Shown: positions 1 to 47,378 of the stretch, piece by piece | Layout of the letters: every line of letters starts with the position of its first letter | How positions within the stretch are numbered: the stretch's first letter is position 1 | The notes under the pieces: model-generated | The model's database searches: none | What the model was told of the DNA's origin: nothing | The model's input: the letters and a program-made list of their open reading frames with translations, nothing else | Origin: Candidatus Poseidoniaceae archaeon | GTDB taxonomy: Archaea; Thermoplasmatota; Poseidoniia; Poseidoniales; Poseidoniaceae | NCBI GenBank assembly: GCA_038125145.1 | Contig: JAYPDK010000004.1 | Coordinates: 5,505-52,882, forward strand | Direction: 5' to 3' | DNA length: 47,378 bases | Made by a program: the position numbers and the translations under genes

Positions 1-1601
1 CGCATCAGGGTGCCCTTGGCCTGCACCCAGACGGGCAAGCGCACGGGTCCGTCGTTGGTGGACCCCGCGACACGGCCGGCGCCGGGGGACAGTGGGGGGG
101 GGGCTTCACCCACCTCGAGCGCCTCGCCGTGCAGCAAGCGAAGGGCAAGGTCCAGCGGGATCTCGATGGCGCTCGCGCGACCGCGGCGCTCGATGGCTGC
201 GAGCCCCTCCTGCCGGATGCGCCATTGCCCCTTGTTGTTCGCGAACACCGGTAGCCCGATGTGGATGACCCGGAGGGGATGAAACGCCTCTCCTCGGTGC
301 CGTCCACCCTTTCCGTCGGGGGTGTCCGGTGTCCACAACCGGTGCTTCGCGGAGGAGGGGCTGATGGCCAGTCGCTTTCCGCGTCGCCACCACGCGAGGC
401 CCTTCGGAAGGGCGTGGGTCTGAATCAGATCGTCGACGTCCGAACCGTCCGCTGGGTCCACATCATGCCGGCTTCGTGGCGCTGGGTTGCGAAGGTAGCC
501 GCGCCCCTCCACGTCGCTGCCAACAAGTGTCCTAGCGATGCCTTCGGGCGTTGCCTCCGGCCGATGACGGAGCAGGGCCAGGTAGAACCCGCCCGTGTCG
601 TTGTCCTCCGGGTGGAGCCTTCGCGTCTTCCGCAGCGCCGCGTGAAGCGACGCACCGGGGGGGCGGAACGCGTCCATGCCTTCCGCATCTTCATGCAGTT
701 GGCTGCCATCGTCGGCCAGCACGGTCCATTCGGTCAACCCCTCCCGAAGCACGAGTCCCGGGAACGCGGTGCTTGGCAGCGGGAGCACGTCCATCCACGG
801 GCATCGGTGGAGGACATCGGCGATGACCGCCTCGTTTTCGACGGGGTCCAAGGAGCACGTGGACACCACCATGTGCCCCCCCGGGCGCAACAAGTTGGCC
901 GCCCGCACGGCGATTCCGACCTGCAAGGCGTGCATACCTCGGCCGGCGGAAGGTCGCCAATCCCACCACACGTCCCTGTTCTTTCTCATGGTGGCTGAAC
1001 CGGTGCAAGGCAGGTCGGCGATGATGGCATCAAAGCCGGGTGGGGGGATGCGAGGAAAGTGGCGACCGTCGTGTTGGACAATCACGACGTTGTCGAGGGA
1101 CACCCGCCCCCGGTTCGAGACGAGGGTGTTCACGCGACCGGACACGGGTTCGTTGGCCACGACCGTGGCGTCGATGGCACGTTCTGCAACCTGTGTTGTT
1201 TTCGAACCGGGCGCGGCACACAGGTCGAGGACCAGTTCCGCTCCTTCGAGGGGGAGGACCTCGACGGGCAACATTGAGGCCGCCTCTTGCCGGGTGACGC
1301 GTCCAGTGGTGTGGAGCAGCGACAGCACCTGCCTTGCCTCACCCTCGGCGTGTCCGCGTGGAAACGGCATGGTGTACGCCTCGTGCGCCGTGATCCATGG
1401 CATTCGAACGCCTCCAAGGCCTTCGATGGTCCGGCGTGTCCACTCGATGTCCGACCGGTTTGGAGTCAAGCGAAGCGTTTCAGACAGCGGACGTTCGACC
1501 ACGTCCAACCACGTCTCGATGTTGGCTCCGAGGCTTTTGGCCAAGGCCGCAATGGGTTGAGCGGCGAGTTCTTCGCGCGAGGTCGCTTCACGCCACACCA
1601 T
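1..1601 (-). CDS. RsmB/NOP2/NSUN-family RNA cytosine-C5 methyltransferase (NSUN2/Trm4-like), 3' end runs off the window
   Basis: Absent from the ORF track because it has no stop in the window. Manual translation from ATG 1601 (MVWREATSREEL...) gives TRQEAASMLP, LDLCAAPGSKTTQ (motif I), VVANE, DLPCTGSATMRKN (motif IV Cys), VVSTCSLDPVENEAVI (motif VI Cys), DTGGFYLALL and WRIRQEG. Confidence 0.92.
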   Translation of the reverse strand, partial: MVWREATSREELAAQPIAALAKSLGANIETWLDVVERPLSETLRLTPNRSDIEWTRRTIEGLGGVRMPWITAHEAYTMPFPRGHAEGEARQVLSLLHTTGRVTRQEAASMLPVEVLPLEGAELVLDLCAAPGSKTTQVAERAIDATVVANEPVSGRVNTLVSNRGRVSLDNVVIVQHDGRHFPRIPPPGFDAIIADLPCTGSATMRKNRDVWWDWRPSAGRGMHALQVGIAVRAANLLRPGGHMVVSTCSLDPVENEAVIADVLHRCPWMDVLPLPSTAFPGLVLREGLTEWTVLADDGSQLHEDAEGMDAFRPPGASLHAALRKTRRLHPEDNDTGGFYLALLRHRPEATPEGIARTLVGSDVEGRGYLRNPAPRSRHDVDPADGSDVDDLIQTHALPKGLAWWRRGKRLAISPSSAKHRLWTPDTPDGKGGRHRGEAFHPLRVIHIGLPVFANNKGQWRIRQEGLAAIERRGRASAIEIPLDLALRLLHGEALEVGEAPPPLSPGAGRVAGSTNDGPVRLPVWVQAKGTLM

Positions 1602-1656
1602 CGCGACCGTTTGGCCGTGGGCCCCTCGTTCCTCAAGGCTTCCCTTCGACGCCTGC

Positions 1657-1662
1657 TTCAAG
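1657..1662 (+). promoter_or_regulatory. TATA-like box TTCAAG, 23 nt before ATG 1686 (leaderless-type promoter)
   Basis: The same hexamer family and spacing recur upstream of several genes in this window (see findings). Confidence 0.5.
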
Positions 1663-1685
1663 TCCTTGCACGTGGGCCGCACGGC

Positions 1686-2747
1686 ATGGACGGCACACCG
1701 ACACCGTCCCTCCTGCTCCTCGTGGGCGGCCTTGCGTGGTGGGCGTGGCCTCGAGTGCTTTCCTCGGCGAAGGTTGACGTTGTCCGTCGATGGCTTCCCG
1801 TCGTTGGTGCCTTGTAGATCCTTGCCGCCCGGGTGGTGGCTTCCTTTTCTCCGGGGGCGTGGCCGCATTTTGCCGCACATATCGACGGCATGAGCACCGT
1901 GCTCGAGCGGCTTGTTGCCGTGCTCATCGCGGAGGGTGCTGTGGTGCTCGCGTTGACGGTGACGACCGTGCTCCTTGCGCTTGAACACGGCCCTGCTGCG
2001 CTTCGTCGACGCGCCGAGTCGGCCCTTCCGTTGGTGGTGCTGTGCGTCCTTGGGCTGGACGGCACCATCGAACCCCTCACCTCGGCACCGGCTGCGCCCA
2101 CCCAATCCTTGGCTGCGGGCGACCTGATTCCGAGCCTGCTTGCGGTCCTGCTGGCGCTGGCGTGGCTCGGCCGATGGGGGGCTGTCTCGCGTCCAGCGTC
2201 TGCCCTCCTCGGCGTGTGGTGCCTCGTCGAATGGACGGCTGCGATGGTGCATGACCCGGCCGTGCTGTCCAACCGCGGAGCCACCTTGCTCGCAGCAGGA
2301 GCGCTGCTCGCGCTTGGGCCACGGAAGGCCCCTGCTCGCACGCTGCGGGGGCCAAGGGGGGTGGTGTGGTTCGTGTTGATGACCTGGGCCTTGCACCTTG
2401 TTGTGCTCGCCCTTGTTCTGCCACCGTTGCTCGGACATGACGCGTGGTCTGTGGTGTCGGTGACGATGACCTCCACCACGGTGCTCGCCCTCGTTCTGGT
2501 AGCGATGCTTGCTTCGCTCCGGGTTGGCATGGATGCGCACGAGGATGCAGTATGGTTGGTGAGCACCAGGGCCCTGCGTTTTGTTGGCTTCGCGACCCTC
2601 ATCGTGAACGTGCATGCCGGCGCGATCGCCCTTGCCCTCCTCGGTTCGGGGTGGTTGGGATGGTCTGGTCTGTGGTTGAACGACGTGAGGTCAAAAATAG
2701 GCCGTCAGGGGCCGCTTTCCGACCATCGTGCTTATGAGCAGAAGTGA
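1686..2747 (+). CDS. Polytopic membrane protein of unknown function with one in-frame TAG at 1815-1817 (readthrough, nonsense allele or sequence error)
   Basis: ORFs 1287..1817 and 1833..2747 share a frame. ATG 1686 gives MDGTPTPSLLLLVGGLAWWAWP...RRWLPVVGAL*ILAARVVASF, and the hydrophobic helix continues across the stop. About 10 hydrophobic segments in total. Confidence 0.65.
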
Positions 2748-3145
2748 GAGGCTCAAGCGGGGCGTCTTTGGACGGCCCGGATGGGATTTGCGTGGCACGG
2801 GCATTTCGCGAAGGCGTGGACAAGAACCGACGAATCAAGATGAAGACCTTGCCGCGACGTTGGCCTGAACGAGATTTTGCACCCCTGATTGCAAGGACCG
2901 AAGCCAACGCACACGCCATGGGCCCGTCGCAGCCAATCGAGGCCCTGATTCGAATTGAGAACGACCACTGGATCTTCGAACGTGCTGACCCTGCAGCGTT
3001 GGCCAAGGCTCGTCACCGCATTGTTGTGCATGAGGAGGGCACCCCGCTGAGCCTTGGTGGTTGCACGGACATGACCACCGCGTTGGACGTCGCTCGACGA
3101 ATGGCCGAGAACGACGGGCGGGTCGTGCTCATCGAGCCTGTGTGA
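2744..3145 (+). CDS. Hypothetical protein (start uncertain: GTG 2744, GTG 2792 or ATG about 2840)
   Basis: Globular-looking ORF filling the gap between neighbours, with a GTGA overlap with the upstream gene. Confidence 0.6.
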   Translation: MRGSSGASLDGPDGICVARAFREGVDKNRRIKMKTLPRRWPERDFAPLIARTEANAHAMGPSQPIEALIRIENDHWIFERADPAALAKARHRIVVHEEGTPLSLGGCTDMTTALDVARRMAENDGRVVLIEPV

Positions 3146-3148
3146 GCA

Positions 3149-3334
3149 TCAGAATGCGTTCCACACGGCCTGAACAACGCCGTGGTTGACCAGGTAGAAG
3201 AAGCCGGCAAGGCCGATGCAGGCAAGGTACACCTGAAACTTGGTGATCTTCCACGCATGCTCGGACTCTTCGTCGAAGTAGCGGATGAGGCCAGCCGCTT
3301 GCTGAATGCCGCCACCGTCGGACTTCTTCGCCAT
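3149..3334 (-). CDS. secG: Preprotein translocase subunit Sec61beta (archaeal SecG)
   Basis: AAGLIRYFDEE motif followed by a single C-terminal TM helix; 61 aa. Confidence 0.9.
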   Translation of the reverse strand: MAKKSDGGGIQQAAGLIRYFDEESEHAWKITKFQVYLACIGLAGFFYLVNHGVVQAVWNAF

Positions 3335-3382
3335 GGTGCTCGACCCGCCGAGCCACCCGGTCCTTATGAACGGTGCGTGCCC

Positions 3383-4189
3383 TCAGGTGAGGTCGACGAC
3401 GTCGAGGTCGTCGTGCAGGCTGAGCATCGACGTGCCTTCCGCATCAGCCTCCAGCGCCTCAAGGTGGACAGGATCGGCTTGAATCAGGGCAGCCTCGGCA
3501 CGGGCAAGCGCTCGCTCCACCCCTGGCGCATGGTCTTCGCTCAACGCACGCCGAGCCAAAGCAAGGTCCTCCTCCACCTGCATGAGGTGGTGTTGCATTT
3601 CGGTTGCTCGTGCATCGTCTTCGGTGCCGTCCAGCCACGCATGCAGCCGTTGCACAACGTCCTCGTGGCGGTCGTTGAGCGCGCGAATCTCCGCCCGAAG
3701 TCCATCCCGTCCCCGGCGAACGGCGTCGTGCCAGGCCGCTGCGTGCGTGGATTCGTCCAGCCCGTGGCGCATCAACGCACGCCGGCCGGCGCCGCCGTGG
3801 CGCAGGACCCATGGGTCGCGCCCCAAGGCGGCACAGAGGTCGAAGACCAGCCGGTCGGCAGCGTCAGCATCACCTTCGAACGTGAGTTCGTTCAGGTAGC
3901 CATGACCCACAAGGCCGAACCCCCAGTACGGGCGTGAGCGAACGACGAGGTGGAGGTCTCCGGCATGGACGTCGAGGACCCACCGCTGTTCGTCAAACCG
4001 AGGGCGTTCCACGACGGTGATGGTTGCGGCTTGCCGCAGGCCGTGCAGCAAGGTGGTGGCCACGTCTCCGAGGTAGATGACGTCCCCATTGCCCCGCCCT
4101 CGACGGGGGCGAAGGCTTCCGGCCTCGTCCACCTCGTGGTCAGGTCCCGCTCGTAAGACCTGAGCGACGAGGTTCGCGGGGCTCGCCAT
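3383..4189 (-). CDS. Hypothetical protein (alpha/beta N-terminal domain, helical or coiled C-terminal half)
   Basis: Long ORF with natural composition. ATG 4189 is preferred because ATGAAG lies 21 nt upstream; the ORF track extends it to 4240. Confidence 0.7.
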   Translation of the reverse strand: MASPANLVAQVLRAGPDHEVDEAGSLRPRRGRGNGDVIYLGDVATTLLHGLRQAATITVVERPRFDEQRWVLDVHAGDLHLVVRSRPYWGFGLVGHGYLNELTFEGDADAADRLVFDLCAALGRDPWVLRHGGAGRRALMRHGLDESTHAAAWHDAVRRGRDGLRAEIRALNDRHEDVVQRLHAWLDGTEDDARATEMQHHLMQVEEDLALARRALSEDHAPGVERALARAEAALIQADPVHLEALEADAEGTSMLSLHDDLDVVDLT

Positions 4190-4288
4190 GCACTTTGCTG
4201 GGTACAGTCCCTTCATGTCCTCATCGGTCCGACGCACCAAGAGAAGTCTTCTTAGCCTGCATACCGCATCTCGGCCTGAGGCGATTTC

Positions 4289-4768
4289 ATGGCGAAGAAG
4301 GCAGCATCGGACAACCTGACGGACCTGCCCGGTGTGGGTCCCAGCACTGCAGCGAAATTGACCGACGCGGGCCTTGATTCAGCAGAACGGATCCTCGAGG
4401 CGGGCAAGGACGGGCTCGTGGCCGCGGGCATTGGCGCAGCCACCGCTGCCAAGATCCTCGCAGGGCTGGCCAAGGACGCCGGAAGCAAGGTTGCTTCCGC
4501 TGCAAAGTCCGCTTCCTCCAAGGCGGCCAAGACCGCGACAAAAGCGGCCACCAAGGCAGCGGCGAAGGGCACGGTCAAGGCAGCCAAGGCGGCGGCCAAA
4601 GGAACGGCCTCCACCGCAAAGGACGCTGTGAAGTCCGCCGCGTCCAAGGTGCAGACCGCAGGACGCACCGAGCGCTTGAGCAGCTCTTCGACCAAGGTGG
4701 AGCAAAAAGGCAAGACGCTGAAGACGCCAAGCCTTGCGGACATCCTCAAGCGGCGCTCCTCCGAGTGA
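4289..4768 (+). CDS. Helix-hairpin-helix protein with a histone-H1-like Ala/Lys-rich tail
   Basis: Tandem HhH motifs LPGVGPSTAAKL and AGIGAATAAKI, followed by KAAKTATKAATKAAAKG...KAAKAAAKG repeats. Confidence 0.85.
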   Translation: MAKKAASDNLTDLPGVGPSTAAKLTDAGLDSAERILEAGKDGLVAAGIGAATAAKILAGLAKDAGSKVASAAKSASSKAAKTATKAATKAAAKGTVKAAKAAAKGTASTAKDAVKSAASKVQTAGRTERLSSSSTKVEQKGKTLKTPSLADILKRRSSE

Positions 4769-4804
4769 CGCAAGCACGAAAGTCCCTCATGCTGAGCATC
4801 CCTC

Positions 4805-4990
4805 GTGCCTCGACGGAAGTACGGACGGCTTCGCAAGGCCGTTGAAGTTCCACCGAAGGAGAATTGCTCGAGGTGCCGGTCCGGCAAATTTTGCCCGCTC
4901 CCGAACCACGCCGGCGAGCATGTGTCGCCGTCACGATCGTGGTCTGGGCCTGCGAAGGTCCCCAAGCGTCGGCGCGCCTCGGACCGGTGA
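4805..4990 (+). CDS. Small basic protein with a putative C-x2-C-x5-C-x4-H zinc finger
   Basis: MPRRKYGRLRK...CSRCRSGKFCPLPNH. It fills the gap exactly, and its TGA abuts the xerA stop with no gap. Confidence 0.6.
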   Translation: MPRRKYGRLRKAVEVPPKENCSRCRSGKFCPLPNHAGEHVSPSRSWSGPAKVPKRRRASDR

Positions 4991-6127
4991 TCACGCTTCG
5001 TCCACACGGACACCGACGCTGCTCGTGGCAGGGGTCGTTTCTTCGAGGCGTGCCTCGTCGGGCACGCTCGGCATCGTCTCTCGTGCTGCTTGGGCACGAT
5101 GGTAGACCTCACGCAGGGTTTGGTCGCCGATTTCGAGGTACACCCGCGTGGTCGCGATGCTCGCGTGGCCGAGCAGGCGTTGGATGCTGACCAAATCCGC
5201 CCCTCGTTCCAGCAGGCCAGTGGCGAAATTGTGGCGCAGCACGTGTGGCGTGAGGCGGCCCCGAGGGAGCCCTGCAGCGTCAGCGAGGCCTTCCATCATC
5301 CGCTGCACGCTTCTCGGGCTGATGCGCTGGCCTCGCTGGCTGACGAGCAGCGCACCCCCTGGGTCGTCCGTGCGAAGGGTGCGTTGCTCAAACCACAGCT
5401 CGAGTTCGTGCAACGTCCTGTCGGTGAAGAGCACGAGGCGATCTTTGTCGCCTTTTCCGGAGCGGACCATGGCCGATCGGTCCTCTGCGTCCACCGCGTC
5501 AAGGTCCATGTCGCAGAGTTCGCTCACGCGAAGCCCCGTGTCGAGCATCAGGGTCACCACCACCCGGCACAACGGATCTTCGTGCCATTTCGCAGCGTCG
5601 AGCACGTTGCTCAACTCCCGTCGCGTGAGCGTTCGCGGCAACTTTCGTCCCGTTCGAGCCCGCACCAGATGTTCGGGCCAACGGTGCCCGAGCCATCCCA
5701 AGAGGTGACGTGCGGCAGCAAGTCGGGTGTTGAAGGAGCTCGGCTTCAGGTCGCTGAGGCTGTGCACCCATCGGTCAAGACGTCCGTTCAGTGGCTCGAT
5801 GCGGGCTGCCAGCGCCTCCACGGACAGGGCCGCCGCGTCGTCAAGCACGCCCTCCCCCGGGAGCACCGTGTCCACCAAGGGATGAATGGCGGCCATGTAG
5901 GTCTTCGTTGTGTTTTCCGACTTTGATTCCGTACGAAGTTGTTGGAGGTAGCATTCCAACCATGGCAGGTGCCGCATATGCACGAGTCGAGGGGGGAGTT
6001 CGACGTCCCGGTCCACCGCAAGGCGACGCTGGCTTGGCCTCAGCGCCCTGCGTTGCGTCCCTCTGTCCGTGTCCATTGGCGTCACCGCCTGCCGCCGAGG
6101 CGGCGTGCATCCCATGCCCGAAGGCAC
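4991..6127 (-). CDS. xerA: Tyrosine recombinase, XerA/XerC-like (start uncertain, 6127 to 6076)
   Basis: Catalytic R (TGLRVSE), K (GKGDKDR), HxxR (TPHVLRH), H (LLGH) and Y (TTRVY); KLPRTL linker; N-terminal core-binding domain. Confidence 0.9.
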   Translation of the reverse strand: MPSGMGCTPPRRQAVTPMDTDRGTQRRALRPSQRRLAVDRDVELPPRLVHMRHLPWLECYLQQLRTESKSENTTKTYMAAIHPLVDTVLPGEGVLDDAAALSVEALAARIEPLNGRLDRWVHSLSDLKPSSFNTRLAAARHLLGWLGHRWPEHLVRARTGRKLPRTLTRRELSNVLDAAKWHEDPLCRVVVTLMLDTGLRVSELCDMDLDAVDAEDRSAMVRSGKGDKDRLVLFTDRTLHELELWFEQRTLRTDDPGGALLVSQRGQRISPRSVQRMMEGLADAAGLPRGRLTPHVLRHNFATGLLERGADLVSIQRLLGHASIATTRVYLEIGDQTLREVYHRAQAARETMPSVPDEARLEETTPATSSVGVRVDEA

Positions 6128-6161
6128 CCCTCCATCGGGGTGGTGGGCTTGAACCTATGGC

Positions 6162-7361
6162 TCAGGGTTCAGCCGTGTCGCGTTCGTCTGGAAGCGGCTG
6201 GTCCGGCGCGGCGTCCGGCAACCGATCCACAGCCTTGTGCAGGCTCCTTCGGAGGCTGGCCCGCGGGCCGGTGCACAGCACCATGTCGTCGAAACGGAGT
6301 TTGCTGTCCGCTGGCGGATTCCAAAGCATGCTCTGGTTGCGGAGGACACCGAAGACCTGCACCTCGCCGTTGAAGACCTCCTCGATGGAACATCCGATGA
6401 GGTGCGGGTGCCGACGCACGATCACGGTCATCACGCCGTCCTCGGGGAGGGTGCGGAGCAGCCCGTCGAGTTGCACCTCACAGAAGGCCGAATCACGGAT
6501 GGCGTGATCGACAATCGCGCCCGCCACGTCCACCCCGCTCGCGGATTCGATGCCTTGCAGGCCGGGGCTGGAATTCACTTCCAGCACCATCGGGCCGTCC
6601 GCGCCTTCGAGCAGGTCCACCCCGGCGATGTTCAGTCCGAGCACCCTCGCTGCCCGTCGGGCAACCTCGGCGTACTCTGGTGCGAGGTCAACCGGTTCGA
6701 CGGTTCCGTTGAGGTGGAAGTTTGAGCGGAATTCCCTGCCACGTGCGCGGCGCCGCATGGCGGCGATGACCTCATCGCCGACGATGATGACACGGATGTC
6801 CTTGCCGTGGCTCTCGGCGACGTATTCCTGAATCAACACGTCTTGACGGGCGTGAAGCAGACCCTGAACGAGGGATTTTGCCTCGTAGGCCGTATGGCGA
6901 AGGAACACACCCTGGCCTTGCGTTCCTTTCGTGACCTTGACCACCACGGGAAGTCCACCCACGGCGTCGATGGCACGTTCGACGTCGTGGACACTACGGA
7001 CGTTCACCGTACGGGGAATTGGGATGTGGTTCCGTGAGAGCAGTTGGCTGGCACGCAACTTGTCGCGGCTTTGGAGGATCGCCGTCGCACTGATGGCCGT
7101 CCACACCCCTTTCTGGTCAAGGTGACGGAGCAAGGCAGTGCCGTGGTCCGTGATGGAATGTCCGATCCGAGGAATGACGGCATCGTGGGAGAAGGGCTCA
7201 CCGTTCACGAGGACCTCGACCTGGCCGTCGGCGACCAGCAAGGAGCATGAGAGCGGGTCGATCACGGTCACGTCGACACCGCGGTCGTGCGCTGCCTCCA
7301 CCAAGCGCCGGGTGCTGTACAGCCGCGGGCCCCGTGAGAGGATGGCCAACCTCGGCTGCAT
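6162..7361 (-). CDS. rimK: RimK-family ATP-grasp alpha-L-glutamate ligase with a C-terminal RCK_C (TrkA-C)-like domain
   Basis: AILSRGPRLYSTRRL, DAVIPRIG, SRDKLR, GTQGQGV, QEYV, GKDIR, EFRSNFHLNG, AGVDLL, LEVNSSPG. The tail HLIGCSIEE...VFGVLRN...WNPPADSKLRFDDMVLCTG fits RCK_C. Start set at ATG 7361. Confidence 0.88.
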   Translation of the reverse strand: MQPRLAILSRGPRLYSTRRLVEAAHDRGVDVTVIDPLSCSLLVADGQVEVLVNGEPFSHDAVIPRIGHSITDHGTALLRHLDQKGVWTAISATAILQSRDKLRASQLLSRNHIPIPRTVNVRSVHDVERAIDAVGGLPVVVKVTKGTQGQGVFLRHTAYEAKSLVQGLLHARQDVLIQEYVAESHGKDIRVIIVGDEVIAAMRRRARGREFRSNFHLNGTVEPVDLAPEYAEVARRAARVLGLNIAGVDLLEGADGPMVLEVNSSPGLQGIESASGVDVAGAIVDHAIRDSAFCEVQLDGLLRTLPEDGVMTVIVRRHPHLIGCSIEEVFNGEVQVFGVLRNQSMLWNPPADSKLRFDDMVLCTGPRASLRRSLHKAVDRLPDAAPDQPLPDERDTAEP

Positions 7362-7457
7362 GAGCGCCGCCGAGCGCAGGTTGCTTTTGACGCCATCGCT
7401 CACGAGGGACCATCCACGGCCGAGGATTTGAAGAGTCGGGTCCACCAGCGCGACGTC

Positions 7458-8504
7458 ATGCTTGAGGACGAGGACTCCGACATCGGCGACGGCATCGAGG
7501 CGGTCCCCAGCGAGGTCCTTGTTGACGAAGACAGGGACGACATGCTTGAGGAGATGTCCCTCGAAGCGAGGCTCGAAGGCCTCGAACGCGCCCGCTGGAA
7601 CGTCTTCATGTTCCTTGGTGTTGCGGTCATCATGTTCGCTTTCGCCCTCTTCCCCATGTCCTTCTCCACCGAATACCAGGCCTCGTTTGCAGGGGCTCAG
7701 GCCACGAAGGACGTGGGGCTCGTGTGGGGGATGCCCATTCCCGGGAACGACGTCACCGATGTCCCGGTGCGCGTCACGGTGGACGTCGAGTCCCCTCCCC
7801 CAACGCACATCGAACTCGTGGGATACATGGTGAACGAGAAGGACTGCACCAACTCCGAGGCGTTGTCCTTAGGTCAAGAAGCCGCAGAAGCGGATCCCAC
7901 GGGCGATCACGCCTTTGCGACGACGGGGAACACCGTGGTTGGTGGCGAAACCGTGGAGTTGCGGTTCCGTGTGGATCCTGGCCAGTACTGTCTGATTGTG
8001 AAGTTCCGCGACGTCGACCAAAACAATGCTGACGAATCTGGAACGGCGCAGGTTGAGATCACAGGAAAGATGTGGCCGAACCAAGCGATCGCCGGTGTGC
8101 TCGGCTTGACCGCCATCGTCTTCGCTGCCCTCTCCTTTGTCGGCGCACAGCGGCACGGGCATGACGTCCGTGAGATGCAGCAACCCAAAGAAGCCACCAT
8201 CGAACAAACCGTCCTTGCTGCCTCTGGTCCAAGCGGACCCCCGGCAGCAGGCCCGTCCGGCCCACCTCGTTCCGGTCCAAGCGGCCCCCCGGGTGACCCA
8301 AGCGAAGGGTCCGGTGCACCGTCAACGGAGGATGCCGCTCCCGCCGCCTCCGAGCCAGCCGTGCTGCAACAGGACGAGGACGGAACAGCCTGGCTCGACG
8401 CAGGAAACGGCTACGTGCACAAGCGAATGCCGGACGGGAGTTTCGACCAGACGATTTGGGTTCGCGGGCCAGACGGCGATGGTTTCGTTCCCCACGAGGC
8501 GTGA
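7458..8504 (+). CDS. Two-TM membrane protein: acidic N-terminus, external domain, GPSGPP-repeat linker, small aromatic C-terminal domain
   Basis: TM1 VFMFLGVAVIMFAFALFP and TM2 IAGVLGLTAIVFAALSFVGA. TTGAAG lies 24 nt before ATG 7458. Confidence 0.8.
   Translation: MLEDEDSDIGDGIEAVPSEVLVDEDRDDMLEEMSLEARLEGLERARWNVFMFLGVAVIMFAFALFPMSFSTEYQASFAGAQATKDVGLVWGMPIPGNDVTDVPVRVTVDVESPPPTHIELVGYMVNEKDCTNSEALSLGQEAAEADPTGDHAFATTGNTVVGGETVELRFRVDPGQYCLIVKFRDVDQNNADESGTAQVEITGKMWPNQAIAGVLGLTAIVFAALSFVGAQRHGHDVREMQQPKEATIEQTVLAASGPSGPPAAGPSGPPRSGPSGPPGDPSEGSGAPSTEDAAPAASEPAVLQQDEDGTAWLDAGNGYVHKRMPDGSFDQTIWVRGPDGDGFVPHEA
8224..8292 (+). repeat. Three GPSGPP peptide repeats within the CDS
   Basis: SGPSGPPAAGPSGPPRSGPSGPP; ggtccaagcgg occurs twice at the DNA level. 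Confidence 0.7.
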
Positions 8505-8584
8505 CGGATTCCACCTGAGGCGTAGCCAACGACCCTCAGCCTTCAAATTGGCTGGATGGGAGGACGTCTTTGGAGGTGGGAACC

Positions 8585-10753
8585 ATGACGTCGTCGTCTT
8601 CGCTCACGGTTGCGAAATTGAAGGCCCTGTGCGTCCTTCATGACCTTCCGACCTCCGGCAAGAAGGCCGACCTCGTGGAGCGACTGCTTGAGGCGGGGAT
8701 CGACGCCACCACCCTTGGCTTGGAGGTGAATCCTTCAGAGGAAGCGGACGACGAGGAGGTGACCATCTCCCTGGAAACCAACGCTCCAGAACCTGCCTCC
8801 CAGCCTTCAGAGGTCCCGGAAGCAAAGGACACCGTCCCCCTGCCAGTGGCAGCCTCCACCCAACCTGCCGACAGCGAAGAGGTGCTTGAGGCCGAGGTCC
8901 TTGAGGCAGAGATCCTCGAGGGCGATGTGGAAGCGGCACCCGGCGAGGCCGCCGTGGAGGTTCCGGACGTCCCTTCGCCTGCCGTACCTCTTCCGAAGAG
9001 CGCCCCCCGGTCCCCCGCAACCATCAGGGACATGACGGCCTCGCCGCGGGTCGCCGTCGGGCTCGTGCTGGTCCTCCTGGTCGCGGGGGCGGGTTGGTAC
9101 TGGTTCGGCCAGCAGGTGGAGCCGGTCACCGTCGATACCTTGCGGTACGGCGACGGCATGGACTTTCTGCTCCTCGATGGTCACCTGGTCGCGACCGATG
9201 GCTTCGTCGAACCTGTGGTGGAGCAACTCGGCATCGACGATGACATCTGTCGGCTGGAACTCGATTTTGGTGGCGATGGGCGCGTCGAAGTGAACGAAGG
9301 CGGCCTGCTGGACATCCCTTCTCAAGGCAGCGACACCGAACTGCTCGGCAGCGTGACCGTCCGTGGAGCGCACGGTGCGGAATGGCTGGCGGTCGAAAAA
9401 ACGGCCACCTACGACCTTGAGGACCTGACCGTTCGTCGCCACCTCCCGAGCCTCGTACCGGGTTCGACCGGTTGTTCCAGCAGTTCGGCGGCGGCCACGG
9501 GCTCGGCCACCCTCGACCTCAGGTCGTGGACCGAATTGAGCGACCGAGCCGTCCTTCGAACCGAAGCGGACTGGACCCTCGATTTGGAAGGCTATGTCGG
9601 CGGCACGACCACAACCTACGGCGTTGGGGGCCTTCTCGGCGCGTTCGAGGTGTTCGCTCCCGGCCTTTCCATGCTCATGCAACCGGTTGAACTGCAGGAC
9701 CTTGTCGGCAGCACGCCAATCGAAACGAACGCGCAAGGCTCGGGCCTCGGATGGGACTGGGCCGTGGTGAACGCCGAAGATTTCGGGGGCCAACGAATGT
9801 GGCGCATCGTTGCTGTGCAGCCAGACCTTGCGACATATTGCCTTGGCAGCGCCACCCTCACGATGTGGGTGGAGGCCGACAACCCGTGGGCGAGCAAGCA
9901 AGAGGTGGACGTGCGCTTGAGCGGCGCCGATCAAGACCGCAGCGGCTGCTCGACCCTTTCTCAGCAACTTGGTGACGCTGTGCTCCCAGAGGGCGAATTC
10001 CGACTGTCGCACACCTTCGAGCGACTCAACGTGGAACGTGGCTCGGACCGTTTGGATCTGGGCGCCACCTACCTTGGCCGTCCGCGGCCGAACGAACTTG
10101 GTCCCGAAGCAGACGAGCTGACCGCGTGGACGCGAACGCAATCCCACGTGCCCGATGGCTCAAGCATGGCGACGAGCACCCTTGAATCCGCCATGGCTTG
10201 CCTGTCGGACGTCGGCTCTCAGGCTGCAGGTGCAAACGGGGCACTGGACGACCGGGACGGCTACGTGTGGCGTTCAACAGGCGAGCATGGTGCCGAATCC
10301 GATGCGTGGAACATCTCGTGGATCGGCAACGACGACGCGCACGGTTGGGTCCTGCTGGAGGTGGGGCATGGCGAGAATGCCTCGTGCACCTTTGTGGACA
10401 AGGGGGCGCTCGACCTTGGGTTGAGCTGGAACCGAGACGGCGCCCCTTCGGTGCTTTCCCTGAGCGAGGTTGAAGCGGTGCTTGGAGAGGCCGCTCGATT
10501 CCCTGAATTGTCGCGCCTGTTCGACGGCGACGGTGGCTACAATGAGGGGGTACGTCGAGGCGTGCTGGTCGCCGTTCCCGACGACGGGTGGACTGGCTTG
10601 TTGAGTGAGTTTGCAGGGGATGGAGCAGGAGCGACAACCTACGACCTCGTTCGGACATGGGAGGAGAGCGGATTGGAACGCTCGCTCAGCGTTGCCGTCG
10701 ACGCCACGAGCGGCCGCCTGTTGGCGACGTCGTACGTCGAGCGCCCCGCGTGA
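8585..10753 (+). CDS. Membrane-anchored protein: N-terminal SAP domain, acidic/Pro linker, one TM, about 545-aa Cys-containing external domain
   Basis: SAP signature LTVAKLKALCVLHDLPTSGKKADLVERL; TM VAVGLVLVLLVAGAGWYWF; SD GGAGGTG before ATG 8585. Confidence 0.85.
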   Translation: MTSSSSLTVAKLKALCVLHDLPTSGKKADLVERLLEAGIDATTLGLEVNPSEEADDEEVTISLETNAPEPASQPSEVPEAKDTVPLPVAASTQPADSEEVLEAEVLEAEILEGDVEAAPGEAAVEVPDVPSPAVPLPKSAPRSPATIRDMTASPRVAVGLVLVLLVAGAGWYWFGQQVEPVTVDTLRYGDGMDFLLLDGHLVATDGFVEPVVEQLGIDDDICRLELDFGGDGRVEVNEGGLLDIPSQGSDTELLGSVTVRGAHGAEWLAVEKTATYDLEDLTVRRHLPSLVPGSTGCSSSSAAATGSATLDLRSWTELSDRAVLRTEADWTLDLEGYVGGTTTTYGVGGLLGAFEVFAPGLSMLMQPVELQDLVGSTPIETNAQGSGLGWDWAVVNAEDFGGQRMWRIVAVQPDLATYCLGSATLTMWVEADNPWASKQEVDVRLSGADQDRSGCSTLSQQLGDAVLPEGEFRLSHTFERLNVERGSDRLDLGATYLGRPRPNELGPEADELTAWTRTQSHVPDGSSMATSTLESAMACLSDVGSQAAGANGALDDRDGYVWRSTGEHGAESDAWNISWIGNDDAHGWVLLEVGHGENASCTFVDKGALDLGLSWNRDGAPSVLSLSEVEAVLGEAARFPELSRLFDGDGGYNEGVRRGVLVAVPDDGWTGLLSEFAGDGAGATTYDLVRTWEESGLERSLSVAVDATSGRLLATSYVERPA

Positions 10754-10832
10754 ACGCAGACCTCGGCAGGCGTGCCTTTCACGCCCCGGCCCGCCGTCAC
10801 CTCCAAAGCCTCCAGAGGACGCATCGTCCCTG

Positions 10833-11762
10833 ATGGGTGAGCGTGAGCGGTCCCTCGCCGTGGCCGAAGCCGAGTTTGAGGAGGTGCCCATCGCTCCTCG
10901 CGGTCTCGGCCTCAACGACGGTCAACCGGGTACAGCGAAGCCACGTGCGCCGCTCGCCCTTCCACCGATGGCTCCGTTGACCCTTGGACGGGCACGCGTC
11001 GTCGCGGTGATGAACCAGAAAGGGGGGGTCGGGAAAACCACCACCGTGATCAATTTGGCCGCTGCGTTGGCACAGGCGGGCTCCAGGGTGCTGATCGTCG
11101 ACCTCGATGCCCAAGGCAACTGCGCGACGGGGCTTGGCATTCGCAAGGCTGACGTGGAGCGCAGCACGCGTGACCTGCTGCTCCAACCCGAGGCGGCTGG
11201 TGCCTGCAGGTACGCCACGTCCATTGAGAACCTGCACCTCGTGGTCGGCGACCGACGTCTGGTTGGCATCGAGGACGTGCTCGTGTCTGAACTCGGACGC
11301 GAGTCACGGCTTGCAGAGGGCCTGCAGCCCTTGCTGCCACACTACGATCTCGTGCTCATCGACACGCCGCCGAACCTAGGCTTGCTGGCGGTGAACGCGA
11401 TGTGCGCGGCCGACGGCGTCGTGATCCCCGTGCAAACGGAGTACTTCGCCCTCGAAGGCATCGCGATGCTGTTGCGCACCGTCGAACAGGTCCGCTTGCG
11501 CCTGAATCCTCGGCTTGGGGTGGATGGCGTGCTGATGACGATGCACGCGCCCACGTTGCTGAACAACCAGATCGCAGGGCAACTCCGGGAGCACCTTGGC
11601 AACGCTGTGGTGGAACCGCCCATCCGTCGCAACATTCGCCTCGCTGAAGCCACGAGCGAAGGGGAACCAATCCACGTGCACGCGCCTCGCTCCAACGGAG
11701 GGCAAGACCACCTGAGGATCGCGCAAGCCCTTGGGCGTCGATGGGGACTTTCGAAGGGGTGA
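10833..11762 (+). CDS. parA: ParA/Soj-family ATPase (ParA-1) with an N-terminal extension of about 55 aa
   Basis: Deviant Walker A NQKGGVGKTTT, DLDAQGN, IDTPPNLG, IPVQTEYFALEG and IRRNIRLAEA. Start set at ATG 10833. Confidence 0.92.
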   Translation: MGERERSLAVAEAEFEEVPIAPRGLGLNDGQPGTAKPRAPLALPPMAPLTLGRARVVAVMNQKGGVGKTTTVINLAAALAQAGSRVLIVDLDAQGNCATGLGIRKADVERSTRDLLLQPEAAGACRYATSIENLHLVVGDRRLVGIEDVLVSELGRESRLAEGLQPLLPHYDLVLIDTPPNLGLLAVNAMCAADGVVIPVQTEYFALEGIAMLLRTVEQVRLRLNPRLGVDGVLMTMHAPTLLNNQIAGQLREHLGNAVVEPPIRRNIRLAEATSEGEPIHVHAPRSNGGQDHLRIAQALGRRWGLSKG

Positions 11763-11766
11763 ACGG

Positions 11767-12162
11767 ATGTCTGGATCCACTGGAGGGCGTGGCCTCGACC
11801 ACTTGATGGAACAGAACGCCACGGAGCTTGGCTTCCTCGATGCGTACGGTCCACGCGATGAGGAACCTGCGCAGGTGCTGGAAGAAATAGCACGTCGTTT
11901 GAAGCGCCTCAACGCCACGGTGGAGGCGTCAGAGGTCGCTGCGGGCGGCCTTCGCATCGTCGCCGAACCAGACGGCTGCCACGTGTCGTGGTCCGGAGCG
12001 ACGCTGCCGCTCGTGCCTTCCGACCTCGTCCAGCCAGGGATGCGGGAAGGCCGATTGAGTGAGGCACGTGATGCAGCACACCTCGTGGTGTACGGTTGGA
12101 CACACGAGGTACGTCGGTTCTTTGAGCGTGCGGCGGAGCACGAAGGCTCAGGTCTGGCGTGA
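11767..12162 (+). CDS. Small ParA-associated protein with a ParB-like N-terminal peptide (GGRGLDHL)
   Basis: Starts 4 nt after the parA stop; 131 aa. No GxRR CTPase motif or HTH was recognised. Confidence 0.72.
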   Translation: MSGSTGGRGLDHLMEQNATELGFLDAYGPRDEEPAQVLEEIARRLKRLNATVEASEVAAGGLRIVAEPDGCHVSWSGATLPLVPSDLVQPGMREGRLSEARDAAHLVVYGWTHEVRRFFERAAEHEGSGLA

Positions 12163-12720
12163 GCCCATTCGCACCGCGACGGCGGCACCCATCAAGGCGC
12201 CCACCGTGAGCACAACGCCCGGGCCGGGGGCATCTTCCTCGTCTTCGGCACATCCTTCTCCATCGACGTCGGGTCCTCCCCAAGCGGTGCCATCGAACCA
12301 GCACGAAGACCAGACCTTGTACCAATCCGCATCGGGGAAATCCTCTGTGCTGCCGTCCTCCCACGTGATGCGGGCGCGCCAGTTCACGTACGTGTGGTCG
12401 TCCTGTGGCGTGAGGCCGATCGTGTACGTGGAGCCGTCCTCGGAGACCGTTGCTGTCTGCGTGACAGGAGGGTCACAGACGCCGTCGTTGGTGCAAATTT
12501 GTGTGGTGAGCGACAAGGTCGAACCGTTGGCCACGACGTCGTCGTCCAGCACCAATGTCAGGCTCCAGGGCGATCCGGAGACCGAGGGTGACGTTGCATC
12601 GTGGGCTGCGAATGGCGTGGCGTCGAGGTCGGGGCCGACGTCACTGCCCCCCGTTCCTCCTGCGGAGGCCGTGCTCAAAAGCACGACAAGGAGCAGGCCA
12701 AGCCACGTGCGGTTCACCAT
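12148..12720 (-). CDS. Secreted protein with a PGF-CTERM-like C-terminal sorting signal
   Basis: Signal peptide MVNRTWLGLLLVVLLSTASA, four Cys, and the C-terminus EEDAPGPGVVLTVGALMGAAVAVR (PG motif, TM, basic residue). Confidence 0.75.
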   Translation of the reverse strand: MVNRTWLGLLLVVLLSTASAGGTGGSDVGPDLDATPFAAHDATSPSVSGSPWSLTLVLDDDVVANGSTLSLTTQICTNDGVCDPPVTQTATVSEDGSTYTIGLTPQDDHTYVNWRARITWEDGSTEDFPDADWYKVWSSCWFDGTAWGGPDVDGEGCAEDEEDAPGPGVVLTVGALMGAAVAVRMGSRQT

Positions 12721-12761
12721 GGCGGACCCTCGCATCGGTCAGGAATGAAGGTGTTGATGCA

Positions 12762-13268
12762 TCATTCCATGTCCCACAACTCATCGCCGACCCAGTGAAC
12801 GGTCTTCACCGCCTTCCCCGAGGTGGCGCTGGGCATCAGCCCGCCGTCCATCGTGGCCCAACCAAGCGCCAGCGGACGGTGGTGCGTTTCGTCACGAACC
12901 CAGACCAGGTCTCCTTCCTTGACCTCGGGGTCGGCGTCGCTGACCCCCGCCACCATGCAATCGGCTCCGTTCATGAGGAAACTGATGGCACCGTGGTCCA
13001 CGGAGACCCATCGCTTGGCCTCTGGATGTTCAATGAGTCCTCGAAGGGTCAAGGCCGCGATGGCTTCCTCCTCGGGGTTGGCGATTCGGACGGCCTTCGG
13101 AGTCTTGTCCACAAAAACGAGGTCCCACGGCCCATACTCGGCCTGTTCTAGGAAGGCTCCGTCAACGTTCAGGTCGATGCCCAGCACCCGCTCCAAGTCC
13201 TTCAGGAGGGGAGCGATGGCCTTCCGACGAACGGGCCGGCGTTTTCGGATGCTCCAGTCCTTCACCAT
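12762..13268 (-). CDS. PUA-domain RNA-binding protein (DUF1947 + PUA, MCTS1-like)
   Basis: LTLRGL, VSVDHGAISFLMNGADCMVAGV, GDLVWVRDETHHRPLALG and GKAVKTVHWVGDELW. Confidence 0.9.
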   Translation of the reverse strand: MVKDWSIRKRRPVRRKAIAPLLKDLERVLGIDLNVDGAFLEQAEYGPWDLVFVDKTPKAVRIANPEEEAIAALTLRGLIEHPEAKRWVSVDHGAISFLMNGADCMVAGVSDADPEVKEGDLVWVRDETHHRPLALGWATMDGGLMPSATSGKAVKTVHWVGDELWDME

Positions 13269-13341
13269 GTTCCACGCTCCATGCCCTCCCCCTTGACGCT
13301 TGCGCGGGAGGGTCCAAGACCGGACGACGTCTGCGTCGTCC

Positions 13342-13935
13342 ATGACGCTCTGGTGTGCCATTCGAACCTTCGCAGCCCACGCCGACGAACTGGGCAACCC
13401 TCGGCCAACCGCGCCGATCGTCTTCCTCAAACCGGACGCAAGCCTGATCGAAGGGCCCATCGACCTGAGCGGGCACGACGGCGAAGTGCATCACGAAGTC
13501 GAGTTGGTGCTTCGACTCGACGCGACGTTGCAGGTCTCGCACATCGCCGTCGGCCTTGACCTCACGGACCGAGCAGCACAGGCAGCAGCACGCCCAGAAG
13601 GGCTGCCGTGGGCACGCGGGAAGGCCTTCCGAGGGGCGGCACGCGTGGGGCCTTGGGTCCAGTGGAACAAGGGCGTCGAGGGGCTTCTCGACCTCTCCCT
13701 TGAATTGCGCGTGGACGATGAAGTACGTCAATCAGCGGCCCTGCGAAGCATGAGCATCACTCCGAGCGCCTTGCTCGACGACCTCCGGCGCTGGGCGCCC
13801 TTGGCCGAAGGCGACCTGCTGTTCACGGGCACGCCTTCGGGTGTTGGTCGCCTTCATCCTGGTGAACGTGTGGTGGCCGACCTTCTTTCGTCAAATGGCG
13901 TCCTCGTGTCGCAGATTGACCTGATGTGTTGCTGA
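13342..13935 (+). CDS. Fumarylacetoacetate hydrolase family protein (FAHD/YcgM-like)
   Basis: PIVFLKP, HHEVEL, VGLDLTDR, GLPWARGKAF and GDLLFTGTPSGVG. Confidence 0.92.
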   Translation: MTLWCAIRTFAAHADELGNPRPTAPIVFLKPDASLIEGPIDLSGHDGEVHHEVELVLRLDATLQVSHIAVGLDLTDRAAQAAARPEGLPWARGKAFRGAARVGPWVQWNKGVEGLLDLSLELRVDDEVRQSAALRSMSITPSALLDDLRRWAPLAEGDLLFTGTPSGVGRLHPGERVVADLLSSNGVLVSQIDLMCC

Positions 13936-13989
13936 GGGTGGCTTTCATATACGCCGTGCAAGTCGCCGAGGCTACGAGGTGAGCAATCC

Positions 13990-14370
13990 ATGGCACAATG
14001 GCACGGCATCTCTCGACGCAAGACGAGCGGCGGACGACGGGTTCAGGCCCGTGGAAAGCGCAAGACGGAAATCTCGAGCGAGAAGCAGTTCGCCCTCGTT
14101 GGTGAACCCAAGCGCAAGATCTACCGCAAGGCCGGTGGGAACACGATGGTCCGCGTGATGGCGGAGAACCGTGTGGCCGTCGCCGACCCTGCCAAGGGCA
14201 AGACGACGATGGGCACCATCCTCAGCGTGGTCGAGAACGAATCCGACCCGAACTACGTCCGTCGGAACATCCTCGTCAAGGGGGCCATCATCGACACCGA
14301 CAAGGGCCGTGTTCGCATCACGTCCCGTCCGGGCAAGGACGGGGTCATCAACGGCGTCCTGGTCGAGTGA
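13990..14370 (+). CDS. rps8e: 30S ribosomal protein S8e (eS8)
   Basis: SRRKTSGGR, GGNTMVR, NYVRRNILVKGAII and ITSRPGKDGVING; SD GAGGTGA. Confidence 0.97.
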   Translation: MAQWHGISRRKTSGGRRVQARGKRKTEISSEKQFALVGEPKRKIYRKAGGNTMVRVMAENRVAVADPAKGKTTMGTILSVVENESDPNYVRRNILVKGAIIDTDKGRVRITSRPGKDGVINGVLVE

Positions 14371-14410
14371 ACACCGGCGCGGCCGGACCACACGACGGGA
14401 TGCTGGACAC

Positions 14411-14839
14411 ATGGACCACGACCCAGACCGGTTGGTGCTGTGGCCCTCGTACTTCGACGCACGGCGTTCCCGTCGCTCTGGACGGCGGGTGGCCAAGGAT
14501 GCCTCCGTCAAGAAACCAGATTTGGATGGCCTGTACGCCGCAGCACGCGCCGTTGGGCTGAGAAAAATCAAGCGCGAAGCGAACGTTTCGCGACCGTTGG
14601 CTCCTCACGCGAAGGAAGGGCGCCTCATCGTGAGCAGGGCAGGAGCCCTTGAAGACGCAGGCTCCTCGTCCAAGGAGGAAATCATGCAGATGATTGGCGG
14701 AACGTGGCGCGAGCAGCGTCGCACTGCACACGAGGCCGAGGCGAAGCAGCAGGCTTCGAAGCAGCACCAACGGTCTTCCACCAAGGGTGGCTCTACGAGC
14801 AAGGGTCGTTCCTTCAAGCGGCGTGGATTCAAGCGATGA
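14411..14839 (+). CDS. srp19: Signal recognition particle protein SRP19
   Basis: VLWPSYFDARRSRRSGRRVAK...VKKP, EGRLIV and a basic C-terminal tail; it follows rps8e. Confidence 0.9.
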   Translation: MDHDPDRLVLWPSYFDARRSRRSGRRVAKDASVKKPDLDGLYAAARAVGLRKIKREANVSRPLAPHAKEGRLIVSRAGALEDAGSSSKEEIMQMIGGTWREQRRTAHEAEAKQQASKQHQRSSTKGGSTSKGRSFKRRGFKR

Positions 14840-14906
14840 CAACGAGCCATCAATGCCGCGCTGCAGATGGGAACCGCTTAGTAGCCGGTGTGGCCCCCCA
14901 CACTTC

Positions 14907-16052
14907 ATGGAGCAGGTGTCGCGGCAGGTCAACGTGGTGAATTCCCTCTTTCTGCTGCTGACGCCGATCGCGGCGGTCGCAGGGATTTGGTGGCACGCTA
15001 CGACCATGGGGGTCACGCTGCTTGAGCCCGTGTTGTTCGTGATCTGGTACCTTGCCTGCGGCCTCTCCATCACCGTGGGGTACCACCGACTGTTCAGCCA
15101 CCGCAGCCACGAAGCCTCCTGGCCCCTGCGGCTGTTTTACGCGCTTTTTGGCGCGGGTGCCTTCGAAAACAGCGCGCTCAACTGGTGCGCCGACCATCGC
15201 ATTCACCACCGCCACACGGACAACGAGGAGGACCCCTACTCCGCGACCCGTGGCTTCTGGTGGAGCCACATCCTCTGGGTGATGATCGACGAGGGTGGGC
15301 CGCGTTCGCACGACCTCTCGCAGGTGAAGGACCTCCAGGCCGACCCAATCCTCGCATGGCAGCACCGCTGGTACGTGCTCATCGCCGTGGGTGTTGGCAT
15401 GGGCCTGCCAGCCCTCGTCGGTTACGCCTTCGGCGGTGTTCCTGGCGCGGTCGGTGGCTTTGTGTGGGCTGGTCTTGCTCGAACCGTCTTCACCCATCAT
15501 GGGACCTTTTTGATCAACTCGGCCGCCCACATTTGGGGCACGCAGCCGTACGGCGACGCCAACAGCAGCCGCGACTCCCCGGCCTTGGCCTTCTTGACCT
15601 TCGGCGAAGGCTACCACAACTTCCATCACACGTTCCAAGCCGATTACCGCAACGGCCACCGATGGTTCCACTTCGACCCGTCGAAGTGGTGGATTCAGTT
15701 CTTCGCTTTGGTGCGGCTGAAGCGCGGCTTGAAGTCCACACCCGACTGGCACATCGAAGACAAGCGGCGCAACCACACGTTCGAATCCGCCCTCGCCCCC
15801 GTCGTGGAACGTGAGCCCGGGGCCATCGACGCCCTTCGGGCCCGGATGGACGACGCCCGCACCATGTTCAAAACCCGCAGCCGTGACCTCGATCGCCTGA
15901 TGGCGGAACGGAAGGAGGCCCGCAGGGCAAAGCACGCCGCGCGCAAGCAGGAACTCGAGTCCGCCATCGCCGCCTTGAAGCAGGATATCGCAGCCATCCG
16001 GAGCGAATTCACGGCCATCTTGGCCGACGTACCACGGGCGAGCAGCGCTTGA
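14907..16052 (+). CDS. Membrane-bound delta-9 type fatty acid (acyl-CoA/acyl-lipid) desaturase with a C-terminal coiled coil
   Basis: Three His boxes (GYHRLFSH, DHRIHHRHTD, GEGYHNFHH), plus INSAAH and DYRNG..WFHFDPSKW. Confidence 0.93.
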   Translation: MEQVSRQVNVVNSLFLLLTPIAAVAGIWWHATTMGVTLLEPVLFVIWYLACGLSITVGYHRLFSHRSHEASWPLRLFYALFGAGAFENSALNWCADHRIHHRHTDNEEDPYSATRGFWWSHILWVMIDEGGPRSHDLSQVKDLQADPILAWQHRWYVLIAVGVGMGLPALVGYAFGGVPGAVGGFVWAGLARTVFTHHGTFLINSAAHIWGTQPYGDANSSRDSPALAFLTFGEGYHNFHHTFQADYRNGHRWFHFDPSKWWIQFFALVRLKRGLKSTPDWHIEDKRRNHTFESALAPVVEREPGAIDALRARMDDARTMFKTRSRDLDRLMAERKEARRAKHAARKQELESAIAALKQDIAAIRSEFTAILADVPRASSA

Positions 16053-17075
16053 TCAGCGAAGCGAAGGCACCTCGTGCAACCAACCAAAGGCGTCAGGCGC
16101 CCGTTCGGCCTGAATGGCGGTCAAGGCGTCGTAGAGTTCGAGGGTGACCGGGCCCGGATGGCCGTTGCCGAAGACGTGCCGCGTGTCCATGTGGGTGATG
16201 GAGCCAATCGGTGAAATCACGGCGGCCGTGCCGCAGCAAAACGCTTCTTCGGCGTCCAACGCCGCCTCGACGGCCACCCTTTCTTCCCGCACTTCGTACC
16301 CTCGGCTCCGAGCGAGCTCAATCACGGAAGCACGGGTGATTCCTGGGAGGATCGTTCCTGTGAGGGAGGGGGTCGAGAGCACACCGTCCTTCACGCAGAA
16401 AAAGTTCGCAGCGCCGACTTCCTCGATGCACGAATGGGTCTGCGCATCAAGGTAGATGACCTCAGCAAAGCCCTCGGCCTTCGCGGCCTTGGACGGGAGC
16501 ATGCCAGGAGCGTAGTTTCCAATGGCTTTGACACCCCCCGAACCGCCCGGAGCCGCACGGTGGTGTTCCTCGGAAATCAACAGGTCGATCGCTGTCATAC
16601 CCCCTTTGAAGTAGGGTCCAACAGGGGTGCAGTAGACCATGAACGTGAACGAAGGCGCCGGGGCGACGCCGAGGATCGGGCCTGAACCGAACAAAATCGG
16701 TCGGACGTACATCGCGCCCTTGCCGACCGGTGGCACCCAGTCCCTGTTCGCGTCGACAACCTGTTCCACGGCGTCGAGGAACACCGACTCTGGAACAGGG
16801 GGCATCTTCAATCGGTCCGCTCCGGCTTGCATGCGCCGGGCGTTCTCCTCGGGTCGGAAGAACACCAGTCGACCTTCGACCGTTCTGTAGGCCTTCATGC
16901 CTTCAAACAGCCCTTGGCCGTAGTTGAGCACGCCCGCCGCCGGGGAGATGCTGAAATCGCCGTACGGCTGAAGTGTCCCGGGCATCCACGCGTCGTCGCC
17001 GGACACTTCGGTGACGTACATCCAATCCGTGGGCGTGAGCGAGAAACTGAGGGCGTCCCAATCAATGTCCTTCAT
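16053..17075 (-). CDS. ilvE: Branched-chain amino acid aminotransferase
   Basis: LNYGQGLFEGMKAY, YVRP, GGVKAIGNY (PLP Lys), EEVGAAN, ILPGITR and GTAAVISPIG. Confidence 0.95.
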   Translation of the reverse strand: MKDIDWDALSFSLTPTDWMYVTEVSGDDAWMPGTLQPYGDFSISPAAGVLNYGQGLFEGMKAYRTVEGRLVFFRPEENARRMQAGADRLKMPPVPESVFLDAVEQVVDANRDWVPPVGKGAMYVRPILFGSGPILGVAPAPSFTFMVYCTPVGPYFKGGMTAIDLLISEEHHRAAPGGSGGVKAIGNYAPGMLPSKAAKAEGFAEVIYLDAQTHSCIEEVGAANFFCVKDGVLSTPSLTGTILPGITRASVIELARSRGYEVREERVAVEAALDAEEAFCCGTAAVISPIGSITHMDTRHVFGNGHPGPVTLELYDALTAIQAERAPDAFGWLHEVPSLR

Positions 17076-17178
17076 GTCCTCACCTCCAATGCGGTACCTG
17101 AGCCACCCTCCGGCGGGGTATCAAGACTTTGCGTGCCTCCTGCGAAGCCCTGAAGGGGCGCGATGCGGACCCGGTGGC

Positions 17179-19848
17179 ATGGCCTTGGAGCGGTGGGTTG
17201 GCCGCTTCGGGATCCTCACCACCCGCTACCGCTCCATCGGCGAAGGCGAGGCCTCCGCCACGGTGCTCGAGGTCTTTGGACGTGCAGAATCCGGCGAAAG
17301 CCTCTGCCTCCTCGTGCACGGATTGCGGCCACACATTGAGGTCGCCCCAATTGGACGGTGGTCGAGCGGCCTCGACGTGCCCGATCCGCTCCAGGAGGCG
17401 GCGGAGCGATTGACCACCAAAGAACAGGTCAGGTCCGTCCACGGCCCGGTGCTGAAGTGGACCGACCTTGGGTGGAAACCTGTCTGGTCGGTCGAGGTGC
17501 TGCAGCCGCACATGGTTCCCGAACTTCGTCGGCGCCTCTGGGGAGCAGGGTCGCTCTTGGCGGCCGACATCCCCTTGGCCAAGCCCCACCACCCCGACCT
17601 CGACCTCGGCATGCACGTTCGCGTGGAGGCCGAGGTCGTCGACCGGCGCAGCGAAGGCGACGACGAGGAGGCCGCGGCCCGCGTGGTTCGTGCAGGGGGG
17701 GGCGGCCGGTACTCGGTTGACGTGACCTTGCGTTGCGACGCTGAGCAGGTGGCCGCATCGGTCCCCTTTCCCGTCCCGCTTCGCGTCCTCTCGTTCGACC
17801 TTGAAACAAGCATTGCCCACGAGCGGGTGTTGTGTGCGGCAGCGGTGGTGGAGGACCTCGCGACAGGAACACGCCACATCCATGACTGGCATGGCGACGA
17901 ACGAAGCATCCTCGAAGGACTGACGGACCTTGTCCTCGACGCAGACCCAGACATCATCACGGGCTACAACATCGACAACTTCGACCTCCCTCGCTTGGCG
18001 GACCGCGCCGAGGTGCTAGGACGCCGTGGCGATACCTCCGCTCGGCTTTCCATGCTCGGTTGGGGAAGGACGCCGCGGGACGCCAACGACCTTCGGCGGC
18101 AACGGGATGCTGTTGTTCCGCGTCGCTCTGGCAACCGTGCGTGGACCTTGGGCGGCCGCTGCGTCATGGACGCCTGGTGGCAGGCCAGAATGGCGCTCCG
18201 ACCTCAGCGTGAAACCCTGTCCTTCGTCAGTGCCCTCCTGTTTCCAGACAATGAAGGGCTGAGAAAAATGGACGTGGATGCCTCGAAAATGGACGAGGAA
18301 TGGGCGTCGCGTCCTGACGTCGTCATCGACTATTGCCGAAGGGACGCATCGCTCCCCCTCGACATCCTCGACGCCCTCCAAGTTGTTCGTCGAAAAGAAG
18401 CCGTGGCCGCTGTGGGGAAGGTGCCCTTCGACGTTGCTGCGAACGGGAGCACGAGCCAACTCATCGATTCCCTCGTCATCCGCCACGCCGACCGCAGCGC
18501 CGTGGCGGTCCCCATGACCGGAAGCGCCGAGCCGAAGGAGGGCCAAATCACAGGCGGCTACGTCCACGACGTTGAGGCCGGGTTGCACCCGTGGATTGCC
18601 GTGCTGGATTTCAAGAGCATGTACCCGAGCATCATGATCGGGCACAACATATGCTACACCACACGGGTGGACCCGGCGCATCCGGACCAGCCAACAGACG
18701 ACGATGAGCTGCACGTGGCACCGACAGGGGTTCGTTTCTGGGGCGAAGGTCACAGGGTTGGCTTGGTGCCGCATTTGCTGCGTGACCTGATGGCACAGCG
18801 TGACCTTCACAAGGCCGGGATGCGGGATGCTGCAAGCGACGAAGCTGCACGCGCCTTCCACGACGACATGCAGTACGCTGTGAAGATCCTCATGAACTCC
18901 TTTTACGGCGTCTTCGCCTCAGGCTTCTACCGCTTCACCCACCGTGACCTCGGCTCGTCGATCACCGCATGGGCACGCCACAACATCAAGGGCGTGATCG
19001 CCGAACTCGAAGGCGAAGGGCATCCCGTGGTCTATTCCGACACGGACTCGATTTTTGTCCAAGCGCCCCTCGCAGACGACGTTCCCGGAGCGATGCCGAA
19101 CGAGGTGCGTGAGGCTGCAGCATCCGGGGAGCAAGCCGCAGTGGCGCAGGTCAACGCATGGGAGGCTGCCAAGAGCGCGATGGTGGCGTTCGGGCATGAC
19201 CTTGCACGCCGGTACAGCAGGGACGCTGCCGTGTTGGAATTTGAAAAAGGCCTGAGCGTTTTCTTCTCGCACGGTGCCAAAAAACGCTACGTCGGCCAAG
19301 TGGTGTGGCCGTCGGACGAGATGCTCATCCGCGGCTACGAAACGCAGCGAACGGACTCTTTTGCATTCCTTGTGGAGTCCATGCACACCATCCTCGAACA
19401 CGCCCTTGCCGACGAGGGCGAGGCGCTGATTGCCCATGCGCTTGAACAGGTTTCGGCCCTCAAGGCCGGCACGGTTGATGCCAACAGGCTGATCCTTGCG
19501 AAATCGTGCAAAGGGAAGGTTCGCAAGGACGGTACGGTCGATTTTTCCGAGGCCTATGCGAACCCTGACAGCATGGCTCAGGTGCGTGCTGCACGCCAGC
19601 GCCTGGCGATGGGCCTCCCCTTCACGTCAGGCATGAAGGTCTCCTTCGTCGTCACCGACGCAGGACGTCGACCCATGCAGGTGGCCGCTTGGCTTGAAGA
19701 ACAAGACAACGGGGGCGTGGCCGGGTACGACGGTCGATTTTACGCGGAACGTCTCGCGGCCGCCATCGGTCGCATCACAGAAGCCTTTGGTTGGACGGCA
19801 GAGGACTTGATGCGCGGCAGCCGTCAAACCTCCCTCTTCTCGTTTTGA
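17179..19848 (+). CDS. polB: Family B DNA polymerase
   Basis: Exonuclease motifs FDLETS, GYNIDNFD and YCRRD; polymerase motifs DFKSMYPSIM, KILMNSFYG, YSDTDS and KKRY; C-terminal PIP box QTSLFSF. No intein seen. Confidence 0.96.
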   Translation: MALERWVGRFGILTTRYRSIGEGEASATVLEVFGRAESGESLCLLVHGLRPHIEVAPIGRWSSGLDVPDPLQEAAERLTTKEQVRSVHGPVLKWTDLGWKPVWSVEVLQPHMVPELRRRLWGAGSLLAADIPLAKPHHPDLDLGMHVRVEAEVVDRRSEGDDEEAAARVVRAGGGGRYSVDVTLRCDAEQVAASVPFPVPLRVLSFDLETSIAHERVLCAAAVVEDLATGTRHIHDWHGDERSILEGLTDLVLDADPDIITGYNIDNFDLPRLADRAEVLGRRGDTSARLSMLGWGRTPRDANDLRRQRDAVVPRRSGNRAWTLGGRCVMDAWWQARMALRPQRETLSFVSALLFPDNEGLRKMDVDASKMDEEWASRPDVVIDYCRRDASLPLDILDALQVVRRKEAVAAVGKVPFDVAANGSTSQLIDSLVIRHADRSAVAVPMTGSAEPKEGQITGGYVHDVEAGLHPWIAVLDFKSMYPSIMIGHNICYTTRVDPAHPDQPTDDDELHVAPTGVRFWGEGHRVGLVPHLLRDLMAQRDLHKAGMRDAASDEAARAFHDDMQYAVKILMNSFYGVFASGFYRFTHRDLGSSITAWARHNIKGVIAELEGEGHPVVYSDTDSIFVQAPLADDVPGAMPNEVREAAASGEQAAVAQVNAWEAAKSAMVAFGHDLARRYSRDAAVLEFEKGLSVFFSHGAKKRYVGQVVWPSDEMLIRGYETQRTDSFAFLVESMHTILEHALADEGEALIAHALEQVSALKAGTVDANRLILAKSCKGKVRKDGTVDFSEAYANPDSMAQVRAARQRLAMGLPFTSGMKVSFVVTDAGRRPMQVAAWLEEQDNGGVAGYDGRFYAERLAAAIGRITEAFGWTAEDLMRGSRQTSLFSF

Positions 19849-19905
19849 GGCCGCCACCGTGCGGGGATGCACAGGGTTCTTGACGAGCAAGGCCGCCCTT
19901 TCAGC

Positions 19906-21087
19906 ATGGGCCGGGTTGGTGCTGCAGGTGCGCTCGTTCTCCTCTTGCTTACGTCAACCTTGACGGGTTGCCTTGGCACCGGGGAAGAGGACGTTGCATT
20001 GGATGCCGTGTTCACCTTCTCTCCCGCATCGAACATCAACGAAGGCGAGGTCGTCTTCTTCGACGCTTCAGGGTCGCTCCCTTCTGATGGGTCCCTCACC
20101 TACCGGTGGGATTTCGACGGCGATGGTGCCGTGGACGAGATCGGGCGCACTGCGGAATGGCGCTTCACCAGCATCGGCGACGCCCTCGTGACCCTGACAA
20201 TCACCGATGGGGTGCGCAATGCGGAGGCCACGCGGACCATCACCGTGTACGAAGCGACGGCCGAGCCCCCGGTGGCGAGCATCACGACCTACTCTTCGGA
20301 CTGGGACTGTTTCGGCGAGGACGCGAAGACGGGGACCTTCATCCTCGTGTGGCTCTGCGAAGACGACAAGGACCTCTCCGACCGACGAATCGAGGCAAGT
20401 GGAAGCGTGCTCCTTGACGCCACGGACTCAACGGCGGGTTCCAGCGACGACTGGATCACGTCATGGGAATGGGACCTCGACCCGAGCGAGGACAGCGACG
20501 GAGACGGTGACCCTGAGAACGACGCTGACCTCGAAGGTGAGGAGGTTGAATGGCAAAACGTGATGCCAGGCGAATACGAAATCGTGCTCACCGTCGTCAG
20601 CGGGAAAGGCATGGCCGAAAAAGACGACACGAAGGTGTACATCAATTACGTCGGCACATGGCTTGATTTTGAAATCGGTGGAAACAGCACGTCCGGTGCT
20701 GCGGAAATCACCTTCGACATGCCCGTCGTGTACGATCGGGACAGCGGGAACACGATCAGCAAGGCCGTGGGGCACATCACCTACCCGAAACAAGACGACG
20801 ATTGGGTGCCAGGGACGGGCAACCAGAACAACAACCGGCTGGAGTTGTACGTGTACGACGAAGACGACGACGAGGTGCTGAATTCGTCGAGCATTGGTGA
20901 CGACCAGCGCAGCGATGGAGACGACTGCGACGACGGAGAGGAGTATTGCCTCGACCTCCCCGTCTCCTCCTATCAGATGGGCGAATCAACCCACGGGGAC
21001 GGGGACTGGACGATCACCATTCACAACGATCGATGGAACGACATCCAGATCGACCGCTTCCGTATCGTGCTGTACTACAAGACCTGA
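19906..21087 (+). CDS. PKD-domain lipoprotein
   Basis: Lipobox LTGC; PKD motifs FFDASGS...YRWDFDGDG and LDATDS...WEWDLD; acidic DSDGDGDPEND loop. Confidence 0.85.
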   Translation: MGRVGAAGALVLLLLTSTLTGCLGTGEEDVALDAVFTFSPASNINEGEVVFFDASGSLPSDGSLTYRWDFDGDGAVDEIGRTAEWRFTSIGDALVTLTITDGVRNAEATRTITVYEATAEPPVASITTYSSDWDCFGEDAKTGTFILVWLCEDDKDLSDRRIEASGSVLLDATDSTAGSSDDWITSWEWDLDPSEDSDGDGDPENDADLEGEEVEWQNVMPGEYEIVLTVVSGKGMAEKDDTKVYINYVGTWLDFEIGGNSTSGAAEITFDMPVVYDRDSGNTISKAVGHITYPKQDDDWVPGTGNQNNNRLELYVYDEDDDEVLNSSSIGDDQRSDGDDCDDGEEYCLDLPVSSYQMGESTHGDGDWTITIHNDRWNDIQIDRFRIVLYYKT

Positions 21088-21124
21088 GGCCGGAGGAGCG
21101 ACGTCCATCGTCCGCTCCGTCGCC

Positions 21125-21132
21125 TTCAAATA
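21125..21132 (+). promoter_or_regulatory. Probable TATA box (TTCAAATA) of the tuf-rps10 operon
   Basis: The only AT-rich patch in the intergenic region, upstream of SD AGGAG and ATG 21172. Confidence 0.55.
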
Positions 21133-21171
21133 GGGGAGTCCAGTCGGCAGGCCACACAGGAGTGTATCATC

Positions 21172-22470
21172 ATGCCTTCGCAGTGGGAAGACAAGAGCAA
21201 GCCGCACCGCAACATCGTGTTCGTTGGTCACGTTGACCACGGCAAGTCGACGACCGTTGGTCGCCTCCTTTTGGACAGCGGTCACATTGAGAAGCACGTC
21301 GTCGAGAAGAACGAGAAGAAAGCGGCTGAGAACGGCAAGGCCGGGTTCGGTCTCGCCTACGTGATGGACGGGCTCAAGGAAGAGCAAGAGCGTGGCATCA
21401 CCATCGACGTCGCCCACAAGGAGTTCTTCACCCCGAAGTACTACTGGACGATCATCGACGCCCCCGGTCACCGTGACTTCGTCAAGAACATGATCACCGG
21501 TGCCTCCCAGGCCGACACCGCGGTGCTCCTCTGCGCCGCAAACGACGGTGTCAACGCCCAGACCAAGGAACACGCCTTCCTGGCCCGTGTCCTCGGTGTG
21601 AAGGAACTCATCGTGCACGTGAACAAGATGGACATCTCCGGTGTCGACTGGTCCGAGGACAAGTACAACAACGCGAAGAAGGAAGTGTCCGACCTCCTCA
21701 AGATGGCGGGCTTCGGCGGTCAACTCGACCGCATCCCCTTCATCCCCGCCTCCAGCCTGAACGGCGACAACGTCTTCGAGAAGTCCGGCAACTGCCCTTG
21801 GTACAGCGGCCCGACCCTCTTCGAGGCGATCGACGCTGCCGAGATGCCCGACAAGCCCGTTGACAAGCCCCTCCGCCTCCCCATTCAGGACGTCTACAAG
21901 ATTGGCGGTATCGGCACCGTGCCCGTTGGCAAGGTCGAGACCGGCACCCTGAACGTGGGCAAGACCGTGGTCTTCAACCCCAGCCAGAAGTCGGCTGAAG
22001 TCAAGTCCATCGAGATGCACCACACCATGGTGCAGAAGGCGGAACCCGGCGACAACGTCGGCTTCAACGTCCGTGGCCTCGCTGCGACCGACATCCGCCG
22101 TGGTGACGTCGCCGGCTACGCTGACAACGAGCCGACCTACGTCCGCCACGACGAGACCTTCGTTGGTCAAATCCAGCTCATGGACATCCCCAAGGCGGTC
22201 TCCGTTGGCTACACCCCGGTGTTCCACGCCCACACCGCTCAGGTCGCTGTGCGCTTCCAGGAACTCCTCGAGAAGACCAACAAGGCTGGCAAGGAAGCCA
22301 ACCCCTCCTTCTTGAAGACCGGCGACGCTTGCCTGATCCGCTTCGCTCCGACCAAGCCGATGGCCATCGAGGCGATGGAGACCTTCCCCGAGCTGTCCCG
22401 CTTCGCCATCCGTGACATGGGCAAGACCGTCGCTGCTGGCGTGTGCCTGAAGATCGAAAAGAAGGCGTGA
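21172..22470 (+). CDS. tuf: Translation elongation factor EF-1alpha (aEF1A)
   Basis: GHVDHGKST, ERGITID, DAPGHRDFVKNMITGASQAD, NKMD and RFAIRDMGKTVAAG; strong codon bias. Confidence 0.99.
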   Translation: MPSQWEDKSKPHRNIVFVGHVDHGKSTTVGRLLLDSGHIEKHVVEKNEKKAAENGKAGFGLAYVMDGLKEEQERGITIDVAHKEFFTPKYYWTIIDAPGHRDFVKNMITGASQADTAVLLCAANDGVNAQTKEHAFLARVLGVKELIVHVNKMDISGVDWSEDKYNNAKKEVSDLLKMAGFGGQLDRIPFIPASSLNGDNVFEKSGNCPWYSGPTLFEAIDAAEMPDKPVDKPLRLPIQDVYKIGGIGTVPVGKVETGTLNVGKTVVFNPSQKSAEVKSIEMHHTMVQKAEPGDNVGFNVRGLAATDIRRGDVAGYADNEPTYVRHDETFVGQIQLMDIPKAVSVGYTPVFHAHTAQVAVRFQELLEKTNKAGKEANPSFLKTGDACLIRFAPTKPMAIEAMETFPELSRFAIRDMGKTVAAGVCLKIEKKA

Positions 22471-22507
22471 GCCTTCCTTTGATTCCGAAGACCGAGGAGG
22501 GACGTGC

Positions 22508-22837
22508 ATGGCTGCGGTCACCGTCATCAAGTTGACCGGTGAAAACCACCGTGACATCGACACCGTGGCCCAGCAGATCCGCATGATTTGCGACCAGGGT
22601 GGCGTGAAGTTGCGTGGCCCAATCCCCCTGCCTACCCGCCGCCTCGTGGTCCCGGTCCGCCGGGCCCCCGACGGTGAGGGCAGCGAGACGTACGACCACT
22701 TCGAGATGCGTGTCCACAAGCGCCTCCTGGAGATGGACATCACCTCCGGAAAGGACGAGTCCGCGCTCCGCAACGTTGCTCGGATCGACATCCCTGACAC
22801 GGTCAGCATCGAAATCTCGATGCGCAGCGTCAACTGA
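22508..22837 (+). CDS. rps10: 30S ribosomal protein S10 (uS10)
   Basis: RGPIPLPTRRL, PDGEGSETYDHFEMRVHKRL; directly after tuf. Confidence 0.97.
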   Translation: MAAVTVIKLTGENHRDIDTVAQQIRMICDQGGVKLRGPIPLPTRRLVVPVRRAPDGEGSETYDHFEMRVHKRLLEMDITSGKDESALRNVARIDIPDTVSIEISMRSVN

Positions 22838-22917
22838 AGCCTTCGGCTCACACGTTTCGACCATCAAGGCGGAACGCTCGTCCAACGTCGGGCATAGCCC
22901 CGCGGTCAACGGTCACA

Positions 22918-23922
22918 TCAGAGGTCTGCAGCCTCAGCGATGCCTGACTCGATGAGGATGGACGCGACGTCGGCATCCAGCATGTGCACGTCGCCTGCGG
23001 CCAGCAAGAGCGCCTCACCGTCCGGCCCCACAATCGCGTCTTCCATGGACGCAACAACGCGAACGCGTGCCAGATGAACGGTGCTGGCCTCCGAGGAAGG
23101 CGCCGGTTCAACGGCAGCGTCGTCGGTGGTCGCGTTGAGGGCCGGAGGGGCCACCGTATTGGAGGGCGGGAGTTCGAGCGCGGCCGCATGCCGTCCAGCA
23201 GGGGCAACAACGGGGGAGGCCGGTGCGGACTGTTCGATCAGGTACTGCTCCTCGTCCCACGCATCGATGCGGTCCGCGAGCAACATCTCCTCCTCGTCCA
23301 AGTCCGGAAGTTCAGGCCCGGGAGCAGCATCCATGAACGCGAGCGTAGGAGGTTCCCTCCCGGTCAAGCCGCCAGGGCTTTCGGACCACGCATCGAGTTG
23401 CGTGGTTCCGGCAGGAGCGACGGGCATCGCGGTGCTTCCTTTGGCGTTCGCGACTTCAGCAGGGAGCCCATTTTGCATCGCGGCCCAATCCACGGCCAGC
23501 TTGAAACGGTCCATTTGCTGCATCATCGCGGTGTAGAACTCACGCTCTGCAGGGTCATGACGGCTCCAATCAAGGGATGCGAGTTCGGTCGGCTGAGCAA
23601 TGGAGGACGGCGTGCGCAGGGATTGGCTTGAAGCGTGTTGGATCATGGCCACCAAGCGCCGACGTGCGAGTTCACTCGCCACGCGACGAATGGTCGCTTG
23701 GCGGCGCTGGAGGTTCTGCACGCGCAGGTCGAAGCCGTGCTTGCGCACGGCTTCGTGCAATTGAAGGTCGATGGAACGAAGCAGGTCGCTCACCGCGTTC
23801 CAAAAGTCCGGCCGAGGCAACGGCACGGGGATGCGTCGGCTGACCTGCGTCCGATGCGTCGTTGTCAATTGCTCCTCAATCTCACGCGCAGAGGCCTCAT
23901 CGAGGGGACCTCTCGCGCTCAT
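22918..23922 (-). CDS. DNA replication complex GINS protein (Gins51-type, A domain, long acidic linker, B domain)
   Basis: Helical N-domain (PDFW, LARRRL, DPAEREFY) and C-terminal B-domain pattern VRVVASMEDAIVGPDGEALLLAAGDVHMLDADVASILIESGIAE. Start set at ATG 23922. Confidence 0.75.
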   Translation of the reverse strand: MSARGPLDEASAREIEEQLTTTHRTQVSRRIPVPLPRPDFWNAVSDLLRSIDLQLHEAVRKHGFDLRVQNLQRRQATIRRVASELARRRLVAMIQHASSQSLRTPSSIAQPTELASLDWSRHDPAEREFYTAMMQQMDRFKLAVDWAAMQNGLPAEVANAKGSTAMPVAPAGTTQLDAWSESPGGLTGREPPTLAFMDAAPGPELPDLDEEEMLLADRIDAWDEEQYLIEQSAPASPVVAPAGRHAAALELPPSNTVAPPALNATTDDAAVEPAPSSEASTVHLARVRVVASMEDAIVGPDGEALLLAAGDVHMLDADVASILIESGIAEAADL

Positions 23923-24019
23923 GCCTTCACCCTCGGGACGAGGACACTTCAAACCTTCATGCCGTTCGGCGAACGGATGGAACGAGCGTTCAAGCCTGTC
24001 CCCGTACCCCCTCGAACCG

Positions 24020-27000
24020 ATGAGGGCCATGCAGCAGCGCCCTCGCACCTGCCTGTTGCTGATCCTTCTGTTGCTGCTTCCAACCGTCGCGCCGATTGCT
24101 GCTGCCTCGATGGGCCCCATCAGGGCTGCATCCAGCCCAACGGTCACCGTCGCTCCTCTTGGCGGAGGCGGGGGGGTGAGTGCGAGCAACGTGACAACGG
24201 TTGAGGTGCTTGACAACCACACCGTCACCTCAGGCTTCCTTGAAGTCGGTACCGTGTGGACGTCCGTCGGTGACAACGGAAGCCAGTACGCGAACGATGT
24301 CGGGAACGGGTTCTCTTCCGGAGTGCACGAGGGGACCAACGGTCTGTTGCGTGGTGGTCGCCTCAGCCTTGCTTCGCCTGGGGCGGACGAGGACATCGAG
24401 GATTTCGAATCCCCCGTTCTGATGCCGACGGGTTGGATTGCCGGGGGTTCCCACGACCGCTTGTGGTCCTCCCGGAACCTGTCTTCGTCTCCTGTGTCGT
24501 CGTTGCTTCCAAGTGCCGCGGTGGACGGGAACAGGACCCTGCTTCTTGGAGGCGCACAGGCTCCTCTGGAGGCCAACATGTCGGGTTGTTACGCCACACC
24601 CCAACTTCAGGCACCAGCCGTGGTCCGCAACCACACGGTGTCCTTCGACCACGCTGCGGCAATGTTGGACGGCGATCTTCGTTGGATGGAATGGCGCTCA
24701 AGCCAGAGCATCACGTGGAGCGTCCTTCCACCAAGCACCGGTTACCCGAACCAGAACAACGCGACGTTTGCCAGCGGTCTCGACCCCAATCCGAACGCGG
24801 TTGCAGCCGGTTGGGCTTCCAATTCCGCCTTGTGGATTTCCGAATCGCTTTCGCTCGACGGGCGGCTGACCAGCGGTGAGGGTTGGTTTCAGGTTCGGTT
24901 TTGTTTTGCCACGACCACGTCCACGGGCAACCGTTCCGGGTGGGTCATCGACGATGTACGCATCCAGAACCAAGGCGATCCCGGGGGAGCATGGTTCCAC
25001 GGCAACCTGTCGGGTGATTACGCGCCAGATGCGGACGGATGGCTGATGATCGATGTGGATCTGTCCAACCTCAGCGCGCCGGCAGAGGTGGGTTTCAAGG
25101 CGAATTGGGACGTTGAGGGCGGATGGAACGACGGCATGACCACGCTCCTGAGTTTGGACGGTGGGTTCAACTGGACCTTGCTCTCCCCAGCCCCCGGCCT
25201 GCCGGGAAACGGTCTCGTTTGGCAGGGGTCATGGATCTCCCAGACGTCGAACGGCTGGATTGACGTGTCGTACAGCCTGCCTCCGACCACCTTTACCTCT
25301 GCCAACGCGTCAAGCGCCATCCTCGCGTTTCGTGTCTTGACGGACGCGAACGTCAACCATGGAGGAGGGGTAGCCGACGGGTGGGAAGGGATGGCCATCG
25401 ACGACCTTCACGTCACCTCTCTCCCGGGCCAAAGCAACCAATCCGTGCGTCGCTTGAGCAATTTCACCACCACGCCTGTCGTTGGCGACGGCGTCAACCT
25501 CAGCGCTGGCAACGTCACGAACGAATGGACATGGACGACCGCCCTTGGGGCCAATGGGCCGTCGTGGTGGAACGCCTCCTTTGAATCGGGCCAACTCGTG
25601 CCCCGAGGATGGTCCATCGAGCACGTTCGTGGCTCCGGCTGGACCGTTGGTAGCCTGAACACCTCGTCGGGGTCAGGGCCCACCTCGTGGGCTTCCGGCA
25701 CCTCAGGCGTTGGCATTGTCCTTGACGGTGATTACGATGCGGAAAGCCTTGGCTACCTCATCACTCCGACCTACATCCTTCCAGAAAATGCAAGCGCTCG
25801 CTTCACCTTCCGCTCATGGGTGTGCACCGAAACGGATTGGGATGGTGGTGCTGTGCAATTCTCGACCGACGACGGTGCAACGTGGTGGTTTCCCCCCTAC
25901 GATGCCCTCGTCCACCATGGGCGGTCAACCCTGAATCCGTACTCCCCTCTGCACACCGAAGGCCTGTTTGACGGGTCGATTCACCCTGGCGGTTGCCCCT
26001 CTCGGAGTCAGGCCTTCGACGCCCCTGCCCTCGATGTGTCAAACCTTTCAGGCCAGCAATTCCGGGCTCGCTTCCTGTTTTTCTCCGACACGTGGATCGA
26101 AAAAGACGGATGGTACATCGACGATGTTGGTGTGGAGGTGGATCGTTTCCTCGAACAGGGAACGTGGCGTTCGACCCTCCTTCCCGCGCCCGTCGGTGAC
26201 CTCTGGGGAGTCCTCGACGGCCACGCCAGCGTCCCGCCGTCAACCACGCTTCGCGTCGACCTGGTCGACGCCACAGGGGCCAGCATCGAAGGCTGGCAAA
26301 ACCTCAGCCTGCCCGTTCAGGTCACGTTGAACACCGAGGCCTACCCATGGTTGCGTGTCCGCGTGAACATGACCACCACCGACGAGCAGACCACGCCAAT
26401 CCTTGAGCGCCTGACGGTCGGAAGCGTGGTGCACATCGACGCTCAGCACCTTGGGGCTGCACCTCCGCCGGCGGTGGTCGTCACGCAGGACGGACAGATG
26501 ACACTCGGCATCGGGGCCTACCACGACCTCCCCTTCCTCGAGCGGCCCGTGTGCCCCCACCGGGCTGCGCGCGTCGTCGTCGAAGGTCAGGGAGGGGCCT
26601 TGCAGACCTCAGGCGGCGTGGAGACGCTTGTCGTGAACGGCACCATGGAACGTGTGTACGACGTCGAATGGAGCGATGTTCGTCTGCGTCCGTCCGTCGC
26701 GGTCCGGATTGCTCCTGGCGATGCCCTTCGGGAGGTCCGCATGGAGGTGGATTGCTTGGTCTCCGCCGAAGACCTCCGGGTTGGCATCGATGCACAACCT
26801 CACCTGCTGCTCAACGCAAGTGCCATGGGGTACGGGCCTCATCTCGGCGCCTCAACCACCTTTGTTTCCTTGACCAACGCCTCCAACGGAAGCCAGCTAT
26901 GGAACGGCTCGTCAGGGGCCTTGAACACGACCGCACTCGACGCCTCCACGCTTGAGGTGTCCTGGTGGATTCAAGCGGCACCCTCCTCGGGCGCGGTGCC

Positions 27001-30000
27001 GGTTCCATACCGCGTGCTGGTTGACCTAGGCCTTGCTCAAGCCAGCCTTGAGGTGGACGACGACCGGGGGGCTCGAACGCTGACGACACAGCAGAACGGG
27101 CAGGTGATGCTGGACGGTGCAGCCCGGTGCACCGCCGCTGCCAACCCTCCGCAACCAGGAGCCCGTCGGTGCAGCATCACCGTCGCGTCTTCCGGAGGGA
27201 CGATTCACGCGATTTCGTCGCTGGTGGCCCTGCACGCCGCGTCGACCCGTTCGGTTCCCGTGCCGCTGGACGTGGTGGACGCCGCCATCGAGGTCCGACG
27301 AAGCACCCTCCCGTCTGCGGTCCACCCGTTGGAAGTCTGGGTGCGAACGACACGCGGAGCCGTGGACGTCGCGCTTCACCTCGACAGCCAATCACGCTTG
27401 TTTGAACAGGTCGTGAGCGTGCCAACGTCGGTGTGGACCCCCGGTCAGACGGTGACGGTCGTGACCGAACACCGTCGCGAGAACCCACGGGATGCTTCCG
27501 CGTCCGTTCCCCTGCTCCGTTCTGCGATGCTCAGCTTCGGTCCCGATCTCGGAACGGCCGTCGGAGTCGTACACGTCGATCGACTCGACGAGGCAACGCC
27601 CGTGTTCCGGCAGGACGCTGGGGCTGGCCTCGCCACCCTTGGCCCGTTGTCCACGGCGTCCTGCTCTGGAACGTCATGCCGCATTGAATGGCACCTGACA
27701 TCAACATGGTCGTTCGACGACGTGTCCAAGCTGGTGTGGTGGACAACGGCGCAAGACCAGGAAGGCTTCACAACAGGGCCTGCAAAGCGCGCCATGTCGG
27801 TCACCGGCAACGACGTCGAAAACGACATCGAACTGGCCGTGCTTGAGCTCGTGGACGACCGTGGGCGCCGTCTTGACGATTGGACCTCCACGTTGTGGCC
27901 GTTTGAAGTCGCCCCGGATACCTCGCTCACCGTGACGGGCCAACTCAGAATGGAAGGCATACCTCAACGTCATCCGTCCGCAGGAAACGTCAGCCTGAAC
28001 GTGGACCTGAACGGCGGTGGATGGAGCAACCGGACGAACGTGATCGTCGAAGACGACGGGTGGTTCACCGCGACGCTCACGTCCCCTTCAACGACCGACG
28101 TCCAAGGTGGGCAGGCCCTTCAGATCGGCATCGATCTCGAGCGATGTGGCCCGATCGGTGCGCCTTCGTCGTCGTGCGAGTTGCGAGGCAACGTCCCCAA
28201 CATCACCGTGGTGCACGACGCATCGCCTCCAAGTGTTCTGTCCATTGAAATCCTCGACCCAGGAGGCCGGCAGCCCGCGGACGGGCACGTCGCGCCTGCA
28301 GACGGGGACGTGGCGCTTGTCTTGTCGGCGGAGGACGACCTTGGATTTGCTTCTCCCATCACGGTATGGACGTGGCTTGAAGCGAGGGACGACCTCAACA
28401 GGGACGGAGAGAGCGACCCGGACGAATGGGTTGCGGTGCAGGTGCCACTTGCGGAGGGCAGGACGGAGGTGGAGCTTGACCTCCCTCTGATCGCCGCACA
28501 GGACGTGATTGAGGCCGGTGGAGCGCTTGGACGCATCCGCCTTGCCGTGGAGGGCGAGGACATCGCAGGCCAACCACTGGTTGGGGGTGGAAGCACCACA
28601 GGAACCCCCCTTGCCGAAGTGCGCCTTGAACCGCGGTACCCGACGACGGTGCCCACCGAACGCCTCCGCCTTGACGCGGTGGATGGTCGGCTCTTCCCGG
28701 GGACGTGGCATGAGTTTGGGTTCGACATCATCGATGCAAACGGCATCACCAGCCTCGATGCACTCGAGGTTGGGTTGCTTGGTCAAGGGTCAACCTCATG
28801 CGTCGTCGTGCATCATCCACGTTCGAACGAAACGACAGCCGACGCCGGATGCTTCCACGGGGCGCCCGACGTGGCCGTGGTGCAGGTCGGACCCAGCACG
28901 TGGGAGGTCGATGTGGGGTTCCGGCTCCGTTGGGACCTTGTTGCATCGCTTGAGGGCGGCTCGTTCGTGCCGTCGTTGCAGGTTCGTGACGAAGGGCAAG
29001 ACCTCGGTCTTGGGCTCCGGCGAATCGTGCCCCTCGAATGGATGGCCCTCCCGAACGTGACCCTCACCTTGGATCGGGTGGTCGACACGACCGCACCGGC
29101 AGGAGGGCTTGAGGCTGGCGTGATTCACGTCGACCGGGGCGATGTGGTGAACCTTGAACTGACCTTGCTTCACGAGGGGACGCTGTACCCCGCTCAACGG
29201 CTGCCTGGTTCGGTGGTGCTTGGTTGGTCGATGACCGATGGGGCACGGGTGGCCGACGGGAGCATCGATGTCCCCGACGATGGGTCTCCTGAGCTTCGCG
29301 TTGCCTTCGACCCATCGGTGTGGGTTCGCACCACTGGCGTGTTCAGCGTGTGGGTTGTTGGCTGGCCTCACGGGAACCTCTCGTTGAACTGGAACGTCAG
29401 CATCGATGAGCACGCGCCGCGTCTTGACATGGGCGGCATTCGCTTCCTTTCGGTGGACAGCGATGCACTGAATGACGTTCCGGTCGAGGTCATCATCACG
29501 GACGTCGAATCCCTCATCCACGACGGCGTTGTTGCACATTGGGTTGTGCTTCGACAAGGACGCGAGATGGACGGAGCACGGGGATCACAACCGCTCGAGA
29601 TGATCGCCATCGAGGGGTCGTCGACAAGGCATGCGACCACGCTGAACATGACCCCCGGCGATGCGTTTGAACTGCGCCGTGGCGATGCATGGCAACTGTG
29701 GTTCACCGCGGTCGACCCTTCCGGGAGAAACCTCGTCGGCCAAGGAACTGCGAGTGAGCCATTCCCCGTCACCATGCGTTGGGTTGCCTTTGAGCCGGCG
29801 TTGAGCTCCCTGATTGCCGCCCCCTATCGTCCACAGGTGGGAGACATGGTGGATGTGTCCTTTGAGGTGGCCAACGCCGGCGTTCTTCCCGGGAGCGTTG
29901 TTGTGCAGTTGTTGGACGACGAGGGTCGCCTGCTCGAGGACACCTCCCTCTGGCTCGAGCCAGGCGAACGGCAGCGTTTGGTCTGGAGCGCGGAGGCGTG

Positions 30001-30241
30001 GCGTGAGGGGGACCTCGGATGGCGGATGACGCTTGACGTCGGGGGCGTGGACGTTCCCGTCCCTCTTGCCGATGTTTCGACGGCCGATTCAACGCGCGAA
30101 GGGCAGGCAGCTGCGTGGGTTGGGCTCGGCGCAATCGCGGTGATGCTTGCGATGCTCAGCCTTTGGCTTGCGAACGCACAGCGGACGTCCGAGTCCACGA
30201 AACCACGGGTCGCCCTCCCTCCTTCCGTCGAGGAAGAATGA
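24020..30241 (+). CDS. Giant (about 2070 aa) cell-surface glycoprotein: three MAM/cleaved-adhesin-like modules, Ig-like stalk, CARDB-like domain, C-terminal TM
   Basis: Signal peptide CLLLILLLLLPTVAPIAAA; modules ending GWVIDDV, GMAIDDL and GWYIDDV; SLDGGFNW and STDDGATW motifs; many N-x-S/T sequons; VGDMVDVSFEVANAG...LEPGE; TM AAAWVGLGAIAVMLAMLSLWL. Confidence 0.85.
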   Translation: MRAMQQRPRTCLLLILLLLLPTVAPIAAASMGPIRAASSPTVTVAPLGGGGGVSASNVTTVEVLDNHTVTSGFLEVGTVWTSVGDNGSQYANDVGNGFSSGVHEGTNGLLRGGRLSLASPGADEDIEDFESPVLMPTGWIAGGSHDRLWSSRNLSSSPVSSLLPSAAVDGNRTLLLGGAQAPLEANMSGCYATPQLQAPAVVRNHTVSFDHAAAMLDGDLRWMEWRSSQSITWSVLPPSTGYPNQNNATFASGLDPNPNAVAAGWASNSALWISESLSLDGRLTSGEGWFQVRFCFATTTSTGNRSGWVIDDVRIQNQGDPGGAWFHGNLSGDYAPDADGWLMIDVDLSNLSAPAEVGFKANWDVEGGWNDGMTTLLSLDGGFNWTLLSPAPGLPGNGLVWQGSWISQTSNGWIDVSYSLPPTTFTSANASSAILAFRVLTDANVNHGGGVADGWEGMAIDDLHVTSLPGQSNQSVRRLSNFTTTPVVGDGVNLSAGNVTNEWTWTTALGANGPSWWNASFESGQLVPRGWSIEHVRGSGWTVGSLNTSSGSGPTSWASGTSGVGIVLDGDYDAESLGYLITPTYILPENASARFTFRSWVCTETDWDGGAVQFSTDDGATWWFPPYDALVHHGRSTLNPYSPLHTEGLFDGSIHPGGCPSRSQAFDAPALDVSNLSGQQFRARFLFFSDTWIEKDGWYIDDVGVEVDRFLEQGTWRSTLLPAPVGDLWGVLDGHASVPPSTTLRVDLVDATGASIEGWQNLSLPVQVTLNTEAYPWLRVRVNMTTTDEQTTPILERLTVGSVVHIDAQHLGAAPPPAVVVTQDGQMTLGIGAYHDLPFLERPVCPHRAARVVVEGQGGALQTSGGVETLVVNGTMERVYDVEWSDVRLRPSVAVRIAPGDALREVRMEVDCLVSAEDLRVGIDAQPHLLLNASAMGYGPHLGASTTFVSLTNASNGSQLWNGSSGALNTTALDASTLEVSWWIQAAPSSGAVPVPYRVLVDLGLAQASLEVDDDRGARTLTTQQNGQVMLDGAARCTAAANPPQPGARRCSITVASSGGTIHAISSLVALHAASTRSVPVPLDVVDAAIEVRRSTLPSAVHPLEVWVRTTRGAVDVALHLDSQSRLFEQVVSVPTSVWTPGQTVTVVTEHRRENPRDASASVPLLRSAMLSFGPDLGTAVGVVHVDRLDEATPVFRQDAGAGLATLGPLSTASCSGTSCRIEWHLTSTWSFDDVSKLVWWTTAQDQEGFTTGPAKRAMSVTGNDVENDIELAVLELVDDRGRRLDDWTSTLWPFEVAPDTSLTVTGQLRMEGIPQRHPSAGNVSLNVDLNGGGWSNRTNVIVEDDGWFTATLTSPSTTDVQGGQALQIGIDLERCGPIGAPSSSCELRGNVPNITVVHDASPPSVLSIEILDPGGRQPADGHVAPADGDVALVLSAEDDLGFASPITVWTWLEARDDLNRDGESDPDEWVAVQVPLAEGRTEVELDLPLIAAQDVIEAGGALGRIRLAVEGEDIAGQPLVGGGSTTGTPLAEVRLEPRYPTTVPTERLRLDAVDGRLFPGTWHEFGFDIIDANGITSLDALEVGLLGQGSTSCVVVHHPRSNETTADAGCFHGAPDVAVVQVGPSTWEVDVGFRLRWDLVASLEGGSFVPSLQVRDEGQDLGLGLRRIVPLEWMALPNVTLTLDRVVDTTAPAGGLEAGVIHVDRGDVVNLELTLLHEGTLYPAQRLPGSVVLGWSMTDGARVADGSIDVPDDGSPELRVAFDPSVWVRTTGVFSVWVVGWPHGNLSLNWNVSIDEHAPRLDMGGIRFLSVDSDALNDVPVEVIITDVESLIHDGVVAHWVVLRQGREMDGARGSQPLEMIAIEGSSTRHATTLNMTPGDAFELRRGDAWQLWFTAVDPSGRNLVGQGTASEPFPVTMRWVAFEPALSSLIAAPYRPQVGDMVDVSFEVANAGVLPGSVVVQLLDDEGRLLEDTSLWLEPGERQRLVWSAEAWREGDLGWRMTLDVGGVDVPVPLADVSTADSTREGQAAAWVGLGAIAVMLAMLSLWLANAQRTSESTKPRVALPPSVEEE

Positions 30242-30268
30242 AAGCGGGTGCGTCCACCGCAGAAACGG

Positions 30269-30350
30269 GCCGGGATTCCCGAGCGGTCAAAGGGGTCGGA
30301 CTCAAGATCCGCTGGCTACGCCTTCGCAGGTTCGAATCCTGCTCCCGGCA
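30269..30350 (+). tRNA. tRNA-Leu(CAA)
   Basis: Acceptor GCCGGGA/TCCCGGC-A, anticodon loop CT-CAA-GA, long variable arm, GCAGG-TTCGAAT-CCTGC T arm. No intron; CCA not fully encoded. Confidence 0.93.
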
Positions 30351-30434
30351 CCTCCTCATGGTCGATGCAGCCGCGAGGCAACCGTGGGGGAAAGCGAAGA
30401 ATGTCAGTCGAGAACGACAAGGAAGCGGAAGAAG

Positions 30435-30518
30435 TGCGGGGAGCAGGATTCGAACCTGCGAACCGTTGAGGACTGCGACCTGAACGCAGCGCCGTTGACC
30501 AAGCTTGGCGATCCCCGC
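30435..30518 (-). tRNA. tRNA-Leu(CAG)
   Basis: Reverse complement: GCGGGGA/TCCCCGC-A acceptor, CTGCG-TT-CAG-GT-CGCAG anticodon arm, variable arm, GTTCGAATCC. Confidence 0.95.
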
Positions 30519-30567
30519 GTGCGAGCCGGGGGCGGTGCCGATGCGTTATCAAGTCACCCCTCGGGCT

Positions 30568-31281
30568 TCAACGTGCCAAGATTTCGTCCACCAGCGGGCG
30601 AAAAGTCGCGCCATGCATGTACGGTGAAACAACAGAGGCAGCGGACATCACCTCAGGGAAAGCCCCACCGACCGCCACCGACCAGCGCGCCACGGCGAAC
30701 ATCGAGAGATCGTTCGGGGCATCGCCTGCGACCAACAGGTCGTCGGCATCAAGACCCATCCGTTTCAACACGACGTCCAATCCCGCACCTTTCGACAAGG
30801 CAGGGTCCATAACATGAATCGCGAAGCCTGTGCGAACCACGTCGAGATGTGCCCAAGGGGAAGCGTGCAACGCCTCGGTGATGGCATCGAGGTCTTCCTC
30901 TGTCTTGAGGCACCATTCTGATTCCCGCCACGTGTTGGTGGTGATGCCCAAGGGGTCGAGCCCCTTGATTCGGGACGCAAGCCAATGGCATGCTTCACGT
31001 GCTTCCTTTCCGTCTGCGCGCAACACGAGGTCGTCGTCACCAAACCACACCACGCCTCCGTTTTCACACACCATTGGACCGCTCAGGCCGATAAAACGCC
31101 ACAAGCCGTAGGCGATCGCTCGGGTGTTCCCGGTGCAAAGGACCACGGGAATGCCCGCTTCTTCGAGGTCACGCAACGCGGTTACCGCTGTGAGGTCGAG
31201 CCGCTTCTTCTCGTCCGTCAAGGTGCCGTCGATGTCCACGGCCACAAGCCGGGGTATCCAAGCATCGGGGAGCCACCTCAT
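30568..31281 (-). CDS. HAD-IIB phosphatase (phosphoglycolate phosphatase, TA0175-type)
   Basis: DIDGTLTD, LCTGN, CENGG, SKGAG and GDAPNDLSMF. Confidence 0.9.
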   Translation of the reverse strand: MRWLPDAWIPRLVAVDIDGTLTDEKKRLDLTAVTALRDLEEAGIPVVLCTGNTRAIAYGLWRFIGLSGPMVCENGGVVWFGDDDLVLRADGKEAREACHWLASRIKGLDPLGITTNTWRESEWCLKTEEDLDAITEALHASPWAHLDVVRTGFAIHVMDPALSKGAGLDVVLKRMGLDADDLLVAGDAPNDLSMFAVARWSVAVGGAFPEVMSAASVVSPYMHGATFRPLVDEILAR

Positions 31282-31362
31282 GGGTCCACCTCGCCTTCGT
31301 CCTCCTTGTGACCTTCGGTGGTGGTGTCCGACCGTTCGGGAGCGAGTATTGATGAGACCCTC

Positions 31363-34008
31363 ATGGAAACGAATACCATGGGTGAAGGCGACGAGGTCTT
31401 CATCTCCATCGGCAGCGGCGCCACCCCTTCCGATGTTCCTCCCGTGCAGGCCAATGCGGCCGCTGCTGTACCCAAAGCATCGGTCCCTTCAGTGGACATC
31501 CTCGATGCAGAAATTGTCCTCGACGCATCGGGCACCCACAGCGTATCGTGGCCGCTGGTCGGCATGGATTGCCCCGATTGTGCATCAAAGGCGACGAGGG
31601 CCCTCGGCCACCTCGAACAGGTCTCCTCGACGGTCGTTTCACCCACGAGCGGTGAAGTCAAAGTCGATGTGGACCTCTCGGTCGGGTCCGTTGCCGAAGT
31701 CGCTCGGGTGCTTCGGTCGCTTGGGCATGCCCCCGATGTCGGACATCAGGTGCTGAAAGGCGTCTCTGCGCGTGAACTTGCGGCCCGGCATGGCATCCCC
31801 GTCGCTCGTGTGGACCGACTGCTTCGCCGTCAACCCGGGGTATTGGATGCTGAAGTCACGCGCGACGACCGCGTGCTGGTGCAACTCGTACCTGAGGCAC
31901 CTTCCGGCCTCGTCATCGACCGAGATGCTGCATTGCACCAGGTGCTGGGCCGCCCTGCCGTGTTTGGCGTCACGTCGTCTGAGCGCCTTCGGCCGGACCA
32001 ACGTCGTCTGGTGGGTGGCACCGTAGCCACGCTTCTCTTGCCCGTGGTGCTCGTGCTTGAGGCGGCGGGGGCAGGGCACGTCGTCGTGGCGTTGGTGTCC
32101 TTGCTCGGTGTTGCTGCTGGTGGGGCTGAAATGGTGATGGAAGCCGTCGCTGGGCTTCGCCAGCGTCAAGTTGGCTTCCAAGTGCTCACGTCCTTGGCCG
32201 TCATTGGAGCCGCCATCCTCGGCATGTGGGAAGAAGCCCTGATTGTCGTGATCCTCGTAGCATTCACGCAACACCTCGAGGGCGACGCCCTCGTCCGGGC
32301 AAGGGAGGCGATGCAAGGTGGCCTCGACCGGCTACCACGCACGGCACGTCGGTCCACGGCACCGCCAAAGCGCATTGGGAACGGGATTCGCCTTTCCTTG
32401 GCCTCCTCTCCCACGTCCTTGTTGACGCACCATGCAACCCCCACCTCGGAGTGGGAAGAGGTTCCGATCGATGTGGTCCGTGAGGGCGACAGGCTCCAAA
32501 TTCGTTCAGGAGAATTGATCCCAACCGATGGCCGAATCGTGAGTGGGCGCGGAAGCCTGGACACGGCGCCCCTCACGGGCGAATCGGTCCCGGTCGACGT
32601 CGACGTTGGCGATGAGCTGAGCGCAGGCTTGGTGCTTCATCGAGGGCCAGTCGAAGTCGAGGTGACCGCGACCGGTGACGACACGCGCCTCGCAGGCTTG
32701 ATCGAAGCCGTGCACACGTTCAGGGAGGAACCACCACGTCTGCAAGGGGCCATCGAGCGGTTCACCGCGATTTGGGTCCCCCTCGTGCTCTTTGGGAGCG
32801 TCGCCATTTGGTGGTTTGTGGACCGTTCCGATTGGAAACTCATGCTCCTGCTGTGGGTCGTTGCCTGCCCGTGCGCGTTGCTGCTCGCAGCGCCAGTTCC
32901 GCACGCAGCGGTGCTTGCCCGTGCTGCGCACCTTGGAGCGATCGTGACCGGTGGCCATGCCATGGAGCGGATGGCTCAGGTGGACCACGTGCTCCTCGAC
33001 AAGACCGGGACCCTGACCAGCGGCCGACCGACCGTCGGCGAGGTGGTGTTGGGCAAGGGCAAGCGTCGTGATGCTGTGCTCCGGCTCGTTGGGGGTCTTG
33101 AGGCAGGATCCTCCCACCCGTACGCACTGGCCGTGCAGGACCTGCTCGCGGCCGAGGGCGTGACGCCCACGGCCGTGACGAACCTTCGTGACGTCAATGC
33201 GGGCGTCGTGGGTCGCTACAGGGGCGATGATGTGGGGCTCCACCGCCCCGACGCGTTGCCCGACGGCGTGGTCTTGGACGACCGCTTGGCCGAAGGACTT
33301 CGTCGAGCGACAGCATCCGGCCATGGCGTGAGCGTGCTGTGCCGAGGTGAGGAGGCCCATGCCTTCCTGACCTTCATCCACGACGACGGGCGCGAGGGTG
33401 CGGACGGCCTCGTCCAGGCCCTCTACCGCCAAGGGGTCAACGTGGAGATCCTGTCCGGCGACCTGCAGTCGGCCGTCGATGCTTTTGCCCAAAAAGTGGG
33501 CATGCCGAACGGCGCTGCGCATGGGGGCTTGTCGCCAGAGCAAAAGGTTCGATTCGTGGAAGAGCGCGGACAAACACATGTCACCATGATGGTCGGGGAC
33601 GGCTTCAACGACGCTGGGGCCCTCGCCAAGGCGGACGTGGGCGTCGCGGTGGGCACTGGAGAGCAGGTCAACCTCGACGCAGCGGACGTGTTGATCCCCG
33701 GTGACGACCCGCGCATGGTCTCCACACTCGTGAAGATGGCCCGCTCGGCACAGCGAACGCTGGCGTTCAACCTGATGTTCTCCATCGGCATCACGGTGGT
33801 GTTGGTCTTCGCTGTGATCAACGGGTGGTACGACCAGTTGTGGGTTGGCGTGCTCGTCCATGAAATGTCGGTCATTGTCGTCATCCTGAACGGCGCACGG
33901 CTCGCAGGCGCGGACGGATGGCTCGATCTGCTGCGCGGCACCTTCCGGGCCCTGTTGGATGACGTGCGTGTATCGCTGAAGTTGGTGGCCGCCCGCTGGA
34001 CGTCGTGA
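31363..34008 (+). CDS. Heavy-metal-translocating P1B-type ATPase
   Basis: HMA motif GMDCPDC, TGES, CPC, DKTGTLT, SSHP, GDGFND and the last-helix motif HEMS...ILNGARL. Start uncertain (31318 to 31378). Confidence 0.95.
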   Translation: METNTMGEGDEVFISIGSGATPSDVPPVQANAAAAVPKASVPSVDILDAEIVLDASGTHSVSWPLVGMDCPDCASKATRALGHLEQVSSTVVSPTSGEVKVDVDLSVGSVAEVARVLRSLGHAPDVGHQVLKGVSARELAARHGIPVARVDRLLRRQPGVLDAEVTRDDRVLVQLVPEAPSGLVIDRDAALHQVLGRPAVFGVTSSERLRPDQRRLVGGTVATLLLPVVLVLEAAGAGHVVVALVSLLGVAAGGAEMVMEAVAGLRQRQVGFQVLTSLAVIGAAILGMWEEALIVVILVAFTQHLEGDALVRAREAMQGGLDRLPRTARRSTAPPKRIGNGIRLSLASSPTSLLTHHATPTSEWEEVPIDVVREGDRLQIRSGELIPTDGRIVSGRGSLDTAPLTGESVPVDVDVGDELSAGLVLHRGPVEVEVTATGDDTRLAGLIEAVHTFREEPPRLQGAIERFTAIWVPLVLFGSVAIWWFVDRSDWKLMLLLWVVACPCALLLAAPVPHAAVLARAAHLGAIVTGGHAMERMAQVDHVLLDKTGTLTSGRPTVGEVVLGKGKRRDAVLRLVGGLEAGSSHPYALAVQDLLAAEGVTPTAVTNLRDVNAGVVGRYRGDDVGLHRPDALPDGVVLDDRLAEGLRRATASGHGVSVLCRGEEAHAFLTFIHDDGREGADGLVQALYRQGVNVEILSGDLQSAVDAFAQKVGMPNGAAHGGLSPEQKVRFVEERGQTHVTMMVGDGFNDAGALAKADVGVAVGTGEQVNLDAADVLIPGDDPRMVSTLVKMARSAQRTLAFNLMFSIGITVVLVFAVINGWYDQLWVGVLVHEMSVIVVILNGARLAGADGWLDLLRGTFRALLDDVRVSLKLVAARWTS

Positions 34009-34039
34009 ACTCCAAGAGGGAGGAGCCCCTGCTCCAGCC

Positions 34040-34432
34040 ATGGACGAGCGGCAGGAGGTCGAATCCTCCGTGGAAGCCCCAGCCCTCAGTTGTCCACGAT
34101 GCAAGGGCATGCTGCCCATGGGCCTCGGCGAGGTAACCTGTGTGTTGTGCGATGCTCGTGTGCGTGTTGACCACCCGGGAACGCGTCGTGCATGGACCGA
34201 GGAGAAGGTCGCCTGCCCTGGATGCAGCAAGGTGTTGGTGGCTGGGGTGGACGACCGCCCCGCGCTGCTTCGTTGTGGCTCGTGCGAGGTGGAATTCCAC
34301 CTCACTCCGAAGCAGGCGAAGATCGAAGTCGCATGCCCAAGTTGCGACCGTCGACTTCGAATGAACCGCAGGCCAGGACGCCGGGAGGTCTCGTGCCCTG
34401 CTTGCGACACCGGATTCGCTGTCAACTTCTGA
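34040..34432 (+). CDS. Zinc-ribbon protein with six CxxC knuckles (three Zn sites)
   Basis: CPRC, CVLC, CPGC, CGSC, CPSC and CPAC in 130 aa. Confidence 0.85.
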   Translation: MDERQEVESSVEAPALSCPRCKGMLPMGLGEVTCVLCDARVRVDHPGTRRAWTEEKVACPGCSKVLVAGVDDRPALLRCGSCEVEFHLTPKQAKIEVACPSCDRRLRMNRRPGRREVSCPACDTGFAVNF

Positions 34433-34554
34433 ACCGGCGGGCTATGCGCCCTGCCAAAGCGAGAGGCTGCGGGCTGTTCGTCAGCGTTCACCTTATCTAT
34501 GAAAAGACGCGGATGTCGTGCCGTTAGCGGCTTTGCCGCTGGGATGGGAACGCC

Positions 34555-37080
34555 ATGTCGGAGTCAGAAGGGCCCTTCGCTCCGCGTCGCTCCTCAGGGG
34601 ACGATCGGAGGAGCCTCGCAGCCCTCCGAGGGCAATTTACCCGGGCAACCTCCACTACCGCAGACGAGGAGGCAGGCGTCAGCGCTCGGTACAGGGCGGA
34701 AGACCGATTGCGCTCGGACCTGAAACGCGAGCGGCGATTGCGGTATTCTGAGCTGCGTGAGCGCGTGCAGGCGCAGCAGGCCAACCTTGCAACAAGCCTG
34801 GAACTTCATCGCGAACGGACCCTCTCCGACGTGGAGCGGGAGCTTCGTGAAGCGATGGAAACGGAACTCGCTCAGGAGGGGCGTGAGTCTTTTGCTCGTG
34901 AGGAGGCTCGCCTGCGCGACGAGTACGAGGCGCGACTGGCGCGTGAACTTGAGGTCCTTCGTCAGCGTTTCGAGGTGGAGACCGATCGGCGCATGCAGGA
35001 GGAACAGGACCGACTCGCCGAGGACCTGCGTCAGCAACTTGAGCAGGAGCACACACAGCGTGTGGAGTTGATGCAGCAGCGCCTTGACTTGGAGCACCGT
35101 CAGCGGCTCCATCGCAGGATCAAGGCCTTCGAGGAGGAACTCCAGCACGAGATGGATCAGCGGTTTGCGTCCATGGAGGACGCAGAATTGGCTCGCCTTC
35201 GCGATGAACAGGACGCGCAGTTGGCAGAGCGCGAATCTCAACTCCGTCACGGCATCCGCACCCGTCTGGAACAACAACTGCGCCAGCGATTGAGCCTGCG
35301 TGAAGCGGCCCTCCGAGCAGAATACGCCAGGAGAAGCCAGCGCCTTGAAGCCAACTTGGCGGTGGAAATCCAAGAGGAACTTGAGCAGCGCCTCCGTCAC
35401 GAGACAGAGGTGCTTGAGGCGCGAATGCGTGAGGACGTTGAACTCTCCATCGCACGACGGCGTGACGAACTCCGACGTGAAGTCGAGGTACAGCTGCAGC
35501 AGGACTTTTCAGAACGCTTGGCAGACCGCAAGGCCCGCCTGCGTGAACGCTACGACCTCACGTACGGAAACGCCGTGGAGGACGTGGAGAACGCCCTGAG
35601 GCTCCAGGTGGAGTCCGATTTGGAGCAGCGCAACGAGGACGACTACTCCCGCTACCAGGCCGCCCGGGAGTCCGAGATTCAAAACCGCTTGGCCCGCTTC
35701 CGCTACGAGCGAGAGGCGGAGATTCGAGCAGAACTCGAGGAACAGTACGCAGCCAAGCGTACGGAGTGGACCGAACGCCTCGAACTTGAGTTCCAGAGCC
35801 GTGAAGCCGCAGCAAGGAAGGCCATCCTCTCCGAAGTGGATGCGAGCCTCCGAAACGAGCGCTTGTCGTGGGACACGGACCTCGATCTGCTGAAGGAAGA
35901 AACGGTGCTCGAACTTGAACTCGACATGGAGGAGCGGCTCAACGCCTTCCGTGAGCGGAAGATGGACGAAGTGGCCACGCAACTGGAGCGTCAGTTGGAC
36001 AAGCGTGAGGAAATCATGCGGAACAAGGCCCTGATCGACGTGCGTCGAAAGGAGGCCCGCATCCGTGCTGAAATCGAAGCCCAACTTGGGTTGAAGCGTG
36101 CGGAAATCCGTGACCGTATCTCGGGGTTGTCCAAGAAGATGGACGAGTTCAAGGCCATGGCCGAGGAGCGAATGCGAGAAAGCATCACGGCTCAGGTAGA
36201 GGGCGAGATCTCGACCGAGGAGGAGCACCTGGCGGAGCGCGAGGCTGAATTTGCGCGCCTTCAGGACACGGATACCCGTTTGGACAAGCGGCAACAATGG
36301 CTTTCCTCAATTTCCGGTCAGGGAGGTTCTGGCCTTGGTGCCAGCGCAGACGCCAGCACGTTGGGGGCAAGGCCTGACGCGCTCGGGGCCGCTGCTGGAC
36401 GGGGCTCGATGACCGCGCTCGCTCAGGCGGCAGAGGCGCAACCGGCACGCTTGGGCCTCGCGGGGATGAGGGCGCCCACGTCCACCGTCCGAACGCTTGC
36501 TCCCTCCGCGCCCACTCCAATTGTGAAGCCGGTGAAGCAGGTCAAAACCCCCGTCGTCTCCCCCGTCCGTCAGCCAATCACCCCTGCTCCGTCCGTTGAA
36601 CCTGCGCAGGAGTCCCTCACCCCTGCACCGGACATCGAACCGTCGGACGCGTCCTCCACCGAGGCCCTCGGGCCAGTGCTCGAGACCGAGGCTCCGGTCC
36701 TTGTTCCCGAGCCGGAACGCCCAGGTGCGGTTGAGGACGAGATGGTCACCGTCACGGAGGAGATCGAAGCCGAACTCCTCGAGGACATGATGGACGAAGT
36801 CGAGGCGGTGCTCGATGGAGCCATCGACGAGGGCGCGCAACACGACGACGTCCAAGCATCGATCGACGATAACCAACGGTCGATGGAAGCGGCGGTGTTG
36901 CACCCTGTTCGAACCATGCAGCCCGTGGGCAGCCCCGCAACCACGGCTCGCCTGAAGCAAGCCATGCCGGTGCTCGGTGTGGTGGAAGACGCCGCTCCAA
37001 CGGTCCTTCAACCCGTCCAAACCTTGCGGCCTTTGCGCCTTCCGTCGTCCAAAAACGAGGAGCCTTCGGACGACGCTTGA
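34555..37080 (+). CDS. Very long coiled-coil protein (about 550 aa E/R/L/Q-rich rod, Pro/acidic disordered tail)
   Basis: Almost no Pro or Gly from about aa 45 to 580; no TM, signal peptide or Walker motif. Confidence 0.85.
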   Translation: MSESEGPFAPRRSSGDDRRSLAALRGQFTRATSTTADEEAGVSARYRAEDRLRSDLKRERRLRYSELRERVQAQQANLATSLELHRERTLSDVERELREAMETELAQEGRESFAREEARLRDEYEARLARELEVLRQRFEVETDRRMQEEQDRLAEDLRQQLEQEHTQRVELMQQRLDLEHRQRLHRRIKAFEEELQHEMDQRFASMEDAELARLRDEQDAQLAERESQLRHGIRTRLEQQLRQRLSLREAALRAEYARRSQRLEANLAVEIQEELEQRLRHETEVLEARMREDVELSIARRRDELRREVEVQLQQDFSERLADRKARLRERYDLTYGNAVEDVENALRLQVESDLEQRNEDDYSRYQAARESEIQNRLARFRYEREAEIRAELEEQYAAKRTEWTERLELEFQSREAAARKAILSEVDASLRNERLSWDTDLDLLKEETVLELELDMEERLNAFRERKMDEVATQLERQLDKREEIMRNKALIDVRRKEARIRAEIEAQLGLKRAEIRDRISGLSKKMDEFKAMAEERMRESITAQVEGEISTEEEHLAEREAEFARLQDTDTRLDKRQQWLSSISGQGGSGLGASADASTLGARPDALGAAAGRGSMTALAQAAEAQPARLGLAGMRAPTSTVRTLAPSAPTPIVKPVKQVKTPVVSPVRQPITPAPSVEPAQESLTPAPDIEPSDASSTEALGPVLETEAPVLVPEPERPGAVEDEMVTVTEEIEAELLEDMMDEVEAVLDGAIDEGAQHDDVQASIDDNQRSMEAAVLHPVRTMQPVGSPATTARLKQAMPVLGVVEDAAPTVLQPVQTLRPLRLPSSKNEEPSDDA

Positions 37081-37119
37081 GGACGAGCCTTTGAAGGCTC
37101 GAAGCACGCACCAACGGCT

Positions 37120-39555
37120 ATGGTTCACACCCGCACGCTGCTGGCGGGCCTCGTGCTGCTCCTGATGCTGACCTCAACCTCGGGCGCTTCCCTCATCGAC
37201 GGAGGTGAGGTGCACAACGACAGCCGCGTCTTGGCGTGGTACGACCTCGGTGATGGCGGGGTGTTGACGGTCGACGCAGGGGGGGCCATCGTGGAGCACC
37301 TCTGGAGCCTTGGCCTCTTGCAAAAAGTGAATCAAATCGAAGCAAACGTGAGCGTGAACGCCGTCCGCTTCGATGCTGCTGCGGGCCTCATCGCCCTTGG
37401 ACACGACAACGGAGCCATCGTCCTCATGACAGACTCAGGTGAAGTGGTTCGCGACATCCAAACGGTCGACCCGGTCGAGCATCTTGATTGGGACAACGGA
37501 GGTGACCTTTGGCTGGTGCACAACGGTGGGGTCCGGCAGGCCGTTGAATACGGACCGAACGGCCCATCGGGTGCGAGGACGACCGTGATGAGCGGCGGTG
37601 TCGCCACCTTCCTTGTGCTCGACGATGGTCGGATCCTCACCGCTGGGTTCGACGGTACCGTGCTGGTTCATGCGGACGATGGAACACAAGAAGACCAAAT
37701 TTCAGGCCTCGGGGCGGCGGTCAAGTCACTTGTCGAAGACGGATTGGACCTCTGGATTGGTCTCTCCAACGGTGCCGTTCATCGGTTCAGCACGGTGACG
37801 TGGCAGGGCCTCTCGGTCTCGAGCAGCACCACGCCCGTCACCTCGCTCTCCCTTGATGGCGACTCCGGGGTGTTTGTTGGGCATCAAAACGGTCAGGTCA
37901 AGCATGTGGACGCGTCCCTCAACATCGTTCAGGGCTACCAGGCCACGGGCTCAGTCATCGCAGTGACGGTCAACGACGACGGCAGCCTTCACCTCATCAG
38001 CACCACGTCATCAAGCACGCGCGTTCGCCTCTTCGACGTTGATTCGGACGGCGACGGCGTCGCGGATGCGCAAGATGCCTTCCCCACCAACGCAGACCAG
38101 ACCAGCGATCGAGATGGTGATGGTTACGGGGACAATTCAGATGCAGCGGACGGTGACGCGTTCCCCGACGATTCCACGCAATGGGCCGACCGCGATGGCG
38201 ATGGGTACGGCGACGACCTCGAGGGAGCCATGCCCGACGCGTTCCCCGACGATCCGAACCAGTGGGTGGACGAAGACGGCGATGGCGTCGGCGACAACGA
38301 TGAGGACCCAAACGGCGACGCTTTTCCTGAGGACCCGACGCAATGGGCCGATGATGACCGAGACGGCTACGGAGACAACCCGTCCGGTTACCGTCCCGAC
38401 GACTGCCCCGAATCGAACGGCTTCTCGACAAACGACCGCCTCGGTTGCACGGACCGCGACCTCGACGGATGGTCTGACCCGGACGATGGTTGGACGGTAG
38501 CAGATGGAGCCGATGCTTTTCCCACCGAGCGCACGCAATGGGCAGACAGCGATGGTGACGGGTACGGTGATGCGCAAGACGGCGTGCGCCCCGACGCATG
38601 CCCCACGGTTCCAGGGGCTTCGATTCAGGCATTGGTACCCGTCATTGAGGAAGTCACCACCTACTCCGCAGAGGCCATGTTTGGCTGTCCCGACGAGGAC
38701 GGGGACGGATGGGCCGATGCTTCGGAGGTTGGTGATGGCATGGCGCAGGACCCAAGCGAACACCTCGACCAAGACGGCGACGGCGTGGGCCAGCGCACAG
38801 ATTACAACGACACGAACGCTTTGGTCAGCACCGTTGAGGACCACTGCCGCCTTGCGTTCGACGACGTGCGGGACATCTGCCTTGGGATCCGCAGCGTGGA
38901 ATACCAAGACTACCTCTCGACCTTGAACGAATCTGAGCGGAGCCGGATGACCTTCTCGTACTGGAACGCCACGGTGGCGAACGGTCCTGGGGCGGGCGGC
39001 GTGGACATGAACCTCGTGAAGCAGGTGTCGATGTTGGCCGGGCTTGTCTTCGTCGCCATGACTGCAGCCATCCTGACGGTGTCTGCCGCTTCCCGACGAA
39101 GGAACAGCACCGCTGCTGAATCCCAGAAGACCTTCGTTGGCTTTGGCGATTCCGACAGCATCTCTGAGGAGGCGCTGACGGGCCATGCAGGGCTCTCCGC
39201 ACGGGGTGGAGTCGAAGACGACGCGCTATGGCGGGACGACCCGATGGAGTCCGAGAAGGACGCCATGAACGCCAACGAGGCGCCCCTTCAGCCCATGCCT
39301 GCTGAACCACAGGAGATGGGCCCTGAAGGTGTTGAAGCGCGCGAGAACGAGGCTCAAGCGACGGGCGTAGGCCCAACGCCGGCCATCGCTGAAACGTCAG
39401 CGACGGACGATGCCCCTTTGACCGAATCCGGGTCGGAGGCGAAGGAGCATGCAACCGCACCCCCGGTCCCCGAATCGGGCCTCCCAGAAGGATGGACCAT
39501 GGAGCAATGGGAGCACTACGGGCACCAGTGGCTTGCAAAGCAGGCTGAGGACTGA
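37120..39555 (+). CDS. Surface protein: beta-propeller-like domain, thrombospondin type-3 Ca-binding repeats, TM, cytoplasmic tail ending GLPEGWTMEQWEHYG
   Basis: Signal peptide; WD-like repeats (ILTAGFDGTV, WIGLSNGAV, FVGHQNGQV); DxDGDGxGD and DAFP.D.TQW repeats; TM LAGLVFVAMTAAILTVSA. Confidence 0.88.
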   Translation: MVHTRTLLAGLVLLLMLTSTSGASLIDGGEVHNDSRVLAWYDLGDGGVLTVDAGGAIVEHLWSLGLLQKVNQIEANVSVNAVRFDAAAGLIALGHDNGAIVLMTDSGEVVRDIQTVDPVEHLDWDNGGDLWLVHNGGVRQAVEYGPNGPSGARTTVMSGGVATFLVLDDGRILTAGFDGTVLVHADDGTQEDQISGLGAAVKSLVEDGLDLWIGLSNGAVHRFSTVTWQGLSVSSSTTPVTSLSLDGDSGVFVGHQNGQVKHVDASLNIVQGYQATGSVIAVTVNDDGSLHLISTTSSSTRVRLFDVDSDGDGVADAQDAFPTNADQTSDRDGDGYGDNSDAADGDAFPDDSTQWADRDGDGYGDDLEGAMPDAFPDDPNQWVDEDGDGVGDNDEDPNGDAFPEDPTQWADDDRDGYGDNPSGYRPDDCPESNGFSTNDRLGCTDRDLDGWSDPDDGWTVADGADAFPTERTQWADSDGDGYGDAQDGVRPDACPTVPGASIQALVPVIEEVTTYSAEAMFGCPDEDGDGWADASEVGDGMAQDPSEHLDQDGDGVGQRTDYNDTNALVSTVEDHCRLAFDDVRDICLGIRSVEYQDYLSTLNESERSRMTFSYWNATVANGPGAGGVDMNLVKQVSMLAGLVFVAMTAAILTVSAASRRRNSTAAESQKTFVGFGDSDSISEEALTGHAGLSARGGVEDDALWRDDPMESEKDAMNANEAPLQPMPAEPQEMGPEGVEARENEAQATGVGPTPAIAETSATDDAPLTESGSEAKEHATAPPVPESGLPEGWTMEQWEHYGHQWLAKQAED
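38035..38820 (+). repeat. TSP3-type repeat tract within the CDS (units of about 26 aa)
   Basis: Recurring DAFPDDSTQWADRDGDGYGD-like units; tgggccga and gacggcgatgg recur at the DNA level. Confidence 0.85.
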
Positions 39556-39563
39556 GTTCCGAA

Positions 39564-39827
39564 TCACGCCCACGTGACGGGCAGGTCCTCACGCAGACGC
39601 GCGAGTTCCTCACCGGTGTACATTGGTCGGCCACCGTCCTTCACCGTACTCTGGATCAGCCAAAGCACCCCGTTCCAGGCGTTTCGGCTGGCGTGGATGT
39701 CAAGGTCGCCTCTGGCAGCAACCTCGAGCAGGCGTGCTTCTTCTGTGGACGGGTCAAACAGGGCCCTCACCAAGTGCTTCGCATCAAAGGCCACCTGAGG
39801 TGGCTTCCAACTCATCATGGTGCTCAC
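39564..39827 (-). CDS. Truncated PIN-like protein (N-terminal half of a VapC/PIN_3-type fold)
   Basis: VAFDAKHLVRALF...ARLLEVAARGDLDIHAS resembles the PIN_3 start pattern VVLDTNVLVSAL...ARLL...G...S. GTGA overlap with the upstream RHH gene. Confidence 0.6.
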   Translation of the reverse strand: MSTMMSWKPPQVAFDAKHLVRALFDPSTEEARLLEVAARGDLDIHASRNAWNGVLWLIQSTVKDGGRPMYTGEELARLREDLPVTWA

Positions 39828-40066
39828 ACCTTGAAGGGAGCGAGCTTCAAGCGCTCGACCAAGTGGTCGACGTCGACGTTCGCAGCGTCCTTGGCGCGTG
39901 CTCGTAGCGTGCCGAGGCTTCCGTCCATACGGGCCATCCGATGCTGGCGAATCAGGTCCTGCAGCAGTTCATCCACGCTGCGGTACCCGCCATGGGTTCG
40001 CAAGGTGTTCAATTGTCGTCGTACTTCGTAGCTCACGCTCACGGAGGTCATCCCCTTCGCTGTCAT
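39824..40066 (-). CDS. Ribbon-helix-helix DNA-binding protein
   Basis: Strand TSVSVS, helix YEVRRQLNTLR, turn GGYRS, helix VDELLQDLI, then an extra C-terminal helical segment. Confidence 0.75.
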   Translation of the reverse strand: MTAKGMTSVSVSYEVRRQLNTLRTHGGYRSVDELLQDLIRQHRMARMDGSLGTLRARAKDAANVDVDHLVERLKLAPFKV

Positions 40067-40075
40067 CGTGCATCC

Positions 40076-40114
40076 CACGTGCGGCTTCCTTCGTGGCTAC
40101 TTAAGCCGCGCGTG
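40076..40114. promoter_or_regulatory. 12-bp inverted repeat (11/12 match) over the RHH-gene promoter
   Basis: CACGTGCGGCTT-N15-AAGCCGCGCGTG, overlapping the minus-strand TATA-like TTAAGTA at 40098-40104. Confidence 0.6.
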
Positions 40115-40156
40115 AGGCAGTGCTGTTTTCGCAGGGGTTCTTCGATGCCGAGCGCG

Positions 40157-41119
40157 TCACCGACGGCCTTGGGACTCCAAGAGCACGCGGTTCGGCTCGG
40201 TGACGCCGTACTGCGAGCGCATGCTCTGGACCCGGTCGTGGAACTCCTTGGCTAAGGTCCAATATTCCAGGGAGCCCGCACCCGCCCCGTTGGGGCTTGG
40301 TTTGTTCAGCAGGACCGTCGGTGCACCCGACCATGGCGCTTCCGCGACGTTGACGAGCCGGCGAATCGAGGTGTTGAACAGCGTGTTGGGCATCTTCAGC
40401 GTGACTTGGTCCACCACGTGACGCGAGAGTTTGGATCGGGTGTCCACCATGGTCATGACCACGCCGAAGAACTTGAGGTTCCGGTTGATTCGTCGTTGGA
40501 TCATTTGAATGGAATTCATCAGCATGCTGAATCCCTCCAAGGAGTAGTATTCTGCTTGCACCGGGGCCACCACCCAATTGGCGGCGCTCAGGGCGTTGAT
40601 GGACAGGAGGCCCAGCGAAGGAGGTGTATCGATGATGATGTAGTCGAACTTGTCCACAATCGGCGCCAAGGCCTCACGAAGCCGGGTTTCACGTCCGATC
40701 TTGTGGGAGAGTTCAATCTCAGCACCGGAGAGGTGAATGTCGCTGGGGAGCAACCAGAGGTTTTCGGTGGTCAGGGTGGACGGGGGGCGCTTCTTTTCGT
40801 TGCGCATCATGAACGCGTTTCGCATGGAGTTGGTGAGGTCCTGTGGGTCGAGGAGGTAATCCTCCATCAAGGGCAACTCTTCGCCAAGGTCGTTCGTCAA
40901 GAGGTCGTAGGCCGTCTTTTTGATGCGCTTCTTCTCGATACCAAACGACGTGGCGCAGTTTCCTTGGGGGTCGAGGTCGATGAGGAGCACCTTGGCCGGG
41001 GGTAGGCCCATCCGTTCGTAACCCCGAGCTAAGGCCGCAGCAAGGTTGACCGCCGTTGTGGTCTTGGCACAGCCACCCTTCTGGTTCGCCACGGCGATGA
41101 CCATCTTGTAGGGGTCCAT
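40157..41119 (-). CDS. parA: ParA/Soj-family ATPase (ParA-2) with internal insertions
   Basis: NQKGGCAKTTT, DLDPQGN, LSGAEIEL, IDTPPSLGLL, PVQAEYYSLEG, TMVDTR and AEAP. Confidence 0.93.
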   Translation of the reverse strand: MDPYKMVIAVANQKGGCAKTTTAVNLAAALARGYERMGLPPAKVLLIDLDPQGNCATSFGIEKKRIKKTAYDLLTNDLGEELPLMEDYLLDPQDLTNSMRNAFMMRNEKKRPPSTLTTENLWLLPSDIHLSGAEIELSHKIGRETRLREALAPIVDKFDYIIIDTPPSLGLLSINALSAANWVVAPVQAEYYSLEGFSMLMNSIQMIQRRINRNLKFFGVVMTMVDTRSKLSRHVVDQVTLKMPNTLFNTSIRRLVNVAEAPWSGAPTVLLNKPSPNGAGAGSLEYWTLAKEFHDRVQSMRSQYGVTEPNRVLLESQGRR

Positions 41120-41133
41120 GGCTACCTCTCCCT

Positions 41134-41145
41134 CCTTCCGGAAGG
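41134..41145. promoter_or_regulatory. Perfect 12-bp palindrome CCTTCCGGAAGG in the parA-2 leader
   Basis: Lies between a TATA-like TTGATAG (minus strand, about 41159-41165) and the purine-rich SD of parA-2. Confidence 0.45.
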
Positions 41146-41183
41146 GGCCGGTCCTCCTCTATCAACCTCGGGCTGAGTTGGGT

Positions 41184-42167
41184 TCACACCGGCTGAACGA
41201 CGGGGACAGGAACCTCGGACAGGATCTTTCGGACAATATGGCCGCCGGTGATGCCGCGGATTTTTGCTTCAGGCTTCATCACAATCCTGTGACCAATGAC
41301 CTGCAAGGCCACGGACTTGATGTCATCGGGCACAACGTAGGTTCGGCCGGCGATCGCGGCAGAGGCACGACCGGTCTTGAAGAGGGCTTGTGACGCACGT
41401 GGGGAGGCCCCGTTGACCACACGGTGGTCCTCGCGGGTCCGCTGGACGATTTCGACGATATACGCCAGAATGGACGGGTCCACGTGTACGCCTTCCAGCG
41501 CGCGCTGCATGGCGACGACTTTCTTCGGTTCGGTGACTTGCGCCACCTCGTGGTCGTCCTGACCACGCATCTTTCGGCGAGCGAGAATGGCCTTCTCCTC
41601 CGCACGGTCGGGGTAGCCCATGCTCATTTTCATGAGGAAGCGGTCCATCTGGGCCTCAGGAAGCGGATAGGTTCCTTCCTGCTCGATGGGGTTCTGGGTC
41701 GCCAAGACAACGAAAGGAGCAGGAAGCTTGTGGGTGATGCCTTCAATCGTCACTTGCTTTTCTTCCATCGCCTCCAGCAACGCGGCCTGAGTCTTTGGCG
41801 GTGCACGGTTGATTTCGTCCGCGAGCAGGACGTTGGAGAACAGTGGACCTGCTCGAAGTTTGAACTCCCCAGACTTTTGATCGTACATGTAGGTCCCCAT
41901 GATGTCGGAGGGGAGCAGGTCGGGAGTAAACTGCACACGCTTGAACTTGCAGCCAAGCGCGCGAGCAAAGGTGTTCGCGAGCAAGGTCTTGGCAAGCCCG
42001 GGGAAGTCCTCAAGCAGCATGTTGCCGTTTGACAGGATTCCAACCGTCACCCTTCGGAGGTTTTCCTCCTTGCCGATGATGACCTTCGCGACCTCGCTCA
42101 TGAGGTCGTTCGAAATCTGGGAGACCGTGTTGATGATTTTAGCGGTGTTTGCATCGGCTGCATGCAT
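41184..42167 (-). CDS. moxR: MoxR-family AAA+ ATPase
   Basis: LLEDFPGLAKT, RVQFTPDLLPSD, LADEINRAPPKTQAALLEAMEE, ATQNPIEQEGTYPLPEAQMDRF and GASPRA. Confidence 0.95.
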   Translation of the reverse strand: MHAADANTAKIINTVSQISNDLMSEVAKVIIGKEENLRRVTVGILSNGNMLLEDFPGLAKTLLANTFARALGCKFKRVQFTPDLLPSDIMGTYMYDQKSGEFKLRAGPLFSNVLLADEINRAPPKTQAALLEAMEEKQVTIEGITHKLPAPFVVLATQNPIEQEGTYPLPEAQMDRFLMKMSMGYPDRAEEKAILARRKMRGQDDHEVAQVTEPKKVVAMQRALEGVHVDPSILAYIVEIVQRTREDHRVVNGASPRASQALFKTGRASAAIAGRTYVVPDDIKSVALQVIGHRIVMKPEAKIRGITGGHIVRKILSEVPVPVVQPV

Positions 42168-42249
42168 CGAAGTCACCCTCCTACAAGCCTTTGAGGCGCG
42201 TGATACCATATTTGAACGTGCGTGCCTCACACGTCATCCGTTCGTCGCG

Positions 42250-44091
42250 TCATCGCGCCCAGAAGTGATTCTCCTTCCTGTGGAGGCGCACGATTTCCTC
42301 AAGGATCTCTTGCTCCACTGCCGACAGTTCCACCTTTCGTAGGCGACGTGCGTGCGATTCTGGGACGTCGACAAGGAATTCATCCCCTTCGTCGATGTGC
42401 CTCCCAACGGTCGGTCCTTGGATGGCGCACGCCACTTCATCGCCTTGGTTGGCTTCCTTGACGTCCTCACTCGATCGGGTTCGCAGGGATTTCACCTGAC
42501 CGACCGGAGACCCATCGGGTCGCATGAGGCGCTGCCCTATGTGGACGCGCCCACCAATCACCCGGACGCCGATGATGGCTGGGTCCCGACCACGAAACGT
42601 GTGATCGGGGAGGTACAGCAGTCGACCGGGGTGGACAAGGTCTTCACGAGCCGCGGCTTCCATCGCCTCTTTGGTGGCGTCACGCCACGCTTCGGTCCGG
42701 TCGATGATGTGGTAGATGATGTCCCCGTGGACGAACTCCACCGGTGCATCGTCGCCTTCCAGTCTGTCTGCAACTTCTCGGTTCGGACCAACGGCGAAGG
42801 CCACAATCATGCGGTCGAGTGGGTCCTTCGCCGCCTCCGCCGTCATGATGTCACGCTTGTTCACTGGCCCAACGGTGGCCATTCGGATGGGGACGTCGAG
42901 TTGCGTGAGTTCGTACGCCAACGCCTCCAGTCCACCAATCGTGTCGGCCTTGATCACAATGCCTTCTTCTGCAAGGGCAATGTCCACGCGGCATTCTTGT
43001 TGGCAGGCTTCGAGTGCACGAGCGAGGCCTTCCTCACCCACCGCCAACCTCACGGTGCTTCCTGCCAGGGCCCGCTCCAGCCCTTGAGCCACAATTTTGA
43101 CGCCGCACGCCGCTTCAACCGAGTCGACGCTCTCCCACCGGTCGCCCGCATCCCGCATCTCAGCCATGCCTCGCGGGCGCTTGAGTCCCTTGATGCGGGT
43201 GGTTGAGGGGCCGTCCGAGGTGGCGAACACAATGGTGTCCCCGGTCGCGAGCACCCCACGTGAGAGGATGACGTCGATGGTCTTGCTCATTCCAACTTCG
43301 TCCTTCATCTCCAGAATCGTGCCCTCCGCATCACCAAGCGTGTCGGTTAACCGGTCCTCAAGGAAGCGCTCTGCAAGCCCAACCGTGACGGTGAGGAGGT
43401 CTTGCAAGCCTTCACCCTCCTTGGCCGACATGGGCACAAGCGCGACGTCCTGCCGGAAATCCTTGATTCGGTCGTAGCGCTCGAGGTTGAAACCGTGTTC
43501 AGCAAACATGCTGACGAGTTTCCAAAACCTGTCATCGAACAAGGCCTGAACGTCCTTTCGCTGCTCTCGGAAGGAAGCCGCAAACGATCGTCCCCGTTCC
43601 GACGTCCACCCGTGCAAGCGGTCGACCTTGTTTCCAGCCACCACGAAGGGTGTTCGCGTGCGTTTGAGGATCTCGAGGCTCTCGATGGTCTGCGGTTGCA
43701 GGCCTTCCATCACGTCGACGACGAGGATGGCGATGTCGGCCAACTGACCTCCGCGGGACCGAAGGGAGGTGAACGAGTGGTGGCCTGGCGTATCGATGAA
43801 GAGAAGGCCTGGTGATTTGAACGGCCGCCCCCCCATCATGGCGGAACACGTCTCGTTCAGCACGTCCGCGGGGACCTCCGTGGCACCGATGTGTTGCGTG
43901 ATGCCTCCTGCCTCGCGGTCCATCACCGAGGCTTGTCGGTCCACACCAATCGAGCGAACGAGGTCCAGCAGGCTGGTTTTTCCATGATCCACATGGCCGA
44001 GGACGCTTACAATCGGTTGACGGTTGTCGCCACGCAACGGCGCGTCCTCGCCTCCCTCATCGGAGGGCGTCGGGTCGGCCACGTTCGCCAC
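42250..44091 (-). CDS. infB: Translation initiation factor aIF5B (IF-2)
   Basis: RQPIVSVLGHVDHGKTSLLD, EAGGITQHIGAT, LFIDTPGH, NKVD and IKADTIGGLEAL. Confidence 0.98.
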   Translation of the reverse strand: MANVADPTPSDEGGEDAPLRGDNRQPIVSVLGHVDHGKTSLLDLVRSIGVDRQASVMDREAGGITQHIGATEVPADVLNETCSAMMGGRPFKSPGLLFIDTPGHHSFTSLRSRGGQLADIAILVVDVMEGLQPQTIESLEILKRTRTPFVVAGNKVDRLHGWTSERGRSFAASFREQRKDVQALFDDRFWKLVSMFAEHGFNLERYDRIKDFRQDVALVPMSAKEGEGLQDLLTVTVGLAERFLEDRLTDTLGDAEGTILEMKDEVGMSKTIDVILSRGVLATGDTIVFATSDGPSTTRIKGLKRPRGMAEMRDAGDRWESVDSVEAACGVKIVAQGLERALAGSTVRLAVGEEGLARALEACQQECRVDIALAEEGIVIKADTIGGLEALAYELTQLDVPIRMATVGPVNKRDIMTAEAAKDPLDRMIVAFAVGPNREVADRLEGDDAPVEFVHGDIIYHIIDRTEAWRDATKEAMEAAAREDLVHPGRLLYLPDHTFRGRDPAIIGVRVIGGRVHIGQRLMRPDGSPVGQVKSLRTRSSEDVKEANQGDEVACAIQGPTVGRHIDEGDEFLVDVPESHARRLRKVELSAVEQEILEEIVRLHRKENHFWAR

Positions 44092-44104
44092 CTCGCAGGT
44101 GGGG

Positions 44105-44560
44105 TCATTCGTAGACCCAGCGCTGTGCGTCCTGCGTCCACGTCATCGTTCCCTCTGGGAACCAAAGGGCGAGTTCGCTTGCAGCAGATTCCTCGGCGTC
44201 CGATCCGTGAATCATGTTGTAGCCCATGTCCATGCCGAAGTCGCCACGGATGGTGCCTGGTGCCGCTTCCCGTCCATTGGTGGATCCAATCAGTCGGCGT
44301 GCAACCGCGATCGCGTCGACACCTTGCCACGCCATGCAGATCACAGGTCCCGAGGTCACAAAGGAGATCAATCCCTCAAAGAAAGGGCGCTCAGCATGGA
44401 CTGCGTAATGGGCGCGGGCCGTGGCCTGGTCCGGCACAACGGCCTTCATTGCGACGAGTTGGAGCCCCTTACGCTCAAAGCGCCCAACGATGTCGCCAAC
44501 AAGGCCACGTTGGACGCCGTCGGGCTTGATCATGATGTAGGTCGTCTGCATGGTGTTCAC
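44105..44560 (-). CDS. ndk: Nucleoside diphosphate kinase
   Basis: [18 protein letters not shown] and NMIHGSD. Start is GTG 44560 or ATG 44551. Confidence 0.98.
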
Positions 44561-44611
44561 CTGTTGGATTGTCCGGGCGCTCCTTCAAGAAGCATCCGTT
44601 CGGCCAAGGCC

Positions 44612-44803
44612 TCACTGGATGCCGCCCTTGACGTAGTGGCGCGTCCACTTGACGCGGCGCGCGTTGCGCTTCAGTTGGACCATGTTCTTCCTGGCCTTCG
44701 AATTCTTGAACCAGAGGATGCTCCCGTCACGGCGAACGTACATCGTTCCGGTCCCGGGTTCAATCTCGTCGCCAGAAAAGCTGCAGACACGTCGCTCGGG
44801 CAT
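44612..44803 (-). CDS. rpl24e: 50S ribosomal protein L24e (eL24)
   Basis: [21 protein letters not shown]...RRVKWT; conserved cluster position. Confidence 0.96.
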
Positions 44804-44808
44804 CACGT

Positions 44809-45033
44809 TCACCTCGCGTTGAGCTTGCGGGCTTCTCGCCCGGTGTCCTTCAGCATGAGGATGTCCCCAACCCTGACGGGGCCAAGCACGTTCCTCGTGA
44901 TGATTCGACCAACGTCGCGTGGGTTCGGTGCGTCGTTGACACGCACCTTCACCTGCGTGGCTTCACCGGTCATGCCGGTGCGTCCAACAACTTCGACGAC
45001 CTCCGCGGGCCATCCTCCGAGCTCTCCGCTCAT
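44809..45033 (-). CDS. rps28e: 30S ribosomal protein S28e (eS28)
   Basis: [22 protein letters not shown] and [19 protein letters not shown]. Confidence 0.97.
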
Positions 45034-45046
45034 CGAAATCACTCCT

Positions 45047-45418
45047 TCACGCCTTCAGGCCCTTGATCGTCTCAAGAACCTCGTCGAGCATTTCCTGGGC
45101 TGCCTTGGGGACCTCCATGAGGGCCAGGCTGGCCGCCTTGACACCGGGTTCCATGCCGGCTTCCTTGGCGAGGAATTCCTGCGAAGGGACGTAGCCGTAG
45201 GCAATGTCGTTGTCTTCGCAGATGAGGGGGATGTGGTTGACCAACTCGGGGGGGTTGACGTCCTCGGCAATCACGACGAACGCCGCGGTCTTCCGGAGGG
45301 CGACCTTGGTCACTTCGTTCGACCCACGCTTGATGCGGGCGCCGTTGCAGGCCTGCACCAGCTCGTAGATCTTGTTGCTCAGGTCTTCGGGGGTCTCGTA
45401 ACGGATGTGCACACTCAT
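45047..45418 (-). CDS. rpl7ae: 50S ribosomal protein L7Ae (eL8)
   Basis: [30 protein letters not shown] and YVPSQ..L. Confidence 0.96.
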
Positions 45419-45436
45419 CGGATAGCCTCCTCGTGT
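45411..45436 (-). promoter_or_regulatory. Kink-turn in the rpl7ae leader covering the SD and start codon (L7Ae autoregulatory element)
   Basis: mRNA 5'-ACAC-GA-GGA-ggcua-UCC-GAU-GA-GUGU-3': C-stem GGA/UCC, 3-nt bulge GAU, tandem G.A pairs, NC-stem ACAC/GUGU. Confidence 0.85.
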
Positions 45437-45463
45437 TCGCAGGCCGAGCGCACAGTGGCGCGG

Positions 45464-45470
45464 ATATAAA
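45464..45470 (-). promoter_or_regulatory. Canonical TATA box TTTATAT of the rpl7ae operon
   Basis: About 27 nt upstream of the k-turn leader. Confidence 0.7.
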
Positions 45471-45484
45471 CGCACCGGAACGCT

Positions 45485-46435
45485 TCAGGAGGCATCGAGG
45501 TCGAGTTCATCGAGAACAGAACGGACACCGCGCGCTATGGCGGGGCCCCCTGGAATCACCGCCCGTCGGTTGGGTAGGCTGCTGGTGGCGTGCACGCCGT
45601 CGACATGGCTTGAGAGCCTGTTCACGGCCCCCCCTGTGAAGAGTCCATGGCTGCATGCGGCGTGCACGGCCACGGCTCCTTGGCTTCGCAAGGCGTCTGC
45701 AGCCTTGCAGATGGTCCCGCCAGTTGCGATCATATCGTCAACGATGGCCACAACGCGTCCCTCAACGTTGAGATCCTTCGCCTTGTGGACAATGGTGTGT
45801 GCATCGATACGGGTTTTCTCGAGGTACGAAAATCCACAGCCGATGGATTCTGCCACAGCGGAGGCCCTGTCAATGGCTCCTTTGTCCGGGGAGAGGATGA
45901 AATCAGGTCCGACCGTGTTTTGGAGGTGCATCGCCATCTCCGGCATCGCGGAGGCGAACGCGACGGGGACGTCGAGGTCGTTCAACACTGCAGGGGCATG
46001 AAGGTCAAGCACAACGAGCCCGTCGCAGTGGGCCGCGAGGAGCCGTCCAATGGCACGCGCTGAGATGGCCTCTCCTGGTTTGAACCGCTTGTCCTGACGG
46101 GCATAGCCAAAGTACGGGACAGCAAGGATCAGTCCTGGGCCCACAGAGCCTAGCCTCTGAGGCTCAATTCCGCGCAAATTTTCCATTCGACCCTCTCGAA
46201 TGTCGCGAAGCAGGTCCAGGAGAAGCAGGGTTTCGACAATCCCCGCATCAGGGAAGGTGTTCGAAACGACCACCACCGGCCCTTCGCGCACTGCAGCAAC
46301 GTGTTCTTCTGGCAAGCGAACGTATCCTTCCGTGTCGGGGAAGCGACGGGTTTCAGCGTGGACGTGCGTCCATCCTAAAGAAGCCGCAAGTTCATCGCCG
46401 ATGGTGCGGCCGCTGCTGCTTGAGACGACGACCAT
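45485..46435 (-). CDS. prs: Ribose-phosphate pyrophosphokinase
   Basis: RFPDTEGYVR, PYFGYARQDKRFKPGE, SPDKGA, EKTR, AIVDDMIATGGT and ACSHGLF. Confidence 0.96.
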   Translation of the reverse strand: MVVVSSSSGRTIGDELAASLGWTHVHAETRRFPDTEGYVRLPEEHVAAVREGPVVVVSNTFPDAGIVETLLLLDLLRDIREGRMENLRGIEPQRLGSVGPGLILAVPYFGYARQDKRFKPGEAISARAIGRLLAAHCDGLVVLDLHAPAVLNDLDVPVAFASAMPEMAMHLQNTVGPDFILSPDKGAIDRASAVAESIGCGFSYLEKTRIDAHTIVHKAKDLNVEGRVVAIVDDMIATGGTICKAADALRSQGAVAVHAACSHGLFTGGAVNRLSSHVDGVHATSSLPNRRAVIPGGPAIARGVRSVLDELDLDAS

Positions 46436-46489
46436 GTGGTTACGCCGTCGGGTCGACGCTTCAAGGCCTTTCCGCGTGAAGGTGGTGAG

Positions 46490-46563
46490 TGCGCGAGGCA
46501 GGACTCGAACCTGCGACCTCCCGGTTATCAGCCGGGTGCTCCAACCGACTAAGCTACCCGCGC
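46490..46563 (-). tRNA. tRNA-Ile(GAT)
   Basis: Reverse complement GCGCGGG...CCCGG-CT-GAT-AA-CCGGG...GTTCGAGTCC...CTCGCGC-A. Confidence 0.96.
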
Positions 46564-46612
46564 TTGGGCAAGCCGCCGACCTGCGCCGGCGTCATAAGAA
46601 TGACGGTGGACT

Positions 46613-47206
46613 TCACATGAATTCCGCGTCGTCCATCTCATTGAGTTGGATGAACGACGGAAGCTGAAGTGCTCGCTCAAAGGTCCGGCCAAGCACCACC
46701 TCGTCAAGGCGATCTCGCGTACGTGCGATGGCCGTGACCGGCAAACGGATGGTCGGTTCGAGATCGAACTCTTGTTGAATGCCACGTCGCAGCGTCACGA
46801 CGAAGCCCTTGTAGGTCCGCTTCACCTTGAGCAGTCCCGTGATGATGCCGACTTCTTTCCCTTGGTTGTCCAGGACCGCGCGGTCAAGCATTTCGTCAGG
46901 AGCATACAATTGCTCGTTGATGCGAACGGTGTTTCGCCACCTGCGCTGCAGTTCGCGCATGGACTTTGACAAGCGGACGGACCCGTCGTCGCCGATGCTG
47001 TGCACCAGTTCCTTCGGGAGCGGTGCTTCTTCGGCGGGCTTGCGCATGAATTCGTCTGCCACATCCGTTTCAACCTGAAGCCGCATGGAGCGGACCCGAG
47101 ATTCGTTCGGATGGTGGCGTTCACCGACGATCGTTCCTACCTTCGTGTCCTTGACGTACACGTCGCGCTGCATCAATTCATGGATGTTGAAGTCCGTGGT
47201 TCCCAT
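46613..47206 (-). CDS. Tandem PRC-barrel domain protein
   Basis: Two repeats of the PRC pattern: ELMQRDVYVKDTKVGTI...LPKELVHSIGD.GSVRL and EMLDRAVLDNQGKEVGII...LPVTAI...DEVVL. Confidence 0.72.
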   Translation of the reverse strand: MGTTDFNIHELMQRDVYVKDTKVGTIVGERHHPNESRVRSMRLQVETDVADEFMRKPAEEAPLPKELVHSIGDDGSVRLSKSMRELQRRWRNTVRINEQLYAPDEMLDRAVLDNQGKEVGIITGLLKVKRTYKGFVVTLRRGIQQEFDLEPTIRLPVTAIARTRDRLDEVVLGRTFERALQLPSFIQLNEMDDAEFM

Positions 47207-47239
47207 TCCCTTCCCTCGGAGGTGCTGTGAAGAAGGGGA

Positions 47240-47378
47240 TTCTTAATCCCTTCGACGCATAATCCCTGCTTCCAATTGCAAAAAGCAGAATTTAGGGTGG
47301 AATTCAATTGGAATATGCGGTCATACGACTGTCGTATAATCGTGAAATGTAATTGAGAGCAGCATACATTCGTTTCAT
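47240..47378. other. AT-rich non-coding region with nested inverted and direct repeats
   Basis: GC content drops sharply relative to the rest of the window. TTCCAATTG/CAATTGGAA, ATACGAC-T-GTCGTAT and TAATCCCT twice. Confidence 0.7.

Follow-up and report, generated by a model that had tools for sequence, protein, structure and literature searches.

Three genes follow one another on the forward strand of the window (the whole stretch of 47,378 nt that was analysed), encoding a membrane protein with a SAP domain (SAP-TM), a Soj-type ParA (ParA-1) and a small acidic protein; their coordinates, with those of associated features, are given in Table 1. An earlier note on this DNA had described three co-oriented genes here, and all of them are present, where it had placed them, in the list of the window's open reading frames. 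The TGA stop of parA-1 occupies positions 11760–11762 and the small gene begins with the ATG at 11767, leaving 4 nt between the two, in agreement with the claim of a 131-aa gene at that distance. Contigs from two RNA libraries, X1 (11388–11840) and X2 (11451–11817), span this junction, which is weak support for a shared transcript, since a contig that bridges two genes does not prove their co-transcription. The gene order SAP–ParA–small was found in all three families of Poseidoniales, with the small gene starting −8 to +14 nt relative to the ParA-1 stop in 22/23 loci and a gap of 78–117 nt between the SAP gene and parA-1 in 19/21 loci.

Table 1. Features of the locus, in window coordinates.
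Feature	Position	Strand	Basis
A-rich conserved block, promoter-like	8532..8548	+	Alignment of the 130 nt before the SAP start, 10 loci of the genus
Shine-Dalgarno-like GGAGGTG	8572..8578	+	Downstream of the A-rich block
SAP-TM protein, 722 aa	8585..10753	+	ORF, Pfam match, composition
SAP domain (residues 5–37)	8597..8695	+	Pfam
Linker tandem pentads, hydrophobic-hydrophobic-[ED]-A-[ED] (residues 100–116)	8882..8932	+	Sequence
Single TM (residues 156–174)	9050..9106	+	Kyte-Doolittle 2.11
20-nt invariant block, candidate internal promoter or operator	10793..10812	+	22–41 nt before the ParA-1 ATG
TATA-like CTCCAAAG	10801..10808		Inside the 20-nt block, 24 nt 5′ of the ParA-1 ATG
ParA-1, Soj-type deviant Walker A ATPase, 309 aa	10833..11762	+	AAA_31, E 4.4e-56
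ParA-1 motif VAEAEFEE (residues 10–17)	10860..10883		N-terminal extension
Small acidic partner, 131 aa, pI 5.06	11767..12162	+	ORF; family conservation
ParB-like peptide GGRGLDHLM (residues 6–14)	11782..11808	+	N-terminus of the small protein

Ahead of the SAP gene, the conserved A-rich block may be its promoter. The 20-nt block ahead of parA-1 was identical in 12/12 species of the genus, the remainder of the spacer being variable, and is unique within its own genome; no RNA fold with covariation support was found at it (0/13 pairs). The earlier caveat that parA-1 might have a separate promoter fits this invariant block and the TATA-like element that it holds.

SAP-TM and ParA-1

The SAP domain of SAP-TM matched PF02037 with 43.3 bits (E 2.6e-11, gathering cut-off 23.9), and the same Pfam match was obtained in 30/30 orthologues at E 0.001 or better; a HeH match was weak (E 0.026). 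The linker that follows has 26 D+E, 4 K+R and 16 P in residues 46–150, and its tandem pentads are present in 56/62 orthologues. Three Arg lie among the 15 residues preceding the hydrophobic segment, and beyond it comes a domain of ~530 aa (residues 190–722) that is acidic (pI 4.18) and had no match in Pfam, NCBIfam or PDB. Pfam match, composition and hydropathy agree with the architecture first proposed (SAP motif, acidic and proline-rich linker, one TM, large external domain), and the SAP domain, putatively DNA-binding, and the acidic repeat linker are predicted to lie on the cytoplasmic side, anchored to the membrane. The protein was found in 40/41 relatives.

The best solved relative of ParA-1 is Soj of Thermus thermophilus (1wcv, E 1.4e-56), which together with the AAA_31 match bears out the claimed closeness to bacterial Soj; both strings quoted for that claim are found in the translation. 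Residues K63, K68, D90, D92 and D177 are invariant across 25 orthologues, and L182-G183-L184, V187 and L224 align, partly by way of offset reasoning, with the ParB-pocket residues L150-G151-L152, L155 and L192 of M. xanthus. A lineage-specific extension of ~55 aa is found at the N-terminus of the protein, and its C-terminal RWGL tail is conserved. The extension and the linker of SAP-TM have a rare motif in common, in which a pair of hydrophobic residues precedes [ED]-[AV]-[ED]. Orthologues with E < 1e-89 are restricted to the order Poseidoniales, and the ParA-1 sequences form one clade (98% support) whose tree tracks the families of the order, which fits vertical descent with later losses.

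A ParB-like peptide on a small acidic protein

Bacterial ParB docks on the ATP-bound ParA dimer via an amphipathic N-terminal helix, speeding ATP hydrolysis. The ParA-binding helix of M. xanthus ParB comprises L11, R13, L15, L18 and I19 (PMC12462528), and the ParA-binding motif has been defined as LG-R/K-GL (bioRxiv 2025.10.10.680097). The small protein begins MSGSTGGRGLDHLM, and its orthologues show L-G-R-G-L-D-(H/D)-L-(I/L/M) after basic residues, with the spacing of the M. xanthus helix and in accord with the LG-R/K-GL definition. The core R-G/D-L-x-x-L-[LIM], scored as [KR][GD][LF]xx[LM][LIMF], was present in 95 of the 97 distinct small-gene loci, and the strict motif [LIF]G[KR]G[LIF] in 17/24 loci with parA-1 adjacent, as against 7/71 without it. 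Few events underlie this enrichment: the SAP tree provides only 3 independent pairs, in which no link between the presence of ParA-1 and the first Leu of the motif was detectable. The protein of the window itself reads G-G-R-G-L-D-H-L-M, in which every position but the first fits, and ParA-1 is present; with Gly in place of L/I/F it fails the strict motif. The proposal that the partner keeps the activator peptide and drops the CTPase and HTH domains stands as regards a ParB-type peptide and the absence of other ParB domains, but not as regards the strict form of the motif in the window's own protein.

Downstream of the peptide, the blocks EQNxTELxFLxAYG, LPLVPSDL and W..RR..ER..EH are conserved in the family, although neither Pfam, NCBIfam, PADLOC nor PDB gave a match and the family profile found no solved relative. 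The family is narrow and belongs to Poseidoniales (97 representatives among 1.84 billion proteins), being present in 31/41 relatives and in 24/24 genomes, besides the window's own, of the archaeal family concerned. A dN/dS of 0.07–0.12 indicates strong purifying selection, and between two species of the genus the first 25 codons showed 0 non-synonymous and 10 synonymous changes. A degenerating leftover of a transferred parB, without present function, is thus a very improbable reading of the ORF: only the first ParB element is carried and ParA-1 is of bacterial type, as such a remnant would have it, but the low dN/dS, the retention of the gene throughout the family and across the order, and conserved blocks along the full length all speak against decay. 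The acidic charge of the protein, shared by its family (median pI 4.84), makes it unlikely to bind DNA.

The peptide has other carriers. In 30/30 fetched loci of the Thalassarchaeaceae type an EamA transporter gene lies directly after ParA-1, and in 21 of these (18 with the strict motif, 3 with a near motif) the peptide heads the transporter, which has two EamA repeats (PF00892, E 5.6e-19 and 1.9e-24, two stretches each); in such fusions, conserved in several genera, nothing of the small protein survives beyond its first ~30 residues. In Thermoplasmatota family f19, 8/9 loci encode a coiled-coil/TPR-like protein of 409–485 aa that begins (M)GKxALGKGMxDL(I/L) and whose gene overlaps a Soj-like parA at its end, and one locus of family f45 encodes KKKALGRGLDTII as motif carrier. 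A six-frame scan of the window's own genome recovered the motif in three separate open frames (60 aa or longer), of which only the small gene is real, the other two being alternative frames of real genes. Canonical ParB was not found, with TIGR00180 above cut-off in 0/41 relatives versus 8/14 control genomes, and the window's own genome has a single ParB_N match, at another place, to an isolated 131-aa domain that lacks the motif. Taken together, the motif spacing, the recurrence of the peptide on unrelated proteins after Soj-like ParAs and the failure to find a canonical ParB in the 41 relatives support reading the small protein as a putative ‘mini-ParB’, and the peptide probably binds ParA, judging from these sequence comparisons.

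Loss of ParA-1 and possible alternative roles of the small protein

The upstream side was readable in 95 of the 97 loci, and ParA-1 was absent from 71 of these; it is the dispensable member, and the small gene has its constant partner in the SAP gene rather than in parA-1. The SAP gene, whose synteny the earlier note had made a test of its reading, is syntenic across the order. In loci without ParA-1 the small gene overlaps or abuts the SAP gene, with a start at −4 to +11 nt relative to its stop in 42/43 cases, and the peptide core persists in 43/44 SAP–small loci and 26/26 stand-alone loci (69/70 classed). In 26 loci the two genes are unlinked, with ~100 kb between them in genome G023. ParA-1, for its part, is kept and well conserved without a peptide carrier in 9/30 EamA loci, in genome G027 and in five genomes of 91–94% completeness, in which the family profile finds no small protein.

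These patterns bear on an alternative, which we consider unlikely, whereby the small protein is primarily a subunit or regulator of SAP-TM, its helix acting independently of ParA by docking on SAP-TM or the membrane, its likeness to ParB being convergent or vestigial, and ParA-1 acting alone or directly with SAP-TM. Persistence of the core after ParA-1 loss, the tight SAP–small coupling in the same loci, the survival of ParA-1 without a carrier and the lack, on the SAP tree, of a detectable association of motif state with the presence of ParA-1 are all as it would predict. However, it is hard to see, were there no link to ParA, how other lineages should come to have the peptide on unrelated proteins encoded directly behind Soj-like ParAs, or how EamA fusions should keep that N-terminal stretch alone across several genera.

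Just as unlikely is that ParA-1 and the small protein form a positioning pair like McdAB or PomXYZ, whose cargo is something other than the chromosome or SAP-TM; the SAP gene would then be a mere long-standing neighbour with a promoter of its own. The invariant block before parA-1, the 78–117 nt spacer after the SAP gene and the unlinked small genes would be expected of such a pair, as would an acidic protein of no known family whose motif is borne elsewhere by very diverse carriers; SAP–ParA–small synteny in all three families, the coupling of the small gene to the SAP stop once ParA-1 is lost, and the rare motif that ParA-1 has at its N-terminus in common with the linker of SAP-TM would not.

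A second ParA, ParA-2 (AAA_31, E 2e-52; reading PPSLGLL), was found in every genome checked, and eight checked genomes without ParA-1 hold only this protein, at ~40% identity. Since the core is kept where ParA-2 is the only ParA, the peptide either serves ParA-2 or has a role independent of ParA. Were the small protein an activator shared by both ParAs, serving the universal ParA-2 at least as much as ParA-1 and outlasting the loss of the latter, the persistence of the motif would be explained, and ParA-2 is Soj-like, with the PPSLGLL loop kept, and present in all 8 genomes concerned. We nevertheless regard this as quite improbable: ParA-2 has conserved downstream genes of its own (orf84 and orf87, in 4/5 other genera), the small gene was never beside parA-2 in the loci seen, and its ancestral place is directly after parA-1.

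Known systems and a candidate mechanism

Archaeal chromosome segregation and organisation are largely open, and to our knowledge the systems studied are limited to SegAB and, of late, HpaAB. McdB and PomX/PomY are non-DNA-binding partners whose N-terminal peptide activates a ParA/MinD-type ATPase encoded beside them, linking it to a protein cargo; by analogy, the small protein may likewise be an ATPase-adjacent, non-DNA-binding partner with an N-terminal activating peptide, although there is no sequence relation, and here the motif is that of ParB itself and is sometimes fused to a membrane transporter. Eukaryotic SAP and HeH/LEM-domain proteins hold chromatin, some of them at the inner nuclear membrane, and SAP-TM resembles these in being a single-pass membrane protein whose SAP domain is predicted to face the cytoplasm, but differs in its archaeal setting and in its large acidic external domain of no known family.

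With ParABS the locus shares a Soj-type ParA, a next gene starting with the ParB motif at the same spacing, and tight, parAB-like gene spacing. It differs in that the small protein is acidic and lacks the ParB/Srx CTPase fold (PF02195, TIGR00180), HTH and dimerisation domain, and in that the conserved third gene encodes a SAP-domain membrane protein. No parS-like array, or other repeat array able to serve as a centromere, was found in 8300..12400, where a single short site would escape, and the locus is distant from orc1/cdc6 (at least 186 kb in G023 and ~520 kb in G039, both single-contig genomes).

HpaAB of Haloferax volcanii pHV3 pairs a ParA of bacterial origin with a following protein of ~130–140 aa at a few nt overlap or gap, HpaB being a centromere-binding protein with ribbon-helix-helix DNA binding and a short N-terminal helix that is modelled to bind ParA (PMC13722703). 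The present locus resembles HpaAB and type Ib ParA/ParG-like systems in having a small, family-less protein right after a bacterial-type archaeal ParA, but its small protein has no RHH match and a low pI, and its helix follows the LG-R/K-GL pattern of chromosomal ParB. In SegAB, too, a ParA-like ATPase of archaea is contacted by the N-terminus of a small protein encoded downstream; the published C-terminal SegB signature, (K/R)(D/N)P(K/R)I(G/T)(V/L)WS.. (bioRxiv 2025.04.15.649018), is absent from the 131-aa sequence, and ParA-1 is by far nearest, among solved ParAs, to bacterial Soj. No published account of a ParA–partner system of the present form was found.

The reading that we tentatively prefer, at a little under even chances, is that ParA-1 and the 131-aa protein are a ParA/activator pair, the small protein adapting it to SAP-TM. 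The small protein would keep the ParB helix, with an acidic domain of ~85 aa replacing the CTPase, HTH and dimerisation domains, and, this domain being unlikely to bind DNA, would act as an adaptor rather than a centromere-binding protein; SAP-TM, encoded upstream, would be the best candidate for what the adaptor serves. Direct contact between the small protein and SAP-TM is conceivable, though not the likelier case. ParA-1–ATP dimers carried by the nucleoid would meet peptide held at the membrane, its carrier being the SAP-TM-bound small protein or, in some genomes of the Thalassarchaeaceae type, the EamA fusion; contact would trigger ATP hydrolysis and release of ParA-1, and nucleoid–envelope contacts might be spaced or renewed as a result. 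That the output is nucleoid–membrane positioning is doubtful.

The locus thus suggests an undescribed, probably membrane-linked and ParB-free way of running a ParA motor in marine group II archaea. More speculatively, Poseidoniales, and in other forms lineages across Thermoplasmatota, might use ParA without a centromere-binding ParB, the activator peptide being grafted onto membrane-held carriers that do not bind DNA (a small adaptor with SAP-TM, or a transporter), so that the motor organises nucleoid–envelope contacts instead of pulling centromeres. If true, a partition mechanism that is ParB-free and referenced to the membrane would operate in archaea that are among the most abundant of the surface ocean. 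The locus places a ParA beside a membrane protein bearing a eukaryote-type SAP domain, which is a candidate tether between chromosome and membrane. Although the organisms are uncultured, recombinant proteins and peptides would allow the main claims to be tested in vitro. The locus also indicates that the peptide by which ParB controls ParA can be detached from ParB and moved to very different carriers, an integral membrane protein among them, so that its simple sequence pattern could serve to search uncultured archaea for ParA partners not yet known.

Layout of the three genes

Reading frames and translations in the window (64% G+C) agreed with the three co-oriented genes described in the earlier note. 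The first encodes the SAP-TM protein (722 aa), in which a SAP domain (residues 5–37; Pfam, E 2.6e-11) is followed by an acidic and proline-rich linker, a single hydrophobic segment (residues 156–174) with three arginines ahead of it, and a C-terminal acidic domain of ~530 aa that matched no known family in NCBIfam or the PDB. Because of the positive-inside rule, the SAP domain and linker are predicted to be cytoplasmic. Searched as a whole, the protein had no match in NCBIfam or PADLOC, and in the PDB nothing except a weak match to the SAP domain of Tho1. The nearest solved relative of ParA-1 (309 aa) is Thermus thermophilus Soj (E 1.4e-56); its C-terminal RWGL tail may serve as a contact for the membrane or for a partner. 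The small gene starts 4 nt after the parA-1 stop, and its acidic product (131 aa, pI 5.06) had no match in Pfam, NCBIfam, PADLOC or the PDB. Coordinates are collected in the table.

Features of the locus, of the ParA-2 system and of other loci (window positions unless an L-numbered locus is named)
Feature	Position	Strand	Remarks
SAP-TM protein gene	8585..10753	+	722 aa
Tandem pentads, two hydrophobic residues + [ED]-A-[ED]	8882..8932		Linker of SAP protein, predicted cytoplasmic; 56/62 orthologues
Conserved spacer block	10793..10812		20 nt
parA-1	10833..11762	+	309 aa
VAEAEFEE unit	10860..10883		Lineage-specific N-terminal extension of ParA-1; 22/27 orthologues
ParA-1 C-terminal tail, ..RWGL..	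11733..11762		Conserved; Trp W304 invariant; past end of T. thermophilus Soj match
Small gene	11767..12162	+	131 aa
orf87	39564..39827	-	87 aa, after orf84
orf84	39824..40078	-	84 aa, after parA-2
parA-2	40157..41119	-	Soj-like; ~39% identical to ParA-1; in every genome checked
Stand-alone ParB/Srx-like domain protein	L041:717-1112 (own genome, G000, contig C73)	-	131 aa; own genome's sole ParB_N match
EamA carriers	L128:3557-4519; L122:1128-2111; L123:3899-4849; 27 more, L167-L196	+; -; + (first three)	
Non-EamA carriers	L153:264-1490; L156:2255-3709; L159:147-1487; L150:2282-2575	-; +; -; +	Behind Soj-like ParAs

The caution that parA-1 might have a promoter separate from that of the SAP gene is reasonable, since the spacer between the two holds a 20-nt block, 22–41 nt ahead of the parA-1 ATG, and the SAP gene has a conserved upstream block of its own. 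The spacer block is invariant in 12/12 species of the genus, the rest of the spacer being variable, and is unique in the genome; it could be a promoter or operator. RNA folding of the spacer gave compensatory change in 0/13 pairs, and no supported fold includes the block. Contigs from RNA libraries leave 10758–11019 and 11937–12198 uncovered and have no bearing either way on whether the SAP gene and parA-1 share a transcript. An Rfam scan of the window returned two tRNAs elsewhere and nothing more, and a repeat search in 8300..12400 found short two-copy matches and no array.

The SAP gene as constant partner of a narrow family

The small protein forms a narrow family that is real. When 1.84 billion representative proteins were searched exhaustively with a profile, 97 matches came back and no more; apart from two ParA read-throughs and a handful of spurious repeat proteins, all were short. 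Among 41 related genomes searched, 31 contained the gene, as did 24/24 genomes of the window's family, own genome excluded. Its dN/dS within the genus is 0.07–0.12, and alignment shows conserved blocks along the full length, with R8, L10, D11, L13, L21, F23, L24, L80, P81, D86, W111, R117, R121 and E124 invariant or nearly so. Neither the family sequence profile nor the N-terminal 30 residues alone matched anything in the PDB, and a homologue searched in the ESM Atlas gave no match.

The proposed three-gene module was supported only in part. Gene order was counted over 97 distinct small-gene loci, 80 of which are 80 of the 177 matches of a pattern scan and biased to the Poseidoniaceae form. 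The order SAP-ParA-small was present in 21/97 loci, and in three more ParA-small was interrupted by a contig end; in 44 the SAP gene and small gene stood together with no parA in between, and in 26 the small gene had neither SAP nor parA within reach; the remaining three are incompletely classed owing to contig ends, one of them still being without parA. ParA-1 was therefore missing from 71 of the 95 loci readable for this, which shows that the constant partner of the small gene is the SAP gene, not parA-1. The SAP protein occurs in 40/41 relatives and ParA-1 in 31/41. Spacing is tight in both arrangements: −8 to +14 nt from the parA-1 stop to the small-gene start (22/23 loci), and −4 to +11 nt from the SAP stop to the small-gene start where parA-1 is missing (42/43 loci), against 78–117 nt from the SAP stop to the parA-1 start (19/21 loci).

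Orthologues of ParA-1 are confined to the order, Poseidoniales, and group in a single clade (98% support) that tracks the families, which fits vertical descent with several losses. Mapped on the SAP tree, its presence requires a minimum of 3 changes, or 5 losses if losses alone are allowed. In one genome (G026) parA-1 was matched as two separate segments and is possibly broken. The context downstream of the small gene (12148..14370) persists also in loci that lack the SAP gene and parA-1, so that the small gene is at its ancestral site there; named from their translations, the genes encode a convergent secreted protein of ~190 aa, PUA-like and FAH-like proteins, ribosomal protein S8e and SRP19.

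The ParB-type peptide and its carriers

In most orthologues the small protein begins with (K/R)x(G)LGRGLD(D/H)L(L/I/M). In a 2025 preprint, the ParA-binding motif of bacterial ParB is defined as LG-R/K-GL (bioRxiv 2025.10.10.680097), and in a study of Myxococcus xanthus ParB, L11, L15, L18 and I19 of the ParA-binding helix were picked for mutation, with R13 central (PMC12462528). The spacing L-x-R-x-L-x-x-L-[ILM] is identical in the small-protein orthologues and in the M. xanthus helix as given there. The GRGL peptide noted earlier is present as LGRGL in these orthologues, although the window's own copy (GGRGLDHLM) lacks the first Leu. Within the own genome, a six-frame scan located the motif in a single real gene. 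Canonical ParB (TIGR00180 above cut-off) was found in 0/41 relatives, whereas 8/14 control genomes scored; the stand-alone ParB/Srx-like protein of the own genome lacks both the LG-R/K-GL motif and an HTH.

The same peptide on different carriers is the strongest support for reading the N-terminus as a ParB motif. In Thalassarchaeaceae-type genomes without the small gene, an EamA membrane transporter is encoded directly after parA-1 (30/30 fetched loci), and its N-terminus bears the peptide with a PDLSSF block behind it. An orthologue is present in 44/81 genomes of that family; over the 30 loci the motif is strict in 18, near in 3 and absent in 9, where it is lost. A fusion through deletion between adjacent genes was considered and dropped, no EamA gene lying near the small gene elsewhere. 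In 8/9 loci of f19, another Thermoplasmatota family, a gene overlapping the end of a Soj-like parA encodes a coiled-coil acidic protein of 409–485 aa, which has a weak TPR-like match at its C-terminus and begins (M)GKxALGKGMxDL(I/L); one more locus, from family f45, encodes KKKALGRGLDTII. The N-termini of these carriers were aligned. The four non-EamA proteins of the table, coiled-coil or shorter, start with ALGKGMxDL(I/L) or ALGRGLDTII and are carriers of the ParA-binding motif other than ParB.

Several observations count against a simple activator of ParA-1. The peptide core (R-G/D-L-x-x-L-[LIM]) is kept in 69/70 classed loci without ParA-1, and ParA-1 is conserved also in genomes without any peptide carrier. 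The possibly broken parA-1 of G026 and the distance of the locus from orc1/cdc6 belong here too. The strict motif ([LIF]G[KR]G[LIF]) occurs in 17/24 loci near ParA-1 versus 7/71 without it, a raw enrichment with few events behind it; on the SAP tree ParA-1 presence and motif state could not be shown to be coupled, because there are only 3 independent pairs. Eight genomes without ParA-1 were checked and had only ParA-2, ~40% identical to ParA-1. Since the PPSLGLL loop is retained in ParA-2 too, the peptide may be used by ParA-2 in genomes that have lost ParA-1. The trio of parA-2 and the two small ORFs after it is conserved in 4/5 other genera and is probably the universal ParA system of the order. 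Neither ORF belongs to a known family in Pfam, NCBIfam or the PDB; orf84 had been considered as a ribbon-helix-helix protein, a candidate dropped for want of such a match.

A possible membrane-associated activator and shared acidic motifs

The most economical reading of these comparisons would have four parts. The small protein, whether ParB-derived or ParB-mimicking, would serve Soj-type ParAs as an activator/adaptor; the acidic domain at its C-terminus would have a docking partner that is not DNA; the best candidate for that partner would be the SAP-TM protein; and the activator may act at the membrane, as suggested by the membrane transporter that replaces the C-terminal domain in some lineages. 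Such a system would work in the manner of ParA-partner pairs, among them ParAB, HpaAB and McdAB. The layout is indeed distinct, as had been proposed, from ParABS, the ParB fold being absent, and from SegAB, the small protein lacking the SegB signature. The locus is far from orc1/cdc6, a negative result for origin proximity. Literature searches turned up no account of this arrangement, and archaeal proteins bearing the motif may be present in the supplementary trees of the preprint (bioRxiv 2025.10.10.680097).

The pentads of the SAP linker and the motif of the ParA-1 extension (two hydrophobic residues, then [ED][AV][ED]F.E) are both rare in the own genome, and the latter is found in 0/6 ParA-2 copies and 0/11 other ParAs. 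Their resemblance hints at a shared docking site, as a lead only. The SAP linker (8741..8767, EADDEEVTI) and the ParA-1 N-terminus (10866..10892, EAEFEEVPI) also share a direct match of 27 nt, 78% identical, which may be chance.

Follow-up and report, generated by a model that had tools for sequence, protein, structure and literature searches.

X87, a small protein encoded in the 47,378-nt stretch of DNA that we analyzed (here called the window), represents a new minimal family, probably derived from PIN domains and confined to a single archaeal order: among 1.84 billion representative proteins, a profile search returned only 45 members, all of 150 aa or less. Its gene forms a pair with that of a small RHH-like protein, and the two lie downstream of a gene for a ParA-type ATPase, ParA2. 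A vapBC-like origin of the pair is supported by the antitoxin-first layout, the RHH-like fold of the first protein, and the PIN-like fold of its partner. Its domestication is supported by a single-copy core locus, order-wide inheritance, the lack of a conserved acidic residue in X87, and the lack of a Pfam PIN gene in the 82%-complete genome. The explanation that we prefer, and that we regard as having an even chance of being correct, is that the pair is a tamed, vertically inherited, single-copy descendant of a vapBC-type module, in which a non-nuclease half-PIN protein grips the tail of the RHH protein and bridges RHH dimers on DNA. An earlier, sequence-only reading of the locus had proposed that a vapBC-like pair may have been domesticated as the adaptor of ParA2. 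The layout, the folds, and the domestication found support in the analysis, whereas the link of the pair to ParA2 is one of position only.

The three genes, for ParA, RHH, and PIN-like proteins, are present on one strand as that reading had claimed, judging from open reading frames, Pfam, and structure models. ParA2, a 320-aa Walker-type ParA/Soj-like ATPase (positions 40157-41119, minus strand), is followed downstream by the RHH-like gene (39824-40066, minus strand; 80 aa, with its ATG at 40066) and then by X87, a truncated PIN-like protein that is read on the minus strand either from a GTG (39564-39827, 87 aa) or from an ATG (39564-39818, 84 aa). The GTGA overlap on which a claim of translational coupling had been based is there, but the likelier start of X87 is ATG 39818, 5 nt past the RHH stop codon, because the relatives conserve an N-terminal M(M)xW[KR]P motif and mostly start past the RHH stop, with an ATG 4 to 45 nt after it (the spacing across 22 relatives runs from -4 to about +45 nt). 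With either start codon, the RHH and X87 genes are tightly coupled.

A 64-nt spacer separates ParA2 from a MoxR-type AAA+ ATPase (41184..42230, minus strand; Pfam AAA_3, E 1.9e-65; AAA_lid_2, 5.8e-20), which is the gene most tightly linked to ParA2 and stands directly upstream of it in the loci examined. The core genes aIF5B and ndk were both confirmed as neighbors, and in the relatives a syntenic block runs ndk-aIF5B-MoxR-ParA2-RHH-X87 and on to a surface-protein gene. The neighborhood holds a convergent beta-propeller/TSP3 surface protein and also a membrane-anchored coiled-coil rod. Expression was judged from contigs assembled from four RNA libraries, which report cover and bridging without starts, ends, or strand; stretches without contig cover, such as 40758-41048, carry no meaning. 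The contigs cover the genes of the locus, with one of 919 nt spanning 39613-40531, and they bridge the ParA2-RHH spacer, although contigs cannot prove a single transcript. A scan for bacterial-type promoters and terminators, a method ill-suited to archaea, returned nothing above shuffled sequences.

RHH and X87 are present in the same 31 of 41 relatives, always adjacent and in single copy. Among 201 genomes of the class, the X87 family occurs in 105 (87/89 in f1, 17/66 in f3, 0/43 in f4, and 0/2 in f5), mostly with one match per genome, and the pair is found only in one order (Poseidoniales, by the names that our sources use). The absence of the pair maps to one clade in trees of both aIF5B and MoxR (support of 99/96 and 97/96, respectively); it is a loss in a single small-genome clade, which keeps ParA2. 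The present genome, which is 82% complete, has no Pfam PIN gene, and the RHH family matches once in it.

In the synteny check that had been proposed together with the adaptor idea, 29 of the 31 genomes with the pair carry it immediately downstream of ParA2, on the same strand, but ParA2 occurs without the pair in the one clade, and the link is broken in genomes G018 and G013. In G018, an inversion moved MoxR and ParA2 together and left RHH-X87 in place, now divergent from MoxR-ParA2; in G013, an unrelated open reading frame of 516 aa (or longer) precedes RHH-X87 and parts the pair from the 3' end of ParA2. Despite the broken link, RHH-X87 is still beside the surface-protein gene in both genomes. 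The f2 loci have the pair but no surface-protein gene, and at the loci of the pair-less clade this gene is absent or only partly matched. A search of f2 and the pair-less clade for full-length surface-protein orthologues was uninformative, being swamped by TSP3 repeats and a shared C-terminal tail.

Structure prediction shows X87 folded like the N-terminal half of a PIN domain, with the C-terminal half apparently missing. The model (pLDDT 94.3) has the topology b-a-a-b-a-(hairpin)-a-b with three main strands. Foldseek places PIN/VapC proteins in its top rows (E 0.08-0.9, TMq 0.53-0.57), and the best 10 of 48,161 chains in VIA-align are all PIN proteins, with Z-scores of 6.3 to 4.1 in a range (below 8) that may reflect a common arrangement and that, up to 6.3, is also reported for models without true relatives. 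X87 is aligned in register from strand 1 and only to residues ~1-80 of PIN chains of 120-147 residues. The best structural match is PcrIIC1 (PDB 8wmm chain G; Z 6.3, rmsd 2.4 over 67 residues, 12% identity). The language-model look-alikes of X87 are short PIN proteins, and the clusters shown are PIN_3, PIN_2, and PIN; the ten best family-bearing matches all agree with the top one in family or clan, which a third of shuffled proteins also achieve. At the sequence level, X87 has no Pfam family at E ≤ 0.1 and no NCBIfam or PADLOC match. Its invariant residues are W48, N49, and P80, and no Asp/Glu column is conserved in at least 90% of the 21 aligned sequences. The position of the Asp after strand 1 holds Asp in 12 of these sequences, Glu in 2, and a non-acidic residue in 7. 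Positions 27 and 40 are acidic in 18/21 and 19/21 sequences, so X87 may have kept a residual metal or catalytic site.

The RHH-like protein appears to be built like an RHH antitoxin: upon dimerization, its N-terminal strand would make up the ribbon that reads DNA, and a helix and tail lie C-terminal to it. In an alignment of 22 sequences, the invariant N-terminal strand (MTSVSVS..RR..N) leads into two helices and then a long helix, and the C-terminal L-x-P-F tail that follows is lacking from the f2 proteins. Only 5-6 residues (MTAKG, MTGEG, or MGSPD) stand ahead of the invariant strand, and no basic residue is conserved among them. The model (pLDDT 70) has helices at residues 13-26, 31-62, and 66-74 and no assigned secondary structure in residues 1-12, with pLDDT below 50 at residues 1-4 and 6-8; as a monomer model, it does not form the ribbon. 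All matches listed by Foldseek are RHH proteins (PrpA/ParD, NikR, CopG, Arc, MazE9, and the pCXC100 ParB), at weak E-values of 0.4-5.5, and the nearest clusters in the ESM Atlas are named 'RHH CopG' (0.92). No SegB structure was among the matches in either the structure search or the PDB profile search. The protein itself has no Pfam, NCBIfam, or PADLOC match; across its family, the only Pfam hit is to VAPB_antitox, with an E-value of 0.086 in 1 of 22 members. Two RHH clusters carry a precomputed PF17363 tag, which rescanning did not reproduce and which was dropped. PDB profile searches with the RHH and X87 family alignments returned nothing below E 0.1. For the pair as a whole, a sequence-level link to PIN or VapB is absent from Pfam, NCBIfam, and the PDB profiles, and the structural scores are modest.

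ParA2 matches Pfam AAA_31 (E 2e-52) and CbiA (3e-20) and carries a deviant Walker A motif of the KGGxxK[ST] type, KGGCAKT; KGGCAKTT, DLDPQGN, and IIIDTPPS are invariant in 20 orthologues. The protein has an insertion of ~50 aa (about residues 65-118) and a basic C-terminal tail, and the ParA of the closest relative, L003, is 96% identical. ParA2 is closer to chromosomal bacterial Soj than to SegA: its best solved relatives are 8ray_B, a 'ParA family protein' (E 7e-51), and Thermus Soj, 1wcv (1.7e-40), while SegA, 7dut, is matched only at 7.5e-16 and the delta structure, 2oze, weakly at 2e-10. Orthologues of ParA2 are limited to the same order as the pair, with none in f4 or f5. In the pair-less clade, where ParA2 is kept beside MoxR in the 8 loci examined, it also lacks the C-terminal tail (MRxxFGVxExxRL...) and the N-terminal PYK. 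A ParB_N gene is missing from the neighborhood of ParA2; the only match in the genome, at its 82% completeness, is a small open reading frame (149 aa) on contig C73.

Two repeats had been put forward as operators, and both are present in the DNA: an inverted repeat at the RHH promoter, CACGTGCGGCTT / AAGCCGCGCGTG (arms 40076-40087/40103-40114, 11/12 complementary, with a 15-nt spacer), and a perfect palindrome in the ParA2 leader, CCTTCCGGAAGG (41134..41145). Their suggested role as operators was not supported: they are at chance level, are not conserved, and have no further copies beyond chance. The window contains 24 perfect 12-bp palindromes versus 15.5 +/- 4.0 expected and 12 inverted repeats (12-nt arms, at most 1 mismatch, 3-30-nt loop) versus 6.8 +/- 3.6 expected from 30 first-order Markov simulations of the window. 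L003 has neither the downstream arm of the repeat nor the palindrome intact, and L004 also does not keep the downstream arm. The genome-wide search for copies of these motifs that had been suggested found the palindrome once and the arms 2 and 4 times, in unrelated places. The 3' half of the palindrome runs into a purine-rich, Shine-Dalgarno-like GGAGG, and the inverted repeat (40076..40114) is lineage-specific and flanks a TATA-like box.

This box, TTAAGTA (40098..40104, minus strand), stands about 35-40 nt before the RHH start codon and recurs, exact or near-exact, at the same distance in most of 22 loci. It is the conserved element of the ParA2-RHH spacer, and no other conserved operator-like sequence was found there. 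We read it as a near-consensus TATA box and a putative promoter for the pair. The 1.75-Mb genome holds 3 copies versus 38.5 expected by composition, all three upstream of open reading frames. TTAAGTA was also considered as an operator for RHH, a role that it may have; the two other copies, however, likewise precede open reading frames at a distance fitting a TATA box. ParA2 has a TATA-like box as well: TTGATAG (41159..41165, minus strand), lying in the MoxR-ParA2 spacer about 45 nt ahead of the ParA2 start, is the core of a TTGAtAGaGG box that aligns and is conserved among the ParA2 leaders of relatives. A conserved RNA hairpin that would hide the ribosome-binding site of ParA2 was rejected: stems can be drawn by eye in several relatives, but RNAalifold found no consensus RNA structure (0 pairs) in 20 ParA2 leaders. 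For an array of repeats that might serve as a centromere, positions 33000-47378 offered only seven rows of 2-3 copies inside genes and no iterated or conserved repeats; a centromere-like site may lie elsewhere in the genome.

We hypothesize that X87 is no longer a nuclease and that it still grips the RHH protein at its C-terminal helix and L-x-P-F tail, in the way that VapC holds VapB. Self-pairing of X87 would bridge RHH dimers into a higher-order complex on DNA, and this RHH-X87 complex would presumably act as a repressor or an architectural factor rather than as a poison and its antidote.

How much of a toxin-antitoxin system is left in the pair is one point on which other explanations differ from this one. 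A live toxin-antitoxin or stress module, with X87 harmful by a non-nuclease route or as a paired minimal nuclease and RHH neutralizing it, would fit the antitoxin-first order, the tight coupling, the mostly acidic positions 27 (18/21) and 40 (19/21), and the names that JGI gives to some members of the families, 'predicted CopG family antitoxin' and 'predicted nucleic acid-binding protein.' It is nevertheless very unlikely, given that half of the PIN fold is missing, that the hallmark Asp is not conserved, that PADLOC defence models find no match, and that the pair, unlike the mobile and patchy vapBC, is single-copy, fixed in place, inherited vertically across the order, and lost once. At the other extreme, X87 could be a new small alpha/beta protein unrelated to PIN, its likeness convergent and the pair not derived from a toxin-antitoxin module. 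That all ten of the best chains among 48,161 are PIN proteins aligned in register from strand 1, that Foldseek independently puts PIN proteins first, that the language-model clusters are PIN_3, PIN_2, and PIN (with a third of shuffles also reaching ten of ten), and that an RHH-like partner gene stands in first place, as it does in vapBC, makes this highly improbable, even with no sequence-profile link to PIN and with Z-scores (≤ 6.3) within the tool's range for models without true relatives. A third possibility is a local transcription factor pair, in which RHH with X87 as corepressor regulates its own expression and perhaps that of neighbors (the convergent beta-propeller/TSP3 surface protein, the coiled-coil rod, or MoxR-ParA2) and has no part in partition. 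This overlaps our preferred explanation and differs in naming a target. The pair has its own conserved promoter-like box and stays by the surface-protein gene in G018 and G013 when the link to the ParA2 3' end is broken, and that gene is absent or partial at the loci of the pair-less clade. However, the co-loss of pair and surface protein is a single event, f2 has the pair without the surface-protein gene at the locus, and no conserved operator-like sequence was found beyond the TATA-like box; we rate this explanation as improbable.

The adaptor hypothesis holds that RHH dimers bind a centromere-like site and that RHH or the bridging X87 recruits and stimulates ParA2, in the manner of omega with delta on pSM19035 or of ParG with ParF, or else as a three-part machine such as AspA-ParB-ParA of pNOB8. 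We consider it unlikely, while acknowledging what speaks for it: 29 of the 31 genomes with the pair have it just downstream of ParA2 on one strand, both share a taxonomic range (the order only, with f4 and f5 having none), ParA2 has no neighboring ParB_N gene, RNA-library contigs cross the ParA2-RHH spacer, and in the pair-less clade ParA2 also lost its C-terminal tail and N-terminal PYK. There is also a precedent in omega, described both as the repressor of omega-epsilon-zeta and as the ParB for the ParA delta (PMC10532202; PMC2441792). However, the adjacency is not specific, because the whole block from ndk to the surface protein is syntenic, and the correlated loss of pair and tail counts as n = 1, being a single evolutionary event. 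In the pair-less clade, ParA2 is kept beside MoxR (8 loci), so the core job of ParA2 has no need of the pair, which moreover has its own conserved TATA-like box and is parted from the ParA2 3' end in G018 and G013. ParG and omega act on their ParA via N-terminal tails; in the RHH protein here, only 5-6 residues, with no conserved basic residue, precede the DNA-binding strand. No iterated or conserved repeats lie in 33000-47378, and the palindromes are not repeated in the genome. A predicted complex of two RHH, two X87, and one ParA2 chain, with ParA2 as the scored partner, scored 0.00 in both runs, a result that counts neither way; a design of five chains is unlike the tool's calibration. Extending the adaptor hypothesis, a three-part machine in MGII for positioning chromosomes or cargo would combine a bacterial-type Soj-like ParA, an RHH mark on DNA, and half-PIN bridging that docks onto the C-terminal tail of ParA2, and it would be independent of ParB, ParG, and SegB. 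We see it as a doubtful proposal; were it true, the same ParA would also be tied to the MoxR chaperone and possibly to a membrane-anchored coiled-coil rod.

MGII archaea, of which we know no cultured member, rank with the most abundant surface-ocean microbes. The preferred explanation, a tamed vapBC-type descendant, would make this a clear example of how a toxin-antitoxin module became a fixed pair of core genes that is apparently non-toxic, with X87 as a PIN domain that may have been reduced to just the half that binds its partner. ParA2 is an orphan Soj-like ParA with no ParB alongside, and the pair is the only DNA-binding candidate at the locus; if it proves to be the adaptor, this would be a new route to a centromere-binding protein. 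Literature searches at the level of search results, on ParA and segregation in these archaea and on inactive PIN proteins in connection with VapB and ParA, found no account of such a system.

Compared with known systems, the pair resembles VapBC in that the DNA-binding protein comes first and the PIN-like protein second, with stop and start codons that overlap or nearly touch. The first protein would likewise combine an RHH-like N-terminal domain with a C-terminal extension, and modeled X87 superposes on the N-terminal half of VapC structures. Unlike VapC, X87 has 84 aa rather than about 130, falls short of a complete PIN domain (about 120-140 aa with a five-stranded sheet), and lacks the conserved acidic quartet; the pair has no Pfam PIN or VapB match and consists of fixed, single-copy core genes of an archaeal order, in contrast to a mobile, multicopy module. 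In the type Ib system ParF/ParG of TP228, the gene for a small Walker ParA precedes that for ParG, a small centromere-binding protein with a C-terminal RHH domain and a long, flexible N-terminal tail that stimulates ParF. ParA2 shares the deviant Walker A motif, its KGGCAKTT being invariant, but has 320 aa and is nearer to chromosomal Soj; the RHH part is N-terminal here, and a third gene is present. The locus also differs from Soj/Spo0J ParABS, as no ParB_N gene lies beside ParA2.

PcrIIC1, the best structural match of X87, is described as an accessory protein of some type II-C CRISPR loci, a predicted PIN nuclease, and a protein-binding factor (PMC12669027); unlike X87, it has 134 residues and a full fold, and its context is unrelated. 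In pSM19035 (Inc18), omega is described as a small RHH protein that serves as the ParB of the ParA delta (PMC2441792) and as the RHH repressor of the omega-epsilon-zeta operon, which binds arrays of 7-10 heptads (PMC10532202). The likeness is that a ParA works there with a small RHH protein whose gene also leads a toxin-antitoxin operon, which provides a precedent for an RHH protein with a dual role. No array like the heptads of omega lies near the present locus, however, and omega partners epsilon/zeta rather than a PIN-like protein and belongs to a Firmicutes plasmid rather than to an archaeal chromosome. Omega also acts on delta through its N-terminal tail, whereas the tail here has 5-6 residues.

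SegAB of the Sulfolobales is described as an archaeal chromosomal ParA-like ATPase with an adjoining RHH site-specific DNA-binding protein, to which a third neighboring gene, segC, is tied (PMC8682754, PMC11381335). SegB is reported to have a C-terminal RHH domain and an N-terminal SegA-binding region with a conserved motif of its own (bioRxiv 10.1101/2025.04.15.649018), and SegC a ThDP-binding-like fold and NTPase activity (PMC11381335). ParA2 is not a SegA-type ATPase (E 7.5e-16 versus 1.7e-40 for Thermus Soj), the domain order is reversed, with the RHH-like part N-terminal here, and X87 is PIN-like rather than ThDP-binding-like. The locus nevertheless has in common with SegAB an archaeal chromosomal ParA-type ATPase, a small RHH-like neighbor, and a third gene.

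Two small proteins follow ParA2, the ParA ATPase under study: an 80-aa ribbon-helix-helix-like (RHH) protein and X87, a PIN-like protein of 84 or 87 aa. Neither was matched by any Pfam, NCBIfam or PADLOC model. An alignment of 22 RHH orthologues is gap-free across residues 1-75; within the first 20 residues MTSVSVS, RR and N never vary, and most sequences carry an L-x-P-F C-terminal tail. The AlphaFold monomer model (pLDDT 70) has helices at residues 13-26, 31-62 and 66-74, and residues 1-12 receive no secondary-structure assignment. This matches the appearance of an RHH subunit that is missing its partner strand. All Foldseek matches listed for this model were RHH proteins (ParD/PrpA antitoxins, NikR, CopG, Arc, MazE9 and pCXC100 ParB), at E 0.4-5.5, and in the ESM Atlas the protein's neighbours are clusters carrying the name RHH/CopG. 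The 80-aa protein is likely RHH-like.

The model of X87 (pLDDT 94.3) has the order strand-helix-helix-strand-helix-(hairpin)-helix-strand. PIN/VapC proteins head its Foldseek matches (E 0.08-0.9, TMq 0.53-0.57), and in an independent all-against-all structural alignment with 48,161 chains the top ten were all PIN-family (Z 6.3 to 4.1). These chains have 120-147 residues, and in each the part aligned with X87 starts at the chain's own first strand and stops near its residue 70-80; the top one is PcrIIC1, termed a predicted PIN nuclease in PMC12669027. In the ESM Atlas, short PIN_3, PIN_2 and PIN proteins make up the closest clusters that bear a name (0.89-0.93). Sequence-profile searches with X87 gave no link to PIN and the structural scores are modest; descent of X87 from PIN is probable. 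No acidic column is conserved at 90% or more among 21 family members: the position of the hallmark PIN Asp after strand 1 holds Asp in 12, Glu in 2 and a non-acidic residue in 7, and W48, N49 and P80 are the residues that never vary. Because the acidic residues are so poorly kept, X87 is unlikely to act as a PIN nuclease, and "half-PIN," the label chosen in the sequence-only reading, is fair for a protein that matches only the N-terminal part of PIN.

RHH and X87 occur in the same 31 genomes (41 relatives searched) and are always neighbours there: 24/24 in the coded group f1, 2/2 in f2, 4/14 in f3 and the window's own genome. Across the class, X87 is present in 105/201 genomes (f1 87/89, f3 17/66, f4 0/43, f5 0/2); ParA2 orthologues (E 1e-40 or better) have the same range (f1 20/20, f3 10/10, f4 0/28, f5 0/2). 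Searching 1.84 billion representatives with an X87 profile returned 45 proteins of at most 150 aa, and word-indexed searches gave 101 X87 and 497 RHH clusters; organism names, where the sources give any, read Poseidoniales, Poseidoniaceae or Euryarchaeota archaeon. In the window's genome (82% complete), the RHH family is present once and Pfam finds no PIN gene. The pair-less genomes, of 1.3-1.6 Mb, form one clade inside f3 on the aIF5B and MoxR trees (support 99/96 and 97/96; 23 rows), which means a single loss of the pair. Literature searches listed no account of a ParA2-RHH-X87 system.

The genes lie as first described. On the minus strand the order is ndk (44105-44560), aIF5B (42250-44091), a MoxR-type AAA+ ATPase gene (41184-42230), ParA2 (40157-41119), RHH (39824-40066) and X87 (39564-39818 or 39564-39827). 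This whole block is syntenic in the relatives' loci examined, so adjacency of the pair to ParA2 alone carries little weight. In the coded genus g18, an extra gene, for a multi-pass membrane protein of 222 aa, separates MoxR from ParA2 (L046 2473-3141; also L047 and L048), so that this otherwise constant junction can be split. On the plus strand, genes for an 841-aa coiled-coil protein and an 811-aa beta-propeller/TSP3 surface protein (together 34555-39555) directly flank the ParA2-RHH-X87 locus, the latter (37120-39555) converging on X87. In five relatives, many ORFs of roughly 900-1700 aa end with a counterpart of the surface protein's last ~30 aa (residues 778-807; 39450-39555). This segment looks like a cytoplasmic tail or sorting motif that surface proteins have in common.

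The pair directly follows ParA2 in 29 of the 31 genomes that bear it. In one exception (G018, locus L026, G018:C4:32000-40000), the MoxR-ParA2 block, with ndk, is locally inverted compared with every other genome examined; neither RHH-X87 nor aIF5B has moved, and the pair is thus divergent from MoxR. In the other (G013), ParA2 ends a contig and the pair lies on another, behind an unrelated ORF of at least 516 aa. Both exceptions keep the pair beside the surface-protein gene. The pair-less clade retains MoxR-ParA2 (8 loci examined) with other genes directly after ParA2, a convergent coiled-coil gene in 4/8 loci. Streptomyces ParA is reportedly linked with the polar coiled-coil protein Scy, and a similar link between ParA2 and the neighbouring coiled-coil protein is an idea by analogy. 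RNA-library contigs cover parts of the locus (four libraries, four coded studies). One of 919 nt runs from X87 through RHH into ParA2 (39613-40531) and, having 35 differences, comes from a related strain; others of 146 nt span the MoxR stop to the ParA2 start. Such bridging contigs are evidence of presence in RNA libraries, not proof of a single transcript.

The operator-like role proposed for two repeats is not supported. The inverted repeat before RHH (40076-40114) and the palindrome in the ParA2 leader (41134-41145) are present, but the window holds 24 perfect 12-bp palindromes against 15.5 +/- 4.0 simulated, and 12 repeats whose 12-nt arms differ at no more than one position against 6.8 +/- 3.6. 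The relative locus L003 (ParA 96% identical) has a broken second arm before RHH and a broken leader palindrome; neither repeat is shared by more distant relatives, RNAalifold found no base pair in 20 ParA2 leaders, and neither motif recurs beyond chance genome-wide. What relatives do conserve are two boxes, TTAAGTA (40098-40104), some 35-40 nt ahead of the RHH start codon, and TTGAtAGaGG, roughly 45 nt ahead of that of ParA2; a purine-rich stretch for ribosome binding comes after each. In the window the inverted repeat happens to lie on either side of TTAAGTA. Composition predicts 38.5 copies of TTAAGTA in the 1.75-Mb genome; only three exist, each just upstream of an ORF: RHH, a long protein with a signal peptide and a lipoprotein-like one (other copies at G000:C38:5051 and G000:C49:1351). 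It is read here as a strong TATA box and may be the near-consensus one of this GC-rich archaeon.

ParA2 clearly belongs to the Walker-type ParA proteins (AAA_31, E 2e-52), with KGGCAKTT, DLDPQGN and IIIDTPPS invariant in 20 orthologues. Its nearest solved relatives are bacterial ParA/Soj proteins (8ray_B, E 7e-51, and Thermus Soj). Solved Soj proteins do not cover its conserved insertion of ~50 residues that follows the Walker A' region (residues ~65-118; 40770-40930) or its basic C-terminal tail (residues ~295-320; 40157-40240). That tail (MRxxFGVxExxRL...) and an N-terminal PYK are present in all pair-bearing lineages and absent from ParA2 of the pair-less clade, a suggestive pattern, but one evolutionary event. 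The window also encodes another ParA, ParA-1 (10605-11762, plus strand; 385 aa, ~130-aa N-terminal extension, AAA_31 E 7.5e-56), with paralogues in nearly all relatives. Immediately upstream of it is the gene for a protein of 727 aa whose N-terminus carries a SAP DNA-binding domain (PF02037, E 2.6e-11; region 8570-11762, plus strand), and the two may be a separate ParA/DNA-binding pair. The single ParB_N match (PF02195) in the genome, a small ORF with a 149-aa open frame (G000:C73:876-1097, minus strand; 29.3 bits, just above the cut-off), is unlinked to either ParA.

The best-supported explanation is that RHH-X87 is a tamed vapBC-type pair. In VapBC structures, the antitoxin-binding groove lies in the half of the PIN fold that X87 appears to retain. 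The RHH protein would bind DNA as a dimer, and X87 would probably be a co-factor bridging RHH dimers there. The sequence-only reading had further suggested that the pair may be the DNA-binding adaptor of ParA2; the vapBC-like origin and the domestication hold, and the pair may, by analogy, serve ParA2 in partition. Against an obligatory adaptor, ParA2 persists in the clade that lost the pair, RHH-X87 sits behind a promoter-like box of its own, an N-terminal tail is missing from the RHH protein, and no repeat array of a centromere-like kind lies in 33000-47378.

Sulfolobus SegA matches ParA2 at only 7.5e-16, compared with 1.7e-40 for Thermus Soj. A SegB identity for the RHH protein is ruled out by domain order, which in SegB is the opposite (bioRxiv 10.1101/2025.04.15.649018). 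The closest precedent for a partition adaptor is the omega/delta system of pSM19035, in which the RHH protein omega both represses the omega-epsilon-zeta operon (PMC10532202) and is the ParB for the ParA delta (PMC2441792).
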